A DNA stretch of 64,000 nt from Candidatus Poseidoniia archaeon (GTDB lineage Archaea; Thermoplasmatota; Poseidoniia; MGIII; CG-Epi1). Where the stretch lies: assembly GCA_030748895.1 (NCBI GenBank), contig JASMLC010000003.1, forward strand, positions 78,594-142,593. Reading direction: 5' to 3'. The position numbers were made by a program, and so were the translations under genes. Under the pieces are notes generated by a model. It was not told where the DNA came from and made no database searches. It saw only the letters and a program-made list of their open reading frames with translations. Positions 1 through 64,000 of the stretch are shown piece by piece; the stretch's first letter is position 1; the number at the start of each line of letters is the position of its first letter.

Positions 1-1186
1 CGAGCAGCGACTCCGCCAGCTTGAAGCGCGCGCGCGCCGACTCGGGATGCGCGACCAGCGCGTTGGTGTACTGCCGCTCCGCCTCGCCCGTCATCCCGGC
101 GTTGACCAGGATTTTGCCTTTCTCCATCCAGTCCAGGTCACGCATGCGGTTGCGCGCCTGATTGTCCATCGCGCGCACCGCCTCGTCGTAGCACTGCAGC
201 GCGTGCCGGCTGTCGCCGCGCGCGCGGCTGCTGTCGCCCAGCGCGACCCAGCAGAGAACGTGCTGGCCGTCGGCCGCCAGACCAAGGTTCAGGATGCGGC
301 GCGCCTCGTCGGGGCGGCCGAGCGCCAGCAGGCAGCGCGCCAGCGCCTCGTGGTAATCGGAGTCTCCGTCCTCGAGCTCGAGCGCAGTCTCCAGGAACTC
401 GAGCCCCTCCTCGGGACGGCCGAGCCGCGCCAGCGCACGGCCCTTAGCCATCCAGGCGTAGTGGAATGTGGGATTCATTTCGAGCGCCTGCTCGTGGTAC
501 TCGATGGCCTCCTCGTAGCGGTCCAGGTGGTCCAGCGCGTTGCCGATGTTGTTGATGGCGATGACGTATTCCGGGTCGATATCGAGCGACTTCTGGTAGA
601 ACTCGATGGATAGCTCGTATTCGCCCTGGTTATACTGCACGTTGGCCAGGTTGTTCCACGCAATCTTGTCGCGCGGGTCCAGTTCGACTGCGCGCTGGTA
701 GTAATCCTTGGCATCCGCCAGCCGCCCCGAGAGCTGTAGCGTGTAGCCGTAGTTATACCACGCCACCGCGTAAGTCGGGTCGGCACGCATTGACTCGTCG
801 TAGCAGCGCAGCGCTTCGTTCCAGCGGTCGAGCATGAAGTTGGCGAAGCCGCGGTTGTTCCACGCTGGCGCGTTGCGCGGCTCCAGCTCCAGCGCTCGCG
901 CGTACGACTCGACCGCCTGCGCGTAGCGCTCCATCCGTTGCAGCGCGTCGCCGCGGCGTACGTGGTAGCGCGCGATATCGGGCGCCAGCTCGCACGCCTG
1001 CTGGAAGGCGTGCAGCGCCCGGGCGGGGTTGCGACGCGCCATCTCGGCCATGCCGATGCTGTTGTGGAGCGAAGGGTCCTCCGGCGCCAGGTCCACCGCC
1101 CTGCGGAAGCAACTAATCGCCTTGCGGAGCTTCCTTTCGCGGACCAGTGCCTCGCCCTGTTCCACCAGTTCGTTGACGTCGGGCAT
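1..1186 (-). CDS. TPR repeat protein. N-terminus at 1186; the C-terminus runs off the window start.
   Basis: Minus-strand translation from the ATG at 1186 gives MPDVNELVEQGEAL... followed by continuous TPR repeats (AWYNYG, AWNNLA, YNQGEYELSIEFYQKSLDIDP...) with no stop down to position 1. The ATG overlaps the TAA of the upstream TPR gene as TAATG. The track does not list this ORF because no stop lies in the window. Confidence 0.7.
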   Translation of the reverse strand, partial: MPDVNELVEQGEALVRERKLRKAISCFRRAVDLAPEDPSLHNSIGMAEMARRNPARALHAFQQACELAPDIARYHVRRGDALQRMERYAQAVESYARALELEPRNAPAWNNRGFANFMLDRWNEALRCYDESMRADPTYAVAWYNYGYTLQLSGRLADAKDYYQRAVELDPRDKIAWNNLANVQYNQGEYELSIEFYQKSLDIDPEYVIAINNIGNALDHLDRYEEAIEYHEQALEMNPTFHYAWMAKGRALARLGRPEEGLEFLETALELEDGDSDYHEALARCLLALGRPDEARRILNLGLAADGQHVLCWVALGDSSRARGDSRHALQCYDEAVRAMDNQARNRMRDLDWMEKGKILVNAGMTGEAERQYTNALVAHPESARARFKLAESLL

Positions 1187-2310
1187 TAACGTTCCAGGAT
1201 TAGCTCGATGCGCGCTATCGCCTTATGGGTATCCTTCATCAGCCGCTCCCACTCAGAGCCGTCGTGGTGTTCGTGGCCCGACTCGTGTGCCAGCGTGTTC
1301 TGGTAGCATTCGAGCGCCTCGCGGGGACGGTCGAGCAGCTCGAGCGCGTAGCCCTTGTTGTGCCACGCCCAGGCGTAATCCGCCTTCAGCTCGATGGCGC
1401 GCTCGTAGCACGGAATGGTCTCCTCGATACGGTTGAGCTGTCGCAGCGTCACGCCGCGGTTGTTCCACGCCGAGCGGTTTTTGGGGTTGAGCTCGGTCGC
1501 GCGGGTGAACGCCTGCAACGCCTCCTTCAGGTTCCCGACGCGGAATAGTCCCTTGCCGAGGTTGAACCAGCAGGTGGCGTAGCGCGGGTTGGCCGCCAAG
1601 GCCCGTCGGTAGCTCTCGATGGCGCGATGGTTGTAGCCGAGCCGCGAGAGCGCGACGCCGCGGTCGTTGTAGACCACCTCATCCTCGGCTTCGAGGCTCT
1701 GCTGCAGCGCCTCTGCCGCGGCGCCCGGCTCGTCGAGCTGGTCGTGCGCCAGCCCCTTCGCCTCGAGCGCCGCCGTATCGCGCGGACGCCGGGCGAGGAT
1801 AGCGTCAAAATCCTGCAAAGCGTCGTTGTAGCGCCCCAGCGCGTGGAGCAGCTTGCCGCGGCGGTAGAGCAGCTCGCGGTCCGGTTTCCCGCGCCCGTCG
1901 GCAGCGTTGAGCGTCGCCAACGCCGCCTCGCCGTCACCGAGCGCCTGTTGGGCACGCGCCTTCAGCACGTGCGCCGCAATGTAGCGCGGCCGGATTTCGA
2001 GCGACCGCCCGGCGCAAGCCAATGCTTCTTCAGGGTCGCCGAGCAGAAGCTGCGCCAGCGCGCGGTCCTTCCACATGATTTCCGAGTGCGAGACGCCGTC
2101 GTGAATCTGCTCCAGCTCTTCCAGCGCCGCCTCTGGCCGGCCGGCCGCGAGGTGCACTTTGCCGAGGTCGTGTCGTAGCCGCTTGCTCTCCGGCTTGGCG
2201 GCCAGCGCCTTCTCGAGCGTGCGGCGGGCACGGCGGTAGTGGCCCAGCTTGAGCTCGGCCAGCCCTTCCGCGCGCAGCTCGTCGGCGTGGTTGCTGTCGT
2301 CGATAGGCAC
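1186..2310 (-). CDS. TPR repeat protein
   Basis: ORF 1186..2559(-) carries many TPR units (AWFNLG, AWNNRG, AWHNKGYALELLDRPREALECYQ). The N-terminal ~80 aa of the track ORF are low-complexity and run past the divergent TATA box. A GTG at 2310 with a TATA about 25 nt upstream is the likely leaderless start. Confidence 0.75.
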   Translation of the reverse strand: MPIDDSNHADELRAEGLAELKLGHYRRARRTLEKALAAKPESKRLRHDLGKVHLAAGRPEAALEELEQIHDGVSHSEIMWKDRALAQLLLGDPEEALACAGRSLEIRPRYIAAHVLKARAQQALGDGEAALATLNAADGRGKPDRELLYRRGKLLHALGRYNDALQDFDAILARRPRDTAALEAKGLAHDQLDEPGAAAEALQQSLEAEDEVVYNDRGVALSRLGYNHRAIESYRRALAANPRYATCWFNLGKGLFRVGNLKEALQAFTRATELNPKNRSAWNNRGVTLRQLNRIEETIPCYERAIELKADYAWAWHNKGYALELLDRPREALECYQNTLAHESGHEHHDGSEWERLMKDTHKAIARIELILER

Positions 2311-2330
2311 GGCCCGCCAGCGGGGGGCAG

Positions 2331-2366
2331 TTAAAATCCGCTGCGCCGAACAGCGCTTTATAATCC
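2331..2366. promoter_or_regulatory. Divergent archaeal TATA boxes serving the TPR gene (-) and hutH (+), both apparently leaderless
   Basis: AT-rich ttaaaatcc and ctttataatcc islands in a ~70% GC background, each about 22-27 nt upstream of the GTG starts at 2310(-) and 2384(+). Confidence 0.4.
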
Positions 2367-2383
2367 GGGCGAGGTGGCCGCGC

Positions 2384-3904
2384 GTGAAAGTCGAGCTTGA
2401 CGGCAGTTCGCTCACGATTGGGCTACTTGCGGGAGTCGCGTGCGACGAGGCGAGCGTTGCGCTGGCGCCCGCGGCCCGGAAGCGCATCGCTGCCAGCCGC
2501 GCCATGCTGGAAGAGAAAATCGCCGCGCATGAAATCATGTACGGCATTACCACCGGCATCGGCGAGTTCTCCGAACATACGCTTTCCCCCAGGGAGTTGC
2601 GCGACTTCCAGCGCTTCCTGGTCTACTCGCACGCCGCCGGTATCGGCGAGCCGCTGCCGGCGGCGGTCGTGCGCGGCGCGATGTGCGGCCGCGCCAACGT
2701 CCACTGCCACGGCCATTCCGGGGGGCGCCCGGCGGTGACCGACGCGCTGGTCGGTGCGCTCAACGCGGGGGTGACGCCGGTCGCGTGCGAGAAAGGCTCG
2801 GTCGGCGCGTGCGGCGACCTGGCGCCGATGTCGCAGGTGGCGCTCTGCCTGATGGGCGAGGGAGAGGCGTTCTACCGCGGAGAGCGGATGGACGCCGCGG
2901 CAGCGCTGGCGAAGGCGGGGCTCGAGCCGCTGGCGCTCGAGGCACGCGACGGACTGGCGCTGATTAACGGCTCCAACGTGCTGACTGCGTGGGCGGCGCT
3001 GCTGCTCCACGATGCGCAGCACTGGTTCAGGCTGCACGACATCGCCGCAGCAATGACTCTCGAGGCGTTGCTCGCTAACCAGAAGCCGTACGACGCGCGG
3101 CTGCACGAACTGCGCGGCTTCCGCGGCGCACAGGAAGTGGCGGCCAACTTGCGCAAGCTAATGGCAGACAGCCCCATCCTGGCGGCGCACGGCGAGAAGG
3201 TACAGGACGCCTACTCGATGCGCTCGACACCGCAGGTAGCGGGCGCACTGCGCGACGCAGTGCGCCACGCCGTCGGCGAAGTGGAGACCGAATTGAACGG
3301 CGTCGGCGACAATCCCATATTCCTTACCGAGGAGAAGGAGGTGCTCACCGGCGCCAACTTCCAGGGCACGCCGGTCGCGCTGCCGCTGGAGATGGTCGCG
3401 ACCGGGCTCAGCATGATTGCCGTACTGAGCGAGCGGCGCCTGAACCGGCTCACCAACCCGGCGCTCTCGGCGGGGCTGCCGCCCTTCCTGGCCGAGAAGC
3501 CGGGGCTCCACTCGGGGATGATGCTGGCGCAGTACACCGCCGACGCGCTGATTGCCGAGGCGCGCATCCTGTCGCACCCCGCCGTCAACCAGTCCATCCC
3601 CGCTGCCGCCGACCAGGAGGACTTCGTCTCGATGGGGCTGACGACTATGCAGAAGACGCAGCAGATTCTGGATAACTGCTTCGGCGTGCTCGCCATCGAG
3701 ATGATGGCCGCCGCGCAGGCGCTCGACCTGCGTGGCGACGAGCCGGCGGCCGGCACCGCTGCCGCACGCGGCGTAATCCGCGAGCACGTATCGCATCTGG
3801 ACGAGGACCGGCCGCTCTACCGCGACCACAACCGGCTGGTGCCGCTGCTGCGCTCGCCCGATATCACCAGCGCGGTCGAGGCGGCCGTCGGTAAACTGGC
3901 CTAG
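2384..3904 (+). CDS. hutH: Histidine ammonia-lyase, MIO-dependent aromatic amino acid lyase family
   Basis: Full-length match to the HAL/PAL family: GITTGIGEF, GSVGACGDLAPMS (the MIO loop), NGSNVLTAWAAL, QDAYSMRSTPQVAG, NFQGTPVALPLE. In frame with track ORF 2249..3904. Start placed at the GTG at 2384, behind the TATA at 2357. Confidence 0.85.
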   Translation: MKVELDGSSLTIGLLAGVACDEASVALAPAARKRIAASRAMLEEKIAAHEIMYGITTGIGEFSEHTLSPRELRDFQRFLVYSHAAGIGEPLPAAVVRGAMCGRANVHCHGHSGGRPAVTDALVGALNAGVTPVACEKGSVGACGDLAPMSQVALCLMGEGEAFYRGERMDAAAALAKAGLEPLALEARDGLALINGSNVLTAWAALLLHDAQHWFRLHDIAAAMTLEALLANQKPYDARLHELRGFRGAQEVAANLRKLMADSPILAAHGEKVQDAYSMRSTPQVAGALRDAVRHAVGEVETELNGVGDNPIFLTEEKEVLTGANFQGTPVALPLEMVATGLSMIAVLSERRLNRLTNPALSAGLPPFLAEKPGLHSGMMLAQYTADALIAEARILSHPAVNQSIPAAADQEDFVSMGLTTMQKTQQILDNCFGVLAIEMMAAAQALDLRGDEPAAGTAAARGVIREHVSHLDEDRPLYRDHNRLVPLLRSPDITSAVEAAVGKLA

Positions 3905-5247
3905 AGCGCGGCGCGAACGCGCGAGAGCAGCTCCGCAATCTCGTCGGCCGCAATCACCAGCGGCAGCCGGAAGCGAATTGAGCTGGAGCCCGATTTGAGC
4001 GCCATCACCTTCTGCGCCGCCAGCGCCGCCATCAGCGCGTCGCGCTCCGCTGCCGAAGGCAGCGTGAAGGCGATGAGGCTGCCGACGCCGCGCACGTTGC
4101 TGAAGCCGCCAGTCTCGCGCGCGAGAGCACGCAGCCCTGCCAGCAGTTCGGCGCCCCGCACGGCGGCGTTCTCACCGAGGCTTTCGGCTTCGATGATGTC
4201 GAGGAAACGGTGGCAGCGCACCATGTCCATCAAGTTGCCACCGAAGGTCGAGTTGATACGGCCCGACATCTGGAAGACGTTGTCAGCGACCTCGTCGATG
4301 CGCTCGGAGCAGTAGATACCGCAAACCTGCGTCTTCTTGCCGAAGGCGACGATATCCGGGGCAACACCGTGGTGCTGCCAGAACCACGGCTTGCCCGAGC
4401 CCCAGAAGCCGGTCTGCACCTCGTCGTAAATCAGCAGCGCCTCGCGGGAGTCGGCGTAGCCCCGCAACGCCTCGAAGAACTCGGGGCGAAAGTGGTTGTC
4501 GCCGCCCTCGCCCTGTAGTGGCTCGAGGATTATGGCGGCAATGCGGTCGTCGTGCTGCGCGAAAGCGGCCTCGATTTCAGCGCAGGCGCGCGCCTCCTCG
4601 GCGGCGATGTCGTTCGCAATTCCGCCGTCAGGGCCGAACTCGATGGTCGGGTTGTGGACCCGCGGCCAGTCGAACTTGGGGAAGAGGCCAATCTTGTCGG
4701 GCACGGTGTTGGTGAGCGAGAGGGTGTAGCCGCTGCGGCCGTGGAACGCGTCGCGCAGGTGCAGTATTACGAGGTCGTTTACGTCCGCCTCGAGGTCGGT
4801 GCGCCCCAGCTTGCGCGCCTTCCAGTCGAACGCTACCTTCAGCGCGTTCTCGACTGCCAGCGCGCCGCCAGCAACCCAGAAGTGGTACGGAAAGCCCGGG
4901 GGAGTGGCGCGGGTTGCGAACGCCTCGACGAAGCCGGCCATTTCCCGGGTGTAGATGTCGGAGTTGGCCGGGTTGGCGGTGCCGACCGCGCGCACTTTCG
5001 CGAGGAATTCCGGCGCCTGTAGCATCGGGTGGTTGTACCCGACCGGCCATGAGGCGAAGCAGGTGAAGCAGTCCAGGAACTCCGACTCGGTGCGGGCGTC
5101 GTAGAGCCAGGCACCGTGCGAGCGCTCCAGGTCAAGCACGACGTCGTAGCCGTCAACCAGCTGGTACCGCCGCAGCACTTCGTGGACGTCGGTCGCCGCG
5201 ATACCGTGCGCAACTGTCGTGGCTGCTCCAGATGAGGACGCTTCCAT
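3901..5247 (-). CDS. lat: L-lysine 6-aminotransferase (lysine epsilon-aminotransferase), class III PLP aminotransferase
   Basis: Colinear similarity to M. tuberculosis LAT: VHEVL..LVDG.D.VLDL.RS.G.YL.DA, FHGRSGYTLSLTNT, FPKFDWPR, EPIQGEGGDNHFRPEFF, DEVQTG, VAFGKKTQVCG, NVF...R.NSTWGGNL. ATG at 5247 is 32 codons inside the track ORF. Confidence 0.85.
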   Translation of the reverse strand: MEASSSGAATTVAHGIAATDVHEVLRRYQLVDGYDVVLDLERSHGAWLYDARTESEFLDCFTCFASWPVGYNHPMLQAPEFLAKVRAVGTANPANSDIYTREMAGFVEAFATRATPPGFPYHFWVAGGALAVENALKVAFDWKARKLGRTDLEADVNDLVILHLRDAFHGRSGYTLSLTNTVPDKIGLFPKFDWPRVHNPTIEFGPDGGIANDIAAEEARACAEIEAAFAQHDDRIAAIILEPLQGEGGDNHFRPEFFEALRGYADSREALLIYDEVQTGFWGSGKPWFWQHHGVAPDIVAFGKKTQVCGIYCSERIDEVADNVFQMSGRINSTFGGNLMDMVRCHRFLDIIEAESLGENAAVRGAELLAGLRALARETGGFSNVRGVGSLIAFTLPSAAERDALMAALAAQKVMALKSGSSSIRFRLPLVIAADEIAELLSRVRAAL

Positions 5248-5278
5248 TGGGACCGGCCCGGCGGAGGCCTGATACGGT

Positions 5279-5680
5279 TTAAGCCTGACGGCTGCGCAGC
5301 TTGCGCGCCAGCGCCGGCAGCTCCTCGACGCAGCTGATATCACCGCGCGAAATCAGCGCCAGCTCGCGCCGCAGTTCCAGGTCGGGCCGCAAGTCGCTGG
5401 CGCGGCCGAGGTCGGCGAGCTTGCGCGCCAGCCGGCCGCCGGTGCGGTCCCAGTCGGTCAGGATAGCGAAGCGGCCGCGCGACCCCAGTTGCGTAACCAG
5501 CGCCTCGACAGTCTGTAGCACCGAGTTGCCGCTGTTGAGCGAAACCAGTTGCAATTCGCAGAACTGGGCCAGCGCGGCGATGTCGCGCTGGCCCTCGATG
5601 ATTACCGGTCCCGGGAACTCCACGATTTTTTCGAACCACTGCTCCAGCGCGGCGAGCCGCGCCTCCCGGTCGTGCATCAT
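5279..5680 (-). CDS. Small Toprim-domain protein (archaeal UPF0292-like)
   Basis: VIIEGQRDIAAL...AILTDWDRTGGRLARKL fits the Toprim E...DxD signature. 133 aa. Confidence 0.55.
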   Translation of the reverse strand: MMHDREARLAALEQWFEKIVEFPGPVIIEGQRDIAALAQFCELQLVSLNSGNSVLQTVEALVTQLGSRGRFAILTDWDRTGGRLARKLADLGRASDLRPDLELRRELALISRGDISCVEELPALARKLRSRQA

Positions 5681-5682
5681 CG

Positions 5683-5982
5683 CTATCGTGCCTCCAGCCG
5701 TGCCAGCAGCGCGTCACGCTCGAGCGGGATGGCAACCTGCTTCGAGCGCGAGCGGTGACCGCGCAGCAGTTCGGCGCTGCCGGGCTCCAGCTCCAGTTCG
5801 TGCTCCAGCAGCGCCAGCAGCGCCACGTTGGCGCGCCCGCTGTGGGCGGGCGCGCTGACCGCGACGGTGAATGCCCCGCGCCACTCGTCGAATTCCCCGA
5901 GGGCGTCGCGGCTGGCGCCGGGGACCACGCGCAGCGTGAGCAGCGTCCCACCCTCAATCGCCTGGAGCGCAGCCCCGGCCAT
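5683..5982 (-). CDS. DUF167 (YggU-like) protein
   Basis: LRVVPGASRDALGEFDEWRGAFTVAVSAPAHSGRANVALLALL..ELLRGHRSRSKQVAI has the family pattern (RV.PGA.R.....GAL.V.V.APP..GKAN.AL..FLA). Confidence 0.55.
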   Translation of the reverse strand: MAGAALQAIEGGTLLTLRVVPGASRDALGEFDEWRGAFTVAVSAPAHSGRANVALLALLEHELELEPGSAELLRGHRSRSKQVAIPLERDALLARLEAR

Positions 5983-6030
5983 TGGTCCTGAATGGGCCGC
6001 GCCTATTTAGCCGGGCAGGAATGGGCTGCG

Positions 6031-6744
6031 GTGATTCAGGTCCGGGGCCTTACGCGCTATTATGGAAAATTGTGTGCGGTGCGCGACGTCAGCTTCGAGG
6101 TCCACCGCGGTGAAGTCTTCGGGCTGCTCGGGAGCAATGGCGCCGGGAAGTCGACCACCATCAAGATGCTCTGCGGGCTGCTCAAGCCGACCCGCGGCAG
6201 CGTCAGCATCGCGGGGGTGGACATGGCACGCAAACCGCTGCAGGCCAAGGCGATGCTGGGGTACCTCCCCGAAAATCCGGTGCTCTACGACCGACTGACC
6301 GGGATGGAAATGCTCGAACTGGTGGGGGCGCTGCGCAAGCTCTCGCCCAAGCTACTGGCGCAGCGTGCGAAATACTACGGCGAGGCGCTGGGGCTGGGCG
6401 GCCAGATGCAGTCCGAGGTCGGCACCTACTCCAAGGGGATGCGGCAGAAGCTGGCGATTGCGATGACGCTGGTGCACGACCCCGAGGCGGTGCTGCTCGA
6501 CGAGCCGGCCGCCGGGCTCGACCCGCGCTACACGCGGCTGCTGAAGGAGTGGGTGCGCAACCTCTCGCAGGGCGGCCATACGGTGCTGCTCTCGACCCAC
6601 ATTACCGAGATGGCGGCGTCGCTCTGCGACCGCATCGCGGTCATCGACCATGGGCGGCTGCTCTCGGTCGGGACGGTGCCAGAGCTGCTAAGCTCGACCT
6701 CCAGCGCCACGCTCGAGGATGCTTTCATCCGGCTGGTGGGCTAG
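6031..6744 (+). CDS. ABC transporter ATP-binding protein. No permease gene is adjacent.
   Basis: Walker A GSNGAGKST, Q-loop, signature YSKGMRQKLAIA, Walker B LLDEPAAGLD, H-loop. An in-frame GTG at 6031 lies about 25 nt after the TATA cctatttag (6002-6010). Track start is 5992. Confidence 0.8.
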   Translation: MIQVRGLTRYYGKLCAVRDVSFEVHRGEVFGLLGSNGAGKSTTIKMLCGLLKPTRGSVSIAGVDMARKPLQAKAMLGYLPENPVLYDRLTGMEMLELVGALRKLSPKLLAQRAKYYGEALGLGGQMQSEVGTYSKGMRQKLAIAMTLVHDPEAVLLDEPAAGLDPRYTRLLKEWVRNLSQGGHTVLLSTHITEMAASLCDRIAVIDHGRLLSVGTVPELLSSTSSATLEDAFIRLVG

Positions 6745-7229
6745 AACTCCAGCGCCGGGTATTCCCGCGCAGCTACGCGCAGGATACGCTGCGCCCACGC
6801 CAGCTTGCGTCGCTTGAGCCGCCCCCGGCTGCGCCCCGAGTAGGGGCCGACGGTGTCGAAGCTGAAGCCCGCCAGCCGCACGCGGCGCGCGCCGAGGGCG
6901 AGCGCCGCCAGCGCGGCGCGGTCACCATCGGTGAAACCACCCCAGCACGCGACGCCCGGGGCAGGGCGCACCGCGGTCAGCGCCGCCGGACGCAGCCGCG
7001 GCAGCCATTCACCCAGCGCGGCGAGGTTGTCGCCGTGGCCGTGGACCACCAGCGCCGCGCCGCCAGCGACGGCCCAGCGCAGGTCGTCGCGGTAGCCGTC
7101 GAGGTCGCTCACCACCAGCGCCGGCACGCGGTCGCGCTCGCGGCAGGCGCGCACTGCGCCATCGGCGGCGACCAGCGCGCCGCGCGGAAGCGCCTCGCCC
7201 GGGCGCAGCCCCGCGCCCACGACGACCAC
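6741..7229 (-). CDS. mptE: MptE-like 6-hydroxymethyl-7,8-dihydropterin pyrophosphokinase (DUF115). The N-terminus probably extends to about 7373.
   Basis: VVVVGAG...VVSDLDGYRDDL...VVHGHGDNLAAL...LAGFSFD match DUF115/MptE. The same frame upstream reads LNLEWWWPLQARLEREFGHDPRRETVALRLLQRL, an MptE-like N-terminus with no stop but also no ATG, GTG or TTG. Confidence 0.6.
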   Translation of the reverse strand: MVVVGAGLRPGEALPRGALVAADGAVRACRERDRVPALVVSDLDGYRDDLRWAVAGGAALVVHGHGDNLAALGEWLPRLRPAALTAVRPAPGVACWGGFTDGDRAALAALALGARRVRLAGFSFDTVGPYSGRSRGRLKRRKLAWAQRILRVAAREYPALEF

Positions 7230-7369
7230 GCTGCGGCCCCCGAATCGCGGCAGCTCGCCTGACGGGCGTCCCAGCCGCTGCAGCAGCCGCAGCGCTACCG
7301 TTTCGCGTCGCGGGTCGTGACCGAACTCACGTTCAAGGCGCGCCTGCAGCGGCCACCACCACTCCAGGT

Positions 7370-10300
7370 TCAGAGCGGGTTGCCGTCTTCGTCGCAGGGA
7401 ACTTCTTCGCCCGAGTCGGGGTCGATGTAATAGAACGAGCCATCCTCGTCCTCGTAGATTTCGACCTCGTACTCCTCTTCGTCATCGCCCAGCTCGTCAT
7501 CGTAGTCGTCAGTAAAGCCGAAGTCCTCATCAGTGGAAGCCGCGGCACCGCTACCGCTCAGGAGGTCCATCAGGCTGCTCTCCTCCCGCGCCTCCTCGCG
7601 CGCGGTGCGGACAGACTCGATAGCCTCAATCTTGCGCTGGGTTGACTCGTATGCCTCGGTAATCTCAGTCAGCTTGGAGAACTGCTCGTCGCGCTCCATC
7701 TTGAGCACGTACGCCAGCTGTTCCTCAATCTGCCCCAGTTCGGTGCGAGTGTCGACCAGTCGGGTCAGCGTGCCGTGGAACCGGTTGGCGAGGAGCTCCA
7801 TGTCTGGCTCAGCCAGGTCAAGCTTGAGCTGTTCCTCTGCCGCAGTTTCGGCTGCCTCGGCAGCCTCGAGTTCGGCTAGCCGCTCTGTGGCGGCAATCTG
7901 CTGGGCCTTGACCAGGATTTCGTTGAAGGCCGAAAGGTGGGCCTCCAGCTTGGTCGCGACGCGGGATGCGTCGTAAGCTGCTACCTCGAGCAGTTCCTCG
8001 CGACCCTTGGAGGTCTCAAGGCGCTGTTCGACATCTGACAGACGGGCTCTTTCTTGCTTGTTCATACTTTCACCAGTAAATCCGCTCGTGCGGACGTTAT
8101 ACGCTGCAGCAGCCATCAGGAGGCCGAGAACCAGTCCGCCCACCAGGACGATGAAACTGCGGTTCCAATTATCTGCCACCATCACACTCTGGGCTTCCGC
8201 CACCACCACTTCCTGAGCCACAGTGGTAGTCACCGCGCCAGAGTTGTCAACTGCGGTGACCTGCACCTGATAGGTCCCGGGCGCCGCATAGGCGTGCTTC
8301 AGGTTCAGCGTGCTCTGACCAGTCAGGTCACTGCCGCTGAAGGAAATTTGCGAGCCATCGCCGAAGTCAACCACCAGCATCGCGATGCTGCCGTCGTCAT
8401 CGCTCGGGACTGCCAGAACAAACTCGACTGTGTGCTCCTCGACCACGCTGACGGTGTTGCCGTCAATCGTGATGCCCTCATCCTCGCTCACCGACGGTGC
8501 CGGGACCAAAGGCGCGCTGTTGGCTGCAGTTACCGCCGCGCTAAAGCTCGTGACCTGCCCGAGGCCATCGGTGGCGGTTAGCGAGATTGTGTAGTCACCT
8601 GCCGCCGCATAGGTGTAGTCCTGCGAGGCGCCGCCGTCAGCCATGCTGCTGCCGTCGCCAAAGTCCCAGTCAATCGTTAGCGCGCCGTCGGCGCCGCTCA
8701 GCGTAAAGGTGTGCGCGGAGCCAGCCAGGGTGCCGCCCGTGCTGAGCGACCAGCCTGAGGTGTCCTGCGGCAGGTTGGGAGTAATCGAAATCGCCTGCGA
8801 AGCGCCGGTGCCGTCAATCGACGGCGTGACCGTGAAGCCAGCGGAGCTCGCCGCGGTCGCGCCAGCCGGGACCATGACCGTCATCTGGACCGTCTGGAAG
8901 CCGCCCTTGGCGATGCGGAAGCTGGTCGTCGAGAAGCGCAGGTTGTCGTGGCCGGTGGTGACCACGATGGCGTAGTTGGTCGCGACGCTGCCGGTGTTGG
9001 TCACCGTGACGACCGTGGTCGCCGAGGTGCCGGGGTTGAGCAGGAAGCTGTCGTCAGCCGCGCTCACGCCCGCGCTACGCGCGTCGCTGGCGATGTCGAG
9101 CGTCGCGCTCGCGCTGTCATCGTCGGTGGCAACCGATATTGAGTAGCTGCTGCCAGCCGGAGTATCTTCGGGGACGCTAATCCAGACGCGGAAGTCGAAG
9201 CTGGCTCCCGCGGCGATTACACCGGTAGAGGTGGTATTCAGCGTCGCCCAGCCATTGGCCTCGCTGTTGCCGCTGATGTCGAAGCTGTAGCTCGCGTCGC
9301 CGTTACCGGTGCTGGTGACGGTGCCCGAAATCTGGAAAGAATCACCGGGATACGCTGCTGAAACTGCACCGAGCGAGATGCTCGAGCCAGTCACCAGCCC
9401 GGCGCTGCTGTCGGCCGAGTCGCTGTCGGAAGCGCCGCCGGTCGCGGTGAGCGTTACCGTGTCGCCCGCACCGTGCGCTGCGCCTGCGGGGACGTCGTGC
9501 GTGACCGTAACTAGCCGCACCTCGCCCATGCCGAGGCTCATCCCGCTGGAGGAAGCATCTGAAGCCCAGCTGCTGCTGGTCGAGATTGAGTAAGTATTGT
9601 CATAGTTGCCAGTATTCTGCACCGTGAAGGTGTGGGTCGTCGAACTGCCCGGTGCACCTTCCTGCGCGCTGGAGACTGCGGTAACTGCGACACCCTGCAC
9701 TAGCCCGACTGAGTAGCCCATGCTGTGCGAATCGGTCGCGGTGCCGTCGTTCTGCGAGGCGATATCGACGTCAAGCTGGTTCATAACGCCGTAGGTCAGG
9801 AAGGGGACGGTGATAGTGACGTCGAAGGTGGCCGAGCTGTTGTAGGCAACATCAACCGTCGCCGGGAAGCTAAGGTCCCAGCTTGCAAAGTTGCTGGCGC
9901 CGATGGTGTAAATGTCATCGGCATTGCCGCTGTTAGTAATCGTGAAGGTAACGGTGCGGTCACCCGGCGCGCCTGAGGTGTCAGCCGGCTCATCCATATC
10001 GGCGCCACCCACATAGTCGACGAAGAAGCTCGCAGTGCCGGCATCGCCGGTTGCGGGCACACCGAAACTATCGGTGGCACTGAAGGTAACAGTGCGAGTG
10101 CCACCACGGTCAATGAGGTCTGCCAGGTCAAGCGTGGCTGAATAGGTACCATCACTGTTGTCGTTGAGCGTGAGGATTCCATAGTGCTGGAGGTCGGCCG
10201 AAACTGTAAGTGAATCCCCATCGTCCTCGTTAATGTCACTGGCGCTGGCAGTGAAGGTGTAGGTGTCACCGGCACGTTCTGCAGTCCCGTTGGCCGTGAA

Positions 10301-11866
10301 GGCCGGCGCGTCGTTGACCGCAATCGAGCCGCCCGAAAGCTGTGCGGCGTCGTTGGCACCATTGTTGGCGTCGAAAGCCACGCTGTGGGAGCCCCATGCC
10401 ATAGTGCCATTGTAGGCGTACTCGGCGCCAGCAGCGTCAGCCGGGCTCTCCGAGTCGTTGGTCCGCGAGAGCGAGAAGGAGCTGCCACCGACAGTGACGG
10501 TAATGGTCGAGGCGTTAGTGCCGTTGTACTCGTGGTAGCGGACCGAGAAGTTGAAGTCATTGTTCTCACCGGCACTCGTCGGGGAAACCGAAGAGTCAGT
10601 CAGCCACGGAACATCTGTGCGTACCCAAACCGAGCCCGTCTCCACGTTAGAGGCGTCCATGCTGTCGTTCGAACTGGCAGCGAACACCGTCTTACCAGCT
10701 GCGAATACCTGGCTGTGCTCGTACTGCTCACCGTTGGTATAGTCACCATCACCACCTGCGGAAGCCGTCATGGTGACCTCGGTCCCGCTACAGCCATCAC
10801 TCAGGTCATCGTCACCGACACAGAGCGTAATCGAGCTGGGCGCCTGACCATTGACATCGGTGTAAGTAACGGTCACCGTAGCTGGATTAATCGGCAGCTG
10901 CACCGTTGAAGGCGTCGCCGCAATGGAGCTCAGGACCGGTTCGTCATTAACGCGAGGGCCATCGTAGGTATCGGAGGTTGCGTCGGCCTCCCCGTCAGAA
11001 CTAGTGAAGTAGAAGCTATGCATCCCCAAGCCAAGGTCGTCTGCCTGAGTGAACGAATGCTCGTAAACCTCACCATTAGTGAAATCTCCATCGTTACTGC
11101 TGGAGGAGGACATTACGTAAGCCGGAGTCTCGCCGTCAATGTGCAAAATCACCTCATCACCTGAAGGAGCGTCGCCGTCAAGGTCGGTGTAAGTGACCTG
11201 GAAGCCCACCGAGTCACTCGCGGAGATGGGCCAGTTGGACTCTCCCGGAGAAACCTGGCCGCCCGTGAGAGTCGGGGCGCGGTTCTGCTGGACCAGCGGA
11301 AGGCTCAGGTCCCATGCTTCCTCGTCTCCGACCTGACACTCCTCGGTGGGGCCGACGAGCCAGATACAGCTCATGCTGGCTATGTAGAAGGTGACGTCCC
11401 CATGGTGCTCTGAGGGTGCCCAAGCAAATTCCCACGACAAAGATTCGTCTCCGTCATCTTCGGAGTTGCTCATGATGTAGTCGTAACCATCCGAAGCGGT
11501 AACGAGGGTTGTATCACCCACCTCAATCGAGAAATTGCCGACTGAGTCGCCATTACCGTTGATAACCACCATCTCAAAACCGAACTTGTCGTGACCGCTG
11601 CCACTCACAACTACGTCGATGTCTACGTCCTCGCCGGGCACGTACTCTTCAACGCTGAGCGTTACGTCCAGCGAACTCTCACCATCGTTGGGATTAGCGT
11701 CGGTGTGGCATGCGGACGACGTGCAGTCACCATCGCCCGGCGCGCTGGAATAGCCTGGGTCAAGATCTCCGCCCTGATGTCCCTGCACATAACCTGCAGC
11801 GATGATGACTATCACCGTCACAATCATGATACCTGCCAATAGTTGTTCCGGCCGACGTGTCAGCAT
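7370..11866 (-). CDS. Giant acidic cell-surface protein: N-terminal signal anchor, reeler-like module, multiple PKD/Ig-like repeats, a C-terminal TM helix and a cytoplasmic acidic coiled-coil tail
   Basis: ATG at 11866 has a GGTG RBS 5 nt upstream. TM/signal MLTRRPEQLLAGIMIVTVIVIIAAGY. PKD signatures WDFGDGSSMADGG...YTYAAAGDYTISLTATD and VVDFGDGSQISFSG...HAYAAPGTYQVQVTAVD. Second TM SFIVLVGGLVLGLLMAAAAY, then an E/D-rich coiled coil ending DEDGSFYYIDPDSGEEVPCDEDGNPL. Rich in D, S, T and G. Confidence 0.8.
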   Translation of the reverse strand: MLTRRPEQLLAGIMIVTVIVIIAAGYVQGHQGGDLDPGYSSAPGDGDCTSSACHTDANPNDGESSLDVTLSVEEYVPGEDVDIDVVVSGSGHDKFGFEMVVINGNGDSVGNFSIEVGDTTLVTASDGYDYIMSNSEDDGDESLSWEFAWAPSEHHGDVTFYIASMSCIWLVGPTEECQVGDEEAWDLSLPLVQQNRAPTLTGGQVSPGESNWPISASDSVGFQVTYTDLDGDAPSGDEVILHIDGETPAYVMSSSSSNDGDFTNGEVYEHSFTQADDLGLGMHSFYFTSSDGEADATSDTYDGPRVNDEPVLSSIAATPSTVQLPINPATVTVTYTDVNGQAPSSITLCVGDDDLSDGCSGTEVTMTASAGGDGDYTNGEQYEHSQVFAAGKTVFAASSNDSMDASNVETGSVWVRTDVPWLTDSSVSPTSAGENNDFNFSVRYHEYNGTNASTITVTVGGSSFSLSRTNDSESPADAAGAEYAYNGTMAWGSHSVAFDANNGANDAAQLSGGSIAVNDAPAFTANGTAERAGDTYTFTASASDINEDDGDSLTVSADLQHYGILTLNDNSDGTYSATLDLADLIDRGGTRTVTFSATDSFGVPATGDAGTASFFVDYVGGADMDEPADTSGAPGDRTVTFTITNSGNADDIYTIGASNFASWDLSFPATVDVAYNSSATFDVTITVPFLTYGVMNQLDVDIASQNDGTATDSHSMGYSVGLVQGVAVTAVSSAQEGAPGSSTTHTFTVQNTGNYDNTYSISTSSSWASDASSSGMSLGMGEVRLVTVTHDVPAGAAHGAGDTVTLTATGGASDSDSADSSAGLVTGSSISLGAVSAAYPGDSFQISGTVTSTGNGDASYSFDISGNSEANGWATLNTTSTGVIAAGASFDFRVWISVPEDTPAGSSYSISVATDDDSASATLDIASDARSAGVSAADDSFLLNPGTSATTVVTVTNTGSVATNYAIVVTTGHDNLRFSTTSFRIAKGGFQTVQMTVMVPAGATAASSAGFTVTPSIDGTGASQAISITPNLPQDTSGWSLSTGGTLAGSAHTFTLSGADGALTIDWDFGDGSSMADGGASQDYTYAAAGDYTISLTATDGLGQVTSFSAAVTAANSAPLVPAPSVSEDEGITIDGNTVSVVEEHTVEFVLAVPSDDDGSIAMLVVDFGDGSQISFSGSDLTGQSTLNLKHAYAAPGTYQVQVTAVDNSGAVTTTVAQEVVVAEAQSVMVADNWNRSFIVLVGGLVLGLLMAAAAYNVRTSGFTGESMNKQERARLSDVEQRLETSKGREELLEVAAYDASRVATKLEAHLSAFNEILVKAQQIAATERLAELEAAEAAETAAEEQLKLDLAEPDMELLANRFHGTLTRLVDTRTELGQIEEQLAYVLKMERDEQFSKLTEITEAYESTQRKIEAIESVRTAREEAREESSLMDLLSGSGAAASTDEDFGFTDDYDDELGDDEEEYEVEIYEDEDGSFYYIDPDSGEEVPCDEDGNPL

Positions 11867-11947
11867 ATTTACACCTTTTTTGCGTGAGACGGAAGTCCTC
11901 CGTAATGGGCGGACTGACCTCTCTCGTAGCGCCTTCATACCCAAGGA

Positions 11948-11962
11948 CTTTATTTAAATTTA
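11948..11962. promoter_or_regulatory. TATA box (tttatttaaattta) for the giant surface-protein gene
   Basis: Strong AT island about 85 nt upstream of the 11866 start, consistent with an SD-bearing leader. A second TATA-like element, gataaatag, sits about 25 nt before the leaderless ATG at 12047 on the other strand. Confidence 0.4.
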
Positions 11963-12046
11963 CTTGTTCGGTAAAGCGTCTTCCCGGCGCGCAGGAAACA
12001 GGTGGCGGGGCAAGCGGATAAATAGCTCAGGGCTTGCGCCGCCGCC

Positions 12047-13396
12047 ATGCCCGAAACGTCCCGATTCCGGCTGGTCCTGCCCGGTCCGGCCCTCAGCCTG
12101 GCGGTCGCCGCCGATGGCTCGACCATCGTTGCGGGGGACCGCAATGGAAACCTCACCGTCTCCGACGGGGATGGGGCGCTGCTGTGGCAGCGCAAGCTGG
12201 GCGAAGGCATCCACGGCGTCGCAGTCTCGCGCGACGGGCAGCGGATTGTCTGCGGCAGCAAGGATTGCCAGCTACGGATGTTCACCCGCGCGGGCGAGCT
12301 CGAGTGGGAGCAGCCGCTCGGCAAGTCGGTCTGGTCTTTAGCGATGGACCCCGGCGGCAGCTTCCTCGCCACAGGTACCGGCGACTCGGTCGCGTTCTAC
12401 ACCGACGGCGGCATACTCGTGTGGGAATACGAGACCGCGCGCGCGATGGTCGGCGTCAGCATCTCGCGGGCCGGGTCGCGGATTATCGCCTGCGGAGATG
12501 AGCAGCTCTTCTGCCTCGATGGCGATGGGGCGTTGCTGTGGCAGAAGAAGCGCGGCGACTCGCTCTGGGACGCCGCCATCAGCGAGGATGGCGGTCGCGT
12601 CTTCCTCGGCGGCTGGGACCGCAAGGTGCACTGCCTTGATGGTAGCGGCGATGAGCGCTGGGAATACCTTACCGACGGTTACGTGCGCGCAGTCTGCCCG
12701 ACCGCCGACGGCGGGGTGCTGGCCGCCTCGCACGACGGTTGCATCTACCGGCTCTCACCGGCCGGCGACGCGCTGGCGGTGCGGAGGCCGGGCGGCGAGC
12801 TGACCTCGGTGGGCTGTAGCGCCAGCCTCGCACTGGCAGTCGCCGGCACCGGCACCGACGTCGTCGCCTACAGTATGGACGCGGCTGACACGGCCGCGCC
12901 GGCAGCGGCGCCAGCCCCGGCGGCGCAGCCCGAGGAGGACAACCTGTTCGGCTTCGGGATGTTCGGCGACATCGAGCCCGACACCAGCGGGCTGGGCGAC
13001 TACGTGCCCGGCACCGCCGCCACGCCACCGGCAATCGGCACCGCGGGTGAAGGCGGCGAATTCCGTGAATTCGCCGCCGAGATGGTCAAGGAGGATGTAC
13101 GCAACTACCTGCGGCTCGGGAACGTCGCCTGGCGGGGGGGCCGCTTCGCGCGCGCGGCCGAGCATTACGAGCGGGCGACGCAGGTCGCGCCGGACGAGCC
13201 GCGCGGCTGGCACAATCTGGCGGTCTGCCGCTACTACCTCGCGCGCAAGTCCAACCCGGACGACATCGAGGGAGCGGTACGGCAGGCTTACGAGCCGCTG
13301 CGCAGCGCCAACCGTAGCAATACACAGTACGGGCCGGCGCTCGCGACACTTGAGTATTTTGCCGAGCTGCTGAAGCTGGAAGAAGATAGCAAGTAA
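12047..13396 (+). CDS. PQQ-like beta-propeller repeat protein with an Ala/Pro-rich linker and a C-terminal TPR-like helical domain
   Basis: Repeated units such as GDRNGNLTVSDGDGALLWQRKLGEG, SKDCQLRMFTRAGELEWEQ, CGDEQLFCLDGDGALLWQKK and GGWDRKVHCLDGSGDERWEY follow the PQQ/WD-like propeller pattern. Followed by APAAAPAPAAQPEE and a helical tail. Confidence 0.65.
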   Translation: MPETSRFRLVLPGPALSLAVAADGSTIVAGDRNGNLTVSDGDGALLWQRKLGEGIHGVAVSRDGQRIVCGSKDCQLRMFTRAGELEWEQPLGKSVWSLAMDPGGSFLATGTGDSVAFYTDGGILVWEYETARAMVGVSISRAGSRIIACGDEQLFCLDGDGALLWQKKRGDSLWDAAISEDGGRVFLGGWDRKVHCLDGSGDERWEYLTDGYVRAVCPTADGGVLAASHDGCIYRLSPAGDALAVRRPGGELTSVGCSASLALAVAGTGTDVVAYSMDAADTAAPAAAPAPAAQPEEDNLFGFGMFGDIEPDTSGLGDYVPGTAATPPAIGTAGEGGEFREFAAEMVKEDVRNYLRLGNVAWRGGRFARAAEHYERATQVAPDEPRGWHNLAVCRYYLARKSNPDDIEGAVRQAYEPLRSANRSNTQYGPALATLEYFAELLKLEEDSK

Positions 13397-13398
13397 TT

Positions 13399-14466
13399 TC
13401 AGGTCAGCTCGACCACGGTCGCGAAGTAGTAGCTGTACTGGAGCGTCAGTACCCAGTCGTTGCCGCCGTCCAGATCCAGTATCAGGCCGACGGAGGGGGC
13501 GTTATGGCAGGTTACCGCCAGCGTCCAGTCGCCGCGGCCCTTGGCGCTGAAGTCGCCTCCCGCCAGCAGCTGCGCGTAGACATCGGCGCCCGATTCACCC
13601 TCTATCTCGCGCGCGGCTGGGATTGAGTCGAGGACCGTGAAGTTGACCGAGAGGTCGCCGCTAGTCGAGCGCGCCGTCTCGCGGGCGCCCCAGGCGCTGT
13701 TGCCCCGCAGCTCGAAATCATCGGGGAAGAGCCCCAGCGCATCCGCCGCTTCGTCCTCGCTCCACTCGAGGCGGAGTGTGACGCTGGTGACGTTGTAGGG
13801 CAGCGTCTCGAGCCATTCGGTCATGTCGCCCTCCGCGGTGTAGCCCGGGACGTTCACCGTGCGGGTGGTCTCGGTGAAGCCGATGCTGTAGTTGCGCAGC
13901 CGCACCTCGGCCCAGGTCGATGCCGTGGCGTTCAGCCCTTCGGCATCGGTGACGACCAGCGTGACCGAGTAGTTGCCGGGTGCCGAGTAGTTGTGGAACG
14001 GTCGCGCCCCCGAACCAAGCGCGCCGTCGCCGAAGTCCCACGCCCAGGCGAGGACGCCTTCGGGGTCGCTCGAGTTGGAGCCGTCGAACCGCAGCTGCTC
14101 GTGCACGCGTGCCGCCAGTCCGGGGCCGGCGTCGGCGGTCGGCGGCAGGTTGCGGTGCAGGATTTCGACGCTGGCGCTCGCCGCGCCGGTCGCGCCATCC
14201 GGGGCGACGGCAGTCAGCCGCACCGCGTAGGTGCCTTCGCCAGCGTAGGTGTGGGCTGGCGCCGCACCAACAATACCGTTGCCGTCGCCGAATTCCCAGT
14301 AATATTTCGTGCCGGATGGCTGCGGGCCGAGCAGACTGAATTGCGCCGGGTCGCCCTCGATAACACCTTCCGGCACCATAATCTCGACGTCCTCCAGCGT
14401 CCCCGGTCCGGCGTCGAGGCAGCCGGCGGCGAGCAGGAGGGCAGCGAGCAGCAGGGCAGGGCGCAC
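13399..14466 (-). CDS. Lipoprotein with two PKD domains
   Basis: Lipobox signal (M)RPALLLAALLLAAGC when started at the GTG at 14466. PKD motifs YWEFGDGNG...HTYAGEGTYAVRLTAV and WAWDFGDGALGSG...HNYSAPGNYSVTLVVTDAEG. Many N-x-S/T sequons. Confidence 0.7.
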   Translation of the reverse strand: MRPALLLAALLLAAGCLDAGPGTLEDVEIMVPEGVIEGDPAQFSLLGPQPSGTKYYWEFGDGNGIVGAAPAHTYAGEGTYAVRLTAVAPDGATGAASASVEILHRNLPPTADAGPGLAARVHEQLRFDGSNSSDPEGVLAWAWDFGDGALGSGARPFHNYSAPGNYSVTLVVTDAEGLNATASTWAEVRLRNYSIGFTETTRTVNVPGYTAEGDMTEWLETLPYNVTSVTLRLEWSEDEAADALGLFPDDFELRGNSAWGARETARSTSGDLSVNFTVLDSIPAAREIEGESGADVYAQLLAGGDFSAKGRGDWTLAVTCHNAPSVGLILDLDGGNDWVLTLQYSYYFATVVELT

Positions 14467-14548
14467 GCGGGCGCAGCCGCATGGCGTTAAAGGATTGTGC
14501 GCGACCATACCTATTTAGCACTCCAGCGGCGGTGGCGCGCCGATTTCA

Positions 14549-15262
14549 ATGCAGGCAGGCCACATGGCGTATGACCGCGCCATCACCGTATTCTCGCCCG
14601 ACGGGCGGCTCTTCCAGGTCGAATACGCCCGCGAAGCGGTCAAGCGCGGTACCACGACCGTTGGTATCAAGTTCAAGGATGGAGTAGTACTGATTGTCGA
14701 CAAACGGCTCAGCTCGAAGCTCATCGAGCCCGACTCGATTGAGAAAATGTTCAAGATTGACAACCATGTCGGCTGCGCCACTTCGGGGCTGGTCGCCGAC
14801 GCGCGGGCGCTGGTCGACCGCGCGCGGGTCGAGTGTCAGGTTAACGCCTTCAACTACGAGGAGAAAATCCCAGTCGAGGCGCTGGTCAAGAAGCTCTGTG
14901 ACTTCAAGCAGAGCTACACCCAGTACGGCGGCGTGCGGCCTTTCGGGACTGCGCTGCTGATGGCGGGCGTCGATGAGACGGGACCGCACCTCTACGAAAC
15001 CGACCCCTCGGGCGCGATGATGGCGTACAAGGCGGGCGGCATCGGTGCCGGGCGCAACGAAGTCATGGAAGTCTTCGAGGATAACTACAAGGAAGGGATG
15101 ACGCAGGCGCAGGCAATCGCCCTCGGCCTGAAGGCGCTGGCAGCAGCCAACGAACATAAGCTGAAGCCCGAAATCATCGAGATTGCGGTGGTCTCCGCCA
15201 AGCAGGAATTCCACACCCTTTCCAAGGCTGACGTGAAGAAGGCAGTCTCCAAAACCAAGTAA
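14549..15262 (+). CDS. psmA: Proteasome subunit alpha
   Basis: [34 protein letters not shown] is nearly identical to the Thermoplasma acidophilum PsmA N-terminus. A TATA (tatttag) lies about 30 nt upstream, so the transcript is probably leaderless. Confidence 0.95.
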
Positions 15263-15954
15263 TGGTATCGCTGGACGAGGCGGTAATTGCGCGCCTCGAA
15301 TCCGGCGGCCACAAGTTCGAAATCCTGATTGACCCCGAAGCGGCGCAGGCGTTCCGCGAAAATGGCGAAATTGACTGGGACGACGCGCTCGCGACCGAAG
15401 GCGTCTGGAGCGACTCGGCCAAGGGCGAACACGCTGGCGACGAAGCGGTGCAGGAAGTGTTCGGCACGCTCGAGCTTGAGGCGGTCTGCACTGCCATCCT
15501 CGAGCGAGGCGACATCCAGCTCACCGCGGCGCAGCGCAAGGAAATGGTCGAGCGGCGGCACAGGCAGCTAGTGGCGCACATCGCCTCGGCAGCGATGAAT
15601 CCGCAGACCGGCGCGCCACACCCGCCGCAGCGCATCGAAAATGCCTTGGCCGAAGCAAAGTTCGCGGTCGACCCGCTCGAAGCGCTCGAGCGGCAGGTCG
15701 AGCGCGCGGTGAAGGCACTGCGGCCGCTGCTGCCGATTTCGTTCGAGAAGATGCGTGTCGCCGTGCGGATTCCGGCGCAGCACGTCGGCCGCTGCTACGG
15801 CGAGATGAAGGCGCTCGCCAGCATCACGCAGGAGGAATACCAGTCGGACGGCAGCTGGATTGCGGTGCTTGAACTGGCGGCTGGCGCGCACGCCGACCTG
15901 CTCGACCGGCTCGGCTCGCTGACGCACGGCACCGCCGAGACGAAGCAGCTTTAG
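15262..15954 (+). CDS. sdo1: SBDS/Sdo1 ribosome maturation protein
   Basis: ARLESGGHKFEILIDPEAAQAFRENGEIDWDDAL...VWSDSAKGEHAGDEAVQEVFGT matches the SBDS N-terminal FYSH domain. TAATG overlap with psmA. Confidence 0.9.
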   Translation: MVSLDEAVIARLESGGHKFEILIDPEAAQAFRENGEIDWDDALATEGVWSDSAKGEHAGDEAVQEVFGTLELEAVCTAILERGDIQLTAAQRKEMVERRHRQLVAHIASAAMNPQTGAPHPPQRIENALAEAKFAVDPLEALERQVERAVKALRPLLPISFEKMRVAVRIPAQHVGRCYGEMKALASITQEEYQSDGSWIAVLELAAGAHADLLDRLGSLTHGTAETKQL

Positions 15955-16054
15955 CGCGAGGCGCGGGCGACGGGGACGGCGCAACAGGCCAAGCTTCAAA
16001 TACCGCACGAAGTCCGCGCCGACACACGCAAGGCAAAGAAAGGAGTGATTTCTT

Positions 16055-16726
16055 ATGACAAAATCTTCATCTAAACAAGCCAGCGGCAGGTCTGTCCTGC
16101 TGCCGGGCGACAAGCTGGAAGCCGACCAGAAGGCCGGTTCCGGAACCTTCCGCCGCGACGGAGAGGCGCACACCGCCGTGCTCGGCTTTTCGAGCGAGAG
16201 TTCCGGCTACACCAACGTCCAGCCGATAGCGGGGCGCTACAGCCCGCGCGTCGGCGACAAGGTCGTCGCGGTCTGTGTCGAGACCGGCCCTTCGCTCTGG
16301 CGCATGGACATCGGCGCGTTCCAGAACTCGATGCTGCACCACAGCGAGACTGACTGGAAGGTGGACTTCGGCGATACCGCCAGCTTCATCGGCATCGGTG
16401 ACGCGGCGCTGGCCGAGGTATACATGGTCGACGGCAGCGGCAGCCACCAGGTCACCCTGAAGAAGAACGACTGCCGCAAACTCTATGCCGGTACCATCGT
16501 CCATGTTGCGCCCACGTGCGTGAACCGCGTGATTGGCAAGCAGGGATCGATGATTACACTAATTCGCGAAAAGACGGGATGCCGCATCCAGGCCGGCCAG
16601 AACGGCTTAATCTGGATAGATGGCGAACCCGACCAGATTGCCCGCGCCCAGCAGGCAGTCGAGACTATTTCCCGCGAGGCAACTAGCAGCGGGCTGACGG
16701 AGAAAATCGAAAAACTACTGGAGTGA
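16055..16726 (+). CDS. rrp4: Exosome complex RNA-binding subunit Rrp4 (S1 + KH)
   Basis: VLLPGDKL..., S1-like [24 protein letters not shown]-like [45 protein letters not shown] 8 nt upstream. Confidence 0.9.
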
Positions 16727-16730
16727 AAAC

Positions 16731-17459
16731 ATGGCAGGCGGAGACAGCGATATCGAATTTATCAACAAGAAAGGCAAGCGGCTCGACGGTCGTAAGCCAG
16801 ACGAGTTGCGCGACGTACGCATCGAGGCCGGCGTGCTGAACCGCGCCGACGGGTCATGCTACCTGGAGTGGGGCAACAACAAGGTGTACGCCGGGGTTTT
16901 CGGCCCCATCGAGTGCCACCCGCGCCACAAGCAGCAGCAGGACCGCGCCATCGTTCAGGCGCGCTACACCATGGCGCCTTTCAGCGTCAACGACCGCAAG
17001 CGGCCCGGCTACGACCGCCGCTCGAGCGAGATTTCCTACATCGTTTCGCAGGCGCTGGAGCGCGTCGTGATGGTCGAGCAGTTCCCGCGTGCCGCCATCC
17101 GGGTGGACATGCAGGTCGTCGAGGCGCACGCCGGCACCCGCTGCGCGGCGCTGACGGCGGCATCGGTCGCGCTGGCTGACGCCGGCATCCCGATGCGCGA
17201 CATCATCCCGTCCTGCGCGGCGGGCAAGGTGAGCGACACCGTCGTGCTCGACCTGAACAAGGAAGAAGATAACTACGGGCAGGCGGACCTTCCGCTCGCC
17301 ATCGTGCCTTCGACGGGCGAAGTGGTGCTGCTCCAGCTGGACGGCCACCTGACTCCCGAGGAGTTCGAGCAGGCGCTCGACATGGCGTATAACGGCTGTA
17401 TGGACCTTTACGAAATCCAGCGGGCTGCACTTGCCAACCGCTACGGAGGCAACGCATGA
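16731..17459 (+). CDS. rrp41: Exosome complex exonuclease Rrp41 (RNase PH-like)
   Basis: [34 protein letters not shown]...[15 protein letters not shown] follows the RNase PH fold pattern. Lies within the superoperon. Confidence 0.9.
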
Positions 17460-18244
17460 GCTCTGCTACCGTAGCCAACCTGATGCGCGGGCACATCGAG
17501 AAGCTCGCCGCAGACGGCAAGCGCACCGACGGACGCGAGACCAACGAGTTCCGCGGCGTCAGCATCGAGACCGGACTCATCGGCACCGCCGAGGGGTCTT
17601 CGCGCGTCAGCCTGGGCGATACCACGGTGATGTGCGGCGTCAAGCTGCTGGTCGGCACGCCCTACCCCGATTCCCCGGGACGCGGCAGCATGACCACCAC
17701 CGCCGAGCTGGCGTGCCTCGCTTCGGAGCAGTTCGAGCCCGGGCCGCCGCGTGAGCCCGCTATCGAGCTGGCACGCGTCGTCGACCGTGGCATCCGCGAG
17801 TCGCAGATGATTGACTTCGAGGGTCTCTGCATCGAGCATGGTGCAAAGGTGTGGATTGTCTTCATCGACATGCACATCCTGGACCACGGCGGCAACCTGT
17901 TCGACTGCTGCACGCTTGCCGCCGCGTCAGCGCTTTCGAACGCGAAAATCCCCAACGTCCAGCACGGCATCGCCGACAAGGACGTCGACCTGCCCATCAG
18001 TTGCTGGCCCATCTCCTGCACCTTCGCCAAGCTCGGGGAAGCCATCGTGCTCGACCCGAACCACGACGAGGAGACGGTGATGAGCGCACGGCTGACCGTG
18101 GCGCACGATGAGAACGGCAACCTGCGGGCGATGCAGAAGGGCTACAGCGGCGCCTTCACCCCCGATGAAATCAAGGCTTCAGTCAAGACCGCGCGTACCG
18201 CCGATAAGGTTTTACGCAAGGCGCTGAAAGAGGCCACGAAATGA
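17456..18244 (+). CDS. rrp42: Exosome complex subunit Rrp42
   Basis: [41 protein letters not shown] is the RNase PH-like inactive-subunit pattern. ATGA overlap with rrp41. Confidence 0.9.
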
Positions 18245-18471
18245 GTCAGGGAACCCGTAAGGTTGGCAGCACCGGCCGCTTCGGCCCGCGCTACGGCGTC
18301 TCCGTCAGGCGACGCATCGGCTCGGTCGAGGCAAAGCAACGCAAATGGCACGACTGCCCCGAGTGCACCAAACCGCGCGTGCGGCGCGTCTCGACTGGCA
18401 TCTATCGCTGCCGCAGCTGCGGACTCGAGTTCGCCAGCGGCGCCTACTACCCGACTCCGGTGGAGAAGTAA
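18241..18471 (+). CDS. rpl37ae: Ribosomal protein L37ae (eL43)
   Basis: TRKVGSTGRFGPRYGVSVRRRIGSVEAKQRKWHDCPECTKPRVRRVSTGIYRCRSCGLEFASGAYYP: a C4 zinc ribbon matching eL43. Confidence 0.9.
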   Translation: MSQGTRKVGSTGRFGPRYGVSVRRRIGSVEAKQRKWHDCPECTKPRVRRVSTGIYRCRSCGLEFASGAYYPTPVEK

Positions 18472-18611
18472 TGGTCAACTACAAATGCTCGGTCTGCGGC
18501 ACTTCGCTCGAGATGGACCTTGAGACGCTCGGGCTGACCTGTCGCAAGTGCGGCAACAAGATTTTCTACAAGAAGCGCCCTTCGACCAAGAAGACAGTCA
18601 TATCTGACTGA
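18471..18611 (+). CDS. rpoP: DNA-directed RNA polymerase subunit P (Rpo12/RPC10 homolog)
   Basis: 46 aa: MVNYKCSVCGTSLEMDLETLGLTCRKCGNKIFYKKR, a C4 zinc ribbon. TAATG overlap with L37ae. In the conserved superoperon position. Confidence 0.75.
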   Translation: MVNYKCSVCGTSLEMDLETLGLTCRKCGNKIFYKKRPSTKKTVISD

Positions 18612-18841
18612 TGCGCGCGTCGCTCGACCTGCGCACCGGCCCCCGCACGGCGGCGGTCGCGGCTGCGCTCGCTCCCGAAGTCGAGGCGGGCGTCCCCAAA
18701 GTCAAGCTGGAGATGAGCAGCGCCGGCGAGCGACTGCGGCTCGAGCTCGAGGCCGAAGACCTTGTCAGCCTGCGCGCCGCGCTCAATTCCTTTTTAGGCT
18801 GGGCCGCCTGCGCGCAGCAGGTGGCTGAAAATGGCGACTGA
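18611..18841 (+). CDS. pcc1: KEOPS complex subunit Pcc1-like
   Basis: 76 aa. The LVSLRAALNSFLGWA motif resembles the Pcc1 LRAS.NS signature, in a small beta-alpha-beta-beta-alpha protein. TGATG overlap with rpoP. Confidence 0.5.
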   Translation: MRASLDLRTGPRTAAVAAALAPEVEAGVPKVKLEMSSAGERLRLELEAEDLVSLRAALNSFLGWAACAQQVAENGD

Positions 18842-19214
18842 CCCGATTCCCGACGACGTGCGGCAGCAGCTGGAGCAGTTCGAGCAGCTGCGGCAGCAGG
18901 CGCAGGCGCTGGCACAGCAGCAGTCGCAGGTCGAGATGGCGGTGCGCGAGGCGGTGCGCACGCTCGAGGAGCTGGATGAGGTCGCGGCCGATACGCCGCT
19001 CTACCGCGCCAGCGGCGCCATCATGGTGCGCGTCGACGACCTGAAGAAGCTGAAGAGCGACCTGAAGGAAGAGCAGGAGACGCTCGAGCTGCGGACGAAA
19101 ACGCTCAAAACGCAAATCGATAAGCTGAATACCCAGTTGCAGGAGATGCAGACACGGCTGACGCCGGTGCTACAGCGGCTGCAGGGTCCGGGTGGTCCCG
19201 GTGCCGGCTCCTGA
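18831..19214 (+). CDS. pfdB: Prefoldin subunit beta
   Basis: Coiled coil, beta hairpin, coiled coil: LEQFEQLRQQAQALAQQQSQVEMAV...LYRASGAIMVRVDDL...ELRTKTLKTQIDKLNTQLQEMQ. Terminal gene of the classical superoperon. Confidence 0.85.
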   Translation: MATDPIPDDVRQQLEQFEQLRQQAQALAQQQSQVEMAVREAVRTLEELDEVAADTPLYRASGAIMVRVDDLKKLKSDLKEEQETLELRTKTLKTQIDKLNTQLQEMQTRLTPVLQRLQGPGGPGAGS

Positions 19215-20163
19215 CCCTGCCGCGCTGGAGGCGGCGCTCGCGCGCGAGCTGCTGCTGCTGGTCCACCACCACGGTGACGCCGACTCGGTCGGCTGCGCCA
19301 TCGCGCTCGCGGAAGCGTTCCCCGGCGCGCGCATCTCCGCCACCGACGGGCTGAGCGCCGCCGGCAAGGTGATGGCAGAGCGGCTCGAGGTCGAAATCGA
19401 GCCCGGACCGCCCGCGAGCTGGGACGGCACCGTGGTCGTCATCGATACATCCAGCCCGGAGCACTGCGCGCCGCTGCCCACCTGCCGCAGCGTAGTGGTG
19501 ATTGACCATCACCAGACCGCGGGCGAATGGCCTGCGGGAACGTTGCTAATACACGAGCCGGAGGCGAAGAGCACCGCCGAAATCGTGACGCGCCTGATTC
19601 CGGAGCTGGGCATCGAGCTGACGCCGCAGATGGCGTTGCCGTTACTCGCCGGCGTCTACGCCGATACCGGCCACTTCCGCCACGCGACGCACGACAGCTT
19701 CGCGGCGGCGCAGGCGCTCACCGCCGCCGGCGGGGAGCCCCGTCAGGCGATGGTGCTGCTCGACCGCGTGCGGCCGCAGCAGCAGCGCACGACGTTCCTG
19801 AAGGCGGCGCAACGGCTCAAGTTTTCGCAAGAGGGCAAGTGGCTGCTGGCGACGACCCGCACCGGCTCGTTCGAGTCGGGGACGGCGCGGCTGATGGTGG
19901 CGCTGGGCGCCGACGTCGCGCTCGCCGCTTCGGGCAACAGGAAAGGGCAGGTGCGAATTTCGAGCCGTGCGTCGAGCGCGGCCATCGAGGCGGGGCTGAA
20001 CCTGGCGCAGCTGCTCGAGGCGCTGGCCGACGAGCAGTCCGGCTCGGCTGGTGGCCATCCGGGGGCGGCCGGCTTCCAGGCGCGGGGCGACCCCGACGCG
20101 CTGCTGGCGATGGCGCGGCGAGAGTGCATCGCGCAGCTGAAATCGCTAGCCGAAGGCGCTTAA
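19192..20163 (+). CDS. DHH/DHHA1 family phosphoesterase (NrnA-like nanoRNase / pAp phosphatase)
   Basis: DHH motifs LLLVHHHGDADSVGCAIAL and VVVIDHHQ. DHHA1 motif GGHPGAAGF. GTG start overlapping the pfdB stop. Confidence 0.8.
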   Translation: MVPVPAPDPAALEAALARELLLLVHHHGDADSVGCAIALAEAFPGARISATDGLSAAGKVMAERLEVEIEPGPPASWDGTVVVIDTSSPEHCAPLPTCRSVVVIDHHQTAGEWPAGTLLIHEPEAKSTAEIVTRLIPELGIELTPQMALPLLAGVYADTGHFRHATHDSFAAAQALTAAGGEPRQAMVLLDRVRPQQQRTTFLKAAQRLKFSQEGKWLLATTRTGSFESGTARLMVALGADVALAASGNRKGQVRISSRASSAAIEAGLNLAQLLEALADEQSGSAGGHPGAAGFQARGDPDALLAMARRECIAQLKSLAEGA

Positions 20164-20184
20164 CCGGGGGGCAGCTGGCGCAGG

Positions 20185-21438
20185 GTGCTGCCGCGAGGAC
20201 TATTCCGCATCTACGGTCTCGTGCTGGGCAACCTGCTGCTGCTGATGGGGGGGCAGCTGGCGTATCTCTATTTCGTCCCGCTGGAGCAGGACGGCACGCC
20301 GCTGCTGCTGCCCGCGGTGCCGCTGCTGCCCTACTTCATGCTCATCATGCTCTGCTCGGGCGCGCTCATCGTCGGGGCGCTGCTACAGAAGATGCCGCGG
20401 CCGCTGCTCTTCATCCCGTCGCGGAAGGGCGGCGGGCTGCCGCCCTTCCGCGGCTACTTCCTGCCGGGGCAGGGCGAGCGCTACTACCATCGCGAACTCC
20501 CCGAGGACGACCTGCCACTGCCCGAGATGGCGCCGCCCGAGGAGCTGGCGGAGCCGCCCTGGATTCAGCCCGTCCCGAGCCAGCCACTCGAGCTGCCGGC
20601 GGCGAAATGGCTGCTGCTCGGCTTCCTGATGGCGATTGCGCTGGGGGTCGCGGTGCTGGCCGAAAAGGGCGAATTCCTGTTGCTCTTTCCGCTGGCGTTC
20701 GTCGCCGCCTTCTCCTTCCCGGCGCTACTCTGGGTGAGCTATATCTACCGCCGCACGCACAGCGGGCCCGAGCCGCAGCGGATGGTGCTGATTGCGCTCT
20801 CGTGGGGCATGTTCGCGACGCTGCCGGCGAGCCTGCTGAACGATGCCGGCGGGCGGCTGCTGGGCGCCGACCCGATGCTGATGCTCGAGGGCGGCGCGCT
20901 CGGCCGGGCCGAAATCCTGCTGGTGACGGTAGTCGCGCCGCTGGTCGAGGAGGCGCTAAAGCCGCTCGGCCTGCTGTTCGTGATGAGCCGGCTGCGGACG
21001 CCGTACGAGGGGGTGCTCTACGGCGCCGCGTGCGGGATGGGGTTCGCGATGATGGAGAACATGCTGTACGACCTGCTGGTGCTGATATGGTACGGCGCCG
21101 ACGCCTGGACCATCAACGCCTTCGCGCGCGGCGTCGGCTCGACCGTGCTGCACGCGGTCGGCCCGGCGCTGGTCGGCTTCGCGCTGGCGCTGTCGCGCAA
21201 CGGCGACTGGCCGGCGAACCGGGTCGTGCCGGCCGCCTATCTCGGCGGTGTCATCATCCACGGCGCCTGGAACGGCGCCGCGACGCTGCCGTTCATCTTC
21301 CCCGACGACCCGCAGATGGCGACCAACTCGTGGGTCGCGCTGGGGCTGGTACTGGTCGCCTGCCTGCTGCTGGTGCGCGAGCTGCTCCGCCGCGGGCTGG
21401 CGTATGACGAGCCGCAGCCGCCGCAGCCTGAACCCTGA
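20185..21438 (+). CDS. PrsW-family intramembrane metalloprotease
   Basis: Polytopic protein carrying the PrsW motifs VVAPLVEEALKPLG, GMGFAMMENMLY and HAVGPALVGFALA. Confidence 0.75.
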   Translation: MLPRGLFRIYGLVLGNLLLLMGGQLAYLYFVPLEQDGTPLLLPAVPLLPYFMLIMLCSGALIVGALLQKMPRPLLFIPSRKGGGLPPFRGYFLPGQGERYYHRELPEDDLPLPEMAPPEELAEPPWIQPVPSQPLELPAAKWLLLGFLMAIALGVAVLAEKGEFLLLFPLAFVAAFSFPALLWVSYIYRRTHSGPEPQRMVLIALSWGMFATLPASLLNDAGGRLLGADPMLMLEGGALGRAEILLVTVVAPLVEEALKPLGLLFVMSRLRTPYEGVLYGAACGMGFAMMENMLYDLLVLIWYGADAWTINAFARGVGSTVLHAVGPALVGFALALSRNGDWPANRVVPAAYLGGVIIHGAWNGAATLPFIFPDDPQMATNSWVALGLVLVACLLLVRELLRRGLAYDEPQPPQPEP

Positions 21439-21463
21439 TATAGTGCCGGTAAATGCAGCCCAG

Positions 21464-21582
21464 CCCGCCTTAGCTCAGACTGGCTAGAGCGGCCGGCTGT
21501 AGGGGTTAAACCTGAAGTCCCGTGAGAACGGGAGGCCGCAGATACCGGCAGGTCCCCGGTTCAAATCCGGGAGGCGGGACCA
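21464..21582 (+). tRNA. tRNA-Tyr (anticodon GTA) with a 41-nt intron at the canonical 37/38 position. CCA is encoded.
   Basis: Manual fold: acceptor CCCGCCT/AGGCGGG (C1-G72), discriminator A73, D-stem GCTC/GAGC, anticodon stem GCCGG/CCGGC, loop CUGUAG with GUA at 34-36, intron 21503..21543, T-arm CCCGG-TTCAAAT-CCGGG. TATA-like tgatatagtg 20-30 nt upstream and a T-tract downstream. Confidence 0.85.
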
Positions 21583-21610
21583 GTTCTACTTTTATAGCGG
21601 TCGTCGAGAA

Positions 21611-22345
21611 CTATTCGGCCGTCACGCCGCCATCGACCGCGACAATCGACCCGGTGGTCCAGCCCGCTTCCGGGCCGCAAAGGTGCAGCGCCATCGCGGC
21701 GATTTCTGCCGGCTGGCCCATGCACCCCATCGGCTGCACGCCCTCCATTTCGGCGCGGTCTTCGGTCCCGGCGTCAATGCGGTCGGTCGCCATCGGCGTC
21801 TCGACCACCGCGGGGCAGATGCAGTTGACACGCACGCGCGGCGCCAGCTCAAGCGCCATCGCGCGCGTCAGGTTCACGAGCCCGCCCTTAGCGGCGCAGT
21901 AGGCGGCCGCGTCGGGGATGCCGCGCAGGCCGAGCGTCGAGCCGATGTTCAGGATGCAGCCGCCGTCCGGCACCAGCGGCAGCAGCGCCCGCGATACGAG
22001 CCACGGCCCCTTCAGGTTGGTGTCGACAACCGTGTCCCAGTCCGCTTCGCTGGTCGTCGTGGCAGAGCCCGGCAGGAACAGCCCAGCGTTGTTGACGACT
22101 ATATCGACCCGCTCGAACTCCGCTTCGAGCCATTTCGCCAGCGTCGCGACGCTGTCGCGGTCAGAGACGTCGGCGACCATCCACTGCGCCCCGCAGGCGG
22201 CCACGGTTTCGCGCAGTGGCGCGTCGCGCCGGCCGCAGATGGCGACGCGCGCGCCTTCCGCGGCGAACCGCTCGGCGATGGCGCGGCCGATGCCGGTGCC
22301 GCCGCCGGTCACGAGCGCGACCTTGCCGTCGAGCGTTCCGCCCAT
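21611..22345 (-). CDS. SDR family oxidoreductase (FabG-like short-chain dehydrogenase)
   Basis: TGGGTGIGRAIA Rossmann motif, NNAG, and the S...Y..AK catalytic triad (YCAAKGG). Confidence 0.9.
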   Translation of the reverse strand: MGGTLDGKVALVTGGGTGIGRAIAERFAAEGARVAICGRRDAPLRETVAACGAQWMVADVSDRDSVATLAKWLEAEFERVDIVVNNAGLFLPGSATTTSEADWDTVVDTNLKGPWLVSRALLPLVPDGGCILNIGSTLGLRGIPDAAAYCAAKGGLVNLTRAMALELAPRVRVNCICPAVVETPMATDRIDAGTEDRAEMEGVQPMGCMGQPAEIAAMALHLCGPEAGWTTGSIVAVDGGVTAE

Positions 22346-22439
22346 GCTGCGCCAGCGCGCCCTGTCATAAAGGCGGCGCGGCGAACTCGCCGCACCGCCG
22401 TGCGGGACAAGGTTAATCCCCGGCGCAGGCTGGCGGAGT

Positions 22440-23690
22440 GTGCGATTCCTGCTGTTGGCAACGCTGCTCGGGCTGGCGCTGCTGGCGCTCGCGCCGCAGG
22501 CCGAGGCGCTCGAGCGGCTGCACAGCTACTACGAGCTGCGCGACGACACCGAGGCGCTGGCGGCGCAGTACCCTGAACTGGCAGTCTACAGCGAGCACGG
22601 CAGCAGCGCCGGGCCGCTCGGGCTCGCCATCTTTTCGGTCGACGTCGCGCTGAACATTACCACGCTCCCCGAGGCGGAGCTGGCGGCGCTGCCGACCTTC
22701 TACATCGACGGCGCGCACCACGGCAATGAAGGCATGTCCTCCGAAGCGGCGTTCCTGTTCCTGCAGGACGTGCTCGAGCGGTCGACGGCCGACCCCGCCT
22801 ACCTGGCGGGCAAGCGGCTGGTGGTGACGCCTATCATGAATACCGACGGCCACCTGCAGGACTGCCGCAACAACTGGAACGGCGTCGACCTGAACCGCAA
22901 CTACCCCTGGATGTGGGGCGCCTACGGCACCAGCGACACCCGCGGCTCCTGCCCCGCGTCGGGCACCTACCGTGGTCCCAGCGCCGGGAGCGAGGGTGAG
23001 ACGCAGGACAACATGGCGCTGATGCGCAGCCTGAACGTCTACGCCTACTTCTCGGGCCACACCGGCTCCAACGACATCGTGCTGCCGTGGAAGATTACCG
23101 GCGATTTCGCGGTGCCAATTGCCGACTGGGCGCTCTACGAACGCTTCCTGAACGAGTCGGCCAACGTCTCGGGGCTCTCCTACCGCGACCCGTCGGGCGC
23201 CGGCGAATCGATTGCGTGGGGCTACGGCGCCCGCGGCGCCATCAGCCTGATTGTCGAAGTTACCACCCTGCAGTGGTCGCCCATCGAGGATTCGACGCTG
23301 CGGCAGGAGCTGGCGAACGAGCTGCTGATGTACGACATGGCGTGGGAAAATCTGCTGAAACTGGGCGGCCGCCCGGTGGTCGTCGCCACCGGCCCCGGTG
23401 AAATCACGGTGCGCAACGACGGCTGGGGCGCCGCCTACAATCTCTCGGCCGGCGGCATTATCCTTGCGCGACTGGAGCCGGGCGAGACCGCCACGGTCGA
23501 CTGGCACGACTCGCAGCTGCGCTACGAGCGCATCCTGCGCAGCGCGGAGCGCGACGTGGACGCCGACGGGGTGGTGCTGCTCGAAGTCGGCACGCCGCTT
23601 CCAGATATCCCGAACCAGCCGGCGCCGGCGGTCTCGCTGCTGACCGCGCTGGCGGCGGTCGGGCTCGCCGCCGCGGGGCGGCGGCGATAG
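22440..23690 (+). CDS. Secreted M14-family zinc carboxypeptidase with a C-terminal TM/RRR anchor
   Basis: Signal peptide MRFLLLATLLGLALLALAPQAEA. Zn-binding-like GAHHGNEG. Carboxypeptidase-like core. C-terminus PAPAVSLLTALAAVGLAAAGRRR. Confidence 0.7.
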   Translation: MRFLLLATLLGLALLALAPQAEALERLHSYYELRDDTEALAAQYPELAVYSEHGSSAGPLGLAIFSVDVALNITTLPEAELAALPTFYIDGAHHGNEGMSSEAAFLFLQDVLERSTADPAYLAGKRLVVTPIMNTDGHLQDCRNNWNGVDLNRNYPWMWGAYGTSDTRGSCPASGTYRGPSAGSEGETQDNMALMRSLNVYAYFSGHTGSNDIVLPWKITGDFAVPIADWALYERFLNESANVSGLSYRDPSGAGESIAWGYGARGAISLIVEVTTLQWSPIEDSTLRQELANELLMYDMAWENLLKLGGRPVVVATGPGEITVRNDGWGAAYNLSAGGIILARLEPGETATVDWHDSQLRYERILRSAERDVDADGVVLLEVGTPLPDIPNQPAPAVSLLTALAAVGLAAAGRRR

Positions 23691-23804
23691 CGCAACCTCT
23701 CTGGCCTCGCCCTGCTCGGCCAGCGGTTGCTGACTGCGCTGGCGGCGGCGACGTTAGCGCAGCGCGCCGTCAGCCTTTTTGACCCCCTGCCCTGCGGCCG
23801 CTGC

Positions 23805-24590
23805 ATGCCTATCGAGACACGCGACGAAGGGACGGTGCGAGTCATCACGCTCAACCGGCCCGCGAAGCTGAACGCGCTGACACTGGAAATGGCGATTGAT
23901 ATCTGCAACGCGGTCGAAGCCGCGGCGGCCGACGCGTCGGTGCGCTGCCTGCTGCTGACCGGCAGCGGCCGCGCCTTCTCGAGCGGCGGTGACGTCGACG
24001 AGATGGGCGAGCACCTGCCGCGCGCGGGCGAGCTGTTCTACCAGCTGACCGACCAGCTGCACGACACTGTCAGCGCGATGCTGACGATGCGAAAGCCGGT
24101 CGTCACCGCCATCAACGGCATCGTCGCCGGCGGCGCTATCGGCATAGCGCTGGCGGGCGATGTGCGCATCGCCGCCGAGTCGGCGCAGTTGCTCTCGGCG
24201 CACCTCAAGCGCGGCTTCGTCCCGGCGGGCGGCGCGACCTACCTGCTGCCGCGTCTCATCGGCCTCAGCCGCACGCAGGCGCTCTTCTTCGGCGGGCGCA
24301 CCCTCACCAGCGCCGAGATGCGCGAGTGGGGGCTGGTGCACCACCTAGTCCCCGACGGGGAGCTGGCGGAGTTCGCGATGGCGGAGGCGCAGCGGCTCGC
24401 CGCCGGGCCGACGCAGGCGATGGGCGAAACCAAGCGGCTGCTGGCGGCGGCCGACAACCTCACCGCCGAGGAGCAGCTCGAGCTGGAGAGCGAGCGCAAC
24501 CGCGATTCAGGCAACGAAGGCGACGCGGTCGAGGGCATCACCGCCTTCCTCGAGAAGCGCGAGCCGGAGTTCGGCCGCGCAGAAAATTAA
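23805..24590 (+). CDS. Enoyl-CoA hydratase/isomerase (crotonase family)
   Basis: VITLNRPAKLNAL, LTGSGRAFSSGGDV, AINGIVAGGAIGIAL, FLEKREPEF. ATG at 23805 inside track ORF 23727..24590. Confidence 0.85.
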   Translation: MPIETRDEGTVRVITLNRPAKLNALTLEMAIDICNAVEAAAADASVRCLLLTGSGRAFSSGGDVDEMGEHLPRAGELFYQLTDQLHDTVSAMLTMRKPVVTAINGIVAGGAIGIALAGDVRIAAESAQLLSAHLKRGFVPAGGATYLLPRLIGLSRTQALFFGGRTLTSAEMREWGLVHHLVPDGELAEFAMAEAQRLAAGPTQAMGETKRLLAAADNLTAEEQLELESERNRDSGNEGDAVEGITAFLEKREPEFGRAEN

Positions 24591-24604
24591 ACTTCTATAG
24601 TCGC

Positions 24605-24680
24605 TGGCGGGCCCGGGGGGATTTGAACCCCCGTATCTGGGTCCGAAGCCCAGCAGGATTCCGGACTACCTCACGGGCCC
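24605..24680 (-). tRNA. tRNA-Arg (anticodon TCG). CCA is encoded.
   Basis: Manual fold of the reverse complement: acceptor GGGCCCG/CGGGCCC, anticodon stem CTGGG/CCCAG, loop CUUCGGA (UCG at 34-36, G37), T-arm GGGGG-TTCAAAT-CCCCC, discriminator G, CCA. Confidence 0.8.
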
Positions 24681-24703
24681 GGGCGCGGATTATGGGGGGT
24701 GCT

Positions 24704-25324
24704 TTAGGCTTGGGGGAGGCGCGCCACGACCCCCGCGACGCGCGGCAGCTCAATGACCGCCAGCACGCGCTGCCGCTCCGCGCACGCCTCGCGCAGTCGT
24801 TGCGCCATCTCCGTCTCGCGGCCGCGCTCGACGGCGGCGTAGCCGCTGAGGCCGCACAGGTGGCGGTCCATTTCGAGCGCGAGTTCCTGCGGCGTCCCGG
24901 CTTCGAAGCCGCGTTTGCGGAGCCGCTTCTCGAGCCGGTCGCAGCGGAACCACTGCCAGGTCGAGACCGATTCCGTGAACAGCGCTGTGAACTCCTCCTC
25001 GGGCAGGTCGAGTGGCTCCACGGGGACGCCGGCGTCATCGGCCAGCGATAGTGCGCGGCGGAGGGCGGGCGGCGGAAGGCGCACGCCGGCGGCGCCCGCC
25101 ACCTGGCGCAGCGCCAAGCCATATAATTCCTCCCAGCCCGAGATGTCGAACGGCTCGCCGTCCCACTCGCGCAGCCCCGCCACTTCGCCGGGGCTGACGG
25201 CCAGCGCCAGCGCCTCTGGCTTCGCAGAGGCCCACGCCGCCTCCAGCTCCGGCAGCTCGCTCGCGAGCCCCTTGACGGTCGGGAAGATGGCGAGCGCGCA
25301 GTCGCCCAGCTTGAGCCGCTCCAT
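24704..25324 (-). CDS. Hypothetical protein, possibly a degenerate TraB/GumN-family protein
   Basis: The C-terminal VERGRETEMAQRLREA...RVLAVIELPRVAGVVARL resembles the TraB ERDRYMA...VVGAGH region. The N-terminal GTAHVS motif is not conserved. Confidence 0.3.
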   Translation of the reverse strand: MERLKLGDCALAIFPTVKGLASELPELEAAWASAKPEALALAVSPGEVAGLREWDGEPFDISGWEELYGLALRQVAGAAGVRLPPPALRRALSLADDAGVPVEPLDLPEEEFTALFTESVSTWQWFRCDRLEKRLRKRGFEAGTPQELALEMDRHLCGLSGYAAVERGRETEMAQRLREACAERQRVLAVIELPRVAGVVARLPQA

Positions 25325-25401
25325 CGCCCGCGCAAGCGCGCAGCGCTAAAAGATGCGGCTATCCATCAGGGGCGGCGGGTCGCCTGACGGGGATTCGCGG
25401 T

Positions 25402-25521
25402 TCAGCCCAGCTTCGCGCTACAGCTGTGGGCGCTGCGGCAATCACGGCAAAGCATCGCTGAACAGCCGCGGCAAGCGGTGAGGGCGGGCGCGCCACACTC
25501 GGCGCAGAGGCCGGCTCGCAT
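25402..25521 (-). CDS. 39-aa Cys-rich zinc-ribbon micro-protein (putative)
   Basis: MRAGLCAECGAPALTACRGCSAMLCRDCRSAHSCSAKLG. An ATG about 22 nt downstream of a TATA-like ctaaatta on the minus strand. Below the track's 60-aa cutoff; coordinates are within about 2 nt. Confidence 0.3.
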   Translation of the reverse strand: MRAGLCAECGAPALTACRGCSAMLCRDCRSAHSCSAKLG

Positions 25522-25537
25522 GAGGGGCGAGGCGCAA

Positions 25538-25549
25538 ACCCTAATTTAG
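25538..25549. promoter_or_regulatory. Palindromic bidirectional TATA element (ccctaatttagc)
   Basis: The only AT island in the gap. About 22 nt from the minus-strand micro-ORF ATG and about 25 nt from the plus-strand GTG at 25570. Confidence 0.35.
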
Positions 25550-25569
25550 CATGGAGGCTGCCGCGCTCC

Positions 25570-25866
25570 GTGTTCAGGGCGAAGAGGATTACCGTGTTCC
25601 TGCCGGGCGACGGCGAGACGCAGGTCTTCGAGAAAGTGAAGTTCCAGTCGAACCCCGAGGTGGGGGTGCTGGCGGTTTTCCCCGGCGAAGGCAAGGAGGC
25701 GCTGGTCTTCTCCGGCCTGAGCTTCCGCATCGAGATGGACGAGAAAGGCGCCAAGGAGTCGTTCGAGATGGCCGAGAAGGCGCACTCGGTCTCGCGCGAG
25801 CAGATGAAGCAGATGTTCGAGCGCGAGTCGGGGCAGGGCGACCGCTTCAGCTCCAGCTTCGGGTAG
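25570..25866 (+). CDS. Small hypothetical protein co-transcribed with the HAD phosphatase
   Basis: 98-aa ORF 2 nt upstream of the HAD gene. No recognisable motif. Start is a GTG at 25570 or 25594. Confidence 0.45.
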   Translation: MFRAKRITVFLPGDGETQVFEKVKFQSNPEVGVLAVFPGEGKEALVFSGLSFRIEMDEKGAKESFEMAEKAHSVSREQMKQMFERESGQGDRFSSSFG

Positions 25867-25868
25867 CC

Positions 25869-26510
25869 ATGGCGCTGAAGCTCGTCGTCTTCGACATGGA
25901 CGGAACGCTGCTGCGCCCCAAGTCGTCGTGGGGGCTGCTGCACGACCATTTCGGCACCGACAATTCCGAGATGCTCGCGCGCTACCTGCGGCACGAGGTG
26001 AGCGACACCGAGTTCGTCGCCACCGACCTTGCGCTCTGGGCCGCCGCCAACGGCGGCCCGGTTGATGCGGCGACGGTCAACGCCGCGCTCGACCGCGCCG
26101 AACTGCTGCCGGGCGCTGCCGAGGCGGTCGCCGGCCTGCACACGACGGGAATCGCGACTGCGATTATCTCGGGCGGCATCGATTATCTCGCCCAAAAGCT
26201 GGCGGCGGAGTGGGGCATGGCGGAAGCGCACGCCAACCCGCTGTTTGACTCGCCCGCGGGGCTGCAGGGCGATATTCGCGTCAGCGGCCACGCCAAGGCG
26301 CCGGTGATGCGCGGCGTGATGGCGCGCCATCACGCCGCGCGCGACGAGGTAGCGGCGGTCGGCGACACGGTGGTTGACCTGGACCTGTTCGCACTCGCGG
26401 GGACCAGCGTCGCAGTCAACACCGACGACGAGCAGGTCATCGCGGCGGCGACGCACCACCTGCCCGACGAGTCACTCGACGGTTTGCTGGAATTATTGCT
26501 TCCGCGTTAG
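25869..26510 (+). CDS. HAD-superfamily hydrolase (phosphoserine phosphatase-like)
   Basis: Motif I VVFDMDGTL. Motif IV GDTVVDLD. 213 aa from the ATG at 25869. Confidence 0.75.
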   Translation: MALKLVVFDMDGTLLRPKSSWGLLHDHFGTDNSEMLARYLRHEVSDTEFVATDLALWAAANGGPVDAATVNAALDRAELLPGAAEAVAGLHTTGIATAIISGGIDYLAQKLAAEWGMAEAHANPLFDSPAGLQGDIRVSGHAKAPVMRGVMARHHAARDEVAAVGDTVVDLDLFALAGTSVAVNTDDEQVIAAATHHLPDESLDGLLELLLPR

Positions 26511-27872
26511 TAGCGCGCCCAGCAACGCCGCCGCGGCCGCGACCAGCGCCAGCCGGTCCAGTCCTGGTGAGGGCGAGATGGCCCAGAGCGCGAGGCTGAA
26601 GCCGGCGAAGAGCAGCGCGCTCTGCTGCACCACGGCGCGGCGCGACTGTCCCACCTGCAGCATCAGCACCAGCACCAGCGTGAAAGTGAGCGACGCGAGG
26701 CGGAACGGCGCCGCGTAGCCGAGCAGCGTCCAGAGGCTGGTGCCGAGCAGCGGCCCGATGGCACGCGACAGTGCGCCCAGCGACTGGCTCAGTCCCAGCA
26801 CTGTCCCCTGCTCCTGCGGCCCCACCGCGCGCGAAATCAGCGCGTTGAGCGTCGGCTGGATGAAGCCACTGCCGAGCGAGAAAATCGTCGTTGCCAGCGC
26901 AACGCCTTCGAGCGTCGTCGTGTAGGGAATATAGCCCATACCGAGCAGCATCAACAACGCCCCCGCGCGCGAGGTCCATGCTTCGCCGCAGCGGCGCACC
27001 GCGGGGCCGACGAGGCCGCCCTGCGTCACGATGCTGACGCCGCCCATGTAGGCGAACAATACCCCGGATAGCCGCACCGGCAGCCCGATGCGCTCCTTCG
27101 AGAACTCGACGAAGGTGCCGAAGATGATTGAGAACGCCAGCAGGTAGAGCGTGAAGATAACCAGCAGCAGTCCCAGCCGCGGCTGGCGCAGGTAGGCGAG
27201 CGTCTCGCGCAGCGCTTCCCCCGGCGAGACGCGCGGCCGCACCATGTGGTCTGACGGGAGCGACTCGGGCAGCCAGCGCCAGGCGCAGAAGAGGTTCAGC
27301 AGCGCCAGCCCCGACCCGAAAAACGCCGGCAGCCAGAAGCCCCACTGCCCCAGCAGCCCGCCCAGCGCCGGCCCGCAGACAAAACCCAGCCCGAAGGCGA
27401 CGCCGAGCATCCCCATCCCCTGCGCGCGCTCCTCGGGCGGCGTCACGTCCGCCACGTAGGCGTACGCGGCGGCGTAGTTGGCGCTCATCACCCCCAGCAT
27501 GATGCGCGACAGGAACAGCACCCCCAGCAGGAGGCGGTTGTCGTCGCTCAATCCCAGCGCCGGGTCGGCCAGCCCGAACACCGCGTAGGCGACCGCCGCA
27601 CCACCGAGGCCGAGCATGATGACCGGCCGGCGGCCGATACGGTCGCTCAGCCGCCCCCACGCCGGAAGGCAGACGAACTGCGCCAGCGAGAAGGCGGTAA
27701 TCAGCAGGCCGACGGTGAGGATTGTACCGCCCAGTTCGGCCACGATGTAATTCAGCAACGGGATGAACATCGCGAACCCCGCAAGGTCGATGAACATCGT
27801 CAGCATCAGGATGTGGAGCGGCTTCACCGGCCCCGCAGGCGAGGGGGTGATATCAGGATGCTGCGCCGGCAA
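26493..27872 (-). CDS. MFS transporter
   Basis: 12-TM topology with MFS signature regions (GRLSDRIGRRPVI, tandem 6+6 helices). Confidence 0.85.
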   Translation of the reverse strand: MPAQHPDITPSPAGPVKPLHILMLTMFIDLAGFAMFIPLLNYIVAELGGTILTVGLLITAFSLAQFVCLPAWGRLSDRIGRRPVIMLGLGGAAVAYAVFGLADPALGLSDDNRLLLGVLFLSRIMLGVMSANYAAAYAYVADVTPPEERAQGMGMLGVAFGLGFVCGPALGGLLGQWGFWLPAFFGSGLALLNLFCAWRWLPESLPSDHMVRPRVSPGEALRETLAYLRQPRLGLLLVIFTLYLLAFSIIFGTFVEFSKERIGLPVRLSGVLFAYMGGVSIVTQGGLVGPAVRRCGEAWTSRAGALLMLLGMGYIPYTTTLEGVALATTIFSLGSGFIQPTLNALISRAVGPQEQGTVLGLSQSLGALSRAIGPLLGTSLWTLLGYAAPFRLASLTFTLVLVLMLQVGQSRRAVVQQSALLFAGFSLALWAISPSPGLDRLALVAAAAALLGALLTRKQ

Positions 27873-27939
27873 AACCGGCGGGATAGAACTTGCTTATATC
27901 CCCATGCGCCCTACCGCGCTCCCCGGGAAGAGGATTATC

Positions 27940-30900
27940 ATGCGCCAACATCTCAGAAATGCACTCGCCGTACTTGCGTCTGTAATCCTGTTTTCACTGG
28001 CGGCCACGACCGTAACGGGCGAGGGGGTGGACCTGACAATTACTTCCCTGGACTACACGAACGACTTTGAGACGGGAGATCCCGTTACCATCGTCCAGAG
28101 CGGGCGGGATGCTGGCACTGTATACAAATACAATTTTTACGACGATGATGATGATAACTGTGGTGAGCAGCGGTGTATCCCCGAGAACTGGTATGCGAAG
28201 AATTTTGACGACGCAATCTGGGATTCAGGAGCCGCACCATTCGGCAATAATGATCAGGCCGGCGCCAGTCCGGGCACGATGTGGCAAACAGAGGATGATC
28301 TGAATGACCACGTCATAATTCGCCATCACTTTACTTACAATGATGAGTATGATGCAATCAGTGCAACCCTGAACCTGGCCTACAATAACTACTATGTCGC
28401 CTACCTGAACGGGAACCTTATTCGAGACTGCTATTCTTACCAAAACAACAACAATTGTTATCAAGGCGACGCTGCATACTGGAACAATGAACTGACCTAT
28501 GACGGAGGCTCCCAGTCAGGGCCTAATCAAGATTGGCTAGTCGAAGGTGACAACGTACTTGCCATACTAGGGAGAGATAGTACTTGGGGTGGGGACCCTG
28601 ATCAGTGGCTTGATGTCGAACTCGTGGTCAACGTCCAGTCCTGGAGGGAAAAACCGATTATCCTCGGTGATGACCTGTGGCTGAGGGTGATTACTTCCAA
28701 CGTGGGAAACGAAACCGCTGAGAACTTCAGTGTCACGCTGGAAATCGAGGGTGAGGAGCTGGGGAATACTACCATAACTGAACTGGCACCTAATGCTACG
28801 GCTGAAAGTGTGTTCTACTGGACTCCGGAGGCGCTCGGAGACTTTAATCTCATGGCTTTTGCTGATGCTGGGCAAGATGTTGGGGAAAGCGATGAGAACA
28901 ACAATACCCTGAATCGCACAATACATATTGGGTTCTATGCGTACAATCTTACTGTGGAATCAAACCATGTTGTAGGAAATGTTACAGAGATTTTCAGGTA
29001 CAATCTAACTGTCACTAACGAAGGCGACGTGGAAGACAATTTCACCCTCTCAGCCTCAGGTATTTTCTACAATTGGGATTGGACCCTTACGCCCAGCGTA
29101 CTTCACCTGCAACCCGGAGAGGGCGGGAATGCGACTCTTGAAATAGTTCCGGACAGAGAGACGTTGGCTGGGAATTACTCCGTGTTCATGAGTGCCAGGT
29201 CTCAGTACTATAGTGAATTCAGGGAGAGCGTAGTCCTGAGTGGCCGGGATAACGAGACAGAATGGTGGTGGGCCCATTCCAATAGCAGTAACACGCGACT
29301 CTACTATTGCACGGACAATGATGAACCCGACGACCCAGATTATGAATGCGATATCAGCTGGACCGAACTGGACTTCGACTATGATGACAACTGGACCCTT
29401 GACCCGGCACCCTTCGGAGATACCGACATAGGCAATGTAGACAACAACACGGTCTGGCAAGGCAACAGTTACGCCTACTTCCGCCATATATTCACTATCG
29501 ATAATATCTCGGCTTACGAAGGGGGCAGCCTGAGCCTGAATACTGCGGCAAACAACTACGGGACCTACTACCTGAACAGCCAGATAGTGTTCAATGACAT
29601 GCGGCAGGGTCAGGGACACACCGCGAATTACTGGAACGATGAAACCCTGTTTGGACCCGAACTCCTGCAGGAGGGCGAAAATATCCTGGCGTCAGTAGTC
29701 CGGGAAACTGGAAACACCCAGTGGTTTGATGAGGAAGTGGTGGCTGTTTTCTCCCAATCCGCAGCCTGGGATTTCGTTCCGCTACCACTGGAACTGGAAA
29801 TGGAGGTACTGCCGACCTATAATTTCTCGCTCTCGGCTCCCATTAGCAACAAGCAGATTCCGGACGACACTAACTACACCTTTCAAGTCTGGATTACCAA
29901 TCTGGGAAACATCGGAGATACCTATGAGATGGTAGTCACACTAAACGACACCTACAACTTCACAATTCTTAACTACACCACCACTGAAATGCACAGCGTT
30001 GTTGGAGAGGGGGCAATAGGTTACATTAATGTCACCATGCGCGACCTTATCGAGGAAGACGCGCGTGGCGGTTTCAATGTTACTGTAATTTCGCGCAACT
30101 CGACCGAACAACTCACTAAATGGATTGAGCTGACTGCAAGGCTCTATATCGTGCCTGACACACTGCGTCCTGTTACGGAGGCTATAACAGATCCACTCGT
30201 CAACTCGACCTCGTTCCAGGTAGGGTGGGAAGTAGCCGAATGGTATCGCCTCGATGAGGTGCTCGGCAACGACACCTTGGTGGTAACCGTCGAATACCGG
30301 CGCGACAACGGCAGCGGCGGCTGGGAGGAGTGGCAGGTGTGGCAGGTCTTCACGGCCGAGGACGAGGACAATCCGCTCGGCAGCGGGAGCGGAACCTTCT
30401 CGCTGGGTGAGGACGGCCGCAGCTTCCAGTTCCGGGCAACCGGCCTCGACGACGACGGGCTGCTGGAGGACAAGACGGGACGCAATGACACCGAGACGCT
30501 GGTCGACACGACCCCGCCGACGGTCGCCGTTTCTAGCGACCCGGCCGGCGCGCTGCTCAGCACCGACTATCTCGAGCTGAGCTGGGAGAGCAGCACCAGC
30601 GACCTTGCTGGCTACGACCTGCAACATTCGTTTGACGGCGGCGCGTGGGAAACGCTGCTGGCCGACTCGCTCGCGACGCGCTACGACTACTACGTCACGG
30701 CCGACGGTAGCCACGCCTTCCGCGTCATCGCGAGCGATGACGCGGGCAACCGCGACGTGCCCGACACGCCCCAAATCAGCATGGTCATCGACACCGCAGC
30801 CCCGACGGGGAGGCTCGCGTCGCTGGAGCCGCTGACCGGCGCGCTGGCGGTGACGTTGCTGCCATCGCAGGACAACGCCAGCAGCTACAACCTGAGCTAC

Positions 30901-31917
30901 GCGCGGATTGCCGAGGAACAGCTGCTGACCGCCATCTGGGCGTGGCAGGAGCTCGGCAGCTGGAACGCAACGCAGTCGCACGACTTCGACGTCGTCGACG
31001 GCTACGCCTACTACTTCCGCTACACGCCGGTCGACGCGGCGGGCAACGTCGCCGACCGCGACTCCCTCAGCGCAACTTACAGCGGCGACGGAAACCCGGG
31101 CCAGTCGTTCCCACTGCTGCTCCCCGCTATCATCCAGCAGGGCGACCTGCAACTCACCGTGCACGCTGGCCTGACGGAACTGGCGCGCAGCAACGCGCCG
31201 GGGATGGTTCTCAGCAACCAATTCTACTACGACACGGCGACCGCCACCATCCAATTCGGGAACGGCGCGAGCGGCTACCTGCCGACCGAGGGGGAGTCTA
31301 TTACCATCGCCTGGAGCGGCTACGACGCCGCGACGCTGGTTGACCGCACCCCGCCCTCCGCCCCGCGCAGCTTCGAGCTGACGCTGGCGGTCGGGGGGAC
31401 GACGGCGCAGCTGCGGTTCCTCTATTCAGCCTCGGACGACGTGGTCGAGTATCGCATCATCCGCAAGGATTCGCCCAACGCTACCGGCGACCTGCTCACG
31501 ACACTCGCCCACAGCGAGGGGTACCTGACGTACGTCGACCAGCCGCCGGGCGAACAGCTCTGGATTTACCGTGTCATAGCGGTCGACCGCAGGGGGCAGC
31601 TCTCGCCAGCGGTCGAGGCGACGGTCGATCTGACACCAGCGGTGCAGCCACTGACGGACGGCGACGATGAAGCGGGGCTGCCGCTGATGACGCTGCTGGC
31701 GGGCGCGGCGCTGGTGCTGGGCGGTGGAGCGGCGGCCTGGTGGTTCACCCGGCCGCCGCCCGTGGCCATCGCGCCGGTGCTGACGAGTGTCGCGTCGCCT
31801 TTCACCGCCGCCGGGGCAGAACTGGCGTGCGACGGATGCGGAACCGTCTTCGCCCCCGACGAGGGGGAGACGCTACACTGCCCCGGCTGCGGGCAGGTCG
31901 GGCCACCCCCTTCCTGA
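27940..31917 (+). CDS. Giant exported adhesin-like protein: signal peptide, two galactose-binding-like jellyroll domains, CARDB-like and NPCBM/DUF11-like repeats, two FN3-like domains, a TM helix and a C-terminal cytoplasmic CxxC...CxxC zinc ribbon
   Basis: ATG at 27940 with GAGGA 8 nt upstream. Signal MRQHLRNALAVLASVILFSLAATTVTG. Jellyroll signatures ATLNLAYNNYYVAYLNGNLI...GDNVLAILGRDSTWGG and SLSLNTAANNYGTYYLNSQIVF...GENILASVVRETGN. CARDB-like ...ENFSVTLEIEGEELGNTTITELAPNATAESVFYWTP...DENNNTL. FN3-like TTPPTVAVSS... and DRTPPSAPRSF.... TM LPLMTLLAGAALVLGGGAAAWWF. Zinc ribbon CDGCGTVFAPDEGETLHCPGCG. Dozens of N-x-S/T sequons. Confidence 0.85.
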   Translation: MRQHLRNALAVLASVILFSLAATTVTGEGVDLTITSLDYTNDFETGDPVTIVQSGRDAGTVYKYNFYDDDDDNCGEQRCIPENWYAKNFDDAIWDSGAAPFGNNDQAGASPGTMWQTEDDLNDHVIIRHHFTYNDEYDAISATLNLAYNNYYVAYLNGNLIRDCYSYQNNNNCYQGDAAYWNNELTYDGGSQSGPNQDWLVEGDNVLAILGRDSTWGGDPDQWLDVELVVNVQSWREKPIILGDDLWLRVITSNVGNETAENFSVTLEIEGEELGNTTITELAPNATAESVFYWTPEALGDFNLMAFADAGQDVGESDENNNTLNRTIHIGFYAYNLTVESNHVVGNVTEIFRYNLTVTNEGDVEDNFTLSASGIFYNWDWTLTPSVLHLQPGEGGNATLEIVPDRETLAGNYSVFMSARSQYYSEFRESVVLSGRDNETEWWWAHSNSSNTRLYYCTDNDEPDDPDYECDISWTELDFDYDDNWTLDPAPFGDTDIGNVDNNTVWQGNSYAYFRHIFTIDNISAYEGGSLSLNTAANNYGTYYLNSQIVFNDMRQGQGHTANYWNDETLFGPELLQEGENILASVVRETGNTQWFDEEVVAVFSQSAAWDFVPLPLELEMEVLPTYNFSLSAPISNKQIPDDTNYTFQVWITNLGNIGDTYEMVVTLNDTYNFTILNYTTTEMHSVVGEGAIGYINVTMRDLIEEDARGGFNVTVISRNSTEQLTKWIELTARLYIVPDTLRPVTEAITDPLVNSTSFQVGWEVAEWYRLDEVLGNDTLVVTVEYRRDNGSGGWEEWQVWQVFTAEDEDNPLGSGSGTFSLGEDGRSFQFRATGLDDDGLLEDKTGRNDTETLVDTTPPTVAVSSDPAGALLSTDYLELSWESSTSDLAGYDLQHSFDGGAWETLLADSLATRYDYYVTADGSHAFRVIASDDAGNRDVPDTPQISMVIDTAAPTGRLASLEPLTGALAVTLLPSQDNASSYNLSYARIAEEQLLTAIWAWQELGSWNATQSHDFDVVDGYAYYFRYTPVDAAGNVADRDSLSATYSGDGNPGQSFPLLLPAIIQQGDLQLTVHAGLTELARSNAPGMVLSNQFYYDTATATIQFGNGASGYLPTEGESITIAWSGYDAATLVDRTPPSAPRSFELTLAVGGTTAQLRFLYSASDDVVEYRIIRKDSPNATGDLLTTLAHSEGYLTYVDQPPGEQLWIYRVIAVDRRGQLSPAVEATVDLTPAVQPLTDGDDEAGLPLMTLLAGAALVLGGGAAAWWFTRPPPVAIAPVLTSVASPFTAAGAELACDGCGTVFAPDEGETLHCPGCGQVGPPPS

Positions 31918-31976
31918 AGCGCTGACGCAATCTTATAAAGCGCATTACAACATACGGTAGACAACCGGAGGTTGAT

Positions 31977-32636
31977 ATGTCGCTGGAAGAAATCGATGAC
32001 CTGTTCTACCTACTCGAAAACCCGACGCGGCGGCGCATCCTGAAGCTGCTCTCCCGCGAGCGGCTCTACCCGCTGCAGCTGTCGCGCGAAATTGACGTCA
32101 GCCAGCAGGCGGTGGTCAAGCACCTGCGCATCCTCGAGGAGCACGGCATGGTCGCTTCGCGCGACGAACCGAGCGACAGGGGGCCCAACCGGCGCGTCTA
32201 CCGCGCTTCGCGCTCGGTCTCGCTGCATATCGACGTTGGGCCGACGACTTTCCGTGAGCAGGCGGCACCGATGGCCGAGGATGCCAAACTGAGCGCCGAG
32301 CAGCTGCGCATCCGCAGCGCTATCTCCGAGGCGCGCAATATGGAGCCGAGCGCCCGCATGGACCTGCTGGCGCGCGTCGGCGAGGATTTGCGCCACTCGC
32401 TGCATGCCCACGAGCAGGAGCGGCAGCAGCTGCTGGCGCTAATCAGCGAGTTGAACCGCGAAGTGGGGCGCTGCAGCCGCAAGGCGGACTGCAGCTACGA
32501 CGAGCGGCGGATGCTGCACCACATGCTCCAGAACCCGAGCTACACCATCGAGGGCGCTGCCGCCGCGCTGGGGCTGCGCGAAGCCGAGGTACGGCTGCTG
32601 CTGACGGGGCTAGAGCAGCGCGGGCTCGCCCGCTGA
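31977..32636 (+). CDS. ArsR-family winged-helix transcriptional regulator with a C-terminal coiled-coil/helical extension
   Basis: LENPTRRRILKLLSRERLYPLQLSREIDVSQQAVVKHLRILEEHGMV is a canonical ArsR/SmtB HTH. GGAGGT RBS 6 nt upstream. Confidence 0.7.
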   Translation: MSLEEIDDLFYLLENPTRRRILKLLSRERLYPLQLSREIDVSQQAVVKHLRILEEHGMVASRDEPSDRGPNRRVYRASRSVSLHIDVGPTTFREQAAPMAEDAKLSAEQLRIRSAISEARNMEPSARMDLLARVGEDLRHSLHAHEQERQQLLALISELNREVGRCSRKADCSYDERRMLHHMLQNPSYTIEGAAAALGLREAEVRLLLTGLEQRGLAR

Positions 32637-32664
32637 ACATTAAATAGGGGAACTAAATCGACGG

Positions 32665-33165
32665 ATGATGCGAATTCTCTACGGCACGCTGGTGCTGTTA
32701 CTCGTCGCCACGGCGGCCCACGGCGAGGCAACCTACCGCGTCGACGGACTGCCGCTCGACTACGCCCTCGGCGCGACCTACGAGGTCACGCTGACGGTGA
32801 GCGACCCCGACGCGGTGACGGGGGTCACAATCACGACCACTAACGGCTCGCTCTCCGCCGCGGATGAGTTCGGCGAAGGCGAGGCACACGACCTGCAATT
32901 CGGCGCGGACGACGGCTGGAGCTTCTTCTGGCAGGCGCCCGCCGACGTACACGAACTGGGCAAGGGCGAGGCGGAATTCAGCGTCACTTTCGCCGGCGAG
33001 GATGACTCGACCTGGGCCAGCTACGAAACGGTCGTGCGGCCGCCGCCAATCCACGCCGAGGATGAGGAAGCGACGCCCGTTTGGGCGCTGCAACTGGCAT
33101 GGGGCGGCGTCGCGCTGACTGGGATCCTGGCACTGGCTGCGGCATTCGTGCTGCGGCGCGGCTGA
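32665..33165 (+). CDS. Small exported protein with a C-terminal TM anchor
   Basis: Signal peptide MMRILYGTLVLLLVATAAHGEA. Acidic beta-rich body. C-terminal TM WGGVALTGILALAAAFVLRRG. Confidence 0.5.
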   Translation: MMRILYGTLVLLLVATAAHGEATYRVDGLPLDYALGATYEVTLTVSDPDAVTGVTITTTNGSLSAADEFGEGEAHDLQFGADDGWSFFWQAPADVHELGKGEAEFSVTFAGEDDSTWASYETVVRPPPIHAEDEEATPVWALQLAWGGVALTGILALAAAFVLRRG

Positions 33166-33251
33166 AGCGGCTATCGTCGGAGACGCGGGCGCAACGTATA
33201 TATCGGGCGACAAACGTCCCTGATACCTGCCTACGGGCAGAGGACATAACC

Positions 33252-33752
33252 ATGAAACGCAGAATTGTGAACGATGAGCAGGCGGTTTCACCTGTGATTG
33301 CGGTCATCCTGATGGTCGCAATTACGGTCGTGCTAGCCGCTGTGCTGTATGTGTGGGCCTCCAGCTTCCTGGGTGGCACCACTAAGAACGCGCCGACCGG
33401 CAGCACCATGGCAACCAAGACCTCAGGGAACGTCTGGATCGTAGAAATGATCAAGCTGAACCCGCAAGTCTCGGTGAACTCGGTCCACTGGTACCTGCTG
33501 GACATCCAGGGCAACACTGTCAGTGATGGCCTGGTATCGGCAGTCTACGGCTATTATGCCGGTGAGGGCAAGGGCGTCATCTTCGTCGACAACGACTTCG
33601 ATGGTAAGCTGAGCCCGGGCGACAAGTTCGAGGTCCACCCCGGTGAATCCGGCTCAGACCTCGAGAACACGAACTCGGTAGACGACTACAAGTTCCGTCT
33701 CAAGTTCGAGCCCACCGGCGACACCATCGGCTACGACACCCCGCTGTCATAG
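33252..33752 (+). CDS. Archaeal type IV pilin (class III signal peptide, DUF1628-type N-terminus)
   Basis: MKRRIVNDEQA|VSPVIAVILMVAITVVLAAVLYVW matches the prepilin-peptidase (PibD/FlaK) processing consensus K/R...G/A|VSPVI plus a hydrophobic helix. Confidence 0.8.
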   Translation: MKRRIVNDEQAVSPVIAVILMVAITVVLAAVLYVWASSFLGGTTKNAPTGSTMATKTSGNVWIVEMIKLNPQVSVNSVHWYLLDIQGNTVSDGLVSAVYGYYAGEGKGVIFVDNDFDGKLSPGDKFEVHPGESGSDLENTNSVDDYKFRLKFEPTGDTIGYDTPLS

Positions 33753-33777
33753 ACCTGACGGGCTGAACAGCCAAACA

Positions 33778-33798
33778 GGGGCGGCCCACAGCCGCCCC
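33778..33798 (+). terminator. GC hairpin (8-bp stem GGGGCGGC/GCCGCCCC, 5-nt loop) after the pilin gene. A second hairpin lies at 33814..33837 and a T5 tract at 33854..33858.
   Basis: A perfect inverted repeat read directly in the sequence, 26 nt after the pilin stop, followed by a T-tract (archaeal termination signal). Confidence 0.4.
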
Positions 33799-33863
33799 AC
33801 CCCTGCCGCAAGCGGCGCTAGCTGTGCTAGTAGCGCCGCCCGGCAGACCCCATTTTTACAACT

Positions 33864-34421
33864 TCAGCTCAGCTCGAAGTGTGCACACTCTAATCGTACC
33901 GCTCCCTGCGAGAGCTGGCTGACGTACCGCACGCAGTGCAGGTCGCCCGCGCCGAGCCGCGCCAGCAACAGCGCACCGGTCTCGCGCTCGCAAATTGCCT
34001 GCGCCCCGTCAGCGAAGCTGAAGATGTGGAAGCCACCGTGGACCGCTTGCGGCTGGCGCGTCAGATCGAGGGCGAGCAGTAGCCGCTCGCCCTCCCCCTC
34101 CGCGTCGTGCAGCAGCGAGTAGTCGCCCGGACCGTAGCACTCGTGGCGGCAGTCGCCCAACGCCCAGCGCGCGCCGGTCGCCTGCGCCAGCCATTCCGCC
34201 AGCGGCGGCGAGCGCCAGAAATCGGCCAGCTGCGGCGGCCCGGTCGCGCGGACCGCGAAACCGGGCCACTCCTCGCGCGTGAGTTTTCCGGCGGGCGGCA
34301 GCTCCGGGAGTTCGGTGAGGAAGCCGGAGAGCTGCACGACGCGCTCGCGCGCCAGCTGCTCGCTGACCGCAGCGAGCGCCTCGGAGTCGCACCACGCGGA
34401 GGCGATGGGGGCTTCAGCCAT
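33864..34421 (-). CDS. 2OG-Fe(II) oxygenase-like protein (paralog of the upstream gene, more divergent)
   Basis: Candidate HxD LLHDAEG and distal His GGFHIFSF. Same size, and overlaps the upstream 2OG oxygenase gene by 8 nt. Confidence 0.45.
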   Translation of the reverse strand: MAEAPIASAWCDSEALAAVSEQLARERVVQLSGFLTELPELPPAGKLTREEWPGFAVRATGPPQLADFWRSPPLAEWLAQATGARWALGDCRHECYGPGDYSLLHDAEGEGERLLLALDLTRQPQAVHGGFHIFSFADGAQAICERETGALLLARLGAGDLHCVRYVSQLSQGAVRLECAHFELS

Positions 34422-34977
34422 GGTACCACCCCGTCACCGTCAACCGCTGCACCTCGCCAACGACCTCTGCAACTTGGTGCCACGAACGCGGTGAGACGCG
34501 GAACAGCACCAGCGAATTGAACTCGGGGACAATACGCTTCACGGCGCGGCCGGCGATGTCGCCGGCCGCGTCAAACAGCTCGAGCGCGCCGCCGTCCTGC
34601 TCGCGCAGCCCGCGCGTCAGGTGCAGCGACCAGGCGACCTGCCGCCCCTCGACGCGGTCGTCGTGCGGCAGCAGGAAGTCGCCCTGCGCGTAGACGTAGG
34701 CGGCGAGGTCGAGGCTACGCAGCGGGGGCGTGGAGAACGCCGTCGCGACCCGGGCGCGCCAGGCGGGGTCGCCCAGTGTGCTGCGCAGCCCCTCCAGTTG
34801 CGGGGCTGCGCCCAGTTCGCGCGTCGAGGAGTAGCTGAACAAATCGGCCTCGCCCGGTTCAAAAACTTGCTCAGTGAGCCACTCCAGCTCCCCCGCAACG
34901 GCGTCGAGGTCGAGGAAGTCGTGGACGACCGCGTGCGGGAACGGCGCCGGAATTACCTCAATTTCATGACTGCGCAT
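34414..34977 (-). CDS. 2-oxoglutarate/Fe(II)-dependent oxygenase (prolyl-hydroxylase-like)
   Basis: DFLLPHDD (HxD), NSLVLFRVSPRSWHQV (distal His plus the RxS 2OG-binding motif). ATG at 34977; the upstream part of track ORF 34414..35508 is an out-of-frame artefact. Confidence 0.7.
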   Translation of the reverse strand: MRSHEIEVIPAPFPHAVVHDFLDLDAVAGELEWLTEQVFEPGEADLFSYSSTRELGAAPQLEGLRSTLGDPAWRARVATAFSTPPLRSLDLAAYVYAQGDFLLPHDDRVEGRQVAWSLHLTRGLREQDGGALELFDAAGDIAGRAVKRIVPEFNSLVLFRVSPRSWHQVAEVVGEVQRLTVTGWYHG

Positions 34978-35857
34978 CGAACCACCCGCGCATGCCGCGC
35001 ACCGACCCCAGATGGGTGCCGGTCTGGTGCGGCCCCATTGCCAGCTCGGTTTGCGCCAGCCGGGGCCGCGCCGCCAGTAGCCGCGCTGTCGTCGCAACGG
35101 CATCCTCGCCAGCGGATACGCCGTCGGCGACGAGCGCCATCCATGTCTCGAATTCGTCGCGTACTTGCGCGATAGCCGCGCCGCCAGCGGCAGGGCGCGG
35201 GCCGAAGTGGGTGTAGTGCAGCCATTCCGCGTCGAGCGCCGCCAGTGCGTCGAGCGACTTGAGCGCCAGCGCATGGTCGTAGCGCGGCGGCGTGACCGGG
35301 AACGCGCAGTCCAGTTCGGGATACCAGAGCCCCAGCGCATCGCCGACGAAAACCTCGCGGTCGGCGACCCACGCGACATGGTGCGGTGCGTGGCCCGGCG
35401 TGTGCAATGCCCTGAGCTGCGTCGCGCCGAGGTCAACGACGTCGCCGTCCTCGACGGCGGCGACACTGTCCCGCGGGACAGGGAGCGGCTCACCGTACAG
35501 TTCTGCAATCTCCCCCAGGAAAACGCGGCTGCCCTCCCAGAGCCGCTGCGGGTCGATTACGTGCTTCTGCGCCTTCGGGTGAACTAGCGCACGCGCGTTC
35601 GGCAGCTCGCGCAGCAGGTGGCCACCGGCGCCGAAGTGGTCGAGGTGGATATGCGTCGGCAGCACCCAGTCAACATCTTCCGGCGTGAGGCCAGTAGCTG
35701 CAATGCCCTCCATGAGGCGCTCCAGTGCGCAGGCGGGGCCGGTCTCGATTATAGCATTTTTCTCGTCGAGCCATATATAAATAGTGATGAAGCCGGGAAC
35801 GCCATTCGGCTGAAGGTCGAACCAGAACAGGTGCTCTGAGTGGCGGTGCAGTTCCAC
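34964..35857 (-). CDS. MBL-fold metallo-hydrolase
   Basis: THIHLDHFGAGG (HxHxDH) and downstream His/Asp ligands (HTPGHAPHH). Confidence 0.85.
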   Translation of the reverse strand: MELHRHSEHLFWFDLQPNGVPGFITIYIWLDEKNAIIETGPACALERLMEGIAATGLTPEDVDWVLPTHIHLDHFGAGGHLLRELPNARALVHPKAQKHVIDPQRLWEGSRVFLGEIAELYGEPLPVPRDSVAAVEDGDVVDLGATQLRALHTPGHAPHHVAWVADREVFVGDALGLWYPELDCAFPVTPPRYDHALALKSLDALAALDAEWLHYTHFGPRPAAGGAAIAQVRDEFETWMALVADGVSAGEDAVATTARLLAARPRLAQTELAMGPHQTGTHLGSVRGMRGWFDAQS

Positions 35858-35934
35858 GCGCCCGCAGCGGTGGAGGGGTAAAACTACGCCGTCGGCCTTA
35901 AACCGGGGGCGCCAATCGCGTGGCCCGTTGAGTC

Positions 35935-37530
35935 ATGAAGTATATCATTGTGACTGGCGGTGTCCTTTCCGGACTGGGAAAGGGCGTAACCTCTTCCTCG
36001 ATTGGCGTGCTGCTACAGCGTGCCGGGTACCGTGTTACCGCGGTCAAGATGGACCCCTACCTGAACTGCGACGCGGGGACCATGAATCCTTACGAACATG
36101 GCGAAGTATTCGTCATGACCGATGGTTCCGAGGTCGACCTCGACCTCGGCAACTATGAGCGATTCCTCAACTGCAACCTCACCGCAGCGCACAATATCAC
36201 GACCGGAAAGGTGTTCCGCTCCGTAATCGAAAAGGAGCGTCGCGGCGACTATCTGGGGCAGACCGTCCAGATTATCCCGCACGTCGTACACGAAATCGTC
36301 GATTCGATGCGCGGCGCTGCCGAGAGCGCCTCGGCCGATATCTGCCTCGTTGAGCTTGGGGGAACGGTGGGCGACATCGAATCGATGCCGTTCATGGAGG
36401 CGGTGCGGCAGCTCCACCGCGAAGAGGGGCACGAGAACGTGATGTTCATCCACACTACACTGGTACCGGTGATTGGCGCTGTTGGCGAGCAAAAGACCAA
36501 GCCGACACAGCACTCGGTCAAGGAACTGCAGGGGCTCGGCATCCGGCCTGACGTTATTGTCGGCCGCTCGACCGACCCGCTCGAGCCGGATATCGCGGCC
36601 AAGATTGCCTTTTTCGCCGACATTCCTCCCGAGAACGTGGTTTCGGCACCCGACGCTGAGTCAATCTACCATGTCCCGATGCACTTCGTCGACCAGCAGG
36701 TTCCGCAGCTCATTGAGGAACGGCTGGGGCTGAAGCGCCGCGAGCCCGACATGACGCAGTGGCAGGACTTCGCCGAACGCGTCAGCAACGGCACGCGCGA
36801 AGTGGAAATCGCACTGATTGGCAAGTATACCGACCTGAAGGACTCCTACATTTCGCATGAGGAAACGCTGCGCTACGCCGGTGCGCTGGAGGATTGCCGC
36901 GTCCGCATCCGCTGGCTCGAGGCGCCCGACCTCGAAGAAGCCGGGAACGCCGCGGCACTGGAGGGCGTCAACGGCGTCGTCGTGCCGGGTGGCTTCGGCA
37001 ACCGCGGTGCCGAAGGCAAAATCATGGCGGCGCAATGGGCGCGTGAGAACGGCGTGCCCTACCTCGGTGTCTGCTTCGGTTTCCAGCTGGCAGTCATCGA
37101 ATTCTGCCGCCACGTCCTCGACCTTGAAAAGGCAAATTCCAGCGAGCTTGACCCGGATTCGGCCCACCATGTCGTGGACCTGCTTCCCGAGCAACACGAG
37201 GTGACCGAGATGGGCGCCACGATGCGGCTGGGAGACCACGATGTGGCGCTCGACAAAGGCGTCGCGAGCGAGCTTTACGGCAGCGACTCAATCCAGGAGC
37301 GGCATCGCCATCGCTTCGAAATCAATCCAGACTACATCGAGCGCATCGAGGCGGCAGGAATGCGATTCACAGGTCGCGACACCTCGGGCCGCCGCATGGA
37401 AGTGCTGGAATTGCAGGGGCATCCCTACTTCCTGGCATCGCAGTTCCACCCTGAGTTCAAGTCGCGTCCCGACGCGCCTTCGCCGCTGCATCTGGGACTG
37501 GTGCGCGCAGCGCTCGAGTATACAGCATAA
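35935..37530 (+). CDS. pyrG: CTP synthase
   Basis: [17 protein letters not shown] at the N-terminus. GATase domain GVCFGFQ with the H/E catalytic residues. 531 aa. Confidence 0.95.
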
Positions 37531-37560
37531 GTTTATAACTAGCCAGAGCCCCTCGGGGGC

Positions 37561-37854
37561 ATGTCCGAAGAGGATAGAGAATACCCTGAATTTACCGCCC
37601 CGGCGCCTACGGCTGAGAGCGACGGGCCTAATGTAGGCGTTATCCTTGCCGCTGTTTCTGGCTTGCTGGTAGTGGTTGGCTTCTATTTCGGATTCACCAG
37701 CCTGCAGGCGATGGGCGAAGGACTGGTAGCTGCCGACATGGATGCACAGCAGGGGCAACTCATGCTGGGCTACCTGCTGATTACGGGTGGCATATTCCTA
37801 GCGGCGCTGCTCTCGCTGGGCGGCGTTATCCGCGGCTTTTTCTCCAGCGACTAG
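37561..37854 (+). CDS. Small two-TM membrane protein
   Basis: Acidic N-terminus followed by two hydrophobic helices (VILAAVSGLLVVVGFYFGF, LGYLLITGGIFLAALLSLGGV). Confidence 0.4.
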   Translation: MSEEDREYPEFTAPAPTAESDGPNVGVILAAVSGLLVVVGFYFGFTSLQAMGEGLVAADMDAQQGQLMLGYLLITGGIFLAALLSLGGVIRGFFSSD

Positions 37855-38231
37855 ACCGTTACTGTCCGGGTCAGTTTGAGGTCCAGCAGGCCATCGCTTA
37901 GCAGGACTGTGTAGCTGAAGGTGGTCGAGCTACCGTCGGTGCTGCTTGAATCCAGCTTCAGCACCAGCGCATAGCCGTGTGCCGCAAAACTGTTCTCGAA
38001 CTCCCCTGATGCTGTAGCGAATGCCGCCTCGGCAGTCGCGCCGCCATCCAGCTCGGCGTCCAGCGCCGGCGGCAGGTGTGCGTCGAGCATTGTCAGTAGC
38101 GGTGCCGGGTCGTGCCGCTCGCCCTGGTACCGGCCCAGATTGGCCGAGTGGGAAACCGAAATCGAGATAGTGAGCAACGTCAGCGTCATCAGCAGGCCAG
38201 CTATCATCAGCATCTGGCCGCGGTTGTTCAT
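37851..38231 (-). CDS. Pilin-like protein with a class III signal peptide (minor pilin)
   Basis: MNNRGQ|MLMIAGLLMTLTLLTISISV is a class-III-like processing site. Last gene of the pilus operon. Confidence 0.5.
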   Translation of the reverse strand: MNNRGQMLMIAGLLMTLTLLTISISVSHSANLGRYQGERHDPAPLLTMLDAHLPPALDAELDGGATAEAAFATASGEFENSFAAHGYALVLKLDSSSTDGSSTTFSYTVLLSDGLLDLKLTRTVTV

Positions 38232-38668
38232 GCTGTCCCCCGCGGGCCATACCAGAGGCTCAGTTCAAGCTCCCACAGTTCGGAACCGGCCCAGACCAGC
38301 CGGAAGGCGATGCTCACTGTCCCTTCTGGCGTGCCGCGCTCGACCAGCGCCTCACTGCTCCCACCATGCGTCCCCGTCAGGCGATAGCTCGCCGCCGCCG
38401 GCAGCCCACCGTCCAGGTACAACTGCAACGCGCTGCTGTTATCCTCGCTGAGCCAGGTCGCGAGCGTCGATTCGCCTGCGCCAGTCTGCCACTCATCAAG
38501 CACCTGCAACAGCTGCATCCCCTGATGGTGCAAGTTGTCGTCGCCAACCCGGGTCGCATCGCTGGCTGGCAAGCTGATAACCGCGACGTTGACCGCCGAG
38601 GTGAAGAGCGTCGCGACCAGCAGGACCTCCAGCACGTGCATCTGCGCCGCGCGGCCGGGCAACTTCAT
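38228..38668 (-). CDS. Pilin-like protein (minor pilin)
   Basis: N-terminal MKLPGRAAQMHVLEVLLVATLFTSAVNVAV is a hydrophobic helix after a basic segment. Operon context. Confidence 0.45.
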   Translation of the reverse strand: MKLPGRAAQMHVLEVLLVATLFTSAVNVAVISLPASDATRVGDDNLHHQGMQLLQVLDEWQTGAGESTLATWLSEDNSSALQLYLDGGLPAAASYRLTGTHGGSSEALVERGTPEGTVSIAFRLVWAGSELWELELSLWYGPRGTA

Positions 38669-38669
38669 T

Positions 38670-39857
38670 TCAGGCGACAGTACCTGGACTGATGACCGAA
38701 GTAGCGATTCCCATCATTTCGAAGATCAGCCAGCCGATGAAGAGCAACATCGAGGAACGGTTGAACGCCGAGTAGAGCCTGCCAGTGGACATGAAACCGG
38801 CCGCCATGCCGTTGCCAATGCTCTGGACAATTATGCTGTAGAGGAAGATTGTCGAAATCCAGACTTCGTTCAGGTTGCGCACCTGTAGGTTACCGATAGA
38901 CATCGAACCTTCTGCGCCGGTGGCAGAGGCGGAATCGGCAATCGCCGGGACGAAAGTGTTGGCCAGGACAAGGATAATAATCAGGTAGACCAGAAACGAA
39001 GTGTAAACCACCATGATATAGCTGGTAACTTCCTGCGCTCGCTCAGTCTCGAGCGCCTTGATTTCCTTGGCATCATACGAGGCGGCGAGCAGGATGTCCG
39101 AAATGCGGCCTCCCGCACGGTTGGCCTCATCAACCATGCGGACCGCCCGAGTCACGATTGGTGATCGGACTCGCTCGGTGAACATCCCCAGCACCTCACC
39201 GAAAGAAATTCCCCATGAAATCTGAGTCGACATCTTGTGCACTTCGTCGTTGAGGTTTCCATACTCTCCCCGCGCCAGCGTCTGGATAGCAACGGTCATG
39301 CTGAGACCACCCTTCCAGTACTCAGCCAGATCGCGCAGGAAGTCGGGGAATTTCTCCTCGACCCGCGCCCGAAGCTTGTCTTCACGCCAGCCCCATATGC
39401 CATAAGGCAGCATTAGCGCAATCAGTGCGAAAACGTAGTAGTCAAGGGTCGAAATTTCAGGATAGTGTCGATACCAGGTTATGGCTTCTACATCCTCATC
39501 GATACCGCTAATCAGAGGGTCAGCGTCACGGCTCTCGTTCTTGGCAATCGAAGGGAGGCCATACATATTGGGCGTAATCGTGAAGGGGCCATCGTTCATG
39601 GCCTCCGGATTGTCGAACTGCGAGTCACCGTCGAAATCGGTGACGTGCGTTGTCAGGTCGGCCTGGTGGTTCAACTGCCCCAGCGCGATGAGCGCGCCAC
39701 CCATCATCAGCGAGAGGAAGACAACGACATAGGCCGTAATGTCAGTCTTGCCCCCCTTCACCTCGAGCCACTTTTGCGCCAGGCGGTAGGTCATCCAGCG
39801 CCGCTTCTTGCCGGTCCGCTCATCGCGGTAGACCCGTTTCTCGAGATTACCAGCCAT
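38670..39857 (-). CDS. Type IV pilus assembly membrane protein, TadC/FlaJ-like (single T2SF domain)
   Basis: T2SSF-like region DFLRDLAEYWKGGLSMTVAIQTLARG...RAVRMVDEANRAGGRISDILLAAS flanked by TM helices. Confidence 0.75.
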   Translation of the reverse strand: MAGNLEKRVYRDERTGKKRRWMTYRLAQKWLEVKGGKTDITAYVVVFLSLMMGGALIALGQLNHQADLTTHVTDFDGDSQFDNPEAMNDGPFTITPNMYGLPSIAKNESRDADPLISGIDEDVEAITWYRHYPEISTLDYYVFALIALMLPYGIWGWREDKLRARVEEKFPDFLRDLAEYWKGGLSMTVAIQTLARGEYGNLNDEVHKMSTQISWGISFGEVLGMFTERVRSPIVTRAVRMVDEANRAGGRISDILLAASYDAKEIKALETERAQEVTSYIMVVYTSFLVYLIIILVLANTFVPAIADSASATGAEGSMSIGNLQVRNLNEVWISTIFLYSIIVQSIGNGMAAGFMSTGRLYSAFNRSSMLLFIGWLIFEMMGIATSVISPGTVA

Positions 39858-40798
39858 TAATCGATTGCGACCTCATTGCTCAGTGAGAGGAAAATATAGG
39901 CGAAGAAAATCTGGATTATCGGGAACATCAGGAAGACCATTATGTAGAGGTGCTCTTCCTCCAGTTTCATCCCGGACCCGGAAACCCAGAAAGTAATCAC
40001 GGCCATAATCATCGCGAAAATTGGCAGTGCCACCGCCATCACCACATACGCTTCCGCAAAGAGTGCCATCTGCTGGATGACGCTCTTCACATGCACCCGG
40101 TTGGCCTGAGCGTAGTATTCTGCCCGGTTCAGGAAGTAGAGCTTCAGGTTACCGCCCGAGGTAAGCGTGCCAACAATTCCCTGCAGGAACTCGGCAAACC
40201 GTTCCGAGGGCGACCGTTCGACGCCCTCCTTGAGTGTCGTCACCAGGTCACGGCCCATGAATTCGATGGAGTGGTAAATCCAGGCGGCGTCGCGCGAAAT
40301 CTCGCCATAGATATCCTCGTTACGGGCGAGCGACTTGAAAATCATCGCCGGCGTTGCGTTAGCCGCCGCCATCGCTGCCGTGTAGCTGGCGGCGAAGGGC
40401 AGCTTGCGGTCCATATCCGTAGCGCGCGAGCCGACTCTCAGCCCGGGCTCGAGCCAGTTCACCATCGCTATCAGCAGCGGCAGCACGATAACCAGCACCA
40501 GCGCCAGAACGGCCTGTATAAATTCCGAGACGATAATCGGCTCACCGTTCGGGCCGGTCATCTGCGCCAGGAATGGCACGCCGACGGCAATGAACGCAAA
40601 CACCAGTACCAGTCCGGCGATAAATGTAACTAGAACCTGCATCGCGGCGTGGGCAACATAGCCTTCGGGCAGCAGCGGAATGCGTGCCTTCACGAGCTGT
40701 TGCTTGAGCTTGTAGGAATCCTTGGTCAGCAAGCGACCCAGCCAGCCGAAAAGGAGCAGGCTGAGCGACTGCAGACCGCTTAGAACCACCGGTGCCAC
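39857..40798 (-). CDS. Type IV pilus assembly membrane protein, TadB/FlaJ-like (single T2SF domain)
   Basis: T2SSF-like region FAEFLQGIVGTLTSGGNLKLYFLNRAEYYAQANR plus TM helices. Stop/start overlap with the next gene. Confidence 0.75.
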   Translation of the reverse strand: MAPVVLSGLQSLSLLLFGWLGRLLTKDSYKLKQQLVKARIPLLPEGYVAHAAMQVLVTFIAGLVLVFAFIAVGVPFLAQMTGPNGEPIIVSEFIQAVLALVLVIVLPLLIAMVNWLEPGLRVGSRATDMDRKLPFAASYTAAMAAANATPAMIFKSLARNEDIYGEISRDAAWIYHSIEFMGRDLVTTLKEGVERSPSERFAEFLQGIVGTLTSGGNLKLYFLNRAEYYAQANRVHVKSVIQQMALFAEAYVVMAVALPIFAMIMAVITFWVSGSGMKLEEEHLYIMVFLMFPIIQIFFAYIFLSLSNEVAID

Positions 40799-43056
40799 CA
40801 GCGCGGATTGGCCGAGCGCTCAACACGCTTCGCCAGTTCAGCCTGCAGCTTGGTCGTAGCCTTGGCCTGCCGGGCCTCTTCCTTGGCTGCTGCGCTCGCC
40901 TGCTTGTCCGGGCTGGAGGCGAGCTTGACCTGCCGCGCCTCGGCCCCGACACGGGCAGATAGCTCACGGTTACACGACTTCAGTAGCCGGCCCGCTTCGC
41001 GCACGGACAGGCTGGAAACATCTCCAAGCCCGAGCTGCGCCGCGGCAGGCGTCAGCTGTCGCAGCGGGGCGTAGCGGGCCTGTGCCTTCAGCATATCACG
41101 CTCGAGATAGGCGTCCGACTTGGCGCGTCGGGTCGCCTCCTTTGCCTCAAGCTTGGCGCGCTTGCCTTCATCGTCAGTTGCGGCCGCCCGGGCATCGGCC
41201 TTCGCACGAGCCGCTTCTTCCTTGGCTAATCGCTTCTGGAACTTCTGCTGCACCTTGGCCGGGAACTCGGTGATATCGACACCCTCCTCGGCCGCGCCAG
41301 CACCACTCAAGTCAAGGTCACGGTCCTTCATCTTGCGGCGACGTTTGCGGCCGCCCACCTGCAGGTCAGCGTAAACCTGGCGCATCACGTCCTCGGGGTG
41401 TACGTAATACTCGGCCACTACACGGGCAAAGTCGCGATAGTCCCGGATACTCTTCTTGAGGCACCACTCAATGACCAGCTGCCGCCGCTTGATTTCATCC
41501 ATGATTTCAACGCGGTTCAGGTTAGCTTTCATCATGATTTTCTCAAGCACGTAGGACTTGCCGGTGAAGACGAACTCGTCGGTGGCGTTGTCCCAGCGGA
41601 AAGCCTCGTTGGTCAGCAACTCGTGCGAATGGGGATCAATACCGATAATCTCGACGATGTTCTTGTTGCGCCGCACGCGCTTCCCACCAACGCGGGTCTG
41701 AATCTGGATTGAAATCGCGTCAAGCGATGGAATCAGCACGCGCGGAATCTCAATCGGCTTGTTCTCAAGCCGGTGCACCAGACTCTGGATTGAATCGGCG
41801 TGGAAGGTGGAATAGGTAGTGTGCCCCGTCGCCATGGCCTGGAACAGCACATAAGCCTCTGCGCCACGAATTTCTCCCACAATGATGTATTCCGGCCGCT
41901 CACGCAGCGCTGCTCGCAGCAGGTCGTACATGTCGACCACTCCCGCCGCCTTGACGCCCGCCATGGCGGATTCACCACCGAAACCCTCGCGGGTACAGCC
42001 GGGAATCCAGTTGGGATGCGGCAGGTTCAGCTCACGCGTTTCCTCAATACTCACAATCTTGTGCTGCCACGGCAGGAAGAGCGAGCATGCGTTGAGCGAA
42101 GTGGTCTTGCCGGAAGCAGTACCACCGACAAACAGCATCGACATGCCGTATTGCATCGCGAGCCAGAAGAAGGCAATCTGCATCGAGGAGAAGGTCTTGA
42201 ACTCTAGCAGGTCCACCGGCGTGAACGGTTCGTCACGGAAACGCCGGATGGTAAAGGTCGAACCTTTCGTGGAGACCTCACGGCCCAGCGTCATGACGAT
42301 ACGCGAGCCGTCCATCAACGTTGCGTCGAGCAGCGGTTCAGCAATCGAGATGTGCTTACCGCAGCGTTGTGCCATGCGGATGATGTATCGCTCCAGCTCG
42401 AATTCGTCAGACCAGAGGACATTGGTCCGCAGCGACTCGAAGCGCCGGTGGTAGACGAACACCTCGACGCCGGGGCCGTCGCAGGAAACATCCTCGATGT
42501 TCGGGTCGTGCATCATGGTATCAATCATGCCGTAGCCCACCAGGTCACGCTCGATGTAGTAGTGGATTTTCTCGCGGTTGCTCTTGCGGCTCGGAAGCCG
42601 GTACGCGTCGAGGATGTCGTCAACCGCCTGATGCAGGAACTCGTCCTGCCCCTCCTCGAGGGTCTCGCGGCTGATGTTGAGCGCTCGCTGGAGCACTGAC
42701 TGGATAGTGTCCAGATCCTGCTTCTCCTGCTCGCTCGCCTTGGGTTCGACAACGTAGTAGAATCGTGAATAGTCACGCTTGTCGAACAGGATTCTGACAT
42801 AGGAGAAGGGTGGCCTTACGGGGTAGGTGTCGAGTTCCTCGAAATCCTCGCCCAGCTCGATGTCGTCCATGACGAGGTCGTGGATGACGCCTGCCTTCTC
42901 GGCCGCCTTGCGGGCCTGCTCCTGCTGCTTGCGTTCCTTGCGCAAGCGCCGTTTTTCACGCCATGAAAGCTGGCTCTCGTCGACCGTTTCCTCGGACGGC
43001 GATAGCATACCAAGAGGGTCTGATTCCGTGTCAATCGAGTCGCCGGCAGCTCCCAT
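40780..43056 (-). CDS. FlaI/ArlI/TadA-family secretion ATPase with an acidic N-terminal extension and a charged coiled-coil C-terminal extension of about 200 aa
   Basis: Walker A GGTASGKTT, Asp box, Walker B and His box (EIRGAEAYVLFQAMATGHTTYSTFHA). The core is about 520 aa and the protein 758 aa. The K/R/E/A-rich tail ends NPRWWHRWF. Confidence 0.85.
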   Translation of the reverse strand: MGAAGDSIDTESDPLGMLSPSEETVDESQLSWREKRRLRKERKQQEQARKAAEKAGVIHDLVMDDIELGEDFEELDTYPVRPPFSYVRILFDKRDYSRFYYVVEPKASEQEKQDLDTIQSVLQRALNISRETLEEGQDEFLHQAVDDILDAYRLPSRKSNREKIHYYIERDLVGYGMIDTMMHDPNIEDVSCDGPGVEVFVYHRRFESLRTNVLWSDEFELERYIIRMAQRCGKHISIAEPLLDATLMDGSRIVMTLGREVSTKGSTFTIRRFRDEPFTPVDLLEFKTFSSMQIAFFWLAMQYGMSMLFVGGTASGKTTSLNACSLFLPWQHKIVSIEETRELNLPHPNWIPGCTREGFGGESAMAGVKAAGVVDMYDLLRAALRERPEYIIVGEIRGAEAYVLFQAMATGHTTYSTFHADSIQSLVHRLENKPIEIPRVLIPSLDAISIQIQTRVGGKRVRRNKNIVEIIGIDPHSHELLTNEAFRWDNATDEFVFTGKSYVLEKIMMKANLNRVEIMDEIKRRQLVIEWCLKKSIRDYRDFARVVAEYYVHPEDVMRQVYADLQVGGRKRRRKMKDRDLDLSGAGAAEEGVDITEFPAKVQQKFQKRLAKEEAARAKADARAAATDDEGKRAKLEAKEATRRAKSDAYLERDMLKAQARYAPLRQLTPAAAQLGLGDVSSLSVREAGRLLKSCNRELSARVGAEARQVKLASSPDKQASAAAKEEARQAKATTKLQAELAKRVERSANPRWWHRWF

Positions 43057-43066
43057 TCTTACTCGT

Positions 43067-43522
43067 CTATCCTGCGGTCAGGGTGACCACTTGAGATGTT
43101 GCGTCATACTGCACGACTATATAAGAAGTGCTAGAGTACACTTTCCCATCTATAGCCGTGGCGGGCGCAAGCGGAAAATCCGCTGTGTATCGACCCCCCA
43201 CAGGAGCCTTGCTGACCACTTTCAGGCCGGTCTCGGTACCGATTATCGTGTAGAGCACGCCGTGCTCCTCGGTGGCGGCGGGAATACTCAGAGTGGCGTC
43301 AATTCCGGGATAGGCACGGACCATCGCGAGCAGCTCCTCAACCAGTTGCTGCAGTCGCACGCCCACCTGTTCCACCTCTTCCTGTGCCGTGAAGGTATGG
43401 TTGCCCTTCAGTACGTCGGCGACCGCCACGGTCACCGACGACAGCAGCAGTACTGCCAGCAACGAGGTGTAGATGAACCCTATTTCCTGCGCGCCTGACT
43501 CAGCGCAATCCAAACGATACAT
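43067..43522 (-). CDS. Pilin-like protein (minor pilin)
   Basis: N-terminal ...SGAQEIGFIYTSLLAVLLLSSVTVAV is a class-III-like hydrophobic helix. 151 aa. Operon context. Confidence 0.45.
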   Translation of the reverse strand: MYRLDCAESGAQEIGFIYTSLLAVLLLSSVTVAVADVLKGNHTFTAQEEVEQVGVRLQQLVEELLAMVRAYPGIDATLSIPAATEEHGVLYTIIGTETGLKVVSKAPVGGRYTADFPLAPATAIDGKVYSSTSYIVVQYDATSQVVTLTAG

Positions 43523-44492
43523 GCACCGTCCTCTCCATCAGGCGTAGGTCCAGCGAGGTCACCTGCGTCAGGTATACCTCGTCATGCTGTAGGTCACGGC
43601 TGAATCCCCACAGGGACTGGAAGAAGCCGTAGGTTGCATACTGCGCGTCGCCTTTCACGACGATTCGCAAGCTGTAAGCCGCAATGCTCCCGGAATCGCT
43701 GCCGCCCTGGTTGCGCAGCGAGAAGTCAAAGTTGGAGGGGCCAGTCATACTGCGCATCTGCGAGCCACTGTTGTTGTAGGTAACGAGGTAAAGTGACAGC
43801 GCATCCACGTTTCCGCTGCCGCGCACCAGCGGGCGGTCCTCGAAGTAGTATCCGCCACCCGGCTCATGCGACAGTACCCCGCCGTTGAACAATCGCATCT
43901 GGAACTGCCCTGCCGTCGAGCGGTACTTGTAGGAGAGGACATCCTGCATGTAGTAGCGGAACTCGCCGATGGCGGTACCGTTGGCGGCAGCAGCGGTACC
44001 GGTCACGCCCGCCACGATGGGGGGCAGCGGTCCCAGCCGGTTGCCGTCGGTGTCACCGCTCCAGACAGTCCCGTTGGGGTAGGTGATGGTGACCGTCAGC
44101 GTCGCCACGGTTTCGGTCAGGTCCTCGACGCGCAGGATTGTGGCGCCCGCTTCCACGTTGCGCGCCGAAAGCTGCGCCCAGGAGACGGTGCTCCAGCAGA
44201 GCAGCAGGTCTTCCTGCGCCTTCTTCAGCGTGAAACTGCCCGAGCCGAGCGAGACGGTCGAGGTGCGCGAGGCGCCCTCACCCTGTAGCAGCACCTGGTC
44301 CATGTCAGCGTCCAGATTGAGCAGGTTGGAGCGCGTCGTCGCATACTGCGCCCACGCCTCATTGTTCTGGATTTGCGGGATGCCCCACGCCAGCATGGTA
44401 CCTACGATGGTGACCATCATTACCATAATCAGGATGGTGCCGATAATCTGGCTTACACCATCCTCGTCGCGAGGCAGGAGCTGGCGCTTCAC
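43500..44492 (-). CDS. Archaeal type IV pilin (major pilin/adhesin candidate, 330 aa)
   Basis: MKRQLLPRDEDG|VSQIIGTILIMVMMVTIVGTMLAW is a class III signal peptide. First gene of the locus. A TATA (ttttatag) lies about 50 nt upstream on the minus strand. Confidence 0.7.
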   Translation of the reverse strand: MKRQLLPRDEDGVSQIIGTILIMVMMVTIVGTMLAWGIPQIQNNEAWAQYATTRSNLLNLDADMDQVLLQGEGASRTSTVSLGSGSFTLKKAQEDLLLCWSTVSWAQLSARNVEAGATILRVEDLTETVATLTVTITYPNGTVWSGDTDGNRLGPLPPIVAGVTGTAAAANGTAIGEFRYYMQDVLSYKYRSTAGQFQMRLFNGGVLSHEPGGGYYFEDRPLVRGSGNVDALSLYLVTYNNSGSQMRSMTGPSNFDFSLRNQGGSDSGSIAAYSLRIVVKGDAQYATYGFFQSLWGFSRDLQHDEVYLTQVTSLDLRLMERTVHVSFGLR

Positions 44493-44552
44493 GCCTTCGC
44501 CACGCGGTGGGGGACTAAAAAGCGTGCGTGCCGAACAGCGCTATAAAAGTCG

Positions 44553-45470
44553 CTACTGCGCCTCGAGCCAGCGCTCGGCGTCTATCGCCGCCATGCAACC
44601 CATTCCGGCCGCGGTTATTGCCTGCCGGTAGCGTGTGTCGACGACGTCGCCCGCCGCGAATACGCCCTCCACGGAAGTCATGGAGTGCTGCTTCCAGAGC
44701 AGGTAGCCCGAATCATCTGTCTCCAGCTGCCCGCCGAGGAAGCTGGTAATCGGCTTATGGCCGATGGCGATGAACGCCCCGCCGCAGGCGAGGTCCTCCT
44801 CGCTGTCGTCAGCGGTCGAGCGCAGTCGCGCGCCGCGGAAGTCACCCTCCTCGCCGAGCCAGCCGGTGACCGTGCGGTTCAGCTTCCAGGCGATGCGCGG
44901 ATTGTCGCGGGCGCGCTGCCCCATAATTTGCGACGCGCGCAGCCCCTCGCGGCGGTGGACAATCGTCACTTTCGGGCAGAAACGGGTCAGAAAGGTCGCC
45001 TCCTCCATCGCTGAGTCGCCGCCGCCGACAACCATGACTTCCTTGTCGCGAAAGAAGGCGCCGTCGCAGGTGGCGCAGGTCGAAATCCCGCGCCCCTTGT
45101 GCACTTCCTCGTTCTCGACGTCGAGCCAGATGGCCTCGGCGCCAGTCGCAATGACGAGCGCCTCCATCTCCCACGATTTGTCGCCGCTGGTGACCCCGAA
45201 CGGCCGTCGCGAGAGGTCGACAGAGTCAACGTTGCGGTCAAGGATGCGGGTGCCGAAGCGCTCCGCCTGCGCACGCAGCTGCACCATCATCTCGGGACCC
45301 TGGATTCCCTCGGGGTAGCCGGGGTAATTCTCGACCTCATTGGTGAGCATTAGCTGCCCGCCGCTAGCGTAGCCGGCGAAAAGCAACGGCTCGAGCATCG
45401 CCCGCGATGCGTATAGTCCGGCAGTATAGCCGGCCGGTCCCGACCCGATAATAATCAGCTTCTCGGCCAT
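44553..45470 (-). CDS. trxB: Thioredoxin-disulfide reductase
   Basis: FAD motif GSGPAGYTAG. Redox-active CATC. NADPH site GGGDSAMEEA. Confidence 0.9.
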   Translation of the reverse strand: MAEKLIIIGSGPAGYTAGLYASRAMLEPLLFAGYASGGQLMLTNEVENYPGYPEGIQGPEMMVQLRAQAERFGTRILDRNVDSVDLSRRPFGVTSGDKSWEMEALVIATGAEAIWLDVENEEVHKGRGISTCATCDGAFFRDKEVMVVGGGDSAMEEATFLTRFCPKVTIVHRREGLRASQIMGQRARDNPRIAWKLNRTVTGWLGEEGDFRGARLRSTADDSEEDLACGGAFIAIGHKPITSFLGGQLETDDSGYLLWKQHSMTSVEGVFAAGDVVDTRYRQAITAAGMGCMAAIDAERWLEAQ

Positions 45471-45502
45471 TGCAGCGCCAGTCGGGCCGGCGGGTTAAGG
45501 GT

Positions 45503-46243
45503 TCACCCGAAATGGCGCGCGCTGACGATGAAACCGGTATGCCCCAGCATGCGGTGCTGCGGCCGTAGCGCTTGTGGTTTTGGCTCCCAGTCGCGCTGCA
45601 AATTTTCCACGACGCGTAGCTCGCCCCACCCTTCGAGTGCCGCCAGCAGTTGCGCCACCTGTCCAGTGCTCGGGAGGTACGCCACCAGCCGCCCGCCAGC
45701 AACGAGCGCCGTGGCGGCCCAGCCGACCAGTTCCCACGGCTGCGGCAGGTCCAGCGCAACCGCGTCGCACTCGCGGGTCGCGGTGCCGGGCTCCAGCACT
45801 TCCGGGATTACCTCGACCAGCGCTGCGTGCGGGCTGCCGGCGAGGTTGCGCTCGAGCACCTTCCGGTGCGCCGGGCGCGGCTCGAAACTCACAACATTCC
45901 CGTCGGAGGCGACCGCGCGCGCCAGCGCCAGCGTCAGCCCGCCCGAGCCGCCACCGGCCTCGACGACCGCGTCGCCCGGCTCAAGGGCCAGCGCCCACGT
46001 TATCCACGCGAGGTCGCGCGGCAGGATTACCTGCGGACCGCGCGCCAGGTTCGCCTCGAGGTCGGGCAGCGTCGGCTCGAACAGCCGCGCCGGGGTGCCG
46101 ACCAGGTCAAACTCCTCCCCGATGGGCGCATCGCGCAGTACCGCAGACCGGAAGCTGCCCAGCCCGGGCAAGTCCTGCCTCTCGGCATCGAGGTTTACAA
46201 GGTGCGTTTTTCCCTGCGCCAGCAGCAGCCGCCACTTCGCCAT
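45503..46243 (-). CDS. trmI: tRNA (adenine57/58-N1)-methyltransferase TrmI (GCD14 family)
   Basis: SAM motif VVEAGGGSGGLTLALA. Family-specific ILPRDLAWITWALALEPGD. Confidence 0.8.
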   Translation of the reverse strand: MAKWRLLLAQGKTHLVNLDAERQDLPGLGSFRSAVLRDAPIGEEFDLVGTPARLFEPTLPDLEANLARGPQVILPRDLAWITWALALEPGDAVVEAGGGSGGLTLALARAVASDGNVVSFEPRPAHRKVLERNLAGSPHAALVEVIPEVLEPGTATRECDAVALDLPQPWELVGWAATALVAGGRLVAYLPSTGQVAQLLAALEGWGELRVVENLQRDWEPKPQALRPQHRMLGHTGFIVSARHFG

Positions 46244-46264
46244 GCGGGGTCAGCTGCCACGGTA

Positions 46265-47608
46265 TTAGAGCCCTAGCTGCACGGCGACCTGCTCGTCGGC
46301 CGCAGCAAGGAATTGCTCTTCCGCGTCGAGGGAGACTGTCGCGCCCGCCGCGATGGCGTGGCCGCCGCCGATGCCGCCGCACTTGCCGGCGGACTGCGAC
46401 ATTACCTCGGCCAGATTGAGCCCGCGCTCAATGAGCTCCGGCGTCGCGCGCGAGGAGATTATCAGCTCGCCGTCGCGCGGCGAAAGGCCGATGGCGGGCA
46501 GCGAGCGGTCGAGGAAGTAGCCCAGCGCCAGCCCGCAAATCGTGCCCTTCAGCGCCGGCTCGCTGGTGCTGAAGTGCTGGATGGCGTTGCGCCGCTCGAA
46601 CTTCGCCGTACCGAGCAGCGCGAGCAACTGCTCGCGCTGCTCCAGCTCATGCGCCCCCGCACGGCCACGCGCCGCCGCCGAGCCGAGCAGCAGCGCAATC
46701 CCGGTCGAGGTGTCATCCTGCCGGCCGCTGGCATCGACCAGCGACGCCAGTTCAGAGACGGTACAGCCCCACCCCGGCAACTGATAGCTGGGCGCGAAAA
46801 GCTGCTCGCACTGCTCGCTCCCGGCGCCCTGCTCGAGCAGCTTCAGCGTCAGCCAGTCCGCCAGCCGCGCCGCCTTCTCGCCCGCGAGGCTATCGGGCGC
46901 CGCGGCAGGGTCGAGGCCGATTTCGCGCAGCGCCTCTTCGGCCGCAGTGGGCTGCCCGGAGACGCCGACGAGGTACGGCTCGAGCGACCCCTCCAGCGCC
47001 TCGGCCAGGCTCGCACCGTGGAGCGGAAGTTGCTGCTTTTCTTTTAAATAATTATCTTCAGTAGCCATATTAGCGATTTCGAGGTTCCAACCCTTCCATC
47101 CACCAATCATCTGGCGGTCGCCGCAGGCTCCCGCCAGCGCGATGGGGGCGAGGTCACGGTTCGCCTCGTCCAGCGTTAGCGCCAGCGCGAAGGCGACACT
47201 CGCGGCGGACGCCTCGCGGTTGCCGTCAACCCCTGCCTTGTGGGCATTCAGCTCGAGGACGTTGCCAGGGACCTCGCCCTGCGGCAGGTGGTGGTCAACC
47301 ACCAAAGCGGGCGCCTCAAGCTGCGCCAGCAGGTCCATGTAGCCCGATCCGAGGTCGGTGAAGAGCACTAGCGCGGGCGCCTCGCGGTTCAGCCGCTCGA
47401 TGACGTCGGGCGCCAGCGAGAGGACATTGCTGAGGTGGAACCGCTTCCCGAGCCGCAGTAGCGCCTGCACCAGGATGGCTGACGAGGTGAGGCCGTCGCA
47501 GTCGTAATGGCCGATGATACGCACCGGCTGTCCGGTTTCCCGCAAGCGGTCGGCGAGTGGATGTGCCGCTTCCATCAACGGCTGCGGCATCGCCGCGGCG
47601 GGATTCAC
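46265..47608 (-). CDS. RecJ-like DHH/DHHA1 phosphoesterase (archaeal RecJ/GAN-type)
   Basis: DHH motifs IIGHYDCDGLTSSAIL and LVVDHH. DHHA1 motif GGGHAIAAGA. 447 aa. Confidence 0.75.
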   Translation of the reverse strand: MNPAAAMPQPLMEAAHPLADRLRETGQPVRIIGHYDCDGLTSSAILVQALLRLGKRFHLSNVLSLAPDVIERLNREAPALVLFTDLGSGYMDLLAQLEAPALVVDHHLPQGEVPGNVLELNAHKAGVDGNREASAASVAFALALTLDEANRDLAPIALAGACGDRQMIGGWKGWNLEIANMATEDNYLKEKQQLPLHGASLAEALEGSLEPYLVGVSGQPTAAEEALREIGLDPAAAPDSLAGEKAARLADWLTLKLLEQGAGSEQCEQLFAPSYQLPGWGCTVSELASLVDASGRQDDTSTGIALLLGSAAARGRAGAHELEQREQLLALLGTAKFERRNAIQHFSTSEPALKGTICGLALGYFLDRSLPAIGLSPRDGELIISSRATPELIERGLNLAEVMSQSAGKCGGIGGGHAIAAGATVSLDAEEQFLAAADEQVAVQLGL

Positions 47609-48057
47609 CCGACCAGCAGCTTGGCGTTGGCGAGCGTGTATTTCCAGTCGTCCGGCAACACGCTGTTGCGCTTGTAGTAGCGCACCAGCCGCAGTATCTT
47701 TGACTCCGTAAGCTGTAGCGCCCGCCGGTTGTGGACATCCTTGGTATTGGCCTCAAGGTGTTCGCCCAGCCGCACCGCCTTGCGCATCAGGTTCGCCAGG
47801 TCCTCAGGGATATCGGGTGCCAGGCCGGCGTCGCGCACCATGGCCGCGACCGCCTTGCCAGTCGCCAGCTTGACGCTGGGGGTGCCGTGTGAATCGCGTA
47901 GCCGCGTGCCGATTTCGGCCGTCGAAAGCCCCTCTTTCGAGAGCTTGCCTACCAGCTCCTCGACCTCTTTCGGTTCGGGAGCCCAGGCTGGGTGCTCGCT
48001 GCGGGGCAGCGCGCTGGAGCCGGAACGGCCTTTCCGTCGGGCATAGATTCGTGCCAT
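47605..48057 (-). CDS. rps15: Ribosomal protein S15 (uS15, archaeal long form)
   Basis: MARIYARRKGRSGS at the N-terminus and the conserved C-terminal RRALQLTESKILRLVRYYKR. Confidence 0.9.
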   Translation of the reverse strand: MARIYARRKGRSGSSALPRSEHPAWAPEPKEVEELVGKLSKEGLSTAEIGTRLRDSHGTPSVKLATGKAVAAMVRDAGLAPDIPEDLANLMRKAVRLGEHLEANTKDVHNRRALQLTESKILRLVRYYKRNSVLPDDWKYTLANAKLLVG

Positions 48058-48097
48058 AGCTGGAATGTGGGCGGCAGTTAGCCCTCTATTAAAAGAC

Positions 48098-49735
48098 TCA
48101 CACAGCGTAGCCGTAACTCCAGTAGAAAGCGAGCTCGTCGCCAGCGTAGATGCGATAGCAGAACCAGTCTAGCCAGCGGTAGTGGGTGCTGCTGACGATG
48201 GACTCGGGAATGCTGGCGCTGCCGGCTGCCTCGGGAAAGGCGAGGTTCACCAGCGAGAGACTGCGGTCAGCCGAGATGTTCTCGTTGAACTCGTTCCGGT
48301 TTTCCCACGTCCAGAGATGGTCGTGCTGCTCCGTGAAGAGCACGCGCCAGCCAAGGTATTCCAGCTCCATCGCGGCCGAGTCGATAACGCCCTGCGCCAG
48401 CGCATCGGCGTCGCGCGTTGCGACCATCTCCGAATAGGCGTCGACCCGTCGAGTGCGCTTAATGTCGTTGGCCTCGAATAGTTCGCCGTCGGCGTGCGCG
48501 CTGCCCCAGAATGCGGCGGCGATGGTCGGCTCGCGCACATGGTAGCTGTAGCCAGTCTCCGGCCGCTCCATGTGGTCGATGCGGTCGCGCAGGTCGACCG
48601 CGGCCGAGACTCCCGACAGCACGAATAGCGCCGCCACCAGCGCCGCCCGGCCATGACGGGATGGCAGTTCACGCAGCAGCATCTCGGCGCCCGGGCCGAC
48701 CAGCAGCAGCATCCCGGCCAGTAGCAGATAGACAAGGTAGATGCGGTCGAGGGCGACGTAGGCGCCGAGCGCCAGCCACGCCAGCGCCAGCCAGATACCC
48801 AGCGCCGGGCGCCCCTGCTGAAGCGTGCCGCCAGCGCCGAGCAGCGCCAGCAGCAGCAGCGGCCCACCGAGCAAGCCATAATGCACCGCGAGGTTGGCGA
48901 ACCGCACCGGCAGCGTTTCGCCCTCGAAAAGATAGACGCTGAAGAGGCCCTCCGACGGAGCGTAGAGCGTGCCGCCGAGGTAGGAGAGGTAGGCGAGGTA
49001 AATGCCAAGCCCGGCACAGAAGGCGACACCCTGCCGCGCGGCGCGCTCGCGGTCGAGCGCGCCCGCCTGCCAGCGACTGAGCGCCGCCGCGAGCGCGAAC
49101 GCCAGCAGGAAGCCCGGCAGCAGCAGCCCCATGCGGTGGACCGCCGGCAGCGCCAGCCCCAGCGCCAGCGCCAGCGCGGCGAGCCGCTCCGGATGGCGGC
49201 CGTAGCGACGATGCTGGCTGCGTAGCAGCGCCCAGAGGAAGAGCGGCAGCAGCACTACCAGCAGGTAGCGCAGCGAAAGTCGCCAGAGTGCGAAGGTGAT
49301 GAAGCGCGGCGCGACCGCGAACGAGAGCGCCGCCAGCCAGCGTGCCGACGGCGAGACGCCCAGTTCGCCCGCCAGCAGCCACATCCCGGCGACGCCGAGC
49401 AGCGATATGGCGAGCGAGAGCACCAGCGACGACCCTTCGAAACCGAGGCCCGTGGTTTCCTCGAAGGCGGCGGTCAGCGCCAGGTGGCCTCCCGGGGAGG
49501 TGCCGGGGTAGAGCCCGAAATACGCCGCGGGATGGAGCAGCCACTCCATTGCGCCGGCATCGCGCAGCGACGCAACCTGCACGAAATACTCGAAGCTGTC
49601 GCTGCCGGTCGGGCGAGGCGTCAGGGGCCAGCGTAGCAGCAGCGTCACCGCCATCAGGAGTGCGCCCGCAACCCGGGGGAGAGGCCGGCCCATGGCGGTG
49701 CAGCCAGCGCGTGCTAAAAGCGGCTGCTGCGCCAC
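48098..49735 (-). CDS. Large polytopic membrane protein (putative GT-C-like glycosyltransferase; function uncertain)
   Basis: At least 10 predicted TM helices followed by a soluble C-terminal domain of about 150 aa. No AglB WWDYG motif. Confidence 0.5.
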   Translation of the reverse strand: MAQQPLLARAGCTAMGRPLPRVAGALLMAVTLLLRWPLTPRPTGSDSFEYFVQVASLRDAGAMEWLLHPAAYFGLYPGTSPGGHLALTAAFEETTGLGFEGSSLVLSLAISLLGVAGMWLLAGELGVSPSARWLAALSFAVAPRFITFALWRLSLRYLLVVLLPLFLWALLRSQHRRYGRHPERLAALALALGLALPAVHRMGLLLPGFLLAFALAAALSRWQAGALDRERAARQGVAFCAGLGIYLAYLSYLGGTLYAPSEGLFSVYLFEGETLPVRFANLAVHYGLLGGPLLLLALLGAGGTLQQGRPALGIWLALAWLALGAYVALDRIYLVYLLLAGMLLLVGPGAEMLLRELPSRHGRAALVAALFVLSGVSAAVDLRDRIDHMERPETGYSYHVREPTIAAAFWGSAHADGELFEANDIKRTRRVDAYSEMVATRDADALAQGVIDSAAMELEYLGWRVLFTEQHDHLWTWENRNEFNENISADRSLSLVNLAFPEAAGSASIPESIVSSTHYRWLDWFCYRIYAGDELAFYWSYGYAV

Positions 49736-49824
49736 GCAGCCTTTCAGTCACCAGCGCTGCAACGCTTCTCAATATCATTATATAGGGTAAGCCGTCCTCA
49801 CAGGCGACCTGACCGGAGGTTACG

Positions 49825-50520
49825 GTGGCTCTTCGAAAAAGACGTAATTTCGGACTGATTTTCGCATTGCTTTCAGCCGCACTCCTGACGGGCGGAAGCG
49901 CATTCGGGTATTCCGGAGGCGGTGACGCCGGCGGCGATGACTGGGCTGCTGACGTGATGCTCCATGGTTGCAACTGCCACAATCCCGACCAGAGCGGAAC
50001 TGGCCTCTGGTCGCTCGAGAACTTCCCGGCGCGCTACGAACCGGGAGCGACTTACAACCTGACGCTCACGATTGCAGACAGCGGCGTCAGTGACGCTGCC
50101 GACCCGGCAGCGGCGGGCGGCTTCCTGATGCGCGTCACCAACGGCAGCTTCGAGGGCGGCACCGATTTCTGGGTGAACGACGATAGTCGCATGCTCTCGC
50201 ACAACGCCGATTCGGATGACCAGCGCAACTGGACTGTGGCGTGGACTGCGCCCGAGGAGGGCAGCGGCGACGCAGTGCTGACCGTCTACTTCAACGTCGT
50301 CAACGGTGAGAACGGCAACGATCCCGGCGACGGCTGGACCCGGCTCGTAGCAGTCTCGCTCGGGACGCCGCAGGCGCTGGAGGACGAAGTGGGTATCCAC
50401 GAACTGGGGGTCAGCCTGAAACAGTACTGGATTGGGCTTATCGGTATCGGCATCACGATGGTCTTCGTGCTGCTGGCGTACATCGTACTACGAGGGGGGA
50501 GCGCCAATTACCGGGGTTAA
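49825..50520 (+). CDS. Exported reeler-like beta-sandwich protein with a C-terminal TM anchor. First gene of the Rieske/cyt b operon.
   Basis: GTG start with GGAGGT 5 nt upstream and a TATA (cattatatagg) further upstream. Signal LIFALLSAALLTGGSAFG. Motif HGCNCH...Y.PG.TY.L.L...GF.M.V.NG...W.VAW.AP.EGSGD.V.F. C-terminal TM IGLIGIGITMVFVLLAYIVL. Confidence 0.6.
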   Translation: MALRKRRNFGLIFALLSAALLTGGSAFGYSGGGDAGGDDWAADVMLHGCNCHNPDQSGTGLWSLENFPARYEPGATYNLTLTIADSGVSDAADPAAAGGFLMRVTNGSFEGGTDFWVNDDSRMLSHNADSDDQRNWTVAWTAPEEGSGDAVLTVYFNVVNGENGNDPGDGWTRLVAVSLGTPQALEDEVGIHELGVSLKQYWIGLIGIGITMVFVLLAYIVLRGGSANYRG

Positions 50521-50536
50521 CGAAATCCTCGAGCAG

Positions 50537-50872
50537 GTGGCTCGCGGCGAGCTGACGCAGGCGGACGCGCAGAAGCTGCTCGGCACCCGCGGTGACGAGC
50601 AGCTCGGCGCCATCCGGCACGAGACGCCGGCGCCGGAGCAGCTCTCGATTTTTGCAATTATCATGCTGCTGATGGTGGTGCAACTGCTCTACGACGCGCT
50701 CTTCATCTACGGACTGCTCGAGGGGTGGGACCAGACTTTCCTCTCGTTCATCATCGGAATGGCGATGCTGACGTTCGGGCTGATGCTCGACCTCTACCGC
50801 CGCAGCTTCCTGCCCGACGTACTTGAGACCAAGCGCCGCCGCGACAAGGTCGTGCCGCGGCTGGAGCGATAG
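50537..50872 (+). CDS. Small two-TM membrane protein (start uncertain)
   Basis: The ORF continues in frame behind the reeler gene. GTG at 50537 or ATG near 50660. Hydrophobic helices IFAIIMLLMVVQLLYDALFIY and FLSFIIGMAMLTFGLML. Confidence 0.35.
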   Translation: MARGELTQADAQKLLGTRGDEQLGAIRHETPAPEQLSIFAIIMLLMVVQLLYDALFIYGLLEGWDQTFLSFIIGMAMLTFGLMLDLYRRSFLPDVLETKRRRDKVVPRLER

Positions 50873-51547
50873 ATGGCGGTCACGCGACGCGACTTCCTGA
50901 AAGGCGCGCTGGCGCTTGCCGGCAGCGGCCTTGGCGGTGCGCTGGCAGTGCCGGGACTCAAGACGCTGCTGCCGCCACCGGTAACGCACTGCAACCCAGA
51001 CGAGGTGCATGACACGCTGCTCTACAAGGAGCGGGAGCCGGGAACGTGGTACGAGCCGATGGCGGGCAACGTGGCGCGCAAGGAGGACTTCGCGCTGAAC
51101 CAGTCGGCAATGGTAACCTGGGCGCCGAAGGAACTGGAAGCGGAGCTGGGGAGCTGCGAAGCCGTGCTGACGCTGGTGAAGGTCCCGACCGAGGATTCGA
51201 TGGCCGAATGGGGTATCCCTGATGACAGTGGCAACACGATGATGATGGCGTACAACACCTACAAGTGCCCGCACCTCTGCTGCAAGCCTGTTTTCAAGGA
51301 CGAGGGCATCGGCATCAGCGGAGATTCGTACGAGAATATGTTCCTCTGCCCGTGCCACCTGAGCCGCTTTGACCCGCTCTCGATTGTCGAGAACATCGAT
51401 GAGAAAGGACGGCCGGTAATGGTCGCTGAACTGGTCGAGGGGCCGTCGCCATATGGGTTACCGATTGTGCCAATCATCGAACGTGACGGCGGACTGGTGG
51501 GGAGAACAGATAAGCTGGAATGGCTGAAATATTGTGGACAGGGATGA
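50873..51547 (+). CDS. Rieske [2Fe-2S] iron-sulfur protein with a Tat signal
   Basis: Twin-arginine MAVTRRDFLKGALALAG. Rieske boxes CPHLCC and CPCHLSRF. Confidence 0.9.
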   Translation: MAVTRRDFLKGALALAGSGLGGALAVPGLKTLLPPPVTHCNPDEVHDTLLYKEREPGTWYEPMAGNVARKEDFALNQSAMVTWAPKELEAELGSCEAVLTLVKVPTEDSMAEWGIPDDSGNTMMMAYNTYKCPHLCCKPVFKDEGIGISGDSYENMFLCPCHLSRFDPLSIVENIDEKGRPVMVAELVEGPSPYGLPIVPIIERDGGLVGRTDKLEWLKYCGQG

Positions 51548-52491
51548 GAACTATAACAGCGGCTGCAACCGCCCTGGCGCTGCTCGCGCTGGCCGGGAGC
51601 GCCCGCGCCGAGACACCTCTGCTGGAGGAGTTCATGCGCGAGTACACCTTCCTGCTGATATTCCTCTCACTGGTCGGGGCGGTAGCCGGCTTCGTCTTCC
51701 TGTGGGCGACCGGGGCGCTGCCGCAGGTGCTGCTGCTGACCTGGGTCTGGCTCGATGAGCGGTTCGCATTACGGCGCTACGCCAGCCTGGCGCGGCGCGA
51801 ATACTACTCGGTGGTCTTCACGCTGCTCCCGGCGAGCGGTCGCACCTTCCCGCAGTCGCACACCGAACGGTACAACGTCAAGGCGGTCTGGTACTGGTAT
51901 CCCTTCTACTGCCTCGGCGGGCTCTCATTTCTGGCATTCATCATCCTGACGATTACCGGCATCTACCTCGGCTTTTACTATGTCCCTGACGGGGATTTTG
52001 TTGAGGACCCTGCGACCGGCGAGATGACTTCCGGCGCATATGAATCGATGGAGCTGATTATGACTGAGGTGAGTTTCGGCTACATCATGCGCGCGGTGCA
52101 CCACTGGGCGGCGCACTTCATGGTCGCTGCGGTATTCCTGCACATGATGCGGGTCTACTTCGTGGGGGCGTACCGCAACCCGCGCGAGCTGAACTGGATA
52201 CTCGGTTCAATCCTGCTGCTGGTGACCATTTTCTTCGGCTACACCGGCTACCTGCTGCCGTGGGACGAGCTGGGCTTCGCCGCCGGCTCAATCGGCCTCG
52301 AGATGGCGACCTCGATTCCGCAGATGGGGCCGCTGATAGCGCAAATCGTCTTCGGCGGGACACAGCTCACCGGCGCGACCGTGCTGCGGATGTACTGGCT
52401 GCACGTCTTCGTGCTGCCGGCGGTCGGCATCGCGCTGATGATACTGCACATGGCCATAGTCTGGATACAGGGGGAGGCGGAGCCGCACTAA
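51544..52491 (+). CDS. Cytochrome b, N-terminal (b6-like) heme-binding subunit
   Basis: ATGA overlap with the Rieske stop. Cyt b signatures W.DERFALRRY, GGLSF.AFIILTITGIYLGFYYVPDG, RAVHHWAAHFMVAAVFLHMMR, TGYLLPWD (PEWY-like). Confidence 0.85.
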   Translation: MRTITAAATALALLALAGSARAETPLLEEFMREYTFLLIFLSLVGAVAGFVFLWATGALPQVLLLTWVWLDERFALRRYASLARREYYSVVFTLLPASGRTFPQSHTERYNVKAVWYWYPFYCLGGLSFLAFIILTITGIYLGFYYVPDGDFVEDPATGEMTSGAYESMELIMTEVSFGYIMRAVHHWAAHFMVAAVFLHMMRVYFVGAYRNPRELNWILGSILLLVTIFFGYTGYLLPWDELGFAAGSIGLEMATSIPQMGPLIAQIVFGGTQLTGATVLRMYWLHVFVLPAVGIALMILHMAIVWIQGEAEPH

Positions 52492-53549
52492 TGGACGATA
52501 TCGAGACACTGATTAGTGAGTACCAGCAGGAACGGCAGGCCGATGATGCGGTGGAGCGCATCGGGCGCAAGACCGAGTTCACGGGTGAAACCCCGCGGCA
52601 GGCCCACTCGGCGCTTGAGGCGTCACACACCAAGGGCGAGCCGCTCTATCCACACGAATTGCTGCGCGACAGCGTGCTCACGCTCTATGTCACCTCGGCA
52701 CTCTTTTTCCTGTCGGCTTTCGTCCCGCCGCCGCTGCACAAAGCGGCCGACCCGGCCGCCGCGACCGCTTTCCCGCCGCCGCTGCCTGACTGGTACCTAC
52801 TCTGGGCGTTCGGCTGCCTGAAGGTGGCGTGGGATATCGAGTTCACGATTTTCGGCCACCACTTCTTCCTGATGACTGCCAAGGTGTGGGGAACGCTGGT
52901 GCAGGGGCTTATCGTGGGACTGGTCGTCGCGGTGCCATTCATCGACCGCGCTCTGGGATATCTCATCGACCCCGGGCCCAAAGAGGGAATTATGGACGTC
53001 CTGAACAGCGGCCACGCGCGACGACCCATCGAGGACCCCGTCCGCGCCGCAATCGGCGTCTGGGGCATTGCCTTCGTCGTGATGCTTTCCATCTACTCCA
53101 TCAACGCCAACATCGCGCTCTACTACCCCGCCATCACGACATCCGTGCTGGCGCAGGTGACGCTGTGGGGGCCGCTCGCGTGCGGCGGGCTGACCTATCT
53201 CTGGCTCGACCGGCGCCGCGCCGAAGGGGCGCGGCCGCTCAGCGACGAGGAGCGCTTCGAGCTCTACCGCGACGGGATTGCCAGCCGCCGCATGCAGCGC
53301 ATCTACGAGTTCAAGCTCAACCGCTGCTACCAGTGCGGCCTCTGCGACGACATCTGCCCGGTGCGCACCAACGAGGGCGAGGAGGAGCTGAACATTATCT
53401 TCAACACTTTCCAGAACGAGCACGACGGCGTCGCGAAATGGTCGTGCATCACCTGCGGGATGTGCACCGCCATCTGCCCGCAGAACATCGAATACGTGGA
53501 TTACGTCCTCGAGCAGCGCGCAATAGCGCTGCAAGGAGCCGCAACATGA
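52491..53549 (+). CDS. Cytochrome b C-terminal (subunit IV-like) domain fused to a 2x[4Fe-4S] ferredoxin domain
   Basis: TAATG overlap. PetD-like PPLPDWYLLWAFGCLK plus TM helices, then CYQCGLCDDICP and CITCGMCTAICP. Confidence 0.8.
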   Translation: MDDIETLISEYQQERQADDAVERIGRKTEFTGETPRQAHSALEASHTKGEPLYPHELLRDSVLTLYVTSALFFLSAFVPPPLHKAADPAAATAFPPPLPDWYLLWAFGCLKVAWDIEFTIFGHHFFLMTAKVWGTLVQGLIVGLVVAVPFIDRALGYLIDPGPKEGIMDVLNSGHARRPIEDPVRAAIGVWGIAFVVMLSIYSINANIALYYPAITTSVLAQVTLWGPLACGGLTYLWLDRRRAEGARPLSDEERFELYRDGIASRRMQRIYEFKLNRCYQCGLCDDICPVRTNEGEEELNIIFNTFQNEHDGVAKWSCITCGMCTAICPQNIEYVDYVLEQRAIALQGAAT

Positions 53550-54430
53550 GTCGCACCGAACCCTACGCCCGCACCATCCCGCACCCGCTCTTCGAGCGCA
53601 TGATAATCAACGACGCCGGTACGCCCGACGAGGCGCCGTGGCAGCCCGAGCGGCAGCACGAATACGGCTACTTCCCCGGTTGCGTCGACTTCATGGATGT
53701 CGAAGTCAAGTTTTCGCACCTCAACAAGGGCGACGCCGACCACGCCTCGATTGCCGCCGCGGCTATCAAGCTGATGAACGCCGCCGGTATCGACCCGCTG
53801 ATTCTCGACATGAACTCGTTCAAGTGCTGCGGGCACGACCCGCTCTGGCAAGGCCAACTGGAGGTCTTCGACGAATTGAAGGCGCACAACCTGCGGCGCA
53901 TGCAGGAGAGTGGCATCCGCACGCTGGTCGTCACCTGCGCTGAAGGCTACCGCACCTTCGCGGTCGACTACGACCTGCCCGGCCAAGGCATCCAGGTCGA
54001 GCACATCACGCAGACGTTGCGCGGGCGCGGGTTGAAGTTCAAGTCGCCCGAACCGGTGCGCGTCACCTTCCATGACCCGTGCCGCCTCGGCCGCATGATG
54101 GGCGAATACGACGCGCCGCGCGACCTTATCCAATTGGTGGACGGCGCCGAGATGGTCGAGCTGGAGAACAGCCGCGAGAAGGCGCTCTGCTGCGGCGTTT
54201 CGTCGATGATGTATTGCAATGACGCGACCAAGGCGGTGCGCAAGAAACGGCTCGATCAGGGCACCGACGCCGAAATCCAGGTGATGCTGGGCGGCTGTCC
54301 CAAGTGCTACATGCACATGCAGTGCATGCTCAACGAAGAGCGCATGGACCCCGGCGAGCACAACCACGCGTTCGAGATGCTGGACCTGATGCAGTTCCTC
54401 TCCGCCTGCCTCGTCGAGGAAGCCGCCTGA
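53546..54430 (+). CDS. HdrB/GlpC-like CCG-domain (Cys-rich) protein
   Basis: Two CCG domains: FPGC...CCGHD and HDPCRLGR...CCGVSS, plus GGCPKCYMHMQC. GGAG RBS. ATGA overlap with the upstream gene. Confidence 0.8.
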   Translation: MSRTEPYARTIPHPLFERMIINDAGTPDEAPWQPERQHEYGYFPGCVDFMDVEVKFSHLNKGDADHASIAAAAIKLMNAAGIDPLILDMNSFKCCGHDPLWQGQLEVFDELKAHNLRRMQESGIRTLVVTCAEGYRTFAVDYDLPGQGIQVEHITQTLRGRGLKFKSPEPVRVTFHDPCRLGRMMGEYDAPRDLIQLVDGAEMVELENSREKALCCGVSSMMYCNDATKAVRKKRLDQGTDAEIQVMLGGCPKCYMHMQCMLNEERMDPGEHNHAFEMLDLMQFLSACLVEEAA

Positions 54431-55269
54431 TGGCTGGCATCGACCGACAATACCTTTCCGCCTGGAAGCAGGCCGCGACGCACGACGGCGACAGCGAGCC
54501 GGTGCAAATCTGGACGGAGGATGGCAGCTACGGCGGCCTCGACTCGGGCAAGCTGGGAATCTGGGGCACCGTCGTCGGCGTCGATTTCGACATGTGCATC
54601 GCCGACGGGGCGTGCATCGACGCCTGCCCGGTCGACGTCTACGAGTGGCTCGAGACGCCGGGCCACGCCGCGTCGGACAGGAAGGCATTCATGGTGCGCG
54701 AGCCGGACTGCATCGTCTGTCGTGCCTGTGAGGAAGCGTGCCCAGTTGATGCGGTACTCATCACTGCTCCGGGCGACGTCGAGGCTGCGATAGCGGGCGC
54801 GGACACCGCATCCGCCCCGGCCGTTGCGGAAGCGGCCGTCACTGAGAGCGAAGCCCCGGCCGAAGCCGCCGTAGCGGCCGAACCGACGAACGCGGCGCTG
54901 GCGTGGGAGCCGAAGTCCGACGGCTGGCTACAGCGCGTGAAGGCGTCGCTGGTGGACGCCGACCTGCCCGATACCGGACTGGCGAAGGCGAAGCCGCTCT
55001 TCAAGGAGCTGCGCAAGGAAAGGCTCGATTCACTTACGCGCGGCAAGGAGTTCATGGCGCTGGTGCACAACGAGAAGTGCATCGGCTGCACGCAGTGCGT
55101 CTACTTCTGCAACTTCGCATCTATTGACATGATTGGATGGGAGCTAGAGACTCGCACCGGCGCGTTCGAATCGAAAAAGGCACTGATTGTCGAGGATACC
55201 TGCACCGGCTGCACCCTCTGCGTCTTTGCCTGCCCCGTCGAAGCAATCACGATGGAAGCGCGGGCGTGA
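54430..55269 (+). CDS. Polyferredoxin (four CxxCxxCxxxCP [4Fe-4S] motifs) with a central acidic Ala/Glu/Pro linker
   Basis: CIADGACIDACP, CIVCRACEEACP, CIGCTQCVYFCN and CTGCTLCVFACP. TGATG overlap with the HdrB-like gene. Confidence 0.8.
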   Translation: MAGIDRQYLSAWKQAATHDGDSEPVQIWTEDGSYGGLDSGKLGIWGTVVGVDFDMCIADGACIDACPVDVYEWLETPGHAASDRKAFMVREPDCIVCRACEEACPVDAVLITAPGDVEAAIAGADTASAPAVAEAAVTESEAPAEAAVAAEPTNAALAWEPKSDGWLQRVKASLVDADLPDTGLAKAKPLFKELRKERLDSLTRGKEFMALVHNEKCIGCTQCVYFCNFASIDMIGWELETRTGAFESKKALIVEDTCTGCTLCVFACPVEAITMEARA

Positions 55270-55751
55270 GCCCCGCTGCGTCAGATAACCTGAAGCTGCG
55301 CTACTCCATCATCGCTACGACCTGGCTACTAGTAGTATGGCTTGCGCTAATCGCAACGCGCTCAGGTGATCCCGGCTTTGGGCAGGTCTCGTTCATCTTG
55401 CTCGGCGCACTCATTACCTGGGTCGTGTTGCGCGCCTGGCCACCTCCAATGGTCGAGCCGCCCCCGGCCAAAATCGAAATCGAGACGCCGCTCGACGCCC
55501 CGGAGGGAGGCATCAGCGAGAACGGCTACCGGCGGCTGACCTGGGCGACGATGATACTCGCCACCGGCTGCGTCGCGGTCTTCCTGGAGTGGCTGATACA
55601 GGCGCGCTTCGCCGCCGCGCTGGGGATGCTGCTGCTCGGCAGCGTCATCGCGGTGCTGCCGCTCGTCATCCCGGTGCGCGAGACCGAGGCGACCATTCGG
55701 CGCCTTGCGAAGCGCAAGCGGCGCAAGGCGTGGCGCCGGCGCGAGCAATAG
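55266..55751 (+). CDS. Small membrane subunit (3-4 TM) with a basic C-terminal tail
   Basis: GTGA overlap with the polyferredoxin stop. Helices IATTWLLVVWLALIA, VSFILLGALITWVVL, ATMILATGCVAVFLEWLI and LGMLLLGSVIAVLPLVI, then KRKRRKAWRRREQ. Confidence 0.5.
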   Translation: MSPAASDNLKLRYSIIATTWLLVVWLALIATRSGDPGFGQVSFILLGALITWVVLRAWPPPMVEPPPAKIEIETPLDAPEGGISENGYRRLTWATMILATGCVAVFLEWLIQARFAAALGMLLLGSVIAVLPLVIPVRETEATIRRLAKRKRRKAWRRREQ

Positions 55752-55779
55752 CCCTAATCACTCGGCCCGCTGGCGCGCC

Positions 55780-56955
55780 ATGCAGGAGCTGCTGGAAAGG
55801 GCACTCGCCACGCTGGTCCCGTCTGACGCGGAGCAGGCTGCCGTCGCGACGCTCTGCGACTCGCTGCTGGCGCGCGCCCGCAAGGCGGCGCCGGACGGCG
55901 TCGAGCCGCGGCTGGTCGGCTCGGTCGCGAAGGGGACCTGGCTTCCCGGCGCCGACATCGACCTGTTTCTCTGCTTCCCCACCGGCGCGGACCTGAAGGT
56001 GGAAGGGCTGGCGCTGGCGCGCGCGGTGCTGCCCGACGGCGCGGAATTGTACGCGCAGCACCCCTACCTGCGCGGCTCCGTTGAGGGGCGGGAGGTCGAC
56101 GCAGTGCCCTGCTTCGCCATCAGCGACCCGTCGCAGCTGGCGTCAGCGGTCGACCGCACGGTGTTCCACACCGCGTGGGTGCACAAGCATCTCAGCGACA
56201 CGCAGCGCGACGACGTGCGGCTCGCGAAGCGCTTTCTGGCGGTCGCGGGCGCCTACGGGGCGGCGGCGGCTGTCGGTGGCTTTTCAGGTTATCTGGTCGA
56301 GGTGCTGGTGCATCGCGCCGGTGACTTCCCCGCCTTCGTGGAGGATGTCGCCGGCTGGCGGCCGCCGGTCGCGCTCGGCACAGTTCCCGGAGCGCCGGAA
56401 GCGGAAATCACGCTCCCCGACCCCGTCGACCCCGGCCGCAACGTCGCCGCCGGCGTGATGCGTGACGGGCTGGCGCGCGCGGTGCTGGCGGCACGGCGGT
56501 TCCTGGCGGTGCCGACTGCGGAGGCCTTCGTCCTCGAGAGTGGCGAGCGCAAACCACTCGGCTGCGTCACGACGGTTGTGCTGGCGCACCCCGGCGGGGT
56601 CGAGGAGACCGCGCTGCCGCACATCCAGCGGCAGGGGCGCAAGCTGGTGCGCGCGCTAGAGCCGTTCGGCGTGCTCGGCAGCCACTGCTCGCTCGGCGAC
56701 GAGGGGTTCATCGTGCTGGAAACCGCGACGGTGGAGCTGCCCGAACGGCAGCTCCACCGCGGTCCAGCGGCGTGGGACGCGGGCGCGTTCGAGTTTCTCG
56801 AACGCTACCCCGGTGCGGTGCTGCGCGACGGCCGCTTCTGGGCGCTGAAACCGCCGCGCCATGCGGATATCGCCAGCGCGGTGCAATCGCTGCTGCCGGG
56901 GGCGCGCGTGGTGGAAGGGCTCGCCGACGGGGCGGAGCCGTTGCCGGCCGCCTGA
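55780..56955 (+). CDS. cca: CCA-adding tRNA nucleotidyltransferase (archaeal class I)
   Basis: Nucleotidyltransferase motif GSVAKGTWLPGADIDLFL. Archaeal Cca body of about 392 aa. Confidence 0.8.
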   Translation: MQELLERALATLVPSDAEQAAVATLCDSLLARARKAAPDGVEPRLVGSVAKGTWLPGADIDLFLCFPTGADLKVEGLALARAVLPDGAELYAQHPYLRGSVEGREVDAVPCFAISDPSQLASAVDRTVFHTAWVHKHLSDTQRDDVRLAKRFLAVAGAYGAAAAVGGFSGYLVEVLVHRAGDFPAFVEDVAGWRPPVALGTVPGAPEAEITLPDPVDPGRNVAAGVMRDGLARAVLAARRFLAVPTAEAFVLESGERKPLGCVTTVVLAHPGGVEETALPHIQRQGRKLVRALEPFGVLGSHCSLGDEGFIVLETATVELPERQLHRGPAAWDAGAFEFLERYPGAVLRDGRFWALKPPRHADIASAVQSLLPGARVVEGLADGAEPLPAA

Positions 56956-56999
56956 CGGGGGGCGCGAACCGACTTAACCGGCGTCCGCCTCCGCAACGC

Positions 57000-57767
57000 A
57001 TGGGCGAAAAGGTCATAGTCATGCGCGAAGGGCATATCGGTCGCGTCACGGTCAACCGGCCCGACCAGCTCAACGCGATGAACGCGGCGGTGCGGGCGGC
57101 AATCGCCGCTGCCTTCGAGAAGTTCGGCGCCGACCCTGAAGTGCGCGCGATTATCCTCGCCGGCGCGGGCGAGAAATCGTTCATCGCCGGCGCTGACCTC
57201 GGCGAGTTTGCCGCCAGCGGCGAGCTCGACCCGGAGCGGATGCGCGACGAGTGGCGCATGACCGACGTCGCCGCCAATTGCCCGACGCCGATTATCGCGA
57301 TGGTTGACGGCTTCTGCCTCGGCGGCGGGATGGAGCTGGCGATGGCGTGCGACCTGCGGGTGGCGAGCGACCGCTCGCGCTTCGGGCAGCCGGAAATCAA
57401 CCTCGGCATCCTCCCCGGTGCGGGCGGCACCCAGCGGTTGCCGCGGCTCGCCGGCGAAGGACGCGCGCTGGAGCTGATGCTCACCGGCCGCATGATTCCG
57501 GCCGAGGAAGCGGAGCGCTACGGCATCGTCAATTTCACCTGGCCGGCGGAGGAACTCGAGGCGCGGACGGTCGAACTGGCGGAACAGATTGCGTCGAAAC
57601 CGGCGTTCGCCGCCGAGCGAATCAAGCGCGCAACGCGCAGTGGGCTGCCACTAGCGGAGGGGCTGCGGAACGAGCAGGAGCTATTCACCGAGTGCTTCAA
57701 CTCCCCCGACGGGAAAGAGGGCGTCGCCGCCTTCCTCGAGAAGCGCAAGCCGCGCTTCAACCGCTGA
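57000..57767 (+). CDS. Enoyl-CoA hydratase/isomerase (second crotonase paralog)
   Basis: VTVNRPDQLNAM, LAGAGEKSFIAGADL, DGFCLGGGMELAMACD, FLEKRKPRF. Confidence 0.85.
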   Translation: MGEKVIVMREGHIGRVTVNRPDQLNAMNAAVRAAIAAAFEKFGADPEVRAIILAGAGEKSFIAGADLGEFAASGELDPERMRDEWRMTDVAANCPTPIIAMVDGFCLGGGMELAMACDLRVASDRSRFGQPEINLGILPGAGGTQRLPRLAGEGRALELMLTGRMIPAEEAERYGIVNFTWPAEELEARTVELAEQIASKPAFAAERIKRATRSGLPLAEGLRNEQELFTECFNSPDGKEGVAAFLEKRKPRFNR

Positions 57768-57769
57768 CC

Positions 57770-58450
57770 GTGGCAAAACCGCACGGCCGCGAGTCGCTGG
57801 CAAAGCGCGCGGTGCGGGCGCGAACCGTGCTGGCGGGGTTGCGGCGCGAATACCCGCAGGCGGAGTGTGCGCTGCTCCACCGCGACCCGCTGCAGCTGCT
57901 GGTCGCCACTATCCTCTCCGCGCAATGCACCGACGAGCGGGTGAACCTGGTCACGCCGCCACTGTTCCGCAAGTATCCCGATGTGGCGGCGTTCGCCGCC
58001 GCCGACTTCACGGAGCTGGGCGAGGTCATCCACTCGACCGGCTTCTTCAACGCCAAGGCGCGGCATATCATCGGCGCCTGCAAGGGCATCATCGAGCGCC
58101 ACGCCGGCGAAGTGCCGCGCACACTTGACGCGCTGGTGGCGCTGCCGGGCGTCGGGCGCAAGACCGCGTCGGTCGTGCTGGGCGTCGCGTGGGACGTAGC
58201 CGAGGGCGTCGTCGTGGACACGCACGTCCACAGACTGACGCGGCGGCTGGGTCTGTCGCGCGGCAACAGCCCGGAAGCGGTCGAGCGCGACCTGATGACG
58301 CTGCTGCCGCACAGGGAGTGGATTGAGTGGTCGGACCGGCTCATCTGGCACGGCCGGCGGGTCTGCGACGCACGCCGGCCGCGCTGCTCGGGCTGCTTCG
58401 CCGAGGGCATCTGCCCGCAGGTCGGCGTGACGCGCCGGGCACAGGTATAA
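57770..58450 (+). CDS. nth: Endonuclease III
   Basis: LVATILSAQCTD. HhH-GPD LPGVGRKTASVVL. [4Fe-4S] loop C..RRPRCSGC...C. GTG start at 57770. Confidence 0.85.
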   Translation: MAKPHGRESLAKRAVRARTVLAGLRREYPQAECALLHRDPLQLLVATILSAQCTDERVNLVTPPLFRKYPDVAAFAAADFTELGEVIHSTGFFNAKARHIIGACKGIIERHAGEVPRTLDALVALPGVGRKTASVVLGVAWDVAEGVVVDTHVHRLTRRLGLSRGNSPEAVERDLMTLLPHREWIEWSDRLIWHGRRVCDARRPRCSGCFAEGICPQVGVTRRAQV

Positions 58451-58474
58451 CTGCGCCACCCCGCTGCCGGCGGG

Positions 58475-58909
58475 ATGGCTGACTGGGACGGACGTTTCCT
58501 CGGGCTGGCGGCGCACATCGCCGGCTGGAGCAAGGACCCCTCGACACAAGTGGGGTGCGTTATCGTCGGCCCCGACCGCGAGGTGCGCAGCACCGGTTTC
58601 AACGGGCTGCCGCGCGGCATCGCCGATACCCGCGAACGGCTGGATGACCGCGAGCTGAAATATCCGCTAATCTGCCACGCCGAGGAGAACGCCATCATGC
58701 ACGCGGCGCGCATCGGCATCTCGCTCAAGGGGTGCACCGTCTACGTCACGTGGCCACCCTGCACCCGCTGCGCGCGGTCGCTGATACAGGCGGGCGTCAG
58801 CGAAGCAGTCTATCCCGCCAGCGCCGAAGTGCCCGAGCGCTGGGCCAATGACTTTGCGCTCGCCAGCGATATGCTGGCCGAGGCGGGCGTCACGTTGCGT
58901 GGCGCTTAA
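58475..58909 (+). CDS. dCMP/CMP deaminase (zinc-dependent)
   Basis: CHAEENAI (HAE) and PCTRC (PCxxC) zinc ligands. Confidence 0.85.
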   Translation: MADWDGRFLGLAAHIAGWSKDPSTQVGCVIVGPDREVRSTGFNGLPRGIADTRERLDDRELKYPLICHAEENAIMHAARIGISLKGCTVYVTWPPCTRCARSLIQAGVSEAVYPASAEVPERWANDFALASDMLAEAGVTLRGA

Positions 58910-59829
58910 TCCTTCCCGAGCAGTTCCTCGATGCGCTTCAGGTGCTCGACGCCGGTATCGTCCTGGATGTTCTGCGTAATCAGGTCGCGCACGCGTCCCG
59001 GGTCGGGGACGCCGTAGAGTGAGTCGCGCGGGTCAGCGGTCGCGCGGCGCGCTGAGCGGCGGCTGCCGCCAGCCAGCCCGGCGGCGAAGCCTTTCGCTTC
59101 GCCGCCCACTGCGGCAATCATGAGCGCCTCGTCCGTCCCGGTTCCCAGCCCGGAGCCGGTCACCGGCACGACGGTGCCGAAGCCGAAGATACGGCCAAAC
59201 AGGCTCTGCGAGAGCTTGATGTCCTCGATATGGTTGTAGCGCACCTGCCGCTCGTTCTTGCTCAATCCGAGGAAATCCTGGTGCATCGCGATGCGGATGT
59301 CGGTCAGGTAGTAAGTGAAGCTGCGGCGATACTGGTTGACAATCACCATCCCGCCTCCGCCGACCAGCAGCGTCAGCAGCGGGATGAACCATGTGCCGAA
59401 CTCCATCGTGTCGCCGTCGGCCTCGCCGATTTTCCAGAAGTGCAGCACCATCGCCCCGATGCCGAACAGTGCCAGCCCGCCGTAAAGCCGGAAAATGTCG
59501 CGGCCGCCGTTCTCGAGGAAGAGGTAGCGCGCCGCGAAGCCGATAGCCAGCAGCGCCAGCGACCAGATGATGGCCGCGGCGACGACTTCGTTGACGCCGG
59601 GGATGGCGTTGAGGAAGCCGTAGAACGGCACCTGGCTGAACCAGTCCTGGCTGAAGAAGCGGTGGATGACGAAGCCCCACACCAGCAACAGCAGGAAGAC
59701 GAAATAGAGGTGCAGGAACGAGAGCGGGTGTGGCTGCACCTTGAGTTTCATCTCCTCGTTGCGCATCAGGGTGAAGCGGGCCATCATCCCGGATTGCTTC
59801 ACGGAGCATATAAGATTAAATGTAGCCAA
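58906..59829 (-). CDS. Membrane protein with a bacterial-type PH domain (YdbT/DUF304-like)
   Basis: TM helices followed by the bPH_2-like region SFTYYLTDIRIAMHQ...IEDIKLSQSLFGRIFGFGTV. Confidence 0.55.
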   Translation of the reverse strand: MATFNLICSVKQSGMMARFTLMRNEEMKLKVQPHPLSFLHLYFVFLLLLVWGFVIHRFFSQDWFSQVPFYGFLNAIPGVNEVVAAAIIWSLALLAIGFAARYLFLENGGRDIFRLYGGLALFGIGAMVLHFWKIGEADGDTMEFGTWFIPLLTLLVGGGGMVIVNQYRRSFTYYLTDIRIAMHQDFLGLSKNERQVRYNHIEDIKLSQSLFGRIFGFGTVVPVTGSGLGTGTDEALMIAAVGGEAKGFAAGLAGGSRRSARRATADPRDSLYGVPDPGRVRDLITQNIQDDTGVEHLKRIEELLGKD

Positions 59830-59837
59830 AAGCTGGG

Positions 59838-60380
59838 TTGCGCCCCATGAAGAACTGCGGCACCTGCGGAGCCCCCGTTGCCGATGCGATCGAGAAGTGC
59901 TTCAAGTGCGGTTCGCCCATCAAGGCCGCGAAAGACGGCCCGAAGCTGATGCGCAAGTTCACGAAGGGGAAGACCGTGAAGCGCGTCAGCGGCAAGCCGC
60001 TCCGCAAGCGACCCCGCAAGGCGGTCCGCAAGCGCAAGGCGACCGCCGAGGAGCAGCAGCTGAAGAAGTTGGCCGGCGGCGACGAAGGGGCAGTCGCTGC
60101 ACGCATCCTGCGGGAGCTAATCGACGAGGGGGCCATCGGCAAGGCGAAGGCCGCCTCGGCTGAGAAACTGGTTGGCAAACTGGGCGGCTCGCTACCGCCG
60201 TCGCGACCGAAGCCGGCGCCCGAGCCGGAACCGGCCGCGAAGCCCGAGCCAGAGCCCGCGTCGGAAGCGGCCGACCCGAAACTGGCGCGGCTGAAGGAGC
60301 TAGGCGCGCTGCGCGACTCGGGCGTCCTGACCGAGGCGGAGTTCGCGACGCTCAAGCAGCAGATAATTTCGGGGGAGTAG
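59838..60380 (+). CDS. Zinc-ribbon protein with a basic linker and a C-terminal SHOCT domain
   Basis: CGTCGAP...CFKCGSP (CxxC...CxxC), then a K/R-rich and PEPEP linker, then KLARLKELGALRDSGVLTEAEFATLKQQII (SHOCT-like). Confidence 0.55.
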   Translation: MRPMKNCGTCGAPVADAIEKCFKCGSPIKAAKDGPKLMRKFTKGKTVKRVSGKPLRKRPRKAVRKRKATAEEQQLKKLAGGDEGAVAARILRELIDEGAIGKAKAASAEKLVGKLGGSLPPSRPKPAPEPEPAAKPEPEPASEAADPKLARLKELGALRDSGVLTEAEFATLKQQIISGE

Positions 60381-61227
60381 CGACCGCCCAGATGCCTGCC
60401 AGCACCGCCGCGCCGCCCAGCAGTTCGGGCCAGCCGGGCTGCTCCCCAAAGATGGCGAGCGCCAGCAGCCCGGAGCCGACCGGCTCCGCCAGCAGCGTCA
60501 CGGTCACGACGAACGCCGGCAGGTAACCGAGCGCCCAGTTCTGCAGCGTATGCCCGAGGAGCGTCGGCACCAGCGCCATCAGCCCGAAGAGCAGGTATTC
60601 GCGCTGCGGCAATCCCTGCCACGCATCCCCGGCGGCGAAGACCGCGCTCCAGAGCGCCAGTGCACTGAAGGTGTAGACCACGAGTGCGTAGTCGGCCAGC
60701 CCGACCGTCTGCCGCAGCGAGCGGCCGCCAAGGTAGTAGGCACCGGCGAGTAGCCCCGAGGCCAGCGCCAGCGCGTTGCCGTGCAGCGTCCCGGGGTCCT
60801 GCAGCAGGTCGCCGCCGAGCAACAGCAGCATCCCGGCCAGCGCCAGCGCCATTCCGCGCTGCGCCTGCCGCGAGAGCGTCTCGCCGAGGAGGACTGCCCC
60901 GACAGCAGCGACGAAAACGGGATGGCAGGTCGCCAGTAGTACCGCCGCGGCGACCGAAGTCGCCTTCACCGCGGCGAAGAAAAAGCCGAAGTGCGCGCCG
61001 AGCAACAGGCCGATAATGGCCATGCTCGCCAGCTCGCGGCGCGTCAGCCGGCGCAGCCCGGCAGCGCGATTCCAGAGCAGCGGCGGCAGGAACAACAGCG
61101 TCGCGAACGCCTGCCGGTGGGCGGCGGCGACCAGCGGGCTGCTCTCGCTCCAGCGGATGAAGATGGCCGAGAGCGAAATCGCGACCATCGCGACCCCCAG
61201 CGCGAGATGCGGCAGCCGCTCCTTCAT
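60352..61227 (-). CDS. EamA/DMT-family transporter
   Basis: 10-TM topology with two EamA repeats. Confidence 0.85.
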   Translation of the reverse strand: MKERLPHLALGVAMVAISLSAIFIRWSESSPLVAAAHRQAFATLLFLPPLLWNRAAGLRRLTRRELASMAIIGLLLGAHFGFFFAAVKATSVAAAVLLATCHPVFVAAVGAVLLGETLSRQAQRGMALALAGMLLLLGGDLLQDPGTLHGNALALASGLLAGAYYLGGRSLRQTVGLADYALVVYTFSALALWSAVFAAGDAWQGLPQREYLLFGLMALVPTLLGHTLQNWALGYLPAFVVTVTLLAEPVGSGLLALAIFGEQPGWPELLGGAAVLAGIWAVATPPKLSAA

Positions 61228-62549
61228 GCCATCTCCATTTTAAATATTGGTCGTCGAGAATTTTTTGTTACCGCCATCAGCCGTGCCGGCCGTACCAGGT
61301 GCCGTCGTGCCGACGCGGGCGGGTCATACCAGCCCGGCTCCAGCGCGGCCGCGAGCGGTTCCGGCGCCGGTGCCGGTACCCGGGTACCGCAAGGGCGGCA
61401 GCGGTAGCCCGCGCCGCGGCCGGCCGAGTGGGTGCGCGCGCCGCACTCGGGGCAGGCGGGGTTGGGCGGCTTGTGCTGCCGGGGCGCGAGCGCGACGACG
61501 CGCAGCTTCTCCAGCTTCAGCACCCCCGCCTCGACGCTGCCGCACACCTCAAGTTCGTCGCCCGGAGCAAGCCGGTCAACGACCTGCCGGAAATCGCCCG
61601 ACGGCTCGAAGGCGGCGCACTCCAGTTCGCCGCCTTCGTGCGCGAAGCCGAAGAATCGGTGGCCGCCGCGGCGCGACTGCGGCGGCCCGCTGACGGTGCC
61701 GCTGAGCCGCACGCTCGCCTCGCCTCCGGCCGGCAGCGTGTCGCCGTAGTGGTCGTCAGTGGCCTGATTGGTCTGCCACAGCAACCAGCGCTCGGGCTGC
61801 TCGAGGCCGAGCGTGACGCAGCCAGCGGTGAGCGGTGCGGGCTCGAGCCCGCGCAAGCCCCAGAGAACGGGGCAGGGCGAGTGCGGCACCATCGCCGGGC
61901 TCCCGTCGGGGTCGCGGCAGCCGAACGCCCCTTCGACCGCGGCGACGGCGGCGACCGATTCCGCCGAGATTTCTCGCGGCGAACCCCAGCGGCTGCGCTC
62001 GCGGTAGCCGAGCAGCTCCCAGCTACAACTGGCGCCGCTGCGGGGCGACCACGCCAGCGCGCAGGCGGCGCCCGCGAGCCCGCGGCCGCCGTTAAGCCCG
62101 GCGTGCGCCGTGCCTTCGAGCGCCTCGCGCAGCTCGTCTTCGCGCACGATGGAGCGCACGCCCTGCCAGTACATCTTCTCCGATGGCCGCGCTGCGGTGA
62201 CGATGACCCCCGGCTGCGCCGAGCGCCGCGCCTCGGTGCGCACGACGGCGAGCACGCGCTCGAGCAGCGCCTCGGCGTCCAGCGCGGCCGGTGCCGCGTC
62301 GGCGTGCGCGATTAGCGTCCCGCCGGGAAGCTCGCCGATTCGTGTCGGCTCCCCCGCGCCGCGGCCGAACGCGAGCGCGACGGCGCCGTTGCCGCGCGTC
62401 TTCCACGGGACGTTGGGGTTGAGCCGCACCAGTCGCGGTGGCCCAATCAGGTCGTAGTCGGGCAGCAATTCCTCGATAACCCGCAAGGCGACCCACGTAG
62501 TGCAGCCGCCGTTGAGCGAGTCGGTGTCGTCGATGCCGACGTGGAGCAT
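61224..62549 (-). CDS. tiaS: tRNA(Ile2) 2-agmatinylcytidine synthetase
   Basis: N-terminal MLHVGIDDTDSLNGGCTT matches the TiaS start (M.IGIDDTDS..GMCTT). C-terminal zinc ribbon CPECG...CRPCG. Confidence 0.8.
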   Translation of the reverse strand: MLHVGIDDTDSLNGGCTTWVALRVIEELLPDYDLIGPPRLVRLNPNVPWKTRGNGAVALAFGRGAGEPTRIGELPGGTLIAHADAAPAALDAEALLERVLAVVRTEARRSAQPGVIVTAARPSEKMYWQGVRSIVREDELREALEGTAHAGLNGGRGLAGAACALAWSPRSGASCSWELLGYRERSRWGSPREISAESVAAVAAVEGAFGCRDPDGSPAMVPHSPCPVLWGLRGLEPAPLTAGCVTLGLEQPERWLLWQTNQATDDHYGDTLPAGGEASVRLSGTVSGPPQSRRGGHRFFGFAHEGGELECAAFEPSGDFRQVVDRLAPGDELEVCGSVEAGVLKLEKLRVVALAPRQHKPPNPACPECGARTHSAGRGAGYRCRPCGTRVPAPAPEPLAAALEPGWYDPPASARRHLVRPARLMAVTKNSRRPIFKMEMA

Positions 62550-63034
62550 CAGTCGCGCGCCAGTCCCTGCCGCGCCTCGTCCAGGAACGGCGCGACGTCG
62601 ACGCCCGCGTCGGCCGCCAGCAACAGCGCCTCGGTCGCGGGGCGAATGCCGTAATGCGCTTTCTGCCCCCGATTCACCTTGCGGATGACCTCGCGCTGCG
62701 ATTCGCCGGTCGCCTCCGCGACCGCGGCGACGACGCGATGGAACAGGTCGGGCGCCGCTTGGGTGGGCGGTGTTGCAGCGGCGGGCTCCGGCTCTTCGGC
62801 AGCGGCCTCGGGTGCCTCCGCCTCGGCCGGCGCGTCGCCCTCCGCGACGAGCCGCAGCTGTTCGCCCGCCTCCGCCAGCAGCCCGCTCGCGAGCGCCGCC
62901 TCGATAGCGTCGGCGGCAGCGGTGGGCGACATCAGGTGCAGCGAGAACGCCAGCTCCTGCACCAGCTCTTCGCGGCGCAGCTTTTCGGCGCCGCGGGAGC
63001 GGAAGGCGGCGGCGACCAGCTCGAGCTTAGCCAA
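62549..63034 (-). CDS. Hypothetical protein (Ala/Glu/Pro-rich linker, conserved C-terminal RKVNRGQKAHYGI region)
   Basis: ORF with ATGA overlap to tiaS. No family recognised with confidence. Confidence 0.45.
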   Translation of the reverse strand: MAKLELVAAAFRSRGAEKLRREELVQELAFSLHLMSPTAAADAIEAALASGLLAEAGEQLRLVAEGDAPAEAEAPEAAAEEPEPAAATPPTQAAPDLFHRVVAAVAEATGESQREVIRKVNRGQKAHYGIRPATEALLLAADAGVDVAPFLDEARQGLARD

Positions 63035-63599
63035 GGCGGAACACCTCGCCGGCCCAGTTCGGCGGATGGCCGTCGGCGAGCATCGCGACGTCGAGCCGCA
63101 CGCTGCCGGCGAGCCCGGCCGGGATGAAGGGGAAGCTGCCGTCGAGGCTGTTGACCATCACGCGCGGGACTTTGCGGCGCACTATCTGGCGCAGCAGCTC
63201 GACGATGTCACCGCGGAAATCGGCGTGCGCGGCGACCGGCTCTTCGGCCCAGTCAAGGCTCACCATCTCCAGCTCGGCGTAAGACAGGGCTTCGTCCAGC
63301 TCGCCCCAGCCGCGCAGCGACCGCAGCGGCACGATGACGCTGCCGCGGTCGGCCATGATGGCGTCGATGACGTCCTCGCCCCACGCCATCCCGGAGTCGA
63401 CCAGCGTCTCGCGCTTCGGGTTCAGCGGCATCGCGCCCGGTGCGGGGCGGTTCTTCAGGATGCCGCGCATATCCCACACCAGCAGCGGCTCCTCGCCGTC
63501 GAACTCGAGCGGGCCGTCGGCGCGGCCGGTCGCCAGCCGTTCGCCGTCCCACGCGACGCTGGCACGCCGGCCGCCGAGGTAAGCAATCGCGTCTGCCAC
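63027..63599 (-). CDS. Hypothetical protein
   Basis: 190-aa ORF with coding-like composition, overlapping the downstream gene by 8 nt. No motif recognised. Confidence 0.45.
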   Translation of the reverse strand: MADAIAYLGGRRASVAWDGERLATGRADGPLEFDGEEPLLVWDMRGILKNRPAPGAMPLNPKRETLVDSGMAWGEDVIDAIMADRGSVIVPLRSLRGWGELDEALSYAELEMVSLDWAEEPVAAHADFRGDIVELLRQIVRRKVPRVMVNSLDGSFPFIPAGLAGSVRLDVAMLADGHPPNWAGEVFRLG

Positions 63600-63688
63600 G
63601 GCGCGGCAGCGCTCCGCCGCTTTAGAGGCTCGCGCCAGCGTGCCGCCGTGCGGGGCGGCCTCGCCGGCGGCCTCAGCAAACCAGCATA

Positions 63689-64000
63689 CTACAGGTCGAG
63701 AATCACCCGCAGCCGCGCCGGCGGCCCCGGCGCGACCAGCAGGTCGTGGTACGAAATCGCCTTCACCTCGACGCCGTAGCCGTCGCGCTCCGCGTCCCAG
63801 ATGGCGCCGTGCAGCGTCGTCGCCAGCCGCCCCGACGCGAGCGTAACCTCGGCCGCGCCCGGCAGGAAGCCGTCGCCGTCGAACTCAACCAGCAGCCGCG
63901 ACAGGAAGCGCACCAGCAGCTGCTCGCGCGATTTTGCCTCGACCGTGAAAGCGCGCTGCCGCTCCGCAGGCGGCAGCGCGCTACCGGTTATGACTTCGAC
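63689..64000 (-). CDS. Archease (RtcB cofactor), C-terminal part. The 5' end lies beyond the window.
   Basis: LLVRFLSRLLVEFDGDGFL...TLHGAIWDAERDGYGVEVKAISYHDLLV...RVILDL matches the archease C-terminal consensus (LL..FL.ELL...., HG...GTEVKAVTYH.L.V). The frame stays open upstream to the window edge. Confidence 0.6.
   Translation of the reverse strand, partial: VEVITGSALPPAERQRAFTVEAKSREQLLVRFLSRLLVEFDGDGFLPGAAEVTLASGRLATTLHGAIWDAERDGYGVEVKAISYHDLLVAPGPPARLRVILDL

Follow-up and report, generated by a model that had tools for sequence, protein, structure and literature searches.

A predicted archaeal histidine ammonia-lyase with a natural Ala-Cys-Gly MIO-precursor tripeptide, a common state in its subfamily

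The 64,000-nucleotide stretch of DNA analyzed in this work (hereafter the window) carries a hutH-type gene for a histidine ammonia-lyase (HAL) in which the tripeptide that gives rise to the MIO cofactor (4-methylidene-imidazol-5-one) reads Ala-Cys-Gly (ACG) in place of Ala-Ser-Gly (ASG). The encoded protein is very probably a functional HutH of a marine planktonic, high-GC archaeon of the Thalassarchaeaceae (Marine Group IIb, Poseidoniales) that would form MIO by loss of H2S from Cys143, with serine and cysteine interchangeable at this position, and that would serve the ordinary route of histidine breakdown. Both the enzyme activity and the H2S-elimination chemistry are what we infer from the sequence, its conservation, its distribution and its gene neighborhoods. 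The features of the locus are the following:

1186 to 2310, minus strand: gene for a TPR-repeat protein of 374 aa, pointing away from the HAL gene (placed on the window from the Pfam TPR hits and gene calls of loci L001-L004)
2357 to 2364, plus strand: putative archaeal TATA-like box, tttataat (read from the sequence)
2371 to 2377, plus strand: Shine-Dalgarno-like gaggtgg, putative in function (read from the sequence)
2384 to 3904, plus strand: hutH-type histidine ammonia-lyase gene, 506 aa, GTG start, TAG stop at 3902-3904 (translation)
2807 to 2815, plus strand: MIO-precursor tripeptide Ala142-Cys143-Gly144 (translation, and alignment to Ala142-Ser143-Gly144 of Pseudomonas putida HAL)
3901 to 5247, minus strand: gene of the L-lysine 6-transaminase (LAT) family, 448 aa, convergent to the HAL gene (TIGR03251 and public gene calls in L001-L004)

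The 506-aa translation includes the loop CEKGSVGACGDLAPMSQV, and the three codons of the tripeptide are gcg for Ala142 (2807-2809), tgc for Cys143 (2810-2812) and ggc for Gly144 (2813-2815). An earlier note on this DNA, made from its letters, had read a cysteine at the central MIO position from these same codons, and both the translation and the alignment with P. putida HAL confirm that reading. The coordinates and the TIGR03251 match likewise confirm the overlap of 4 nt (ctag, 3901-3904) that it had described between the HAL gene and a convergent lysine 6-aminotransferase gene. On the other side of the HAL gene, a spacer of 73 nt separates it from the divergent TPR gene, and the TATA-like and Shine-Dalgarno-like motifs lie within this spacer just 5' of the GTG. 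Homologs with a length of 506-507 aa and gene calls made independently both support the start at 2384. The GC content of the window is approximately 67%, as against 34-59% in its relatives, and the nearest locus from a named genome, with a HAL of 97% identity, belongs to a Candidatus Thalassarchaeaceae MAG. The public names of query-like proteins are inconsistent, being variously "phenylalanine," "aromatic amino acid" or "histidine" ammonia-lyase.

Membership of the HAL family, as claimed in the earlier note, was borne out by comparison with solved structures and with curated protein models. The best match in the PDB was P. putida HAL (1gkm), which covers query residues 7-501 with E = 2e-100, and 39 PDB sequences matched the query at E ≤ 1e-30. 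The PF00221 family (aromatic amino acid lyase/MIO superfamily) is precomputed for the identical protein, in agreement with its full-length homology to solved structures. In a gap-free alignment with P. putida HAL, the query Cys143 falls exactly on Ser143. The two proteins are the same at Y53, S82-H83, N195, Q277, Y280, R283, F329, M382, and E414, so that the change of Ser143 to Cys is the sole active-site difference between them. These positions take in the HAL-specific and catalytic residues, namely the Ser/Asn82-His83 switch, Glu414, Tyr53, Asn195, Gln277, Tyr280, Arg283, and Phe329. The central serine of the X-Ser-Gly tripeptide of PF00221 is absent from the query, which keeps the flanking alanine and glycine.

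The query scores 543.9 bits with the HAL subfamily model NF006871 of NCBIfam, above its cut-off of 524, and 521.7 with the hutH equivalog model TIGR01225, slightly below the cut-off of 539.15. Comparable scores (539.5 and 517.0, respectively) were obtained for an ortholog that lies in a hut gene cluster of a Poseidoniales MAG (locus L092). Models for tyrosine and phenylalanine lyases and aminomutases gave scores far below their cut-offs (TIGR03832, 378.9 against 501; TIGR04475, 328.8 against 800; NF053541, 317.1 against 700; TIGR01226, 240.7 against 519). The selectivity switch of the query is Ser-His, and the His-Leu or Phe-Leu switch of a Tyr/Phe lyase or aminomutase is not present. Judged from its sequence, the query is a predicted HAL on every criterion other than the literal X-Ser-Gly motif and the marginal equivalog score.

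The earlier note had considered ACG to be unusual as a natural sequence and had proposed a large alignment as the check on its rarity. That alignment has now been made and it overturns the claim, as ACG is common in a HAL subclade. All 120 of the closest protein clusters (68-96% identity) read ACG, and those that bear a source name are labeled Poseidoniia, Marine Group III, Thermoplasmatota and the like. A scan of GTDB with one genome per species gave 80 loci at 59-97% identity, of which 41 carry ACG and 36 carry ASG. Archaea are not their only source, for Chloroflexota/Anaerolineales, Acidobacteriota, Ignavibacteria, KSB1, Aminicenantes, and other groups are represented as well. Further out, the 150 best representatives of clusters formed at 50% identity included 126 with ASG, nine with SSG, six with ACG and one each with TSG and CSG. 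On a rough tree the six ACG representatives fall into at least three lineages, one being that of the query, one formed by proteins P0189 and P0209 and one by P0200; the two beyond the query's own are unrelated and lie among more distant HALs.

Among 85 aligned sequences of the query's subfamily, 48 have Cys and 37 have Ser at residue 143. Ten other positions (Y53, H83, A142, G144, N195, Q277, Y280, R283, F329, and E414) are invariant in all 85, and position 82 is either Ser or Asn. The Ser-type HAL of locus L052 and the Cys-type HAL of L039 are 90% identical and differ at residue 143. A rough neighbor-joining tree calls for at least 14 switches between Ser and Cys, with at least seven sister contrasts visible; all of its outgroups have Ser and all basal lineages of the subfamily have Cys. 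Cysteine is probably the ancestral state of this HAL subfamily, and it is fixed in Poseidoniales. The codons at residue 143 were TGC (30), TGT (17), AGC (21), AGT (2), and TCN (9), a few loci being duplicated in this count. Both TGC and TGT encode the cysteine among relatives, so that it is the amino acid at residue 143 that is retained. The AGY and TCN codons for serine are two steps apart and each is one step from TGY, so cysteine can bridge the two serine codon families.

The genes of the histidine pathway were sought both around the query and around its orthologs. Within the window, tblastn with bacterial and archaeal HutU, HutI, HutF, and FtcD queries found no homologs of hutU, hutI or ftcD, a Pfam scan of the ten size-compatible ORFs found no hut genes, and no hutU, hutI or ftcD was found in the 10 kb upstream of the window. 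The earlier observation that the HAL gene is not next to hutU or hutI is correct for the 64 kb of the window. A search with the HutU of locus L016 returned abundant homologs named Thalassarchaeum, Poseidoniaceae, and Thermoplasmatota; when these were ranked by GC-linked amino-acid composition, none was as GC-rich as the window.

In relatives of the query, hutU directly adjoins the ACG-type HAL gene in four archaeal loci (L016, L017, L018, and L019) and in one bacterial locus (L039), and the hutU genes of L016 and L018 score above the TIGR01228 equivalog cut-off. ASG members of the subfamily (L023 and L024) are likewise found directly beside a urocanate hydratase gene. Locus L092 has an ACG-type HAL with 68% identity to the query, and here the gene order on one strand is ftcD, an FTCD_C cyclodeaminase-like gene, hutU and hutH. 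The ftcD gene (glutamate formimidoyltransferase) scores 351.7 bits with TIGR02024 against a cut-off of 221; at a distance of 5 kb there is also a hutI-like gene, with 295.7 bits where the cut-off is 298.15. Three of the pathway genes appear in the "MGII Core" sheet of Supplementary Data 10 of Tully (2019; PMC6336850): hutH is counted in 112 of 158 and 77 of 92 genomes, hutU in 118 of 158 and 78 of 92, and FTCD in 118 of 158 and 71 of 92. The main texts of two large Marine Group II genome papers do not mention histidine catabolism, and the genes are listed only in a supplement. With the pathway genes seen at the level of the order and of sister lineages, these neighborhoods favor plain histidine catabolism as the probable role of the query.

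We propose that the query HutH would convert L-histidine to urocanate and NH3, using MIO made autocatalytically from Ala142-Cys143-Gly144. The backbone would cyclize as usual, the amide nitrogen of Gly144 attacking the carbonyl of Ala142, presumably followed by dehydration and by beta-elimination of the leaving group of residue 143. It is this beta-elimination that would give the exocyclic methylidene, with H2S leaving Cys143 instead of water leaving Ser143. The mature cofactor, and hence catalysis, would be the same as in canonical HAL, and Cys and Ser would be interchangeable MIO precursors within the subfamily of the query. As the formation of MIO would expel the sulfur, the mature enzyme should gain no redox sensitivity from residue 143, and the change in redox sensitivity that had been suggested earlier is unlikely in the mature enzyme. 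Urocanate would then enter the tetrahydrofolate-dependent route from histidine to glutamate (hutU, hutI, ftcD), the genes of which would be dispersed in the query genome.

The equivalence of Ser and Cys in the PF00221 tripeptide is suggested by the swaps among orthologs together with an engineered S143C variant of P. putida HAL, which Langer and co-workers are said to have found active in 1994, with S143A and S143T reportedly inactive. Such swaps among near-identical orthologs, in an active site that is otherwise frozen, constitute independent comparative support for a Cys-derived MIO.

It is also possible, although we consider it unlikely, that Cys is a selected alternative precursor of MIO and not a neutral stand-in for Ser. 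Thiolate leaves more readily than hydroxide, so that maturation could be faster or fuller, or could proceed where the Ser type fails; cold, a particular pH or a particular redox state are examples of such conditions. Selection of this kind would account for the presence of Cys in all 120 Poseidoniales clusters when Ser is one mutation away. No Ser variant was found among these 120 archaeal clusters, although bacteria flip freely between the two residues, which hints that Cys is not strictly neutral in the archaeal clade. Were Cys selected in this way, one H2S would be released per maturation event, and the MIO position would be a rare essential-serine site at which Cys offers a viable bridge between AGY and TCN codons.

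A less probable reading is that Cys143 is retained as such, without MIO or with a sulfur-containing variant of it, in a paralog that is catalytically different, redox-regulated or inactive. It could draw on a literature search, made outside most subscription journals, in which no paper paired Ala-Cys-Gly with MIO and none paired S143C with histidine ammonia-lyase, an earlier mention of the former being possible. Among PDB entries, moreover, the five that best match the MIO-loop fragment are all ASG, with no natural ACG among them. There is also the ACG paralog P0189 in a bacterial hut operon (locus L008), which carries Q277R and Y280L and has a normal ASG copy alongside, and some ACG proteins may indeed be divergent in the manner of P0189. 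Against retention of the cysteine, however, stands the swap of Ser and Cys between orthologs of 90% identity with invariant catalytic residues, which would be expected only if both forms are active. The ACG gene is also the sole HAL gene seen beside hutU, both in the 22 kb of L092 and in the 3-kb flanks of L016-L019, and the engineered S143C enzyme is reportedly active. We consider retention of the cysteine improbable, and a MIO formed from it remains the preferred reading.

The earlier note had taken the gene's separation from hutU/hutI and its lysine aminotransferase neighbor to suggest a non-canonical role. The enzyme would then act on another amino acid (as a Tyr/Phe lyase, as an aminomutase or on a modified histidine), with LAT taking part in the making of a specialized metabolite. 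In addition to the lack of hutU and hutI beside the gene in the window, the score just under the hutH equivalog cut-off would fit such a role, as would the class-III aminotransferase that is convergent against HAL throughout Poseidoniales. In the case of P0121, an ACG protein only distantly related to the query (48% identity), the next gene encodes an AMP-binding enzyme, as in TAL/4CL pairs. A true LAT gene is also convergent beside an ACG-type HAL gene in two Acidobacteriota (L038 and L062), an adjacency that may reflect joint transfer or chance.

The neighboring gene does match LAT, with 543.6 bits against a cut-off of 520.8 for TIGR03251 (L-lysine 6-transaminase, NCBIfam). However, the two genes are convergent, which implies that they share no transcript and form no operon. 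Gene order is conserved over at least 17 kb (TPR, TPR, HAL, convergent class-III aminotransferase, small ORF or ORFs, ABC ATPase, MptE-like protein, giant PKD protein), and a relative with a HAL of 68% identity to that of the query keeps the same order; HAL and aminotransferase are thus neighbors within a long stretch of collinear genes and not in a dedicated cluster. In low-GC Poseidoniales, furthermore, the convergent gene encodes another class-III aminotransferase of 506 aa, which is 23% identical to the LAT of the window, scores 64-70 bits on the LAT model and is not LAT. When the 145 nearest flanking ORFs from 80 species were scanned with Pfam, the neighborhoods proved heterogeneous, with no consistent partner and no recurring biosynthetic genes. 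The only recurring metabolic neighbors were urocanase (four upstream and one downstream) and Aminotran_3 (five), urocanase being the only recurring enzyme of related function. A functional HAL-LAT operon was rejected on the grounds of the convergent orientation, of a partner that is not orthologous across Poseidoniales and of the absence of a consistent neighbor in these scans.

The protein itself and its orthologs likewise speak against a non-canonical role. The Ser-His switch specific to HAL, Glu414 and all catalytic residues are conserved, the TAM, TAL, and PAL models score far below their cut-offs, and ACG orthologs occur beside hutU or within the hutU/ftcD cluster of L092. In addition, hutH, hutU, and FTCD are listed as core genes of Marine Group II (PMC6336850). 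A non-canonical role is thus very improbable, and the suggestion of the earlier note is not upheld. Finally, a single substitution turns TGC into AGC or TCC, but the chance that Cys143 stems from a Ser codon misread in sequencing or assembly is negligible, and this reading was rejected. The 1521-nt HAL gene shows 0 mismatches across four independently assembled contigs with differing flanks. The 506-aa protein recurs without change in 43 indexed blocks of the public collection (including the NCBI MAG GCA_002495305.1) and on at least 21 contigs. The 120 nearest clusters all read ACG, and both TGC and TGT are present among the relatives.

These results indicate that the textbook X-Ser-Gly rule for MIO is incomplete, as in a large natural subfamily Ala-Cys-Gly is about as frequent as Ala-Ser-Gly. 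The PROSITE signature for PAL and histidase requires a central Ser, and motif-based annotation that demands this residue would misname or miss the ACG enzymes. The natural Ser/Cys pairs of 90% identity would be ready material for work on the kinetics of cofactor maturation. To this subfamily belongs the HAL of Marine Group II, whose members are described in PMC6461757 as the most abundant archaea at the surface of the ocean. As it stands, the ACG-type HAL points to no new pathway or mechanism and is a modest curiosity.

Among known systems, the HutH of P. putida (PDB 1B8F and 1GKM) shares with the query its length class, fold family, A142 and G144, and the two align over their full length. They differ in the central MIO residue (Cys in the query and Ser in P. 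putida), in a loop that reads APMSQ in the query and APLAH in P. putida, and in a conserved Cys that the query has eight residues upstream of the MIO position (VCxKGSVGA[C/S]GD). The engineered S143C form of the P. putida enzyme is said to have had Ala-Cys-Gly as its precursor too, in an identical position, and would be a precedent for the conversion of Cys to a dehydroalanine/MIO electrophile. That protein was a laboratory mutant, whereas in the present case the cysteine is natural: a whole archaeal order has it fixed, and the majority of a subfamily that spans several phyla carries it. The Ser-Ser-Gly, Thr-Ser-Gly, and Cys-Ser-Gly variants are also examples of natural variation in the precursor tripeptide within PF00221. 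In these, however, it is the first residue that varies, and the central Ser, the source of the methylidene carbon, is kept; in ACG it is the beta-eliminating residue that is altered. The closest comparison in terms of gene context is a canonical ASG HAL from Poseidoniales (locus L093, GCA_018676015.1), the gene of which directly follows a long archaeal-type hutU with an overlap of 4 nt, just as the ACG HAL gene lies directly downstream of hutU in L092. This ASG enzyme differs in being 36% identical to the query, in having an APLSH loop and in scoring 593.9 bits, above the hutH equivalog cut-off. As an archaeal-type hutU precedes an ACG HAL in the one locus and an ASG HAL in the other, both types of HAL fill the same slot in the pathway.

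A class-III aminotransferase gene was found convergent to the histidine ammonia-lyase (HAL) gene in all of the Poseidoniales examined. The convergent gene of the low-GC Poseidoniales (L005:11521-13041 and L012:4523-6043) encodes a protein of 506 aa that falls outside the L-lysine 6-transaminase (LAT) family, sharing only 23% identity with the LAT of the window (3901-5247), and this represents either extreme divergence or the displacement of one gene by another where the position itself is conserved. A true LAT gene, convergent and downstream of a HAL with the Ala-Cys-Gly (ACG) tripeptide, was also identified in two Acidobacteriota genomes:

L038:4664-6010, LAT (656.9 bits) convergent to ACG-type HAL
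L062, about 5619-6935, LAT convergent to ACG-type HAL

With the convergent arrangement found in Acidobacteriota as well, it is possible that the HAL-LAT pair moved jointly between domains.

The relatives L005 and L012-L014 have the gene order of the window, with HAL identities of 65-69%. Their GC content is 34-36% compared to approximately 67% for the window (1-64000), a very large compositional divergence inside one archaeal order. Two giant ORFs are also present in the window, and the one at 27763-31917 extends across a pronounced drop in GC (0.50 at 28-30 kb, with ~0.67 in the surrounding sequence):

7370-11944, ORF of 1524 aa, rich in PKD domains
27763-31917, ORF of 1384 aa

Variation was also seen among the HAL relatives. 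In P0107, a Poseidoniales cluster from the set of closest homologs, the motif reads GACGG rather than GACGD. Asp145, the residue directly after the MIO tripeptide, is absent from P0107 but present in almost every other sequence of the alignment, although a few MIO-less outliers deviate here as well. Locus L045 (Melioribacteraceae) apparently carries two HAL-like genes, one of ACG type (tblastn match) and the other with a Ser-Ser-Gly tripeptide and an APLSH loop. Two HAL paralogs occur in tandem at L008:6457-9536 (JGI contig Ga0484957_001073), within a classical hut operon containing hutU, hutI, an additional amidohydrolase gene and then ABC transporter genes. The first copy has Ala-Ser-Gly and the second, P0189, has ACG; P0189 may be catalytically divergent, since its sequence carries Q277R and Y280L, two changes also present in its relative P0209. 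The most distant member of the ACG lineage of the query, P0121, has 48% identity and retains every HAL residue. At L010:5368-8225, its gene is directly followed by an AMP-binding (CoA-ligase-like) gene, an arrangement more typical of TAL/PAL pathways.

Urocanate hydratases of Poseidoniales are encoded at the following positions:

L016:909-2933, urocanate hydratase
L092:10001-12025, urocanate hydratase
L093:10001-12037, urocanate hydratase

At 665-701 aa, these proteins reach ~100 aa past the hutU model on the N-terminal side, and they share only ~37% identity with a bacterial HutU, whereas the urocanate hydratase of locus L018 is bacterial-like, at 59% identity.

Follow-up and report, generated by a model that had tools for sequence, protein, structure and literature searches.

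A likely recombinant mosaic allele of a conserved, membrane-anchored surface-protein gene in a Poseidoniia archaeon

The gene and its protein

The window, i.e. the whole 64-kb stretch of DNA that was analysed, hosts a gene for a 1325-aa cell-surface protein of a Poseidoniia archaeon (Marine Group II/III). This gene belongs to a family of 63 proteins and is conserved, syntenic and normally single-copy in MGII/MGIII archaea. The open reading frame spans 27763..31917 (+), and the homologues all use the ATG at 27940, the start that the first-pass annotation of this DNA had given. The gene, its neighbours and its main features are listed here.

26493..27872, minus strand: MFS transporter gene, divergent, upstream (Pfam MFS_1, E 5e-55); left syntenic anchor
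27892..27903, plus strand: TATA-like box TTATAT, putative promoter read in the sequence, ~46 nt upstream of the start codon
27940..31917, plus strand: whole gene, 1325-aa cell-surface protein
28621..28914, plus strand: CARDB domain, aa 228-325
30520..31644, plus strand: FN3/Ig-like stalk, blocks D2 and D3; host-like composition, GC3 0.82-0.89
31672..31740, plus strand: C-terminal transmembrane helix, aa ~1245-1267 (Kyte-Doolittle windows >1.6)
31828..31890, plus strand: cytoplasmic Cys4 zinc-ribbon motif, C1297, C1300, C1314 and C1317 (CxxC...CxxC)
31977..32636, plus strand: ArsR/HTH_20-type regulator gene, downstream (Pfam HTH_20, E 3e-13); right syntenic anchor

The MFS gene is host-like (GC3 0.90), with a 4-fold divergence of 0.09-0.15 to relatives. 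A HAD hydrolase gene precedes the family gene in the relatives with annotated contigs examined (33-66% GC), and in high-GC genomes the MFS gene does so as well. On the other side, synteny of the HTH_20 gene is kept in four relatives of the high-GC complex (L001, L004, L005 and L009).

The protein consists of a signal peptide, a jellyroll (J1), two CARDB/Ig domains, a second jellyroll (J2), an Ig domain, a string of FN3-like domains, a transmembrane helix and a zinc ribbon. The CARDB profile (Pfam PF07705) matches above its gathering score. By sequence profile and by fold, the stalk is made of FN3-type beta-sandwich repeats: its AlphaFold model (pLDDT 79) has a Foldseek match to an FN3 string, fibronectin Fn7B89 (E 1.5e-13), the family profile matches the FN3 domains of titin (E 3.3e-12) and chitinase A1 (E 2.8e-4) in the PDB, and PF00041 is annotated (precomputed) on the homologues P0006 and P0011. 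The four cysteines of the tail are invariant across 25 aligned family members, a pattern that suggests metal binding. These results, with the transmembrane helix, show that the domain calls of the first-pass annotation were broadly right, as was its division into a GC-poor part that is the distal lectin-like/Ig head and a GC-rich part that holds the FN3-like stalk, membrane anchor and zinc ribbon.

What might the protein do? The N-terminus is hydrophobic and there are 33 N-x-S/T sequons; together with the signal peptide and the C-terminal membrane anchor these are features of S-layer and major surface glycoproteins, necessary but not specific ones. J1 and J2 are putative galactose-binding-like, lectin-like modules (cf. 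the N-terminal sugar-binding domain of GH2 enzymes, and CBMs), and the label 'adhesin' is plausible.

A composition step in an unbroken reading frame

The gene had been described as a GC-poor 5′ part joined to a GC-rich 3′ part in one continuous frame, and this is confirmed by windowed GC, GC3 and changepoint analysis. Between ~28050 and ~30150, 300-nt windows have a total GC of 0.46-0.52; past ~30300 and as far as the stop codon the values are 0.63-0.72, compared with 0.65-0.75 in the flanks and 0.654 for the whole window. GC3 is 0.575 in codons 1-772 and 0.879 in codons 773-1325. The best GC3 changepoint lies at nt ~30256 (codon ~772) with a log-likelihood ratio (LLR) of 76.7; over 5000 permutations the LLR averaged 2.6 and reached 10.4 at most. 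The change is abrupt, with GC3 passing from 0.55 (codons 741-760) through 0.70 (761-780) to 0.90 (781-800), and the reading frame is unbroken across it.

30220..30279, plus strand: composition junction, codons ~761-780; family-invariant motif W768 Y769 ... G776 N777 D778 T779

The fraction of G/C-ending codons is lower in the 5′ part for 18 of the 18 degenerate amino acids, so amino-acid composition fails to explain the step. Under the codon preferences of the 3′ part the head should have a GC3 of 0.871; the observed, amino-acid-controlled value is 0.556. GC3 thus stays non-uniform under the very control that had been put forward as able to refute the mosaic. Orthologues in low-GC genomes are compositionally uniform, which means that the step is not imposed by the domain itself. 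The codon usage of blocks A1, A2, B2 and C (defined below) is best fitted by flank genes of mid-GC (57%) genomes, that of B1 by a 42% GC type, and that of D1-D3 by the host.

These data support reading the composition step as a recombination junction inside an intact gene. That much of the original proposal stands. The junction is not at a domain boundary, however: it sits inside the first FN3-like domain, at the invariant W-Y...G-N-D-T motif.

A milder head-low, tail-high GC pattern occurs in a second surface-protein gene of the window (PKD, 7370..11944), and also in L003, a second high-GC lineage.

Blocks with separate histories

The first-pass annotation envisaged one 2.3-kb cassette and one junction. 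This is contradicted by at least five blocks with separate histories, and by conversion-like tracts of only ~150-250 nt near the junction. The blocks are as follows.

27940..28209, plus strand: block A1, codons 1-90; signal peptide and start of jellyroll 1; GC3 0.60
28210..28719, plus strand: block A2, codons 91-260; jellyroll 1 (J1); GC3 0.55
28747..29739, plus strand: block B, codons ~270-600; CARDB/Ig domains, linker and jellyroll 2 (J2); alpha-type; GC3 0.48-0.64
29767..30249, plus strand: block C, codons 610-770; Ig-like domain and start of stalk; GC3 0.57
30262..30519, plus strand: block D1, codons 775-860; GC-rich version (GC3 0.86-0.91) in the window, L007 and L008

Each block has GC-poor and GC-rich versions among related high-GC genomes whose flanks are ~90-92% identical. 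In these same genomes the 4-fold divergence of the flanks is 0.16-0.22, compared with 0.46-0.82 for the alternative blocks. The alternative N-terminal cassettes that were to be sought at related loci were indeed found: a GC-rich A2 (GC3 0.82, 48% identical) in L047b/P0004, and a beta-type cassette in block B of L001/L009 (GC3 0.80-0.84), with just 31-32% aa identity in B2. Block C of L001/L009 has a GC3 of 0.74-0.78 and a nucleotide identity of 77-79%. The A1 version of the window is only ~80% identical in nucleotides to every relative (4-fold divergence 0.26-0.58); its A2 is 95-96% identical to those of L004, L007 and L008. An AT-richer D1 with a 5-codon insertion is carried by L004, L051, L001 and L009. 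The left edge of D1 is the invariant GNDT motif, its right edges vary (~codon 827 or ~850-860), and in L004 and L051 the GC3 step is shifted 3′.

Pairwise comparisons give the same picture of abrupt change. The window and L004 share 97-99% nucleotide identity except in codons ~769-849 (26% vs 6% differences), and their 4-fold divergence is 0.48 in D1, 0.31 in A1 and 0.04-0.10 in A2-C and D2-D3. The most divergent segment between the window and L001/L009 is codons 307-618, which are 51% different, compared with 13-18% elsewhere. Among the homologues, P0005 is 60% identical in the N-terminal half and 87% in the C-terminal half; for P0006 and P0007 the values are 73% and 40%. Trees built per block are incongruent, and a PHI statistic of 0.186, where permutations average 0.334 +/- 0.002, makes recombination significant (p<=0.001).

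The B2/J2 module exists in two types, alpha and beta, that are ~67% different, with a between-type distance of at least 0.61. Alpha/beta pairs can be close elsewhere, e.g. P0020/P0059 in A2 and P0039/P0059 in D (0.13 in each case). The two types are ancient and cut across the phylogeny of the remaining protein. A recent exchange across GC classes is seen directly in a sister lineage: between L003 (66% GC) and the mid-GC L002, 4-fold divergence is 0.11-0.13 in B1 and C and 0.36-0.40 in the flank genes, and GC3 is shared in B1 and C. Tandem copies of the gene occur in two relatives, L009 and L047, with two different joints; at the L047 joint the TATA-like upstream segment belongs to the duplicated unit. 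The exchange of head modules among relatives, which had been proposed from this one sequence, is thus borne out by block incongruence, PHI, the GC-rich head alternatives at ~90%-identical flanks and the alpha/beta dimorphism.

Origin of the head and known systems

We consider it likely that recombination has made this allele a mosaic: in a conserved Poseidoniia surface protein anchored in the membrane, a native stalk would carry a head from a lower-GC gene pool. The native part, with host codon usage, would run from codon ~780 to 1325 and comprise stalk, anchor and tail. Codons 1-~772, the head with its signal peptide, two jellyroll and three CARDB/Ig-like modules, bear the codon usage of a ~55-57% GC genome, and this head would have entered, or be maintained in, the 65% GC lineage by homologous recombination with that pool. 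In-frame exchanges may be seeded at short nucleotide-conserved stretches (e.g. the invariant WY...GNDT motif), leaving gene-conversion-like tracts of ~150 nt up to ~1 kb, so that GC-poor and GC-rich blocks come to be combined differently in close relatives. A second template could arise when the whole gene, promoter included, is occasionally duplicated in tandem, and the ancient alpha/beta types of the second jellyroll would be reshuffled across lineages. The head was probably imported and the stalk resident, and the donor was probably a mid-GC relative. Frequency-dependent selection for diversity in an exposed surface that binds ligands or serves as a virus receptor would be a likely cause.

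The 'foreign' head of the first-pass annotation therefore holds up in one respect, its lower-GC codon usage, and fares less well in others. No near-identical head was found in lower-GC genomes by scans of genomes, metagenomes and viral contigs or by a head-only protein search. The closest lower-GC alleles, those of the L002 group, have 61-82% nucleotide identity, with 4-fold sites near saturation in B2 (0.59), and codon usage would place the donor as a compositional class only. Nor is amelioration of the head keeping pace with the host: W->S substitutions per W site run at 0.02-0.06 in the head, compared with 0.17-0.21 for flank genes (p=0.003 and 2e-8), and the head's substitution pattern implies an equilibrium GC3 of ~0.33-0.48. 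This pattern counts against a single old import that evolves passively in the host genome.

The same pattern would also fit a head that had never been imported. A weak GC3-raising force (selection or biased gene conversion) might be ineffective there, with synonymous sites drifting to an AT-biased mutational equilibrium, whether through balancing or diversifying selection that divides the head among allele classes or through some other local cause. The low equilibrium GC3, a W->S rate 3-10x below flank genes and the failed donor searches all fit this account, and the milder gradients of L003 and the PKD gene, with the same polarity, could mean a local process rather than import. We nevertheless find it unlikely. 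A step that spans ~40 codons and sits at a conserved motif is not what gradual decay predicts, nor is a shift of that step by ~100 codons, together with a jump in divergence, between alleles that are 97-99% identical. The species complex also still includes GC-rich versions of these blocks. Decay from 0.88 to 0.55 requires >1 substitution/site, yet head alleles differ between species by only 0.04-0.21 at 4-fold sites. Furthermore, the nucleotide distance to mid-GC lineages is 0.18-0.20 for A2 and B2 but 0.40-0.47 for the C and D blocks.

Could codon selection for translation or secretion, or an amino-acid effect of an Asn/Tyr/Asp-rich beta-sandwich, favour A/T-ending codons in the head? It is richer in Asn (9.6% vs 2.5%) and holds 26 of the 33 sequons, but the shift within every degenerate amino acid, the orthologous heads of 33-43% GC genomes, which match their own genome with no AT shift, and the occurrence within the species complex of these domains with a GC3 of 0.80-0.84 largely refute this very improbable reading, and the boundary moves between near-identical alleles. 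A programmed mechanism, such as gene conversion from silent cassettes (pilE/pilS-like), a diversity-generating retroelement or an invertible shufflon, is in our estimate highly improbable. The different head of the second copies in L009 and L047 makes them possible conversion templates, but these are full-length genes and that of L047 retains its promoter region. In the window, tblastn and blastn found no second copy or fragment of the gene; there is no silent cassette or template repeat, no long direct or inverted repeats surround the head (only short, chance-level repeats occur), and the neighbour genes examined include no recombinase or reverse-transcriptase family. The window therefore gives no support to switching of a programmed kind; the variation lies between genomes and in the tandem duplicates. 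That the contig mis-joins two organisms' versions at ~30.2 kb is the least credible of all and close to refuted. Many MAG and metagenome contigs do end inside the gene (L021, at window position 30133, L027, L030, L033 and L037-L040), so assemblers struggle there. However, the same in-frame junction (GC3 0.55 then ~0.87) recurs in separately assembled contigs (L007 and L046, L005 and L008, and the fragment P0069), i.e. in at least three other datasets, long contigs have host-like flanks on both sides (L004 and L005 include the upstream MFS and downstream HTH genes), and synonymous divergence to L004/L007 is equally low for head and stalk (0.04-0.10).

The recombinant mosaic could be part of something larger, and here we are more tentative. 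It is conceivable, if doubtful, that the head, including its ancient alpha/beta dimorphism, is a 'public' cassette pool that circulates among Poseidoniia of very different GC and is continually re-imported into high-GC genomes, as in a source-sink system. If true, this would account for foreign codon usage without amelioration, for head blocks that differ less from species to species than the flanks do, and for assemblies that break in the head. The gene would then be a natural marker of inter-lineage gene flow in uncultured marine archaea, and probably also of virus-host or particle-binding specificity.

Mosaic surface proteins driven by recombination are already known in microbes; what is new is a case in an uncultured archaeal group. 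In silent-cassette antigenic variation (pilE/pilS of Neisseria, vlsE of Borrelia) conversion-like tracts also alter the exposed part, and a second copy may serve as template, as it might in L009 and L047. This case differs from those systems: promoterless cassettes are absent from the window, the variation observed is that from one genome to another, and each tandem copy is a complete gene. Other parallels are the mosaic surface and adhesin genes of naturally recombining bacteria, e.g. opa, porB and tbpB of Neisseria, pneumococcal pspA and pbp, and the intimin gene eae. Here too diverged alleles recombine in frame, exposed ligand-binding parts vary while anchors are conserved, breakpoints fall in conserved stretches, and steps in composition or divergence mark the junctions. 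Those genes are mostly from host-associated organisms and unrelated families, with donors that are usually identifiable sister species, whereas the donor here is unsampled and the import is not ameliorating. A related bacterial example is described in PMC3082526.

Among archaea, a study of a surface-glycoprotein island reported that the PHI test was significant, that breakpoints fell within genes and that an event of ~250 bp had affected the S-layer gene, and its authors read the variation as escape from viruses. Both systems vary a surface glycoprotein at the population level through homologous recombination. However, theirs is a multi-gene island of uniform GC in one species, and ours is a single syntenic core gene that is mosaic within its frame, with pieces that differ by ~0.3 GC3 from the host and one module of two ancient types across MGII/MGIII. 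From the same archaeal order as our gene, Ca. Poseidoniales, comes the 'overwrite' of a single-copy proteorhodopsin gene by a horizontally transferred copy (Rinke et al. 2018, PMC6461757), where a resident gene is likewise replaced in place by the homologue of another lineage. There the entire gene was exchanged, whereas in our gene only individual blocks within the frame have been, and several alleles coexist.

A composition step inside a surface-protein gene

The gene encodes a member of a family of ~1200-1340-aa proteins found in MAGs of Candidatus Poseidoniia (Marine Group II/III) and in marine metagenomes. The protein has an N-terminal Sec-type signal peptide, a string of FN3/Ig-like domains (Foldseek match to fibronectin, E 1.5e-13; profile match to titin FN3 at 3e-12), a TM helix at aa 1245-1267 and then a cytoplasmic tail with four invariant cysteines. 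It also carries 33 N-x-S/T sequons, 26 of which lie in the head (codons 1 to ~772). Given these features, a surface-exposed glycoprotein with two lectin-like heads is a fair description of the product, which may function as an adhesin.

The gene is single copy in nearly all loci. A HAD hydrolase gene precedes it in the relatives with annotated contigs that we examined, and high-GC genomes have an additional MFS gene between the two. On the 3′ side, the high-GC complex carries an ArsR/HTH_20 regulator, an archaeal pilin and a type-IV-pilus-like locus. The pilin gene (Pilin_N, window 33081-33752) shows 4-fold differences of only 0.02-0.06 between species, against 0.16-0.22 for other flank genes, pointing to a recent sweep or transfer of the pilin. 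At two related loci, L002 and L003, the genes 3′ of the big gene (ECH, HhH-GPD, bPH_2, SHOCT, TiaS) match window 57-63.5 kb; this indicates that ~25 kb is inserted or rearranged in the high-GC complex. The ~25-kb stretch (window ~32000-56500) contains, among others, the regulator, the pilin, a 2OG oxygenase, CTP synthase and a T2SSF x2/PilB3 pilus locus, and it is also lower in GC (0.55-0.62 at 36-44 kb). For MGIIb, MGIIc and MGIII the literature gives GC ranges only (PMC10480650).

The mosaic gene lies in the following reading frame:
27763..31917, + strand: ORF holding the mosaic gene, start ATG 27940 (MRQ/MRK...) in all homologues

Since the ATG at 27940 is common to all homologues, the gene limits of 27940-31917 in the first-pass annotation are right. 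So is its description of a GC-poor 5′ part joined to a GC-rich 3′ part within a single gene, a pattern that proves to be far beyond chance. Whole-window GC is 65.4%; in 300-nt windows, the gene runs at 0.46-0.52 from ~28050 to ~30150 and at 0.63-0.72 from ~30300 on. Codons 1-772 have a GC3 of 0.575 and codons 773-1325 one of 0.879; the best changepoint is nt 30256 (LLR 76.7, against at most 10.4 when codon order was permuted 5000 times). The transition is abrupt, with GC3 rising from 0.55 (codons 741-760) through 0.70 (761-780) to 0.90 (781-800). For comparison, GC3 is 0.76-0.95 in the flanking genes and 0.64-0.78 in the genes of the pilus locus. The composition step is thus confirmed as real.

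Two trivial explanations can be set aside. The first-pass annotation had noted that an Asn/Tyr-rich head might by itself lower GC3. A per-amino-acid codon test rules this out, as GC3 is not uniform once amino acids are controlled for: G/C-ending codons are rarer in the 5′ part for all 18 degenerate amino acids, and head GC3 is 0.556, against 0.871 expected if the codon preferences of the 3′ part are applied to the head amino acids. A chimeric assembly is ruled out by contig-level evidence, the same in-frame junction and GC3 step being found in contigs assembled separately by other projects (L007, from ETNP2_MAG_80, and L046; L005, from Logan SRR5007141, and L008; and the fragment P0069). The junction is present with a displaced boundary in L004 (GCA_036120465.1) and L051, and host-like genes run on beyond both sides of the mosaic gene.

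A second large surface protein in the window (7370-11944, - strand, 1524 aa, with PKD and Ig-like domains, a TM helix and an acidic coiled-coil tail) has a milder pattern of the same kind, in which GC3 is 0.56-0.76 up to about codon 800 and 0.80-0.87 from there to codon 1100.

Block-wise exchange among related alleles

Flank genes of the window and of six related loci (L004, L007, L008, L051, L009 and L021) differ at 0.16-0.22 of 4-fold sites (~92% nucleotide identity), and their genomes form one species complex. To compare alleles we divide the gene into blocks: A1 (codons 1-90), A2 (91-260, the first jellyroll, J1), B (~270-600, CARDB/Ig domains, a linker and the second jellyroll, divided into B1 and B2), C (610-770), D1 (775-860) and D2-D3 (the rest of the stalk).

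The window and L004 alleles are 97-99% identical except in codons ~769-849 (26% vs 6% differences), where L004 has an AT-richer version with a 5-codon insertion, and its GC3 boundary therefore lies ~100 codons further 3′. L001 and L009 have the same gene ends as the window and a different block B, with B2 only 31-32% identical in amino acids, 4-fold divergence of 0.61-0.74 across B1-B2 and GC3 of 0.80-0.84. The second copy at L047 (L047b, protein P0004) joins a GC-rich (0.82), 48%-identical block A2 to a window-like B2 (98% nucleotide identity), and block A1 of the window is ~80% identical to all relatives. Together, these comparisons show that GC-poor and GC-rich versions of every block exist within the same genomic background. 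Trees built by block are incongruent, and for eight full-length alleles the PHI statistic is 0.186, whereas permutations average 0.334 +/- 0.002 (p<=0.001). The suggestion that heads are exchanged among relatives is therefore well supported.

Compared base by base, the D1 tract has its left edge at the family-invariant G776-N-D-T779 motif, adjoining W768-Y769, and its right edge varies by allele (~codon 827 in L001/L051, ~850-860 in L004/L009). This is the pattern that conversion tracts starting in conserved sequence leave. In a structure model the junction lies within the first FN3-like domain rather than between domains. The idea that recombination placed a head, in frame, on the resident stalk and anchor was right in kind, although many blocks are involved rather than one cassette.

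The second jellyroll (J2) shows a deeper division:
29110-29739, + strand: block B2, essentially J2, with two types, alpha and beta, in the family-wide alignment

The split runs across 62 family proteins, with mean distances of 0.17 among alpha members and 0.26 among beta members; the two types are on average 0.67 apart and never closer than 0.61. The window is of type alpha, and L001 and L009 are of type beta; identity to J1 is 44% for the beta J2 and 33% for the alpha J2. Proteins of opposite type can be close in other blocks, e.g. P0020/P0059 (0.13 in A2), P0039/P0059 (0.13 in D) and P0036/P0044 (0.16 in D), and in several MGII/MGIII lineages the type does not follow the phylogeny of the remaining blocks. 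The dimorphism is therefore ancient: it is older than several lineages and has been reshuffled among them.

The first-pass annotation had read the mosaic as modular adhesin switching. In the programmed sense this is unproven: the 64-kb window contains no second copy or fragments of the gene and no notable repeats around the head, and silent cassettes or invertible segments were ruled out for the window, where none were found. The gene is not a programmed switch by any feature tested. Tandem copies of the whole gene do occur in some relatives. L009 starts with the last 28 codons of another copy (L009:1-160), 55 nt upstream of a full-length gene. In L047 (L047:1-4046), a 110-nt spacer separates the 3′ 1.7 kb of one copy from the 5′ 2.2 kb of a second, whose head is different. 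The two joints differ, running from window ~31930 to ~27682 in L047, with the promoter duplicated, and from ~31946 to ~27925 in L009. In the MAG CB27_Tmax.1, L021 consists of the upstream flank and an alpha-type head that ends mid-gene, and L009 of a tail, a beta-type gene and the downstream flank; these two separate contigs are compatible with an alpha-beta tandem.

Many MAG and metagenome contigs stop within the gene: L021 (at window position 30133), L027 and L030 at ~codons 730-810, L037 near codon 540, and L033 and L038-L040 within the first ~340 codons. These breaks are consistent with co-existing divergent alleles, and mosaicism of this kind would account for how frequently MAG contigs break here.

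Source and persistence of the GC-poor head

Orthologues in genomes of 33-43% GC are compositionally uniform, and those in mid-GC genomes (55-57%; L002, L010, L012, L048-50) have a uniform GC3 of ~0.6, so the domain itself does not impose the step. The low-GC orthologues, and the GC-rich versions of each head block, rule out a codon constraint intrinsic to the domain. Synonymous codon choice in A1, A2, B2 and C fits mid-GC flank genes best; for B1 the match to a 42% GC type is slightly closer, and D1-D3 match the host. Nucleotide distances to the mid-GC and L003 alleles are 0.18-0.20 in A2 and B2, and 0.40-0.47 in C and D.

Recent intragenic exchange across GC classes is directly visible in the sequences of a sister lineage. 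L003/L011 (66% GC) and L002 (57% GC lineage) differ by 0.36-0.40 at 4-fold sites of flank genes and by only 0.11-0.13 in blocks B1 and C, in which L003 also has the GC3 of L002 (L003:3172-7197 vs L002:1289-5278). For the window head no donor was found: scanning genomes, metagenomes and viral contigs turned up nothing closer, and a protein search with the head alone yielded only pieces of this set of alleles (P0069, P0070, P0004). The mid-GC group L002/L010/L012 was rejected as a recent donor, with 4-fold divergence of 0.35-0.59 and only 61-67% nucleotide identity in B1 and C, as was a viral vector, the viral contig scan having produced no relatives.

A head imported long ago and left to evolve passively in this genome should show a strong AT->GC bias in its recent synonymous changes. 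We measured W->S rates (W, A/T; S, G/C) on outgroup-polarised terminal branches and found the opposite.

Table. W->S changes per W site and implied equilibrium GC3
Flank genes: W->S per W site 0.17-0.21; equilibrium GC3 0.71-0.76
Head (codons 91-690, window 28210-30009): W->S per W site 0.02-0.06; equilibrium GC3 0.33-0.48

The head and flanks differ at p=0.003 and 2e-8, on small counts, with a polarisation that recombination may confound and one odd branch (L051, flank W->S 1/105). Between species, 4-fold divergence in blocks A2 and B1 is 0.04-0.09, below that of the flanks (0.16-0.20). Both results fit a source-sink process, with a lower-GC allele pool repeatedly re-supplying or homogenising the head, and they also fit a locally weaker GC-favouring fixation bias. 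Mainly because of the missing amelioration, we stop at calling it probable that the gene is a recombinant mosaic allele, with a head taken from, or kept by exchange with, a lower-GC gene pool.

Significance and relation to known systems

Marine Group II/III archaea are abundant and uncultured, with a poorly understood cell surface, and the mosaic gene encodes one of their few large, conserved, syntenic surface proteins. Block-wise exchange of its head reaches lineages with genomes at least 10% apart in GC, and both types of one head module are kept across the group. The locus can be used to track strain-level diversity and gene flow in metagenomes, and the head is a candidate virus receptor or particle/glycan-binding determinant. 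A probably imported segment that visibly fails to ameliorate also bears on what keeps prokaryotic genome GC high.

Exposed surface proteins that become mosaic by recombination are well known, and the mechanism here is of that kind. Among archaea, the nearest described case is the cell-wall island of Haloquadratum walsbyi, where homologous recombination, including a ~250-bp event in the S-layer gene, likewise diversifies surface glycoproteins, presumably against viruses (PMC4535781). In Poseidoniales, proteorhodopsin has been 'overwritten' in place by a transferred homologue (PMC6461757). What is particular to the Poseidoniia gene is that the mosaic lies inside one conserved core gene, that the exchanged pieces are ~0.3 in GC3 away from the host, that one of its modules is anciently dimorphic, and that the probable import is not ameliorating.

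Follow-up and report, generated by a model that had tools for sequence, protein, structure and literature searches.

The 64,000-nucleotide stretch of DNA analysed here (the window) carries a genuine type IV pilus assembly operon of a Marine Group III (MGIII) archaeon. This chromosomal operon probably builds a non-motility type IV pilus of the euryarchaeal clade 2/system 2 kind, neither Tad-like nor an archaellum, an assignment that relies on bit scores, the Pfam PilB3_N/C domains and pilin-family matches. The locus is an ordinary member of this euryarchaeal pilus family, and current understanding of such systems is not overturned. MGIII archaea are uncultured and their cell biology is little known; all MGIII loci recovered contain the operon, always at the same chromosomal position, which suggests that a surface filament is a core trait of the group.

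Specifically, an ORF check of the window placed seven overlapping or tightly packed genes on the minus strand between positions 37851 and 44492, in full agreement with the seven-gene locus reported in a preliminary description of this DNA. They encode a 758-aa secretion ATPase, a platform divided between two half-size T2SSF proteins, and four proteins resembling prepilins, arranged in the order pilin-like, pilin-like, ATPase, platform N-half, platform C-half, pilin-like, pilin-like, with neighbouring genes overlapping by 23, 19, 1 and 4 nt or separated by gaps of 10 and 1 nt. The first gene starts with GTG, and a candidate archaeal TATA-like box (TTTTATAG, 44541..44548, minus strand), read directly from the sequence, precedes this start by about 50 nt, within the 60-nt spacer that follows trxB; it may serve as the promoter of the operon. 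An archaeal type IV filament (TFF) assembly system is recognised by a secretion ATPase of the FlaI/PilB/VirB11 superfamily, here represented by a T2SSE protein matching 2OAP, 4IHQ and CpaF; by a polytopic T2SSF platform adjoining the ATPase, here encoded by two adjacent one-domain genes; and by class III signal-peptide substrates, here the four operon proteins together with a pilin encoded at 33252. In a Pfam search T2SSE and T2SSF were found as anticipated, while three of the four pilin-like proteins matched DUF7289, DUF7266 or DUF7288, two of them below the cut-off.

The motor (40780..43056, minus strand) is a PilB3/afGspE-type secretion/assembly ATPase. Its core, spanning residues ~61-565, matches T2SSE with 100 bits, PilB3_C with 43.5 bits (above the cut-off) and PilB3_N weakly, the latter domain being recorded also for its homologues. 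When ranked against proteins of known structure, the best solved relative is Archaeoglobus fulgidus GspE (PDB 2OAP; 424 bits over query residues 63-560), followed by FlaI (277 bits) and CpaF (131 bits). The core is 44-52% identical to haloarchaeal ATPases, and the full length of the protein is kept in more than 100 clusters. Structure prediction of the full-length protein modelled the core poorly (mean pLDDT 47.7).

The membrane platform is encoded by two genes. The 313-aa N-half (39857..40798, minus strand) contains about five hydrophobic segments and one T2SSF domain (43.8 bits), and covers positions 42-242 of the 555 positions of the FlaJ profile; the 395-aa C-half (38670..39857, minus strand) also contains one T2SSF domain (49.5 bits), covers profile positions 312-543, and begins with ~135 aa to which no family matched. 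The two halves align one after the other to the fused 679-aa platform of Halobaculum, residues 27-315 of which correspond to the N-half and residues 444-679 to the C-half, they are dissimilar to one another (E 0.19), and the platform is split in all 36 related loci scored for both halves. For these reasons we read the split, from the alignments, as a collinear fission of one PilC/FlaJ protein; the gene order ATPase, N-half, C-half is simply what results when a fused pilB-pilC operon is divided. The start of the C-half gene overlaps the stop of the upstream gene as TAATG, and the junctions in the 36 loci take the forms TAATG, TGATG, TAATATG and TAACATG, with two different frame relations. A sequencing frameshift at about 39857, raised in the preliminary description as a possible cause of the two-gene arrangement, is ruled out by this conservation. 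In addition, half-size proteins (250-400 aa) make up 108 of the 150 50%-identity representatives nearest to the N-half, and the distant loci L046-L048 share the order ATPase, half, half.

Fissioned platforms have already been described in archaea and are not new. Denise 2019 (PMC6668835) reported them in archaeal Epd-like (clade 1) systems, and Makarova 2016 (PMC4858521) noted that 'many' euryarchaeal loci of clade 2 possess a pair of tadC-like genes, whereas a 2026 preprint defines the system 2 platform as a single gene, unlike what was found here. A single platform gene is thus not agreed upon as a defining trait of clade 2. The MGIII loci provide a well-sampled fissioned platform among loci with PilB3-type ATPase domains, and bear both on this discrepancy over system 2 and on whether platform fission was a single or a repeated event.

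The four prepilin-like proteins, all encoded on the minus strand, keep class III-type N-termini ([KRDE][GA]/hydrophobic, the slash marking the prepilin site) across their orthologues. The 330-aa protein encoded by the first gene (43500..44492; RDEDG/VSQIIGTILIM) belongs to the DUF7289 family (37.6 bits, cut-off 27), shows an additional weak Pilin_N match, and has orthologues with the N-terminus EEA/VSPIIGT; it is probably a large minor pilin or a pilus-associated subunit. The DUF7289 family is found in the Halobaculum pil locus as well. The adjacent 151-aa protein (43067..43522; SGA/QEIGFIYT) is DUF7266-like (21.3 bits, below the cut-off), its N-terminus is conserved in orthologues, and its positional counterpart in L047 carries a precomputed DUF7266 match. 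Downstream of the platform genes, a 146-aa protein (38228..38668; AAQ MHVLEVLLVATLF) is considered DUF7288-like on the basis of its orthologues, which keep the N-terminus KG/QMHVLEV and 10 of 15 of which match DUF7288 (best E 4e-5, below the Pfam cut-off). The last, 126-aa protein (37851..38231; MNNRG/QMLMIAGLLM) matched no Pfam family, and 11 orthologues share an HQGERHD motif with it and keep its class III-type start.

The pilin previously reported at 33252 proved to be real. It is a canonical archaeal type IV pilin of 166 aa (33252..33752, plus strand; DEQA/VSPVIAVILMVAIT), with the N-terminus MKRRIVNDEQA/VSPVIAV, clear matches to Pilin_N (40.6 bits) and TIGR02537 (47.5 bits) and a weak match to UpsA. 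The closest relatives have it at the corresponding position; a homologue with 37% identity adjoins the L046 cluster. We consider this protein a candidate major pilin that may be supplied to the operon in trans.

On these grounds, we propose that the hexameric PilB-type ATPase would dock on the membrane platform, and that the N- and C-half polypeptides, translationally coupled through the TAATG overlap, presumably reconstitute the usual pseudo-dimeric platform, which in haloarchaea is a single PilC/FlaJ protein. A PibD/EppA-type peptidase encoded elsewhere would cleave the four co-transcribed class III signal proteins. Neither a scan of the proteins predicted in the 64-kb window (all but a few short ORFs) nor a motif scan recovered an A24 prepilin peptidase, in line with the preliminary description; for the gene of this enzyme, a location elsewhere in the genome is common. 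The DUF7289-, DUF7266- and DUF7288-like proteins and the orphan one may constitute a priming or minor-pilin complex, or form part of the fibre, with a canonical Pilin_N pilin such as that at 33252 as the likely major subunit. The most likely role of the resulting filament would be attachment to particles or cells.

The architecture of the operon compares well with that of clade 2/system 2 pili (Haloferax volcanii PilB3-PilC3, PilB4-type, A. fulgidus GspE), in which PilB3_N and PilB3_C flank the T2SSE domain, the ATPase typically carries lineage-specific N- and C-terminal extensions, and canonical Pilin_N pilins can come in trans. DUF7289, DUF7266 and DUF7288 prepilin-like genes are present in cis in haloarchaeal loci, as here; the Halobaculum locus, for instance, encodes Pilin_N, a PilB3_N/C ATPase, the fused platform, and DUF7287, 7288, 7261, 7266 and 7289 proteins. 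Moreover, Makarova 2016 regards a large pilin-like gene of 250-550 aa as typical of clade 2, with arCOG02911 as a signature, and the 330-aa DUF7289 protein lies within this size range. Differences are also evident. The haloarchaeal loci L004 and L005 have one platform gene of ~680-700 aa, whereas the MGIII operon has two; in MGIII, pilin-like genes lie both before and after the ATPase-platform core, whereas the haloarchaeal ones trail it; and the haloarchaeal ATPase tails are acidic, low-complexity and non-homologous to the basic, alanine-rich, helical MGIII tail with its PRWWHxW end.

The clade 1/system 1 Epd pilus of Methanococcus maripaludis resembles the MGIII locus in combining several minor pilins with two single-T2SSF platform genes in one operon, and in not being an archaellum. 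In Epd, however, the platform genes come first, followed by the ATPase and by a FlaH-like ATPase, an order not found in the MGIII operon. In addition, the Epd major pilin is devoid of a globular domain, while the smallest MGIII operon pilin-like proteins measure 126-151 aa, and Epd has a dedicated peptidase (EppA in Denise 2019, EpdA in the 2026 preprint), whereas none was seen in the MGIII window. Epd is an archaeal adhesion pilus, a role that the MGIII filament probably shares.

The bacterial Tad (Flp) pilus, for which an archaeal, Epd-like ancestry is assumed, likewise shows a half-size T2SSF pair beside a FlaI-superfamily ATPase, and the preliminary description had accordingly termed the locus Tad-like, with the split TadB/TadC pair as a bacterial arrangement and low GC as a mark of lateral origin. 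In favour of a laterally acquired Tad/Epd-like pilus, two single-T2SSF genes adjoin the ATPase, the GC content is reduced, and the C-half profile favours TadB over TadC (37.7 vs 24.5), matching the equation of TadB with the C-half by Denise 2019, although with the N-half profile the two cannot be told apart. On the other hand, splits are documented in archaeal clade 1 and clade 2 loci; the ATPase is much nearer to GspE than to the Tad ATPase CpaF, a distant relative with ~30% identity, and scores 144.7 bits with the NCBIfam TadA model TIGR03819, under its cut-off of 373. No TadZ/CpaE/ParA, RcpA secretin, Flp pilin or TadV was detected in the locus or among the scanned proteins of the window, and, by comparison with a Vibrio Tad locus, RcpC, TadD and TadE/F/G are missing from the MGIII locus as well. 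Finally, in Tad the C-half-like TadB precedes the N-half-like TadC (Denise 2019), while the MGIII operon places the ATPase before a platform in its native N-then-C order. Because splits are known in archaea, the ATPase lies nearer to GspE, Tad genes are absent and the platform order is N-then-C, we reject the Tad-like designation, and the acquisition of such a pilus appears highly improbable.

As for base composition, the dip described earlier is real but less pronounced than the 55-58% against about 68% then given, the locus having 59.4% GC compared with 66.1% in the rest of the window; the left neighbour of the operon, the CTP synthase gene, has 61%. In about 30 species-level MGIII genomes, which span 35-68% GC, the operon lies between S15/GCD14/TrxB and CTP synthase, and in low-GC relatives the dip disappears, locus and flanks being equal (e.g. 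0.358 vs 0.360). Moreover, inside the ATPase gene the conserved core has 57% GC and the fast-evolving tail 66%; the GC dip at the locus follows amino-acid conservation. Since the operon is syntenic with housekeeping genes, has the GC of its flanks in low-GC relatives, and shows a GC content that tracks conservation, a lateral origin is unsupported and the operon is vertically inherited.

Two further readings were weighed against that of a clade 2-type pilus. The idea of a reduced archaellum (motility) operon, hardly credible in our opinion, draws on source annotations naming homologues 'flagellar protein FlaI/FlaJ', labels frequent in Poseidoniia, on the placement of flaI, flaJ and tadC under 'flagella' in the MGII literature, and on the best NCBIfam models being FlaI and ArlJ. 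The ATPase and platform superfamilies and the class III signal-peptide logic are indeed common to ArlI/ArlJ and the MGIII operon. Yet the scores remain under the equivalog cut-offs, with 412 bits against 550 for FlaI (NF058587) and 46-67 bits against 400-570 for ArlJ, and afGspE outscores FlaI. Neither ArlH, ArlF, ArlG, ArlCDE/X nor archaellin was detected in the operon, among the scanned window proteins or within ±10 kb in relatives, which agrees with the absence of FlaH, FlaG and FlaF noted previously; a search of the same window proteins (all but a few short ORFs) for ArlH/KaiC, ArlF/G and MinD was equally negative. The MGIII platform is split, unlike ArlJ, the archaellum ATPase is described as a minimal form while that of MGIII has long extensions, and the PilB3_N/C domains together with the DUF7289/7266/7288 pilin set are of the pilus type. 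The operon also provides a clean marker to tell pilus genes from genes annotated as 'flagella' in Poseidoniia.

The window also encodes surface proteins of 1384 and 1524 aa, and giant adhesin-like genes lie directly downstream of the related locus L047. Such proteins belong to a second reading, that of a short pseudopilus, or of a bindosome- or secretion-type machine displaying or exporting surface proteins such as the nearby giant CARDB/PKD ones. Functionalised TFF machines have been proposed in the 2026 preprint, none of the four distinct prepilin-like proteins of the operon is an obvious abundant major pilin, and BasE matches the ATPase (209 bits) and BasF, weakly, the platform halves. These scores are far under the respective cut-offs of 1000 and 1300, however; no class III-signal substrate-binding protein is encoded in or beside the operon, the MGIII giant proteins are neither adjacent to nor syntenic with it, and a canonical Pilin_N pilin is found nearby in the MGIII lineage. 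We regard this reading as unlikely, and favour the clade 2-type pilus.

Within this pilus operon, the only unusual feature is the conserved, basic, helical tail of the ATPase. Extensions at both ends of the protein had been pointed out before, and both are present. The C-terminal tail (residues 566-758, 193 aa; 40780-41361 including the stop codon) is rich in A (20%), R (12%), K (10%) and E (8%), has a net charge of +17, and ends in NPRWWHRWF, as the earlier account of a ~200-aa extension had it. This MGIII-specific module is made up of a basic KRRRK linker, charged helices rich in alanine (~150 aa) and the near-invariant end motif RSANPRWWHxWL, and is conserved across MGIII, with 50-56% identity between relatives whose cores are ~90% identical. 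Structure prediction returned helices (pLDDT 67-90), but because only 0.12-0.5 of the heptad a/d positions are hydrophobic, the coiled coil formerly suggested is unsupported. Searches with the tail detected neither homologues by sequence nor relatives by fold. Speculatively, the tail would most plausibly act as a tether, or as a regulatory arm, contacting the membrane or a partner protein; that it represents a new built-in tether or regulator of a type IV filament motor is a tentative idea, to which we give little weight. Such an arm could, for example, position or gate the hexamer on the two-piece platform by binding the membrane or a partner, thereby standing in for the separate MinD/FlaH-type proteins of other archaeal systems. 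In any case, the conserved tail offers the type IV filament field a testable feature. At the opposite end of the protein, the N-terminal extension (residues 1-60; 42877-43056) measures ~45-60 aa relative to afGspE, rather than ~70 aa as formerly estimated, and its acidic character is limited to residues 1-30 (net -8), residues 31-60 being basic (net +6).

Seven overlapping or closely spaced ORFs, all on the minus strand, were recovered between positions 37851 and 44492 when the window was checked, with exactly the coordinates of the preliminary description, which had delimited the locus correctly. Their junctions show overlaps of 23, 19, 1 and 4 nt and gaps of 10 and 1 nt. In the 60-nt spacer behind the upstream thioredoxin-reductase gene, a TATA-like TTTTATAG is found about 50 nt ahead of the first start codon; scans with sigma-70 promoter and intrinsic-terminator models, which are not meaningful for an archaeon, gave results near the shuffled expectation. 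The window belongs to an archaeon of Marine Group III (MGIII, class Poseidoniia); identical or near-identical sequences of the encoded ATPase carry the public labels Marine Group III, Poseidoniia or Poseidoniales archaeon.

Pfam and NCBIfam profile searches assigned the 330-aa protein to DUF7289 (37.6 bits, cut-off 27), with a weak Pilin_N match, and the 758-aa ATPase to T2SSE and PilB3_C, with a weak PilB3_N match. The 151-aa protein reached 21.3 bits against DUF7266, under the cut-off, and its counterpart in the distant locus L047 has a recorded DUF7266 match. No family match was returned by these searches for the 146-aa and 126-aa proteins themselves; however, 10 out of 15 orthologues of the 146-aa protein match DUF7288 (best E 4e-5). 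DUF7287 and DUF7261 were rejected as homologues of the 126-aa protein, as the alignments were confined to the signal-peptide region and not significant. Class III-type N-termini are kept in every orthologue of all four small proteins of the operon, the conserved forms being …EEA/VSPIIGT…, …SGA/QEIGFIYT…, …KG/QMHVLEV… and …KG/QLLLVSGLLM…. The further pilin reported at 33252, apart from the operon, proved canonical (Pilin_N 40.6 bits, TIGR02537 47.5 bits), and a 37% homologue of it adjoins the cluster at the distant locus L046.

The remaining two genes encode the platform. The 313-aa protein (39857-40798, minus strand; hereafter the N-half) and the 395-aa protein (38670-39857, minus strand; the C-half) each contain a single T2SSF domain, and they match, respectively, the N-terminal half (positions 42-242 of 555) and the C-terminal half (positions 312-543 of 555) of the ArlJ/FlaJ models. 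The junction between them reads GAT TAA TG GCT, that is, a TAATG stop/start overlap; a sequencing frameshift at 39857 in one continuous gene had been named as the alternative. A species-level scan gave 39 related loci, all of MGIII type and with ATPase identities of 61-98%. Both halves could be scored in 36 loci, a set that includes two metagenome contigs, from genomes of 35-62% GC. The platform is encoded by two ORFs in 36/36 of them. Most junctions are TAATG or TGATG, but L035 has TAATATG and L036 has TAACATG, which places the halves in a different frame relation. A frameshift artefact cannot give a pattern of conserved yet variable junctions in two frame relations, and the two T2SF genes are indeed separate, as first described. 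A recent duplication of one T2SSF gene, the other origin considered for two adjacent single-domain proteins, is likewise ruled out. Specifically, residues 22-299 of the N-half align to residues 27-315, and residues 150-383 of the C-half to residues 444-679, of the fused 679-aa platform of a Halobaculum pilus locus, and the two halves have no significant mutual similarity (E 0.19). Taken together, these alignments indicate a collinear fission of one gene, with the native order retained directly behind the ATPase.

Among the 150 representatives at 50% identity that best match the N-half, a length of 250-400 aa is found in 108, and one of at least 500 aa in just 19. An ATPase followed by two T2SSF genes also recurs at three distant loci, whose N-halves are about 40-46% identical. 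Judged from sequence, the platform split is old and not restricted to MGIII. One-to-one hhalign mapping of the two halves onto Vibrio TadB and TadC gave no discrimination. Ahead of its T2SSF domain, the C-half also carries a conserved region (residues 1-135) that contains a single transmembrane segment and an acidic loop rich in Asp (…DFDGDSQFDNP…NESRDADP…), at the position of the inter-domain linker of fused platforms; no Pfam match was found for this region.

The locus had been called Tad-like on the ground that a split platform is the bacterial Tad arrangement. The ATPase comparison does not support this label. The best solved relative of the ATPase is PDB 2OAP, Archaeoglobus fulgidus GspE (afGspE; 424 bits, query residues 63-560). 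FlaI of Sulfolobus, at 277 bits, and CpaF of Caulobacter, at 131 bits, stay well below it; the NCBIfam FlaI equivalog (412 bits, cut-off 550) and TadA (145 bits, cut-off 373) models both stay under their cut-offs. All Tad-specific components are missing from the locus, as seen by comparison with a Vibrio Tad locus. Nor is the split peculiar to bacteria: a fissioned platform is common to archaeal Epd-like pili and bacterial Tad, and the origin of Tad lies in an Epd-like system of archaea (Denise 2019, PMC6668835), so that split platforms in archaea were already known. The MGIII locus differs from the Epd systems as well, as it has neither their gene order (platform genes, then ATPase, then a FlaH-like gene), nor a major pilin without globular domain, nor a dedicated peptidase. 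Archaellum accessory genes, KaiC/ArlH, MinD, secretin, TadZ and A24 peptidase were all absent from the scanned window proteins and from ±10 kb in the relatives, in agreement with the earlier statements that the locus has no FlaH, FlaG/F or FlaCDE and the window no prepilin peptidase gene.

The closest parallels are instead euryarchaeal. Haloarchaeal plasmid-borne ATPases are 44-52% identical to the MGIII ATPase over its core, and the Halobaculum locus encodes a Pilin_N pilin, a 989-aa PilB3_N/C ATPase and the fused platform, followed by DUF7287, DUF7288, DUF7261 (weak), DUF7266 and DUF7289 proteins. Part of this pilin-like set, namely DUF7289, DUF7266 (weak) and DUF7288 (in orthologues), is shared with the MGIII operon. 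[quoted passage not shown] In its ATPase and pilin-like genes the locus of MGIII agrees with clade 2/system 2, of which it would be a split-platform case. The operon is real, yet it belongs as an ordinary case to an archaeal pilus family already known; what is new is the ATPase tail described below, together with a well-sampled platform fission in a locus with PilB3-type ATPase domains. A literature search gave nothing specific on an MGIII pilus.

Both extensions claimed for the ATPase exist, with some corrections. The N-terminal one exceeds afGspE by about 45-60 aa, rather than 70, and is not acidic throughout: residues 1-30 are acidic (net -8), and residues 31-60, predicted to be helical, are basic (net +6). 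The C-terminal tail (residues 566-758, 193 aa, net charge +17) agrees with the 200 aa estimated earlier. The full length of about 750 aa is kept in more than 100 protein clusters. Between genomes with about 90% core identity, tail identity is 50-56%, with GGKKRRRK, DLDLS and LGDVSSL fixed and a near-invariant RSANPRWWHxWL end. In the full-length AlphaFold model, a low-confidence linker (567-599) is followed by five long helices (pLDDT 67-90); from this model, whose core is poor because the alignment is shallow (every sequence at least 77% identical), the secondary structure of the tail alone was used. A tail-only model also consists mostly of long helices (mean pLDDT 72.7, pTM 0.45). The coiled coil proposed before does not fit a hydrophobic fraction of just 0.12-0.5 at heptad a/d positions, and the modelled tail looks more like charged single helices. 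Searched alone, it gave no Pfam match, no PDB sequence match and no Foldseek match with E <1. In more distant relatives with a split platform, the ATPase measures 590-662 aa and has no such tail, and the tails of two haloarchaeal relatives (200-270 aa, acidic, low-complexity) are not homologous to it; by these comparisons the tail is a conserved MGIII-specific feature. We speculate that it may act as a tether contacting the membrane or a partner.

A lateral origin had been suggested from the low GC of the locus. The dip itself is present, at 59.4% against 66.1% in the rest of the window, and is smaller than the 55-58% against 68% first given. However, in about 30 species-level genomes the operon is flanked by S15/GCD14/TrxB on one side and by CTP synthase on the other; in low-GC MGIII genomes locus and flanks have equal GC (e.g. 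0.358 vs 0.360), and in the 85%-identity lineage operon GC3 exceeds flank GC3. Within the window ATPase gene, GC follows conservation, the core having 57.3% and the fast-evolving tail 66.1%, and the core is about 90% amino-acid identical to proteins of 36%-GC genomes. The neighbouring CTP synthase has 61.2% GC. Since the low-GC core is the conserved part, the fast-evolving tail has reached 66.1% and CTP synthase shows a similar value to the locus, we conclude that the dip reflects amino-acid constraint in a lineage drifted to high GC and is no sign of foreign DNA; a horizontal-transfer island was rejected. The remaining window encodes core housekeeping functions (proteasome α, SBDS, exosome subunits, CCA-adding enzyme, TiaS).

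From gene content, homology and conservation we infer the following working scheme. A peptidase of PibD/EppA type would be encoded elsewhere and would cleave the four prepilins of the operon as well as a Pilin_N major pilin, for which the 33252 protein is the candidate in the window lineage. The N-half and C-half would form a heterodimeric platform, on which the ATPase hexamer would dock and drive the building of a surface filament that does not rotate. The most likely role of this filament is attachment, judged by analogy to the PilB3 pili of haloarchaea and to Epd pili.

A divergent version of the operon is present in L039, L045 and L048 (ATPase identity 61-65%, GC about 0.6), with different flanking genes and a 780-aa ATPase; in this 61%-identity lineage (L039/L048) the tail has a similar length and, as in L045, lacks the PRWWH end. 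In L039 and L048 the last gene encodes 453-467 aa instead of 126 aa. These loci represent either a sister lineage or a paralogous locus.

Comparing the related loci L001-L045 with the window, synteny is almost perfect, while the genes span about 35-68% in GC and about 0.2-0.83 in GC3, a large compositional shift inside one order-level lineage. The high-GC lineage (the window, L008-L011, L036, L040 and L041) has, between GCD14 and S15, a DHH/DHHA1-family phosphoesterase gene (46265-47608, minus strand) that is missing from the low-GC relatives, in which GCD14 and S15 are adjacent. At the other end, a 97-aa protein with two predicted transmembrane segments (37561-37854, plus strand) is convergent with the last pilin-like gene, with a 4-nt overlap. 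It holds the same position in many relatives (29-96% identity) and has no family match and no known pilus link.

The block 27763-33752 encodes a 1384-aa CARDB-domain surface protein (GC just 0.49-0.50 at 28-30 kb), an ArsR/MarR-type regulator (31977-32636), a choice-of-anchor V-like protein (32665-33165; 30.8 bits, under the cut-off of 42) and, at its end, the Pilin_N pilin (33252-33752). The pilin and anchor-V-like genes hold the same position in the closest relatives, L008, L041 and L033, whose fetched flanks stop there; in low-GC MGIII relatives, riboflavin genes lie directly behind the Ofd1-like gene. This block appears to be a variable island of cell-surface genes, and it is more plausible than the pilus operon as a site of recent exchange. 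Finally, a 1524-aa protein (7370-11944, minus strand; 60% GC) with PKD, Ig-like and Big_9 domains and terminal hydrophobic segments is a putative second giant adhesin or surface protein of the window.
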